Shown: in pieces, positions 1 to 18,217 of the stretch
Layout of the letters: each line of letters starts with the position of its first letter
Numbering within the stretch: position 1 is the first letter of the stretch
Assembly: GCA_016840855.1 (NCBI GenBank)
Contig: JAEORO010000212.1
Span: 1 to 18,217, forward strand
Direction of reading: 5' to 3'
Source: Candidatus Thorarchaeota archaeon
GTDB lineage: Archaea > Asgardarchaeota > Thorarchaeia > Thorarchaeales > Thorarchaeaceae
Length of the DNA: 18,217 nucleotides
Program-made: the position numbers and the translations under genes
Notes under the pieces: model-generated
The model's database searches: none
What the model saw: only the letters and a program-made list of their open reading frames with translations
Told to the model about the DNA's origin: nothing

Positions 1-1694
1 ATTTACCTCCTTATCCGCGATGCAATGACTTCATGCTTCTTAAACAAGATCTCATTTGGTCTTGGGAAGAACTACCAATTCAGGTTATTACTGGCTTTGA
101 TTATCGAATCGCCATGACCGGTGATTTTGAGACAAATGAGTACGGGAATAGGATGTTTGACATTTCCAGATGGTTGATTGATTCTTCAGGTAATTGGGTT
201 AGCTGCAGTGGCGGTGATTTTCGTACTCAGTCCCCAGATGATTTCATCCAGACTGCTTCAGAACTTCAAGGAATACCTCGAAACGAGATATTTGGAGGGA
301 TGATTGAGAATAGCGAAGGGTTCCAAGAAGACCCTGAAGATCGTTTGACTTTCGCTATTGGGTTGGCTCCATCCATCAATTTCCTAGACTATCACTGGGT
401 TGAATCTGCATATCTAAATTGGACTGGAACCGTAACGATTACAATCAGAGCTATCACTTGTGCAGCATTTAGTTCTATAGCTCCTGATACTATTCCAGCA
501 CCTCCGCTTTTAGGATTCTGGCAATCATCCATATCTAGTAGAGGAGATGCCGTGACTGTAAGCTCAGATGGCTATGTTTACACCGTCGGTACTGAGGGAT
601 CTTATAGTACAGGTGATCTCGATCTTGTTCTTCAAAAGTGGGACAGTGATGCAAATATCTTATGGACTCAACAGATTTCTGGAGCCAGTGTTCATATAGG
701 GAAAGATGTTCTAGTTTCTGAAAGTGGTTCAATTTATACACTTGGAGCTTATAGACCAGTTTTTGGTGAGAGTTCAAATGCAACTGTGGTTGTGACTCAA
801 TGGGATTCTAATGGCAACCAAATCAATACAAATTTGCTAGAAACCCAGTTTGGAGGAACTTTTCAGTCCTTTGTGATTGATAATGAAGACAGTTTCTATA
901 TTACTGGTGCACTTGATTTGGGTCATAATGGATCATATTATCTAACTGTTCTCAAGTGCAACCCGGACCTAGAAATTGTTTGGGTTCGAACAGTGGGTGA
1001 TTATCCCACCATGGGTAGTCCATCAATAGATGTTGACTCGGATGATAATGTCTATGTTATAGGCTATTTAGGGCAGATGGCAAAGTTAGACTCTGATGGA
1101 AATATTTTGTGGCATAAAATTGAGTCTGGCTCATCAATTGCGGTTGATGATGAGGGTTCACTCTACTCTTTAGGGTCATATCAGGGTCATATTTTTGTTT
1201 CGAAATACAACAGCGTTTCTGGTGCTCAAATATGGAATACAACGGCTGGATACAGCTGGTATGGCTACCCAATATTTGATTATTACCCAATCGACATTGC
1301 TGTAGGTATAGATGGATCTGTTTGTACTGTCAGCTCAATTAGCGCTGGACTTGGTTGCGACCTTCCAATCGTAATAAGTTTCAATGCTACAAACGGGGTT
1401 CATCAGTGGAACTCCACTTGGCTTCCCGACTTGCCAAATAGAGCATGGAACTTCTATCCTGGACCTGGAAATCGCATAGCTATGGCTTCGGGAAATCGAG
1501 TCTTTGTAACAGGAAGTGCATATATTGGAGCTGATTCCTCTTCTGGAGTAGGAGTAATCGCGCTTGCAGTAATAGGTCCCTCAATTCAATCAGGAGCTTT
1601 TGGCCCTCAATGGCTCATACCAGTAATAGGTGCAATAGGTTTGGTTATAGCTGCGTTAGCTATTTTGCTGTTAAGACGAAAACGGAGTGTCTAA
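1..1694 (+). CDS. Membrane-anchored cell-surface beta-propeller (SBBP-type repeat) protein, 5'-truncated by the window edge
   Basis: The frame is open from base 3 (LPPYPRCNDF) into the ATG at 33, so the real start is probably upstream. There are seven repeats of the type DAVTVSSDGYVYTVG / DVLVSESGSIYTLG / SFVIDNEDSFYITG / SIDVDSDDNVYVIG / SIAVDDEGSLYSLG / DIAVGIDGSVCTVS / RIAMASGNRVFVTG. A C-terminal hydrophobic helix (WLIPVIGAIGLVIAALAILLL) is followed by RRKR. Several NxS/T sequons are present (NWT, NAT, NGS, NTT, NST). Confidence 0.8.
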   Translation, partial: LPPYPRCNDFMLLKQDLIWSWEELPIQVITGFDYRIAMTGDFETNEYGNRMFDISRWLIDSSGNWVSCSGGDFRTQSPDDFIQTASELQGIPRNEIFGGMIENSEGFQEDPEDRLTFAIGLAPSINFLDYHWVESAYLNWTGTVTITIRAITCAAFSSIAPDTIPAPPLLGFWQSSISSRGDAVTVSSDGYVYTVGTEGSYSTGDLDLVLQKWDSDANILWTQQISGASVHIGKDVLVSESGSIYTLGAYRPVFGESSNATVVVTQWDSNGNQINTNLLETQFGGTFQSFVIDNEDSFYITGALDLGHNGSYYLTVLKCNPDLEIVWVRTVGDYPTMGSPSIDVDSDDNVYVIGYLGQMAKLDSDGNILWHKIESGSSIAVDDEGSLYSLGSYQGHIFVSKYNSVSGAQIWNTTAGYSWYGYPIFDYYPIDIAVGIDGSVCTVSSISAGLGCDLPIVISFNATNGVHQWNSTWLPDLPNRAWNFYPGPGNRIAMASGNRVFVTGSAYIGADSSSGVGVIALAVIGPSIQSGAFGPQWLIPVIGAIGLVIAALAILLLRRKRSV

Positions 1695-1718
1695 AAGTGT
1701 CTTAAGCATCTAGTGTGT

Positions 1719-1783
1719 TGGTCAAGAGTCATTGACTAGCTGGTCAAGGAACGTAGGATTATATCAAATTATAACTAAGTTAT
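1719..1783 (+). promoter_or_regulatory. Promoter region of the ArsR-type gene with palindromic operator candidates
   Basis: TTATAA at 1769-1774 lies about 25 nt before ATG 1796 (leaderless geometry), with an alternative TTATAT at 1759-1764. A perfect 6-1-6 inverted repeat ATAACT-A-AGTTAT at 1771-1783 overlaps the TATA. A near-palindrome TTGACTAGCTGGTCAA is at 1732-1747, and TGGTCAAG is repeated at 1719 and 1741. Confidence 0.5.
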
Positions 1784-1795
1784 TTGTGAGAAAAA

Positions 1796-2248
1796 ATGAC
1801 CTCAGATGAAGTATTTGAAGCAATCTCTCATCCCATGAGAATAGCAATCCTGAAGGAACTAGCAAAAAAACCAACCCGTTTTGCAGATCTAAAACGGAAA
1901 CTAAAAATCAAGAGTAGTGGTCTCTTAGATTTTCATCTCAAGAAGATGGATGCTGTTGTCACCACTGACAAAGATGGAATATACACTTTGAATGCCCGAG
2001 GATTTGCAGCTCTTCATGCAGTAAATGTTGTATCAAATTATGGCTGGCAGCGACGATCGTTGATAATCAATATAGCTATGCTAGGATCTATCAACATATA
2101 CTTCTTCTTTACAGCTCCACAATTCTATCTTTTCACAGCGATTCCAACAATTGGTTGGATTGTGTTCTACAGCTATTGGACTCTCGTGAAGAGAGGTGTA
2201 CGCTTAAGAAACAACAGCAATTCATCAAAAGAGATGGAGGTTCTCTGA
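1796..2248 (+). CDS. ArsR-family winged-helix transcriptional regulator with two C-terminal transmembrane helices
   Basis: The N-terminus VFEAISHPMRIAILKELAKKPTRFADLKRKLKIKSSGLLDFHLKKM...GIYTLNARG fits the ArsR/HTH_20 pattern. Residues ~89-131 form two hydrophobic segments. Confidence 0.85.
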   Translation: MTSDEVFEAISHPMRIAILKELAKKPTRFADLKRKLKIKSSGLLDFHLKKMDAVVTTDKDGIYTLNARGFAALHAVNVVSNYGWQRRSLIINIAMLGSINIYFFFTAPQFYLFTAIPTIGWIVFYSYWTLVKRGVRLRNNSNSSKEMEVL

Positions 2249-2272
2249 TTATGAATTGTCGCGTAATTGTTA

Positions 2273-2284
2273 AACATTATATAT
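2273..2284 (+). promoter_or_regulatory. Putative archaeal TATA box for the ABC exporter operon
   Basis: TTATATAT at 2277-2284 is preceded by the A-rich AAACA and lies about 60 nt upstream of the TTG start at 2346. Confidence 0.4.
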
Positions 2285-2345
2285 CTTTAGAAGAAGAATT
2301 CGCATCTGATAGTCATAATAACAAAGAAAGGAAGTTTGAAGTCGA

Positions 2346-3125
2346 TTGTCTGCTGTTAAAATTCAGAATCTTGTAAAGACTTTTGGAGACTTAGTTGCTG
2401 TCAATGAACTCACTCTGGATGTTCGTGAGGGTGAGATATATGGACTTCTTGGTCCCAATGGTGCTGGGAAAACTACAACAATTAGAATGCTCATGGGCTT
2501 ACTTGATCCAGATTCTGGTCATGCAAGTGTTTTTGGCCTCGATTCAACAAATGATCCCGTTGGAGTGAAACGTCTTGTTGGGTATGTGCCTGAGGAACAA
2601 CAGTTGTATGATTCTTTGACTCCAAGAGAACTTTTCGACTTCATTGCATCAATCCGACAACTAGCTCAAGAAAAGGTAAACAAGAGAATCAAGGAATTTG
2701 TGAAAGCTCTTGATTTCGGAAAGTACTATGATAAGATGATTGTTACTCTTTCACAGGGCAATAAGCAGAAAACAATGTTAATTGCTGCGTTGTTACATGC
2801 GCCAAAGTTATTGATACTTGATGAGCCATTCTCCGGCCTTGATGTCCGATCTGCCAAAATAATGAAGGACATAGTACGAATTCATACCCAAAACGGAGGT
2901 TCGGTACTACTTAGCACACATGTAATGGAAATTGCACAGGGTCTTTGTGATCGAGTTGGTATAATTGATGAAGGTGTCCTGGTTGCAGAAGGCACGCTCG
3001 AAGAACTTCGGGTTAAAGCCCATAAAGATGGTGCAACTCTTGAAAGTCTATTTCTAAAATTGACAAAGCAAGAGGATGAAGTTGCTGAGGGAGTATCTGT
3101 GCTGCGGGAGGCACTAGTTGAATGA
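2346..3125 (+). CDS. ABC transporter ATP-binding protein (ABC-2/multidrug exporter type)
   Basis: Walker A GPNGAGKTT, signature LSQGNKQK, Walker B LLILDE, H-loop LLSTH. TTG start. ATGA overlap with the next gene. Confidence 0.95.
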   Translation: MSAVKIQNLVKTFGDLVAVNELTLDVREGEIYGLLGPNGAGKTTTIRMLMGLLDPDSGHASVFGLDSTNDPVGVKRLVGYVPEEQQLYDSLTPRELFDFIASIRQLAQEKVNKRIKEFVKALDFGKYYDKMIVTLSQGNKQKTMLIAALLHAPKLLILDEPFSGLDVRSAKIMKDIVRIHTQNGGSVLLSTHVMEIAQGLCDRVGIIDEGVLVAEGTLEELRVKAHKDGATLESLFLKLTKQEDEVAEGVSVLREALVE

Positions 3126-4759
3126 AATTTTCAGAAGCATGGAAACTCGCCAGTGTAATTGCACAAGAATCACGATTTCAAGCCTATTTAGAGATGAATC
3201 CATCAAATCTTGCACGAGTGAAGGAGTTTCCAGAAAAAATTTCACGTTCAATCAAATCATCCAGTCGAATCAGCTATGCGATGACTACAATGATTCTAAC
3301 AATGATTGCCATTATTGCTTTAGCAGCCTCGGCATTCGATGTTTCCATTGGGAATCCTGAAACACGATTAGCTGTGGGTTTCACTGTCTATTTAGCACTA
3401 ACATTCGTTGTTGTGTTCTTTCTTAACCTAACATCTACTACTGGATTAATCACTTCAGGTGCCATGAATTTACCTGCTATACTGCCTTTAAGTCGAGCCG
3501 ATATCGAACAGCTCTCATTCATGACCTTTGCTAGGATTTTCTTTGCTCCTGTCTTACTCTCATTAACAATATTTCCAATCGGTAGTCTGATTGTTTTTGG
3601 ACCTTTAGTAGCGCTGGTTGCTTTTGTTGCATGTGCAAGCACGATTTCAATTGCTATTGGAGCTCTTATTGCCATGTCAAAATGGTTCCATAGGAAATCT
3701 CACTCGTCAGATGAGTCAAGAGGTTCTGCCTTTGTTAGAATAGCAGCTTCACTTGGTATAGTAATTGGTATGGTCAGTGTGTATAGCTTAAGCAGCTATC
3801 TTCCTGCTCTGATGAGATTTATTATTGAACTCTCAAGTGTTTGGGGAGAGACTGCTTTCACGGTTTTAGCACTCGTCTTTCCTTTTTCATTTGGCTTCTT
3901 TGCAGCTTCATTGACATTTACCATGCCCTTACACACATTTCTTGCATCTATAGTTGGTACAAGTGTTTATTCCTTAATTGCTGTGATTCTATACTTCCGA
4001 AGTGGGAAATCTCTAAGACAAGTAACTATTAGTGGAGTGACGACCACACAGATTACCATCGAGAAAGAGGTAATCATTAATTCCACAAGCCCGCTCAAAG
4101 CAATGATACGTAAAGACCTTAAATTGGCTACAAGAAACATAGGCTCAGCTTTTGTTTTTGCAATACCAATTTTCCTCATCGTAATGCTATTTCCAATGAT
4201 TCAAAATTGGAGAGTTGATGGCTTTCTTCGTAGTGTGACTGCACTGACAGCTGTGAGTTATGCAAATCTGTTTGGTGGGATTTCATTAGTAACTATCCTA
4301 ATGTTCGATACGCAAGGCGCATCTGTGCATGAGGGACTTCCAATAAGCTCGAAGCTTGTTCTGAAAAGTAAGACATCGATTTTGATCGTTCCTTATATCT
4401 TGTGTATGGTTGCGATAGACATTATGATTCTAGTCAATAATCCAATCACACTTCTGCTACTTCTTATCCCAATCATTCAGATTCCCGTTGGATATTTTGT
4501 TGGAATGGCTGTAGGTGCAACAATCTTCCGGATGAGGGGTGGTGGTAGGGCAGTAGCAATCAATGTTGCCTCTGACCAAGCAATGGGTTTGATATCAGCG
4601 GCTATGGGAGCTGTTGCGGGCATTATTCCGCTTGTTGGATATGGACTTGCAATGCTGGCTACAGGGTCTCATGTAATCAGTCTGGCATGTCAAGGTATAC
4701 TTGTCATATTTACAATGATTCTAGCCCGGAACTACATACCCAAACTTCTGAAGGATTGA
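3122..4759 (+). CDS. ABC exporter permease (archaeal ABC-2-type, about 12 TM helices)
   Basis: Highly hydrophobic 545 aa in two halves, with typical ABC-2 elements (LPAILPLSRADI, PLKAMIRKDLKLATRN, EGLPISSKLVLKSK). Translationally coupled to the ATPase. Confidence 0.85.
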   Translation: MKFSEAWKLASVIAQESRFQAYLEMNPSNLARVKEFPEKISRSIKSSSRISYAMTTMILTMIAIIALAASAFDVSIGNPETRLAVGFTVYLALTFVVVFFLNLTSTTGLITSGAMNLPAILPLSRADIEQLSFMTFARIFFAPVLLSLTIFPIGSLIVFGPLVALVAFVACASTISIAIGALIAMSKWFHRKSHSSDESRGSAFVRIAASLGIVIGMVSVYSLSSYLPALMRFIIELSSVWGETAFTVLALVFPFSFGFFAASLTFTMPLHTFLASIVGTSVYSLIAVILYFRSGKSLRQVTISGVTTTQITIEKEVIINSTSPLKAMIRKDLKLATRNIGSAFVFAIPIFLIVMLFPMIQNWRVDGFLRSVTALTAVSYANLFGGISLVTILMFDTQGASVHEGLPISSKLVLKSKTSILIVPYILCMVAIDIMILVNNPITLLLLLIPIIQIPVGYFVGMAVGATIFRMRGGGRAVAINVASDQAMGLISAAMGAVAGIIPLVGYGLAMLATGSHVISLACQGILVIFTMILARNYIPKLLKD

Positions 4760-4876
4760 CTGATAATACAAACTTTCATTGTATGAATGCTTTGTAAACA
4801 ACCCATCAAAGCTTACATAGTCAAAATTCTCACAATTCTAGGAAACCTAATCCAAATTGAACTTGATGTGTAGAGC

Positions 4877-6127
4877 ATGTCCGAGGTCGAGCCCCAGGAA
4901 AAGGAAATTACGATATTTCAGAGAGCTCGTTTCATTCTTTTTGAACCCTCTCAAGAAATTAAATCTGATGTCCTTAGAATGAATGCTAGGCTCCTATCTT
5001 TTGCGCTATTCCTTATTGTTATTCTTCTCCCCTTCATCCAATTACTTTTGGGTATTCTTCTTGATAATAGCTTTCTATTTTTCTTTGCAACGAGTATCTT
5101 CTTGACGCTTTATTTAATTAGTAGAACAAAATTCGTCGTTGTTGCAGGAATTTTGACCACTCTTTGCTTAGCGATTATGCCATTCCTCTTCCTGTTAATG
5201 GAATTCAATCAGGATCCAGTCAGAGTGGCGTTGAATATTATAATTTGGCCTGTCATAGCAGCACTTTTTGGAAGTCAATGGTTAACATCTAAATTGGAAG
5301 CACTACTTATTATTGGAGAAACATCGAGTTTATTCATTTACTGTCACCTACACCCCAGCATCGGTCTTAGTGTTGCTCTAGAGCCTATTATAGATCAATT
5401 TGCACTATCCTTAGTTGTACTCATATTTACATGGATATTGCACTATTATGTACGACAGTTGGAAGAACACAAGCAATTCCTTGAGCAACGTCAACGGGAG
5501 CTTGAAGTCTATACTTCAGTTTTGACACACGATCTCGGAAATGATATGCAAATAGTTAGGGGTCTTGTTGAGCTTCTTCATGAAACACTGGAGATACCTC
5601 AAGATAAGGAGTCATACCTCTCCACCTCTATCGCTGTGAGTGAAAGGATGTCTCGCGTCATCAAGCTCTTCTCAGTTGTTGGGCGAGGTGTGGAATACGA
5701 TTTTCTTAAGACTCTCCAAACAATGGCTGATCGAGCCAAGGACGCGACTGGAGGGGCTAATGTCAGCCTTCTTATTGAACCTGATATTCGATCAGCTGAA
5801 ATTCGTCCAGGAATCTTACTTCCTTTAGTTCTGGAAAACTTGCTAAGGAATACCGCAGATTGTGTGGGTGAAAGCGCAGTTGTAACCATCCGTCTAGGAC
5901 TTGTGGAGAAGAGATTGATAATCACATATCGTGATAATGGACCCGGTATTGACGCAAGCATTAGAGATCGAATTTTCCAAAAAGGTGTAACGACGAAAGG
6001 TGAAGGAAAGGGTCTTGGTTTGTATCTTTCTAAGAGAATTGTAGAATCATATGGTGGCACAATCGAGTTATTAGATGAGCGGGAAAGAAAAGGTGCTGCA
6101 TTTCTCATCTCAGTACCAGTTCGGTGA
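4877..6127 (+). CDS. Membrane-bound sensor histidine kinase
   Basis: About 6 N-terminal TM helices and a coiled coil (QLEEHKQFLEQRQRELE). H-box THDLGNDMQ, N-box ENLLRN, G1 DNGPGI, F-box IFQKGVTTK, G2 GKGLGLYLS. Confidence 0.93.
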   Translation: MSEVEPQEKEITIFQRARFILFEPSQEIKSDVLRMNARLLSFALFLIVILLPFIQLLLGILLDNSFLFFFATSIFLTLYLISRTKFVVVAGILTTLCLAIMPFLFLLMEFNQDPVRVALNIIIWPVIAALFGSQWLTSKLEALLIIGETSSLFIYCHLHPSIGLSVALEPIIDQFALSLVVLIFTWILHYYVRQLEEHKQFLEQRQRELEVYTSVLTHDLGNDMQIVRGLVELLHETLEIPQDKESYLSTSIAVSERMSRVIKLFSVVGRGVEYDFLKTLQTMADRAKDATGGANVSLLIEPDIRSAEIRPGILLPLVLENLLRNTADCVGESAVVTIRLGLVEKRLIITYRDNGPGIDASIRDRIFQKGVTTKGEGKGLGLYLSKRIVESYGGTIELLDERERKGAAFLISVPVR

Positions 6128-6170
6128 AGAATGATTTGGTTTAATTAGGCAGAAGCTTGTAGCTTTTTGT

Positions 6171-6773
6171 ATGGGCTTTAGATATCAGAAATATTCGTTA
6201 ACAACAATAAGTGGAACCACAGTAGTTTTTCTTTACTGCGTGTTCACGTTGGTTTCATGGGCTTTCTACCCTGCTCCATATGGTCCTGTTACCCATTTTC
6301 TCAGTAGTTTAGGAAATTTCGATTATAGTCCCTTTGGCGCATATTTCTATAATCTTGGCTGTATTTTTACTGGTCTTGCTCTTATTCCATTTTTCATTAG
6401 TCTTAAGGATTGGTGGACCAAAAGTCCAGTTCAAAGAATTATCATGGTGATAGGTCAGCTACTTGGCATTGCGTCAGGAATTGCACTCATATCAATTGGT
6501 GTTTTTTCTGAGAATCTGGGTCAACCACATCTGGATGCTTCTAGTGCATTCTTCAGAATCATATTCTTTGTACTGATTCTGATAATTATTGCATTATTCT
6601 TCAATCCTGTATTCAATAAAATCGTTGGTGTTTATGGTTTTGGAATTACATTCTCAAGTCTTGGTTTTGCACTCACTGTTGGAGGTACTTTGACTGAGTG
6701 GTACACTGTTTTTGGTTCGTTACTCTTTGTAGCCCTACTTGCGTTAAATAGCATGAAGCTGAATAGTGATTGA
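6171..6773 (+). CDS. DUF998 / Frag1-DRAM-Sfk1-like integral membrane protein
   Basis: About 6 TM helices with family-like motifs Y..VTHFLSSLG, GAYFYNLGCIFTG and GIALISIGVFSEN...PH. TTTAATTA about 25-30 nt upstream suggests its own leaderless promoter. Confidence 0.7.
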   Translation: MGFRYQKYSLTTISGTTVVFLYCVFTLVSWAFYPAPYGPVTHFLSSLGNFDYSPFGAYFYNLGCIFTGLALIPFFISLKDWWTKSPVQRIIMVIGQLLGIASGIALISIGVFSENLGQPHLDASSAFFRIIFFVLILIIIALFFNPVFNKIVGVYGFGITFSSLGFALTVGGTLTEWYTVFGSLLFVALLALNSMKLNSD

Positions 6774-6862
6774 ACGAATGTAATATCGTAATCGTAGACG
6801 CTGGTCTTGGTGAATCAGGCGCTGCTTTGGAAGCTGCAAATAGGGGTCTGAAGATGATTTTT
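6770..6862 (+). pseudogene. Decayed 5' remnant of a GGR/FixC-family flavoprotein gene (paralog of 9731..11131)
   Basis: The first 31 codons MNECNIVIVDAGLGESGAALEAANRGLKMIF match MNEYEIVIVGAGPGGSTAAKEAAEKGLKTIF at 21/31 positions. GxGxxG is broken (G>D, G>E). Similarity stops abruptly, and the rest of the 76-aa ORF runs through promoter DNA. The TTGA overlap with the upstream stop is retained. Confidence 0.85.
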
Positions 6863-6981
6863 TCGTCTAACAGATTTCAAACAAAAATGTGCAATATGTT
6901 GACTATTGCTGCTAATTATACCACTATGCGGATAATCGATTCTCATTTAGTAAATTCGAAAATTGTCGAAAGTATCCGCTC

Positions 6982-7063
6982 TATAAATAGTGAGATATAA
7001 TAGGTAGAATTCAACTGCGTAGAAATCTACCTATGCATAATAAGCTGATACGTTGAATTCATT
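6982..7063 (+). promoter_or_regulatory. Operon promoter with repeated palindromic operator candidates (consensus GTWGAWWTCWAC)
   Basis: TATAAATA at 6982-6989. GTAGAATTCAAC at 7004-7015, GTAGAAATCTAC at 7019-7030 and a partial copy GTTGAATTCATT at 7052-7063. A larger inverted repeat ATAGGTAGAATTC (7000-7012) / GAAATCTACCTAT (7022-7034) matches at 12/13. Confidence 0.6.
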
Positions 7064-7077
7064 GAGTACAAACATTC

Positions 7078-9174
7078 ATGGAGACCGTTGATTTGAGGCG
7101 TAGAACTAAGGGACTGCTGGCAATACTTGTTATTGCAGCAATTGCGATTCCATCAGTGATGTACATTTTGAACAGCATATTGAATCCTCCTCCTCCTGAA
7201 CCGCTCAATCTAGATGAGGCACCAGCTGAGATTCGAGCAATGAAAGCGGACCTTAAAGAAAAGCTATCAGAAGGAACGTTTACTTGGGATGATATGGAGA
7301 ACTTCTCGATATTCTCAAATTATGTTGCAGCTCATCATCCGGAAGCTCAAGAGATTACAAAAGATTGGGAAATTGTAGCAGTGCTTGAGGTGTTAGATTC
7401 AGGATATCTGTGGTTTACAGTTGCGAATGATGCATTGAATCTAACTGTAGAATCAGTTCCACCCGAAGATCCTGATGTAACCATAATCCTTAGTTTTGAC
7501 ACTTTGACTGAAGTATTCAGTGCCAGGACAACTGCTGCCGCTGCATTTCAACGTGGAGATGTTGATTTCGATGGGACTCTGGGGATTGCGCTTAAGATAG
7601 ACCGATTGAATACGATTTTCTCGTACACGATTATGGACGCAAAGCTCTACTACTCTTCTGGTATTATTAATTTCGTAATCACTGAGAGCATAGAAGGATC
7701 TTACACTCCAGGCTACACTCTATTTCCATGCATTGAGAGCATTATTACAAATGAATCGATGGAGACTGGGGCAATGGGTGCAGGAAAGGTACTCATTGTT
7801 GATGACCAAGGAACCATAGTGAATCAATTAGATGATTCCCAACACAGCGTTCACAAGTTCATTAATTCAACAGCAGTCATGATGGGTGGATCTGACGGGT
7901 GGATGGAGATCTGGGATTTCGTTTCTGATACTCGAGTGGAACTTGATATTCCTGCTGGGCATCATGAGTTGGACTATAATCCGATAACTGATACTTTCAT
8001 GGTATTGGAAACTGCAACCAATGGAGAATTTTGGGGCGGGTTGGAAGTTATCTATGATACCATTAGTGAATACAATTGGGATGGAGACCTTCTCTGGCAG
8101 TGGGATGCTAGAGTGCATCTTCCATTCAATTCAACACTTTACACAACCATATGTAACAATTACACCTTCAGAGGCTATACCGACTGGATGCACGCTAATA
8201 GCTTTGCCTGGGATAAGGTAGAGAATACAATATGGCTTAATGTAAGAAATCAGGACACAATCCTGAAGATTGACAAAGATAGTGGCGAGATCATTTGGAG
8301 AGCTGGTCGAAATGGTAATTTCACCATACTTGACATAAATGGTACTGAAGTGGATTCGATTTGGCATTACCCTCATAGTTTAGAGTGGATTGGTAACAAT
8401 CGATACATTTTGTTTGATAATGGTCTCTTCGATCCTGATGTTCCAACATCTATGACTCGGAATGGAACTGGAATATCTGGCTTTGTTGAGTTTGAGATTG
8501 ATGAAGAAAATCAGGAAATACGTGAAGTCTGGTCCTGGCATGCAACAAATTCAACTTACTACTTCTCCGAATCAGGAGGAGATGCAGATAGACTACCTGA
8601 TGGTAATACTCTTGGAATCTTCGCAAATCAAGCATTAGTACTTGCTCAACCTGATCCCGTCATCTTTACAGAGGTGACTCGTGATGGAGAGATTGCCTGG
8701 GAGCTTCAAGTCCGTGGTGGGAACGGTACTTACTATTGGGCTCATAGAGTCGAGAGATTCTATGAAGCACCTCTGATTGAAGTTCAGAATCAAGTCGTAG
8801 ATATTAATGCAGGTACACTATGGCTGAATATCTCAACATGGAATTGTGTGAAAGAGATGTTTTCAACAGATGGAGAGATTCGTGTCATTGTTGATGGTAC
8901 TGAGATCTACCAAGATACATTTGAGTTTCAACCTCAATGGATAGCAACGAATCTTGAGGTTTCGCTGAGTAACCTTCCAACAAACATCAGGTATATCGAA
9001 CTCCAGGTAGAGAATAATGATGGAATTCTCAAGTCAGTAGTCATCTATGGTTCCGTAAATCCACAATCGGTTGATCCTGTATTCTATGTACTCGTAGGAA
9101 TTATGGTAGCTATTCCAGTTATTATAGTGATAAGTCTGATACGAACTGGAAAAATCAAACTTAGTAGAGAGTGA
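7078..9174 (+). CDS. Membrane-anchored SCP2 (sterol-carrier) domain / arylsulfate sulfotransferase (ASST) fusion protein
   Basis: N-terminal signal-anchor plus a PPPPEP linker. SCP2-like segment LWFTVANDALNL...PDVTIILSFDTLTEVFSARTTAAAAFQRGDVDFDGTLGIALKI. ASST motifs GHHELD, DWMHANS, NVRNQDTILKID, WHYPHSL, LFDNG, GDADRLPDGNTL. Beta-rich C-terminal domain and a C-terminal TM helix. 12 NxS/T sequons counted. Confidence 0.85.
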   Translation: METVDLRRRTKGLLAILVIAAIAIPSVMYILNSILNPPPPEPLNLDEAPAEIRAMKADLKEKLSEGTFTWDDMENFSIFSNYVAAHHPEAQEITKDWEIVAVLEVLDSGYLWFTVANDALNLTVESVPPEDPDVTIILSFDTLTEVFSARTTAAAAFQRGDVDFDGTLGIALKIDRLNTIFSYTIMDAKLYYSSGIINFVITESIEGSYTPGYTLFPCIESIITNESMETGAMGAGKVLIVDDQGTIVNQLDDSQHSVHKFINSTAVMMGGSDGWMEIWDFVSDTRVELDIPAGHHELDYNPITDTFMVLETATNGEFWGGLEVIYDTISEYNWDGDLLWQWDARVHLPFNSTLYTTICNNYTFRGYTDWMHANSFAWDKVENTIWLNVRNQDTILKIDKDSGEIIWRAGRNGNFTILDINGTEVDSIWHYPHSLEWIGNNRYILFDNGLFDPDVPTSMTRNGTGISGFVEFEIDEENQEIREVWSWHATNSTYYFSESGGDADRLPDGNTLGIFANQALVLAQPDPVIFTEVTRDGEIAWELQVRGGNGTYYWAHRVERFYEAPLIEVQNQVVDINAGTLWLNISTWNCVKEMFSTDGEIRVIVDGTEIYQDTFEFQPQWIATNLEVSLSNLPTNIRYIELQVENNDGILKSVVIYGSVNPQSVDPVFYVLVGIMVAIPVIIVISLIRTGKIKLSRE

Positions 9175-9178
9175 AATA

Positions 9179-9721
9179 TTGAGTAAAGATTTCAAACTAA
9201 TCCTACCTACTCCTGAGAAACTTACGCCAATTCAGGCTCTAATACTGGTTCAATTGCTTGAAAACCCAAAATATGGTTACGAAATTCTACGCAATCTGCG
9301 AGACGCATTTCATGGGTCCTGGGAGCCGAAAACCGGAACCATATATCCTTCGCTTCAAGCTTTGGAAAAGAAGGGGTATGTTTCAAAGCGTGTTAAAGAT
9401 GAAACAACGCATTACAGTCTGAGTGAAGAAGGGAAAGAGAAGCTTAGAGAGATGAGTGATTATATGGCATTCTACTTTCTGTTCAACTCTCGCTTCATTG
9501 AATCAACTGTAGCAAATATGCCCCCTTCTTTCATACAGGAAGTCTTCATGAAAATACACCTAGCCGGAATTGATGAAATGATTCCTGAAGCTCCTATTCT
9601 GAAGGCTGTTCGAGAGCTTTCAGACAAAGACCTGAAAAGAGTTTTCCTTGAGCGGAGGAAAAAGATTCTGGAAAGAAAAATCAAACTAGTGAAAAAGGAA
9701 CTAAAAGATTTGGATGGGTAG
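9179..9721 (+). CDS. PadR-family transcriptional regulator
   Basis: LILVQLLENPKYGYEILRNL...WEPKTGTIYPSLQALEKKGYV...HYSLSEEGKEKL is the PadR wHTH signature. C-terminal coiled helix. TTG start. Confidence 0.93.
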   Translation: MSKDFKLILPTPEKLTPIQALILVQLLENPKYGYEILRNLRDAFHGSWEPKTGTIYPSLQALEKKGYVSKRVKDETTHYSLSEEGKEKLREMSDYMAFYFLFNSRFIESTVANMPPSFIQEVFMKIHLAGIDEMIPEAPILKAVRELSDKDLKRVFLERRKKILERKIKLVKKELKDLDG

Positions 9722-9730
9722 GGTGAGTAA

Positions 9731-11131
9731 ATGAACGAATATGAAATTGTCATAGTGGGAGCAGGTCCCGGAGGTTCGACTGCTGCAAAGGAAGCAGCAG
9801 AAAAGGGTCTCAAGACTATCTTCTTTGAGCGTGGAAGGACTCCAGGTGAGAAGAACTCGTCTGGTTGTGGTCTTGGTCCACGATTGTGGCGAGAATTTGA
9901 TATCATGAAGGAGATCAACTCTAAGGACTGTCCTTCAATACGAGAGGGACGTGCTGCTCGAAATTACATGGTGGATAGTGAGGGGAAAGTAACTGGTTAC
10001 ATCATGACAACACCTACATCATCTGTCGAATATGAACCAGCAAAAAGCTGGATCACTTTGAACTGTTATAGAAGTGATTTTGATCCATGGTTAGCGAAAT
10101 ACGCCGTCGAAGCAGGAGCTGAGTTAAAGACATCTACCTTAGTCACAGGTCTCTTGAAAGAAGATGGAAAAGTAGTCGGAGTTATTGATGAGAAAGGTGA
10201 GAAGTACAAGGGCTTCGTTATAGGCGCAGATGGGGCAGTTTCCATGGTGGCTCAACAATCAGGGTTGCGCCAGAGATGGGGGCAGAAACAGGTGACTCTG
10301 ACTCTTCAGTATGACTTCGAATGTTCGACATCAAAGATAGACGATGTGATGGGTGATGAAGCATTAGCTGTGTGGTGGTCAGCGACATTTCCAGCAGCAT
10401 ACCAAGTGTTCTTCAATTCTAGTTTTCATATAGGGTTTGGAAACTGGATGACTTGGTGGGACCGCAATCCTGTTCATTATCTGAACAAGGTTATCAATCT
10501 CGATTACTTCCAGCGATTAATTAGAGTTCTCGATGCCAAACCTCGAGAGTTTCAGGCTCATCTTCTACCATGGATGGGAATGCCTGTAAACACTCATACG
10601 GACAATGTGATCTTGATTGGAGATGCAGGAGGATTTCCATGTCCGCTTGAAGCCGAGGGTATCTATCCTGCTATGGTTACCGGTAGAGCTGCGATAGAGA
10701 CCGCAGCTGAAGCAATTTCAGCTTGTGACACTTCCAAGCAGTTTCTCTCTCTATATGACAAGAAATGGATGGAGACCTCTGTAGGAGAGGACTTCAAGTC
10801 CGGTCCAGAACTACAGAGCATTTGGATGGCTCTTCCATTCAGTCCAAGACAATCAATGTCCTGGTTTGTGCCATTATTCATGGAGATTTTAGGTGGGATA
10901 ATTGACTGGTCCGAAGCACATCCTGTGAGAATACGTCAGGTCGCTCGGAGAATTAAACAATACTTACCTCAATTAGTGCCTTTCATAGTGAAAGAAGTGA
11001 TTCCGCTTTTGACATCAGTCTTAGGTGAGGACCGGATGGATCTGCTGACAGATCCTGAGAAACTTCTTACTGCGATGCCAGAGATTGAAGAAGCCATTAC
11101 GAAAGCTTTCACTTCCGAGGAGGAGGATTGA
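9731..11131 (+). CDS. FAD-dependent oxidoreductase, geranylgeranyl reductase / FixC family
   Basis: Rossmann motif IVIVGAGPGGSTAA, ERGRTPGEKNSSGCG (FixC-like), RSDFDPWLAKYAVEAGA, VIGADG, and ILIGDAGGFPCPLEAEGIYPAMVTG. GGTGAG ribosome-binding site upstream. Confidence 0.9.
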   Translation: MNEYEIVIVGAGPGGSTAAKEAAEKGLKTIFFERGRTPGEKNSSGCGLGPRLWREFDIMKEINSKDCPSIREGRAARNYMVDSEGKVTGYIMTTPTSSVEYEPAKSWITLNCYRSDFDPWLAKYAVEAGAELKTSTLVTGLLKEDGKVVGVIDEKGEKYKGFVIGADGAVSMVAQQSGLRQRWGQKQVTLTLQYDFECSTSKIDDVMGDEALAVWWSATFPAAYQVFFNSSFHIGFGNWMTWWDRNPVHYLNKVINLDYFQRLIRVLDAKPREFQAHLLPWMGMPVNTHTDNVILIGDAGGFPCPLEAEGIYPAMVTGRAAIETAAEAISACDTSKQFLSLYDKKWMETSVGEDFKSGPELQSIWMALPFSPRQSMSWFVPLFMEILGGIIDWSEAHPVRIRQVARRIKQYLPQLVPFIVKEVIPLLTSVLGEDRMDLLTDPEKLLTAMPEIEEAITKAFTSEEED

Positions 11132-11406
11132 AAGAAATGAATATTGACCACAAGAAACTTGTGAACCGAGTACAGGGGACCGGCGACTTCATTAGCATAG
11201 ACAATACCAAGTGTACCCTTTGCGAACGTTGCCTAGTCATCTGTGTAATGAATCTCTGGAAAAAACGTGATGGCACAGTTTACATTGTTGAAGACTACAC
11301 CTCACAGTGTTTAGAATGCGGCGCATGTGCTCAGGTATGTGAAACCGATGCAATAGAATTCAGATTTCCTGCTGGAGGAACTGGAATAGTAATCGAGCAG
11401 GGTTAA
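11128..11406 (+). CDS. FixX-like 2x[4Fe-4S] ferredoxin
   Basis: CTLCERCLVIC and CLECGACAQVC motifs. The C-terminus IEFRFPAGGTGIVIEQG resembles the FixX tail. TTGA overlap with the GGR/FixC gene (alternative ATG at 11137). Confidence 0.9.
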   Translation: MKEMNIDHKKLVNRVQGTGDFISIDNTKCTLCERCLVICVMNLWKKRDGTVYIVEDYTSQCLECGACAQVCETDAIEFRFPAGGTGIVIEQG

Positions 11407-11422
11407 CATTGACAAAACAAGG

Positions 11423-12871
11423 ATGAGACAAACAACCATGATTACAGAAGTAGCAAAGATTGTCGGAGATGACAGAGTTTCCAACAAGCAAGAGATACTT
11501 GAGGAATATTCTGGTGATTTCAATCCCTCATTAGTCGTCTGGCCAATGTCAAGTGATGAGGTTGTTGAGATTCTGACATGGGCCAACTTAAATTCAGTAC
11601 CTATTATTCCAGTGAGTTCTGGACTCCCAAGAAGGAGAGGTTCCTCAGTACCAAAAGTAGACAATGCAGTAATTGTTGACCTTAGTAGGATGAAAAAAAT
11701 CCTAAGGATAGATTCGAAGAATAAAGTGGTAATGGTCGAACCTGGAGTTACATTTGGTCAGTTGATTCCTGAGCTCAAAAAGAATGGACTTCGACCACTA
11801 ATGCCCCTCCTTCCTAAAGCAACAAAGTCTGTTCTGGCAAGTTGTCTTGATAGAGAACCTACAACAATTCCTCGATTTCATTGGGATCTTTCAGATCCAC
11901 TCCTCTGTACTGAAACTGTTTTTGGTACTGGTGATAAACTAAGAACTGGGTCAGCTGCGGGACCAGGTTCCTTGGATGAACAGTGGGCATCAGGTCAGGC
12001 TCAAAAGAACCCTCAAGGACCATCACAGTTTGATCCATTCCGGATTATTCAAGGTTCTCAAGGAACAATTGGAATTACATCATGGATATCAATGAAATGC
12101 GAACATCTCCCTGCTGTTCATACAATATTTCTTGCTGGATCAGAGAGCTTGGATGACCTTGAACCTTTCAACTATGCATTGCTACGAAGACGTCTCGTCG
12201 ATGAGCATTTCATACTCAATGAGGTGTGCTTGACTGCTGCTCTTGGGTCACGTAAGGAGGTTCCTGCTTGGATACTAGTACTCGGCGTTTCTGGCCATGG
12301 CTTACTATCTCAGGAGGAGTTTGAATATCGAAAAAGTGACACAATGGACATCGCCAAAGAATTCAATGTGCGACTCGATAATTCTATTGGAGATCTCAAT
12401 GGAAACGAAGTCAAGTCATTCCTAAACAGACCGAGTGCTGAATCATATTGGAAATATAACCTTCAAGGCAGTTGCAAAGAAATTTGTTTTATGACAACTC
12501 TGGACCAAGTTCAAGGACTGTTCAACGCATTCTCTGATGTAGCAACTCAGGTTGGTTTTTCAGGTGACCAAATAGGTGTTTACATCCAGCCTATGGTACA
12601 AGGGGTAACTACACATTGTACAATCGACCTCTACTATGACCCCGATAATGATCAAGAAGTGGCATCGATGACTAACCTCTTGAAAAAGGGTCAACTGAAG
12701 CTACTAGATGAAGGAGCGTTCTTCAGTAGGCCATATGGCAGCATTACTACTGCTGTGTTCGAGAAATCCTCACCTGAGATGCTAAAGGCACTTCATAGTG
12801 TCAAAAAAATCTTTGATCCCAACAATGTGATGAATCCTGGGTCTCTCAGCTTCAAGGAGGTGCCCAAATGA
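11423..12871 (+). CDS. FAD-binding oxidoreductase, VAO/PCMH (GlcD-like) family, subunit 1
   Basis: VVWPMSSDEVVEIL, PIIPVSSG, VIVDLSRMKKILRID..NKVVMVEPGVTFGQL, GSQGTIGITS, C-terminal KKIFDPNNVMNPG. The start could instead be ATG 11438. Confidence 0.92.
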   Translation: MRQTTMITEVAKIVGDDRVSNKQEILEEYSGDFNPSLVVWPMSSDEVVEILTWANLNSVPIIPVSSGLPRRRGSSVPKVDNAVIVDLSRMKKILRIDSKNKVVMVEPGVTFGQLIPELKKNGLRPLMPLLPKATKSVLASCLDREPTTIPRFHWDLSDPLLCTETVFGTGDKLRTGSAAGPGSLDEQWASGQAQKNPQGPSQFDPFRIIQGSQGTIGITSWISMKCEHLPAVHTIFLAGSESLDDLEPFNYALLRRRLVDEHFILNEVCLTAALGSRKEVPAWILVLGVSGHGLLSQEEFEYRKSDTMDIAKEFNVRLDNSIGDLNGNEVKSFLNRPSAESYWKYNLQGSCKEICFMTTLDQVQGLFNAFSDVATQVGFSGDQIGVYIQPMVQGVTTHCTIDLYYDPDNDQEVASMTNLLKKGQLKLLDEGAFFSRPYGSITTAVFEKSSPEMLKALHSVKKIFDPNNVMNPGSLSFKEVPK

Positions 12872-14139
12872 CTTTGGACCAATTTGAAGAGATGATGGAC
12901 AGCTGTGTCCGTTGTTCAAAATGCAAGTACATTCCACAGATAGCAATTAAGAGCCAACGATTCTCTCATATCTGTCCCTCCATCCAATACTACAATTTCC
13001 ACGCCTACTCTGGTGGTGGAAGGATGATAATGGCTAACGCATACCATAAAGGCAGAATCGATTGGACCCCTGAGATGCTTGATATACTCTACCAATGCAC
13101 CAATTGTGGAGGGTGCGAGGTGGCATGTAAATGGGTATATGATTTTGAGCCCAATGAAGTCATTCATGAGCTCCGAGTCAAAGCTATCGAGTCTGGCGTT
13201 GGACCTATGCCTGCGCATAGAAAGTACATAGAGCTGGTGGAGCGAAATAACAATCCCTATGGCGAGCCTATAGAGAAGAGACCTGCTTGGCTTTCTGATG
13301 ATATCGAAGTTGATGACAACTCCTCCACTCTATACTTTGTTGGCTGCACAGCCGCTTATCGCAGGGAAGAGATTGCTCTAAGTACAGCTAGGTTACTCAA
13401 TGTAGCAAATGAAAGTTTCAGTATTCTCGGCTCTGACGAGATCTGCTGTGGAAGTCCAGTCTATCGTGTAGGCGACAGCAAGAGGGCTATAGACATCATG
13501 AGAGATAATATCGAGCTCTTTAGAGAACGGGGAATAGAACGTATCATTACCAGTTGTGCAGGATGCTATAATATGCTCAAGACTGAGTATCCCCGGTTCA
13601 TAGAGCATGATTTTGAAATCATTCATACCTCACAACTCATGGGAGAGTTGCTCAAAGATGGGCGCTTGAAACCAACGAAAGAGATTCCCCTAAAGATCAC
13701 GTATCATGATCCATGTCATCTTGGTAGAATGTCTGAACCATATGAGCTCTATGAAGGGGAAAAGGTCGAACTGCTCTCTCAGGTCTACATATGGGATCCT
13801 CCAAAGCCCATTCGGCAGGGTACGCATGGTGTGTATGATGCTCCTCGAAATGTAATCAGACAACTCCCCGGAATCGAATTCATTGAGATGGAGAGGATTA
13901 GGGAATACTCCTACTGCTGTGGAGCTGGAGCTGGATGTAAGTCCGCCTATCCTGATTTTGCACTCTTTGCTGCAAATGAGCGTGTTGATGAGGCTGAGTC
14001 AACAGGTGCATATGCTCTAGTTTCAACATGTCCTTTTTGTAAGACTAACATGCAAGATGCACTGAAAACTAGGAGGAGTCCGATGGTTTTCTACGACCTG
14101 ACAGAGCTCGTCCTGAAAAGTGTGGACGGTGGTGAGTAG
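12868..14139 (+). CDS. HdrD/GlpC/GlcF-like iron-sulfur protein (4Fe-4S dicluster + two CCG domains)
   Basis: CVRCSKC...CPS and CTNCGGCEVAC. CCG domain 1: YFVGC...EICCG...TSCAGC. CCG domain 2: YHDPCHLGR...YCCGAG...STCPFC. ATGA overlap, with a GGAGGTG RBS. Confidence 0.93.
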   Translation: MTLDQFEEMMDSCVRCSKCKYIPQIAIKSQRFSHICPSIQYYNFHAYSGGGRMIMANAYHKGRIDWTPEMLDILYQCTNCGGCEVACKWVYDFEPNEVIHELRVKAIESGVGPMPAHRKYIELVERNNNPYGEPIEKRPAWLSDDIEVDDNSSTLYFVGCTAAYRREEIALSTARLLNVANESFSILGSDEICCGSPVYRVGDSKRAIDIMRDNIELFRERGIERIITSCAGCYNMLKTEYPRFIEHDFEIIHTSQLMGELLKDGRLKPTKEIPLKITYHDPCHLGRMSEPYELYEGEKVELLSQVYIWDPPKPIRQGTHGVYDAPRNVIRQLPGIEFIEMERIREYSYCCGAGAGCKSAYPDFALFAANERVDEAESTGAYALVSTCPFCKTNMQDALKTRRSPMVFYDLTELVLKSVDGGE

Positions 14140-15723
14140 ATGCTAGAGGATGATGTCTACAGTAAATTCAGTCAGGTTGTAGGTGAGCGATTTATCACAC
14201 AAGCTCCTGCAATACTTGACACATACGCTTTCCAGTGGGGATTTGAGATTGAGAGTGCGCAGAAAGGCAAAGAACCATCTAGGTTTGGTGTTAGACCAGC
14301 AGCTGTTGTTCTGCCAAGTACTACTGAGGAAGTTCAGACAATAGTTAGGATATGTAATGAACATGATGTTAAGTTCAAGGCACTCAGCACTGGTATGGGC
14401 CCTTGGGCTGGAGTGTCTCATCCCCGGTCAATCCAGATTGATCTTCGTCGAATGAATAGAATCGTTGAGATTGACTCAAAGAACATGTATGCTGTCATTG
14501 AACCATATGTGACGAATGCGGAGCTTCAAGCTGAACTTTTCAAATATGGTCTAATGCATCATGCTCAAGGTGCTGGTCCTCAAACATCGCCACTCGCGAG
14601 TCATACTGCATTTGTTGGACCAGGGTTCACATCACCATATACTGGTTTCAGCGGGAGAAACCTACTTGGAGTTGAATGGGTTCTGCCTAGTGGTGAATTG
14701 CTAAGAGTGGGTTCTTATGACTATACTGGAAAGTGGTTCAGTGGTGATGGACCTGGCTTTAGCATGAGGGGCGTTATCAGGGGTTGGATGGGATCATATG
14801 GAGGACTCGGTGTATTCACAAAAGCCGCAATCAAGCTATACTCGTGGCCTGCTCCAAAGGATTGGACTTGGGAGCTCAGTGGAACTATCCCCCACTACGA
14901 GTGGAAAGTACCACCCTTTTGGAAGATGTTTGTGTTGAACTTTCCAGAGTGGGAGAATTTCGAACCAGCTTTCTATGAAGTAAATGATCACGACGCTGTA
15001 ATGATGGCTACATGCTCTTCAGCAGAAGGACTTGCAGGTCTCTTTACAGACACGAAGATGGAGGCAATTGAAGCCATCTTTGGAGGTGTTCTCCTTCATG
15101 CTAAGCGGTTCTTTATTGTCCTAGTGACCGCACACACTGAACGGGAATTCGAGTACCGAATTAAGCTCATTAAAGCCATTATGGAGAAACATGGTGGGAA
15201 CGACCTCATCGAGGATGGTGTGATCTCACCCAGAGATGCACACTATGCTGAGTCGGTGAGGAATATGCTTGGTGGCCATGCATTCCGTTTTTCCAACTGC
15301 TTCCAGAGCACTCATGGAGGAATGGACACTATAGCACTAGCTGTGAGAATCGCTCAAGTGAATCAACCTATCAAGTTCAGGTATATCGAGAAAGGTGTCA
15401 TTGGTGACGATAGAGGAGAGGGGGTATGGACCACTGCTTATGAGGGAGGACATACAGCGCATCTGGAAGTTCCTACTGTGTACAATGCAGCATCAATTGA
15501 CTCTTGTAAGGGATACGCTGAGTACCAAGATGAGTGCAATAAAGTTGACCTTCAGCAATCTCTTGGAATGCCATTCTTTATCGTAGGTGATAAGGTGCAT
15601 GACTACTACGGTCCTCGCACAATGGATTATCCAAGATGGTTACGCAAGATCAAAGCCACATTCGACCCGAAGGGAGTTGGTGACTCTAGTCACTACATCT
15701 CTGCAGGTCAAAGAGAGGAATAA
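14140..15723 (+). CDS. FAD-binding oxidoreductase, VAO/PCMH family, subunit 2
   Basis: PAAVVLPSTTEEVQTIVRICN, KALSTG, IQIDLRRMNRIVEIDSKNMYAVIEPYVT, LLGVEWVLPSGELLRVGS, GSYGGLGVFTKAAIKL, KIKATFDPKG. GGTGAG RBS at 14131-14136. Confidence 0.92.
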   Translation: MLEDDVYSKFSQVVGERFITQAPAILDTYAFQWGFEIESAQKGKEPSRFGVRPAAVVLPSTTEEVQTIVRICNEHDVKFKALSTGMGPWAGVSHPRSIQIDLRRMNRIVEIDSKNMYAVIEPYVTNAELQAELFKYGLMHHAQGAGPQTSPLASHTAFVGPGFTSPYTGFSGRNLLGVEWVLPSGELLRVGSYDYTGKWFSGDGPGFSMRGVIRGWMGSYGGLGVFTKAAIKLYSWPAPKDWTWELSGTIPHYEWKVPPFWKMFVLNFPEWENFEPAFYEVNDHDAVMMATCSSAEGLAGLFTDTKMEAIEAIFGGVLLHAKRFFIVLVTAHTEREFEYRIKLIKAIMEKHGGNDLIEDGVISPRDAHYAESVRNMLGGHAFRFSNCFQSTHGGMDTIALAVRIAQVNQPIKFRYIEKGVIGDDRGEGVWTTAYEGGHTAHLEVPTVYNAASIDSCKGYAEYQDECNKVDLQQSLGMPFFIVGDKVHDYYGPRTMDYPRWLRKIKATFDPKGVGDSSHYISAGQREE

Positions 15724-15726
15724 AAC

Positions 15727-16806
15727 ATGGACGAACAAATAAGTCAAATAGTCAGAGAAGGTTGGACCGGTCCGGGAAGACGTGACGGTACAATCATTCC
15801 AATGAAACCAGAAGAAGACGCACTTCACATCGATGTAGGAGCAAAGAACCAGTATGAATGGTGGTACTTTGATGCTCATCTTGATGGAGGATATACTCTC
15901 GTAGCATTCTTCTATGCTGCTTATCCAAATCCGGGACTTGACCAAGGAAAGATTGCGGTCGAATTGACACTTCTGAGACCTGATGGACGCAAGACACAGA
16001 AGGTTATCAAATACAAGAAATCGGAGTTCTATGCTTCAAGAGAAATGCCCGATGTCAGGATCGGAGAGAATTACATGAAGGTGGAATTCCTTGAAGATGG
16101 GCTCCCAGTCTATGAGATTTTCTTGGAAGATAAAGATCTCATGTTTCATCTGACTTACAAAGCTCAGGTCAAGGGTTGGAAACCAGGCACTGGTTATTCA
16201 CATTTTGCTGATATGGGTCACTTCGCTTGGGTCGTTCCTTTTGCAAGAGCCTCTGTTGAAGGGACTGTTAGAGATGGAGAAACGACAATATCTGTGACAG
16301 GTGTTGGTTACCACGATCATAATTGGCTGAATTTTTCTTTCCAGAGCATCATAGATTATTGGATGTGGGGCAGAATCTACTCTGAGAGTTTTACTGTTTC
16401 ATACGCTTTCATCCAGTGCAATAAGAAAGTGGACAATCATCAGGTTAAGGTGTTGCTTCTAGCTAAAGATGAAGATCCGATTCTCAGTACCGGTGATTAC
16501 CAATTCTTCAAGGAAGCCTTTGAGTTTAGTCCAAGTGCAAAACACAGCTTCCCTCACAAAATAGTCATCAATGTCCCAAATGAAATGCGAGTCGAGATGA
16601 AAGTGAACAAGATTCTAGAAGCAGTAGACATGCTTGACAATTTCGGAGTAGCTCTTCGTTTCGTAGCAAAGAATATTCTACGATTGAAACCTGGATACTT
16701 TAGACTCCTCTCGGATTTTGATCTAGAGGTGAATCATGAAGGTACGACTTTCAAAGAGAATGGTTCAACACTTCACGAAATCGTATTATTCAAGTCTGCT
16801 GAGTGA
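15727..16806 (+). CDS. CrtC (carotenoid 1,2-hydratase) / tocopherol cyclase / AttH-like lipocalin-fold protein
   Basis: YEWWYFDAHLDGGYTLVAFF, HFAWVVPFARASVEGTV, TGVGYHDHNW and WMWGR are motifs typical of the CrtC/AttH superfamily. No signal peptide. Confidence 0.75.
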   Translation: MDEQISQIVREGWTGPGRRDGTIIPMKPEEDALHIDVGAKNQYEWWYFDAHLDGGYTLVAFFYAAYPNPGLDQGKIAVELTLLRPDGRKTQKVIKYKKSEFYASREMPDVRIGENYMKVEFLEDGLPVYEIFLEDKDLMFHLTYKAQVKGWKPGTGYSHFADMGHFAWVVPFARASVEGTVRDGETTISVTGVGYHDHNWLNFSFQSIIDYWMWGRIYSESFTVSYAFIQCNKKVDNHQVKVLLLAKDEDPILSTGDYQFFKEAFEFSPSAKHSFPHKIVINVPNEMRVEMKVNKILEAVDMLDNFGVALRFVAKNILRLKPGYFRLLSDFDLEVNHEGTTFKENGSTLHEIVLFKSAE

Positions 16807-16816
16807 TTAGCTGTTT

Positions 16817-16872
16817 GAAAGGGAAAGAAAAGGAAAGGGTGTACCCTTAGGGTATATAGAGAAGAAGGAAGG
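16817..16872 (-). terminator. Putative terminator between convergent genes: short hairpin plus pyrimidine tract on the minus strand
   Basis: The minus strand reads ...TACCC-TAA-GGGTA-CACCCTTTCCTTTTCTTTCCCTTTC, downstream of the radical SAM stop. Overlapping inverted repeats are AAGGGT-GT-ACCCTT (16835-16848) and TACCCT-T-AGGGTA (16842-16854). Confidence 0.5.
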
Positions 16873-16901
16873 TGAGTCAGTCTAACTCTTCATTGAAGGT
16901 G

Positions 16902-18188
16902 CTATGAATACTCATCTGGCGAAACTCGCATCTCTTCATCTAGTTCCGTTTCTGCCATTGTGCCAATTCTTGCCTCTAGGTTCTTCAACACCTGACAGGT
17001 CCCCGTTTTTAAAATCTCGTCAATAGTCTTCACCATCGAGTCATCTATCATTAGATACTGTTTCAAATCTCCCCTCTGTTTGAGTTCACCCAGTTCGTCA
17101 GCTCCCCGTTCAATCTGTGCAGCAAGCTCCCAGTAAGGCTTGATCCTGTTTCTTGATATTCCTAAGTGCATACCCATTCGAAAGACGATATCAAGTAAGA
17201 CTCCTAAAACGAGATTGTTTGACTCGTGTTCGTGAGGAGTCTTATGCCTAACAGATCGGTCTCTTAAATTAAATTCCCGACAGATATGATATCCCATGGT
17301 CATTACATGGACTGGGAGTCGAGTCCAAATAGGTTGACCATAGGTATTGTTGTTTTCATAAATTCTCTCTATGGCATCATAGTTTGCTAAATACCTTCTT
17401 TTTATTACACGCATGAAATAGTCTTTCTGCCGACCGGGTTTTAGTGTCATTCCGCCAAATTGAATGAATTCACCATTTGCAAGTTTTGTTTTCTTTACGA
17501 GTTCAGTCATGTTTTCCAGGTTATCTCCAATTGTTGGAATGATTGGAGTTGCCATGACACCACCATAGAGACCTGCATTCCGGATTTCTTTAAGCGCAGC
17601 ATACCTCTCAGATGTAGTTGCTGCATTTGGTTCAAACACCTTCTGAACTTCATCATCTGCACATGTTATCGTGAACGCAACATTCGCAAAAGCTCTATCA
17701 TGAATCTCCTTGAGTAAATCCAAATATTCCAACACAAGAGCCGACTTTGTGAGAATAAAGACAGGTAAACCATAATCGAGAAGAGTTTCTAGAATTCGTA
17801 ATGTGACTTTGTGTTCTCGTTCAGCAGGTTGAAATCCATCACTCACGCCACCGCATGCTCCAATTACAAGGTTTTGAGGAACTTTTTCTGCAATCCTTTT
17901 TGCATCCTCATCATCAAGAAATGACCATAGCGTTTCTGATTCCAATTCAGATCTAGATGTGAAACCCAGTTTCTTTAGTTCCCTTTGAAGGACTTGAGCT
18001 GCATTTTCCTTAATTCTGATATGCGAGGAGAAGTTGTCTACGTGATAATACTCTGAATTTCCATCGCAATAAACGCAACCGTGCTCACATCCTCTGTAAG
18101 CGTTAAGACTTCGGTTCATATGGAACCAACTATCTGCAACATGCGGTTTAGATAGCAGAGACTTTGCTTTGATGCATTCATATTGCAT
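16902..18188 (-). CDS. Radical SAM protein, SplB/Rv2578c-like (putative DNA repair), with a C-terminal PolX-like HhH domain
   Basis: SLNAYRGCEHGCVYCD (CxxxCxxC), SDGFQPAE, VFILTKS, VAFTIT, VFEPNAATTSERYAAL, PIIPTIGD. The C-terminal ~85 aa resemble the 8-kDa N-terminal domain of family X polymerases. Confidence 0.88.
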   Translation of the reverse strand: MQYECIKAKSLLSKPHVADSWFHMNRSLNAYRGCEHGCVYCDGNSEYYHVDNFSSHIRIKENAAQVLQRELKKLGFTSRSELESETLWSFLDDEDAKRIAEKVPQNLVIGACGGVSDGFQPAEREHKVTLRILETLLDYGLPVFILTKSALVLEYLDLLKEIHDRAFANVAFTITCADDEVQKVFEPNAATTSERYAALKEIRNAGLYGGVMATPIIPTIGDNLENMTELVKKTKLANGEFIQFGGMTLKPGRQKDYFMRVIKRRYLANYDAIERIYENNNTYGQPIWTRLPVHVMTMGYHICREFNLRDRSVRHKTPHEHESNNLVLGVLLDIVFRMGMHLGISRNRIKPYWELAAQIERGADELGELKQRGDLKQYLMIDDSMVKTIDEILKTGTCQVLKNLEARIGTMAETELDEEMRVSPDEYS

Positions 18189-18217
18189 TTCGAAATACGC
18201 TCATTCAATTTCTAATG

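Follow-up and report, generated by a model that had tools for sequence, protein, structure and literature searches.

A predicted PadR-controlled operon in a Thorarchaeota archaeon, and its possible role in activating isoprenoid-type compounds without oxygen

A cluster of eight genes in the genome of Candidatus Thorarchaeota archaeon places an arylsulfotransferase, a PadR-family regulator, several flavoproteins, two iron-sulfur proteins and a protein of the AttH/CrtC fold side by side, and thereby raises the question of what substrate such an assembly might act upon, and whether all eight genes are required to do so. An initial sequence-only reading of the stretch of DNA in question (18,217 nucleotides in full, hereafter ‘the window’) had proposed a single anaerobic pathway, previously undescribed, for a hydrophobic and possibly sulfated lipid or phenolic compound.

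Recomputation returned the same eight co-oriented reading frames within positions 7078-16806, with identical gaps of 4, 9, -4, 16, -4, 0 and 3 nt. The earlier domain assignments also hold in a Pfam search, which recognises ASST (104.6 bits), SCP2 (31.4 bits), PadR, FAD_binding_3, Fer4, two copies of FAD_binding_4, CCG and, in the last protein (LIP), a CrtC domain at 24.5 bits against a cut-off of 22.5 (Table 1). The convergent gene previously taken as the boundary encodes a radical-SAM protein, lies 95 nt downstream and adjoins LIP in only some relatives. At the other end lies a relic whose best match among the genome’s 3170 ORFs is the operon’s own GGR/FixC-like gene (score 87, with 52 for the next match and at most 39 for shuffled sequences); no such relic was found upstream of the sulfotransferase gene in four relatives.

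Table 1. Features of the operon and its flanks, numbered by position in the window.
Feature	Position	Strand	Evidence or remark
Degenerate copy (relic) of the first ~31 codons of the operon’s GGR/FixC-like gene, opening a 76-codon ORF	6770..6862	+	
Probable TATA element, immediately 5' of the operator	6994..7000	+	Same place as GATATATAAG/GATTAATAAG of relatives; putative function
Tandem operator-like palindromes GTAGAATTCAAC-TGC-GTAGAAATCTAC, predicted PadR site	7004..7030	+	Matrix scan
SCP2 + arylsulfotransferase (ASST) beta-propeller, accessory	7078..9174	+	Pfam, hydropathy, motifs, PDB matches
PadR-family regulator, TTG start	9179..9721	+	PF03551, 62 bits; co-occurs with operator
GGR/FixC-superfamily flavoprotein, triad-tied clade	9731..11131	+	Tree, linkage
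2x[4Fe-4S] ferredoxin, FixX-like	11128..11406	+	Two CxxCxxCxxxC motifs
FAD1, VAO/PCMH-fold flavoprotein	11423..12871	+	Domain match, alignments
HdrD/GlcF-type Fe-S protein: N-terminal ferredoxin-like Cys motifs, two CCG domains	12868..14139	+	PF02754, 122 bits; Cys motifs
FAD2, VAO/PCMH-fold flavoprotein, uncharacterised anaerobe family	14140..15723	+	Alignments; model pLDDT 74
LIP, AttH/CrtC-fold double beta-barrel protein, predicted acid catalyst	15727..16806	+	Alignment; model pLDDT 89
Convergent radical-SAM gene, boundary, outside the unit	16902..18188	-	ORF and domain search

The TATA/operator region that had been pointed out in front of these genes is real, and proves sharper than first described. 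Its two 12-bp boxes (GTAGAWWTCWAC) score 47.4 bits against a matrix built from the sites of nine relatives, with the window’s own site left out, whereas the second-best site anywhere in the genome (3.36 Mb) reaches 19.0 bits; the operator is thus unique in the genome. It is present in the loci of 15 relatives (six of which were held out of the matrix), where it always precedes whichever gene comes first, and it has no match in loci that lack padR. The GATATAA element directly 5' of the boxes is kept in the closest relatives, and TATAAATA at 6982 is altered in them (to TACAAATA and CACAAATA). Because the operator is both unique and invariably placed before the first gene, a single PadR-controlled transcript is likely for the eight genes, in keeping with the co-regulated unit proposed at the outset. 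The operator scan found no second regulated locus in the genome that might hint at the substrate.

Co-regulation does not make the eight genes one obligatory pathway, as had been supposed. The gene-neighborhood search that the sequence-only reading had called for did recover conserved synteny across phyla, for a core of four genes (FAD1, the CCG Fe-S protein, FAD2 and LIP) in Asgard archaea, other archaea, Dehalococcoidia and Desulfobacterota. Four relatives have the sulfotransferase as the first gene of the operon and nine have an operon without it, which makes it an accessory, optional extra; it was absent from every non-Thorarchaeia locus examined, and sulfate loses the defining place that it had been given. 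Of 20 loci in relatives, 19 have FAD2 adjoining LIP; so do 21 of 24 other loci where LIP identity is at least 44%, as against none of 53 at 39% or below; these counts come from related, not independent, genomes. When 401 genomes from the phylum to which genome G061 belongs were screened without bias, six proved to contain the close LIP clade, in five cases next to FAD2.

The flavoprotein/Fe-S/flavoprotein ‘triad’ extends well beyond this association. Among 40 triad loci in Desulfobacterota, LIP occurs in five and another AttH family in two more (matched by sequence to AttH 2ICH only, and not to 25-phosphosteroid lyase), aldehyde:ferredoxin oxidoreductase genes in six, and MMPL or DUF1329 genes in five; since most of these loci lack LIP, the triad family evidently has many substrates. 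The parts of the module have also undergone shuffling, because LIP is 62-65% identical between Thorarchaeia and Dehalococcoidia and the triad 31-38%. One further recurring element is SCP2, which is fused in the window and stands alone, flanked by FAD2 and LIP, in two other loci (L026 and L041); a small ORF in the same position in ten Loki/Hermod loci resembles an SCP2 cluster (ESM Atlas, 0.92), and neither Pfam (0/8) nor hhalign nor a local profile identified it as SCP2. Together with the AttH fold, SCP2 makes the hydrophobic substrate envisaged earlier plausible.

What LIP itself might do is best approached through its fold. Its model matches CghA, Fsa2, AttH, kievitone hydratase and 25-phosphosteroid lyase with Z scores of 20-28 over 278-303 residues (the next match has 9.3). 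A profile search with LIP against PDB sequences returned nothing, and a plasmid search yielded no characterised CrtC for alignment. The fungal Diels-Alderases (Z 27-28) outrank both kievitone hydratase (23.0) and 25-phosphosteroid lyase (20.4; Foldseek E 2e-8, 12-13% identity), and the modelled fold alone is therefore no demonstration of hydration. Pericyclases apart, those fold neighbors whose substrates are known act on side chains of prenyl or steroid type (PMC11061730). In RgCrtC, catalytic Asp268 is accompanied by Tyr266, Trp283 and Trp285 (PMC4717167, PMC12402844); in the LIP alignment D197, Y195, W212 and W214 are invariant and equally spaced, a correspondence read from spacing rather than from an alignment with CrtC, and both tryptophans are kept in 99 of 100 LIP-family ORFs that carry a YHDxNW motif. 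LIP differs from CrtC and its fold relatives, to which it is 9-16% identical, in not being tied to carotenoid genes and in having F166 (before W168) where CrtC has His239, two residues before Trp241; this position is Phe in 67 of the 77 family members in which the pattern could be placed, and His in none. Distant LIP homologues lie among ChsH2-OB/thiolase/beta-oxidation genes or behind MpaB/Lcp-family genes, and many of their neighbors are unrelated to lipids.

The triad invites two comparisons. Like GlcDEF and LctD-EtfAB, it combines two VAO-fold flavoproteins with a CCG Fe-S subunit; it differs in its partners, in its 15-17% identity and in falling far under the cut-off of the NCBIfam GlcD model (65.7 and 70.8 bits against 568), so that neither flavoprotein is recognisable as the ordinary lactate/glycolate dehydrogenase that had been named as a refuting case. 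FAD1 and FAD2, which are fused in locus L047, form a family of their own, far from the genome’s other FAD_binding_4 paralogues. A pattern for the C-terminal His/Glu metal motif of GlcD/D-lactate dehydrogenase matched neither of them, nor any of 11 other paralogues that might have served as a positive control.

The second comparison carries the strongest of the rival explanations, aromatic degradation, in which the triad would activate a lignin-derived, alkylphenol or benzene-like ring and LIP would hydrate or cleave a side chain. By sequence, both flavoproteins come closest in the PDB to PCMH, eugenol oxidase and their relatives; phenols are acted on by arylsulfotransferases as well as by the founding PadR, and kievitone is a prenylated phenol. 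Moreover, two candidates for anaerobic benzene activation described in 2026, the ‘conspicuous flavoprotein’ BzS1_12970/80/90 (PMC13416013) and ‘Magic’ proteins 24-26 of ORM2a (PMC13101534), share with the triad the order FAD-oxidoreductase, HdrC-D-like Fe-S protein, FAD-oxidoreductase, similar sizes, GlcDEF-like character and a proposed ETF link, and a first flavoprotein with both Pfam domains and a second with the N-terminal one only, a likeness that concerns layout. The claim that no such pathway had been described is thus true of the whole gene set in the literature searched, but not of the triad layout. Core orthologues of the benzene candidates are 63-89% identical among themselves, and syntenic homologues at 23-42% identity are likely to have other functions (PMC13416013). 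Their surroundings also differ: their neighbors are acyl-CoA ligase, MaoC and CoA-transferase genes, while here an archaeal host combines the triad with an AttH-fold protein, the GGR/FixC-like pair, PadR and an optional ASST. Domain searches found no acyl-CoA ligase, MaoC, class III CoA-transferase or beta-oxidation genes in the window. Among the annotated gene clusters of the 40 Desulfobacterota loci, which were those recurring in at least two loci, the Magic-type layout was not encountered, nor was a BzS1 or Magic accession among the ten of 150 representatives looked up; six taxon words are absent from four supplementary files of PMC13416013, whose figure trees may already hold Asgard homologues.

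The phenolate-binding residues also speak against phenols. The phenolate cluster of eugenol oxidase (Y91, Y471 and R472; PMC11148156) corresponds, in HMMER alignments rather than superpositions, to R72, S435 and R436 in FAD1, which thus keeps the arginine without the two tyrosines, and which also retains Arg, His and Asp at the C-terminal positions of PCMH; for FAD2 the same alignments give A89 and no Tyr-Arg pair towards the C-terminus. In structure, the FAD2 model fits 4-phenol oxidases about as well as it does D-lactate dehydrogenase (14-20% identity), and an Fe-S partner replaces the cytochrome c or O2 of PCMH, eugenol oxidase and VAO. The phenol oxidation envisaged by the sequence-only reading is weakened because the Tyr-Tyr-Arg cluster is absent from both flavoproteins, and aromatic degradation as a whole seems unlikely.

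A second alternative, biosynthetic tailoring of the cell’s own lipids, quinones or carotenoids, turns on the GGR/FixC-like protein, which would reduce, with its ferredoxin, what LIP hydrates. That a gene of the GGR superfamily has a dedicated ferredoxin and keeps the P-x-x-Y of the GGR motif, and that the genome encodes a phytoene synthase, would suit such a role. However, the protein is one of ten GGR-family matches in the genome and lies below the cut-off of every GGR and FixC model, and in a quick tree (40 rows) it belongs to a clade of its own (SH-aLRT 100), separate from E. coli and rhizobial FixC. It has P-A-x-Y-Q-V-F-F in place of P-x-x-Y-x-W-x-F-P or the GGGFLYTN of FixC. A housekeeping DGGGPL reductase, the other refuting case named in advance, was rejected on motif, cut-off and tree position alike: the protein falls outside the DGGGPL-reductase-like groups, and lacks the PxxYxWxFP and C-G-E motifs of that enzyme, as seen in the alignment of PDB 3OZ2. 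The clade was found in six of the 401 screened genomes, always beside triad genes; ETF genes lie in the locus for five of its six Desulfobacterota members, and in none of the Asgard loci that carry the gene, where the ferredoxin follows directly wherever it is visible. Such features recall FixCX (EtfCX) and archaeal GGR with ferredoxin, including superfamily, gene order, a FixC-like KN motif and the nearby ETF genes of bacterial loci, with the separate clade and altered motif as differences. The gene is thus probably an electron relay rather than a housekeeping lipid reductase, and the soluble flavin/Fe-S/ferredoxin relay suggested beforehand gains support from domains, cysteine motifs and linkage. 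Tailoring is further disfavored by carotenoid genes that lie on another contig, by phytoene synthase in none of five other module-carrying genomes tested, by the lack of the GGR-like/ferredoxin pair in four of 14 relatives’ loci, and by the patchy, repressor-controlled operon, which would better fit an inducible catabolic role; it appears distinctly improbable. The genome, 92% complete, yielded no gene of the MqnA/D family.

The sulfotransferase has prompted a third proposal, that sulfate is an activating group, placed on a tertiary alcohol by this enzyme and then eliminated by LIP, in analogy to the phosphate chemistry of 25-hydroxysteroid kinase and 25-phosphosteroid lyase, a tandem already described (PMC8449060, PMC11061730). 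LIP has the fold of that lyase, and an SCP2 domain forms part of the sulfotransferase, whose gene sits behind the same operator. The enzyme contains PF05935 above cut-off and the His/Asn/Arg/His motifs of the PAPS-independent AssT enzymes (residues whose roles are presumably those of the E. coli enzyme), matches 9KF4 (E 1e-7) and AssT (E 0.003) in the PDB, and is one of several paralogues in Thorarchaeia. In contrast to AssT it adds the SCP2 domain and a hydrophobic helix at each end (residues 9-36 and 664-693); anchors at both ends suggest that its catalytic part faces outside, whereas LIP has no hydrophobic segment. With most operon copies lacking the enzyme, seven of nine genomes whose operon starts with padR yielding no match to this query, and LIP so distant from the lyase, sulfate activation is very improbable. 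Chance clustering of an ordinary GlcDEF/lactate dehydrogenase with a housekeeping geranylgeranyl reductase has in its favor the GlcDEF-like subunit set and the best Foldseek match of the FAD2 model (D-lactate dehydrogenase, 17% identity, slightly above 4-phenol oxidases), but is most improbable of all in view of the GlcD scores, the separate flavoprotein family, the placement of the reductase and an association with LIP and with the GGR-like pair that persists across phyla.

The reading that we prefer, with a probability of roughly 0.45, is that of a single PadR-repressed operon whose core, on indirect evidence as to the substrate, attacks an isoprenoid-type compound that is insoluble in water (a prenyl chain, a piece of an ether lipid or a steroid side chain) without oxygen. 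The operator, the order of the genes, their four-member core, the folds and conserved residues, and the linked GGR-like/ferredoxin pair are observed; the steps that follow are inferred. An inducer would free PadR from the tandem boxes, SCP2 would carry the substrate and, where present, the membrane-anchored sulfotransferase would strip or transfer a sulfate ester outside the cell. Asp197 of LIP might then protonate the substrate in a Trp-lined cavity, so that a hydroxyl is added, removed or shifted at a tertiary or allylic carbon, and the FAD1-FeS-FAD2 heterotrimer would abstract hydride from the alcohol, ether or allylic carbon so formed to give an aldehyde or ketone. Electrons would exit via the Fe-S subunit and pass to the flavoprotein and ferredoxin of the GGR/FixC-like pair, with ETF as acceptor wherever that pair is absent. 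A search for AtuA had no match in any control genome. A broader, more speculative proposal, which we consider possible, is that isoprenoid or steroid side chains are activated by an undescribed, O2-independent route common to sulfate reducers, Dehalococcoidia and Asgard archaea. An AttH-fold acid catalyst would there supply a GlcDEF-like flavoprotein, a member of the benzene-candidate family with a FixCX-like relay of its own, and a surface SCP2-sulfotransferase would open a sulfate-conjugated substrate in some Thorarchaeia.

The FAD/Fe-S/FAD triad is without a known substrate or mechanism, even though one of its branches is the leading candidate for activating benzene under anaerobic conditions. 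The operon offers a handle on it, in the form of an operator for PadR ligand screens, a cofactor-free partner with a predicted catalytic aspartate, and soluble subunits; it would also show which hydrophobic carbon compounds serve Asgard archaea in sediments, and how the anoxic recycling of recalcitrant lipids proceeds.

The eight ORFs of the operon show the spacings (4, 9, -4, 16, -4, 0 and 3 nt) and the convergent radical-SAM neighbour described in a sequence-only reading, whose domain calls were upheld by Pfam and NCBIfam; none of the eight proteins scores above the cut-off of an NCBIfam model. Hydrophobic helices are found in the sulfotransferase only, one at each end. The window is one entire contig of a 3.36 Mb genome, and the genes preceding the operon, which lie before the operator, are retained in some relatives. 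An MFS transporter gene occupies the place of the degenerate duplicate in two relatives (L029 and L150), and the spot is therefore rearranged.

Coordinates of the operon and of features in related or unlinked loci (G000, own genome; C, its contigs; L, fetched loci)
Feature	Location	Description
Operon	window 7078-16806 (+)	SCP2-ASST sulfotransferase, padR, GGR/FixC-like gene, ferredoxin, FAD1, CCG Fe-S protein, FAD2, LIP
LIP	window 15727-16806	AttH/CrtC-fold protein
Operator (predicted PadR site)	window 7004-7030	tandem palindromic boxes preceded by TATA-like element, upstream of operon's first gene
Degenerate duplicate	window 6770-6862	start of operon's GGR-like gene; overlaps stop of upstream membrane-protein gene
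Preceding genes	window 33-6773 (+)	beta-propeller surface protein, ArsR-type regulator, ABC ATPase and 12-TM permease, histidine kinase, membrane protein
Operator match	L142:470-496	orientation reversed relative to sulfotransferase gene
Flavoprotein fusion	L047:12314-15526 (Heimdallarchaeota record)	single 1071-codon ORF = FAD1 + FAD2; order LIP-CCG-fusion
135-aa ORF	L051:9539-9952	between FAD2 and LIP
etfAB	G000:C86:5538-13919	sole pair of genome, away from operon, amid hdrABC-like genes (by eye); EtfA has N-terminal ferredoxin domain
Carotenoid cluster	G000:C240:9587-15435	phytoene synthase, two desaturase-like genes, UbiA-family gene, membrane protein maybe CruF (by eye)

The conserved core of this arrangement is the triad of two VAO/PCMH-fold flavoproteins and an Fe-S protein, FAD1-CCG-FAD2, followed by LIP. 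Within the genus, LIP was found in 21 of 27 genomes; it was found in none of nine from the family's other genera and in two of 24 more distant genomes. Among the loci fetched for 20 of these 23 relatives, FAD2 adjoins LIP in 19 and the whole core is visible in 16; three are cut by contig edges, and one (L037) has a broken LIP, with the triad absent. The GGR-like/ferredoxin pair lies upstream of FAD1 in 10 of the 14 relatives' loci in which this stretch is visible.

At least 554 LIP relatives came from a scan across species genomes, the best 80 of which were retained for their neighbourhoods; the counts of neighbours against identity exclude three loci of Thorarchaeia-like character, L040-L042, of which two are duplicates. 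Within these best 80 of at least 554, a triad gene or piece adjoins LIP in 21 of 24 loci at 44% LIP identity or above (the exceptions being one overly short contig and two Hodarchaeota loci without a triad gene) and in none of 53 at 39% or below, and the 21 loci span Lokiarchaeia, Hermod-, Heimdall- and Bathyarchaeia, Nitrososphaerales, Methanomassiliicoccales and Chloroflexi. The neighbourhood search proposed in the sequence-only reading has uncovered synteny of the core in Asgard and other archaea and in Chloroflexi. The GGR-like pair stands head-to-head with FAD1 in seven Loki/Hermod loci. A 135-aa ORF, conserved in L051 and nine other Loki/Hermod loci, has no Pfam match and is SCP2-like only by ESM Atlas features. 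The window's LIP is 62-65% identical to that of Dehalococcoidia (L043, L046) versus 31-38% for the triad, which suggests that LIP has been exchanged between lineages; the corresponding values against Loki are 44-50% and 40-52%.

That the operon's substrate is an aromatic compound is the strongest of the alternatives and still an unlikely one. The best sequence matches of FAD1 and FAD2 are PCMH, eugenol oxidase and relatives. In structure, the FAD2 model (pLDDT 74) resembles D-lactate dehydrogenase about as closely as it does 4-phenol oxidases, with identities of 14-20%. The phenolate cluster of eugenol oxidase, given as Y91/Y471/R472 in PMC11148156, aligns with R72/S435/R436 of FAD1, and no counterpart can be recognised in FAD2. 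The same gene order and domain pattern, a likeness of layout, are found in two sets of published candidates for anaerobic benzene activation, BzS1_12970/80/90 (PMC13416013) and ORM2a proteins 24-26 (PMC13101534), for which that role is proposed, not demonstrated, in those accounts; distant syntenic homologues of the BzS1 triad are there considered likely to have another function (PMC13416013). The triad layout is already in print, and the earlier statement that no pathway with this combination had been described holds for the whole gene set in archaea, of which a literature search that missed most subscription papers found no description.

With 284 representatives reaching E 1e-30 or better, the FAD2-type family is a large one; FAD2 of Thorarchaeia and Loki forms one clade (FastTree support 1.0). 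Of 401 genomes from the phylum of G061 (a Desulfatitalea, of the Desulfobacterota), 138 match the family at 1e-25 and about 70, by hand count, at 1e-50. Of 40 triad loci picked from this phylum for their score, 13 contain ETF genes, six aldehyde:ferredoxin oxidoreductase, five the GGR-like pair, five LIP (one seen only in a separate LIP screen), five MMPL or DUF1329 and two a second AttH family. Further FAD_binding_4 and CCG pairs and triads on two contigs of the own genome (C137, with four, and C257) have only the fold in common with FAD1 and FAD2; one set on C257 is preceded by a free SCP2 gene.

The LIP model (pLDDT 89) is a double beta-barrel whose fold matches, at Z 27.9 to 20.4, are CghA, a second pericyclase, Fsa2, AttH, kievitone hydratase and 25-phosphosteroid lyase, the next standing at Z 9.3. 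RgCrtC is reported to require H239, W241, Y266 and D268 (PMC4717167) and W110, W283 and W285 (PMC12402844); LIP has invariant Y195, D197, W212 and W214 with identical spacing, plus W168, but F166 at the position expected for His. The close LIP clade occurs in six of the 401 genomes, FAD2 adjoining in five, and some LIP relative in 22. Distant relatives lie within ChsH2-OB/thiolase/beta-oxidation clusters in four Desulfobacterota loci, downstream of MpaB/Lcp-family genes in six actinobacterial loci and, in many other cases, beside unrelated genes. The clusters of L278-L281 (Desulfobacterota), in which distant homologues sit among conserved ChsH2-OB, thiolase and enoyl-CoA hydratase genes, one with phytoene-desaturase-like genes, possibly represent a second steroid or isoprenoid pathway.

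Tailoring of the cell's own lipids or pigments is a somewhat poorer prospect than an aromatic substrate; the genome's carotenoid cluster is separate from the operon, and phytoene synthase was found in none of five other module-carrying genomes. It is improbable that sulfate serves as leaving group for LIP. The fold offers a phospho-lyase precedent in favour (PMC11061730, PMC8449060), but the sulfotransferase is itself inconstant. An operator matrix built from the sites of nine relatives, window excluded, scores 47.4 bits in the window versus 19.0 for the next site in the genome, and matches 15 of 58 scanned loci (six held out from the matrix), nine times before padR where padR is first and six times before the sulfotransferase where that gene is first, one of these six reversed. 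Among the 58 loci, several of which stop short of the upstream region, no match was found in any padR-less locus or in six stand-alone sulfotransferase loci. We infer that PadR binds the boxes and that the operon genes are co-transcribed.

The sulfotransferase precedes padR in G006, G018, G019 (two divergent copies) and G021, a group to which G003, going by its operator, probably belongs. In nine relatives padR is the first operon gene; seven of these genomes gave no ASST-domain match with this query, and two have stand-alone copies. Nor was the sulfotransferase seen in any non-Thorarchaeia locus examined. Whether or not a copy is linked, its catalytic-type motifs are intact, the residue roles being assumed after E. 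coli AssT. Operator-linked where it heads the operon, yet missing from nine relatives' operons and from all non-Thorarchaeia loci examined, the sulfotransferase is accessory, co-regulated but not pathway-defining; the proposal of eight genes as one pathway is supported as to the shared operator, and not as to the sulfotransferase, which the nine padR-first operons lack. A thorarchaeial genome can hold as many as six ASST-domain paralogues (among them those of L140-L149), some of about 1000 aa, and an SCP2-ASST group at 50% identity has other neighbours and lacks the operator.

The GGR/FixC-like protein, one of ten GGR-family matches in its genome, is equally distant from FixC and DGGGPL reductase. 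A quick tree places it in a 13-row clade (SH-aLRT 100) separate from FixC and motif-bearing reductases; as these rows had been chosen by gene neighbourhood, the 401 genomes were screened with this protein alone. The clade appeared in six, with triad genes adjoining in all six and ETF genes in five of the loci, which makes an electron relay or a reductase specific to the pathway more likely than a lipid-housekeeping role. An ordinary hydroxy-acid dehydrogenase with a housekeeping reductase, to which the lactate dehydrogenase match of FAD2 might point, is the least probable alternative, the housekeeping DGGGPL reductase that the sequence-only reading named as evidence against itself being here a protein of a separate clade, under every model cut-off.

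The reading that we prefer, at slightly below even odds (about 0.45), is that the operon encodes an inducible route by which a hydrophobic compound of isoprenoid type is processed without oxygen; the fold and neighbourhood results lean towards a lipid or sterol role. LIP would perform an acid-catalysed hydration, dehydration or allylic shift, a FAD1-CCG-FAD2 heterotrimer would remove hydride, and electrons would pass to the GGR-like/ferredoxin pair or to ETF; SCP2 would act as substrate carrier, and the sulfotransferase may add an optional step at the cell surface.
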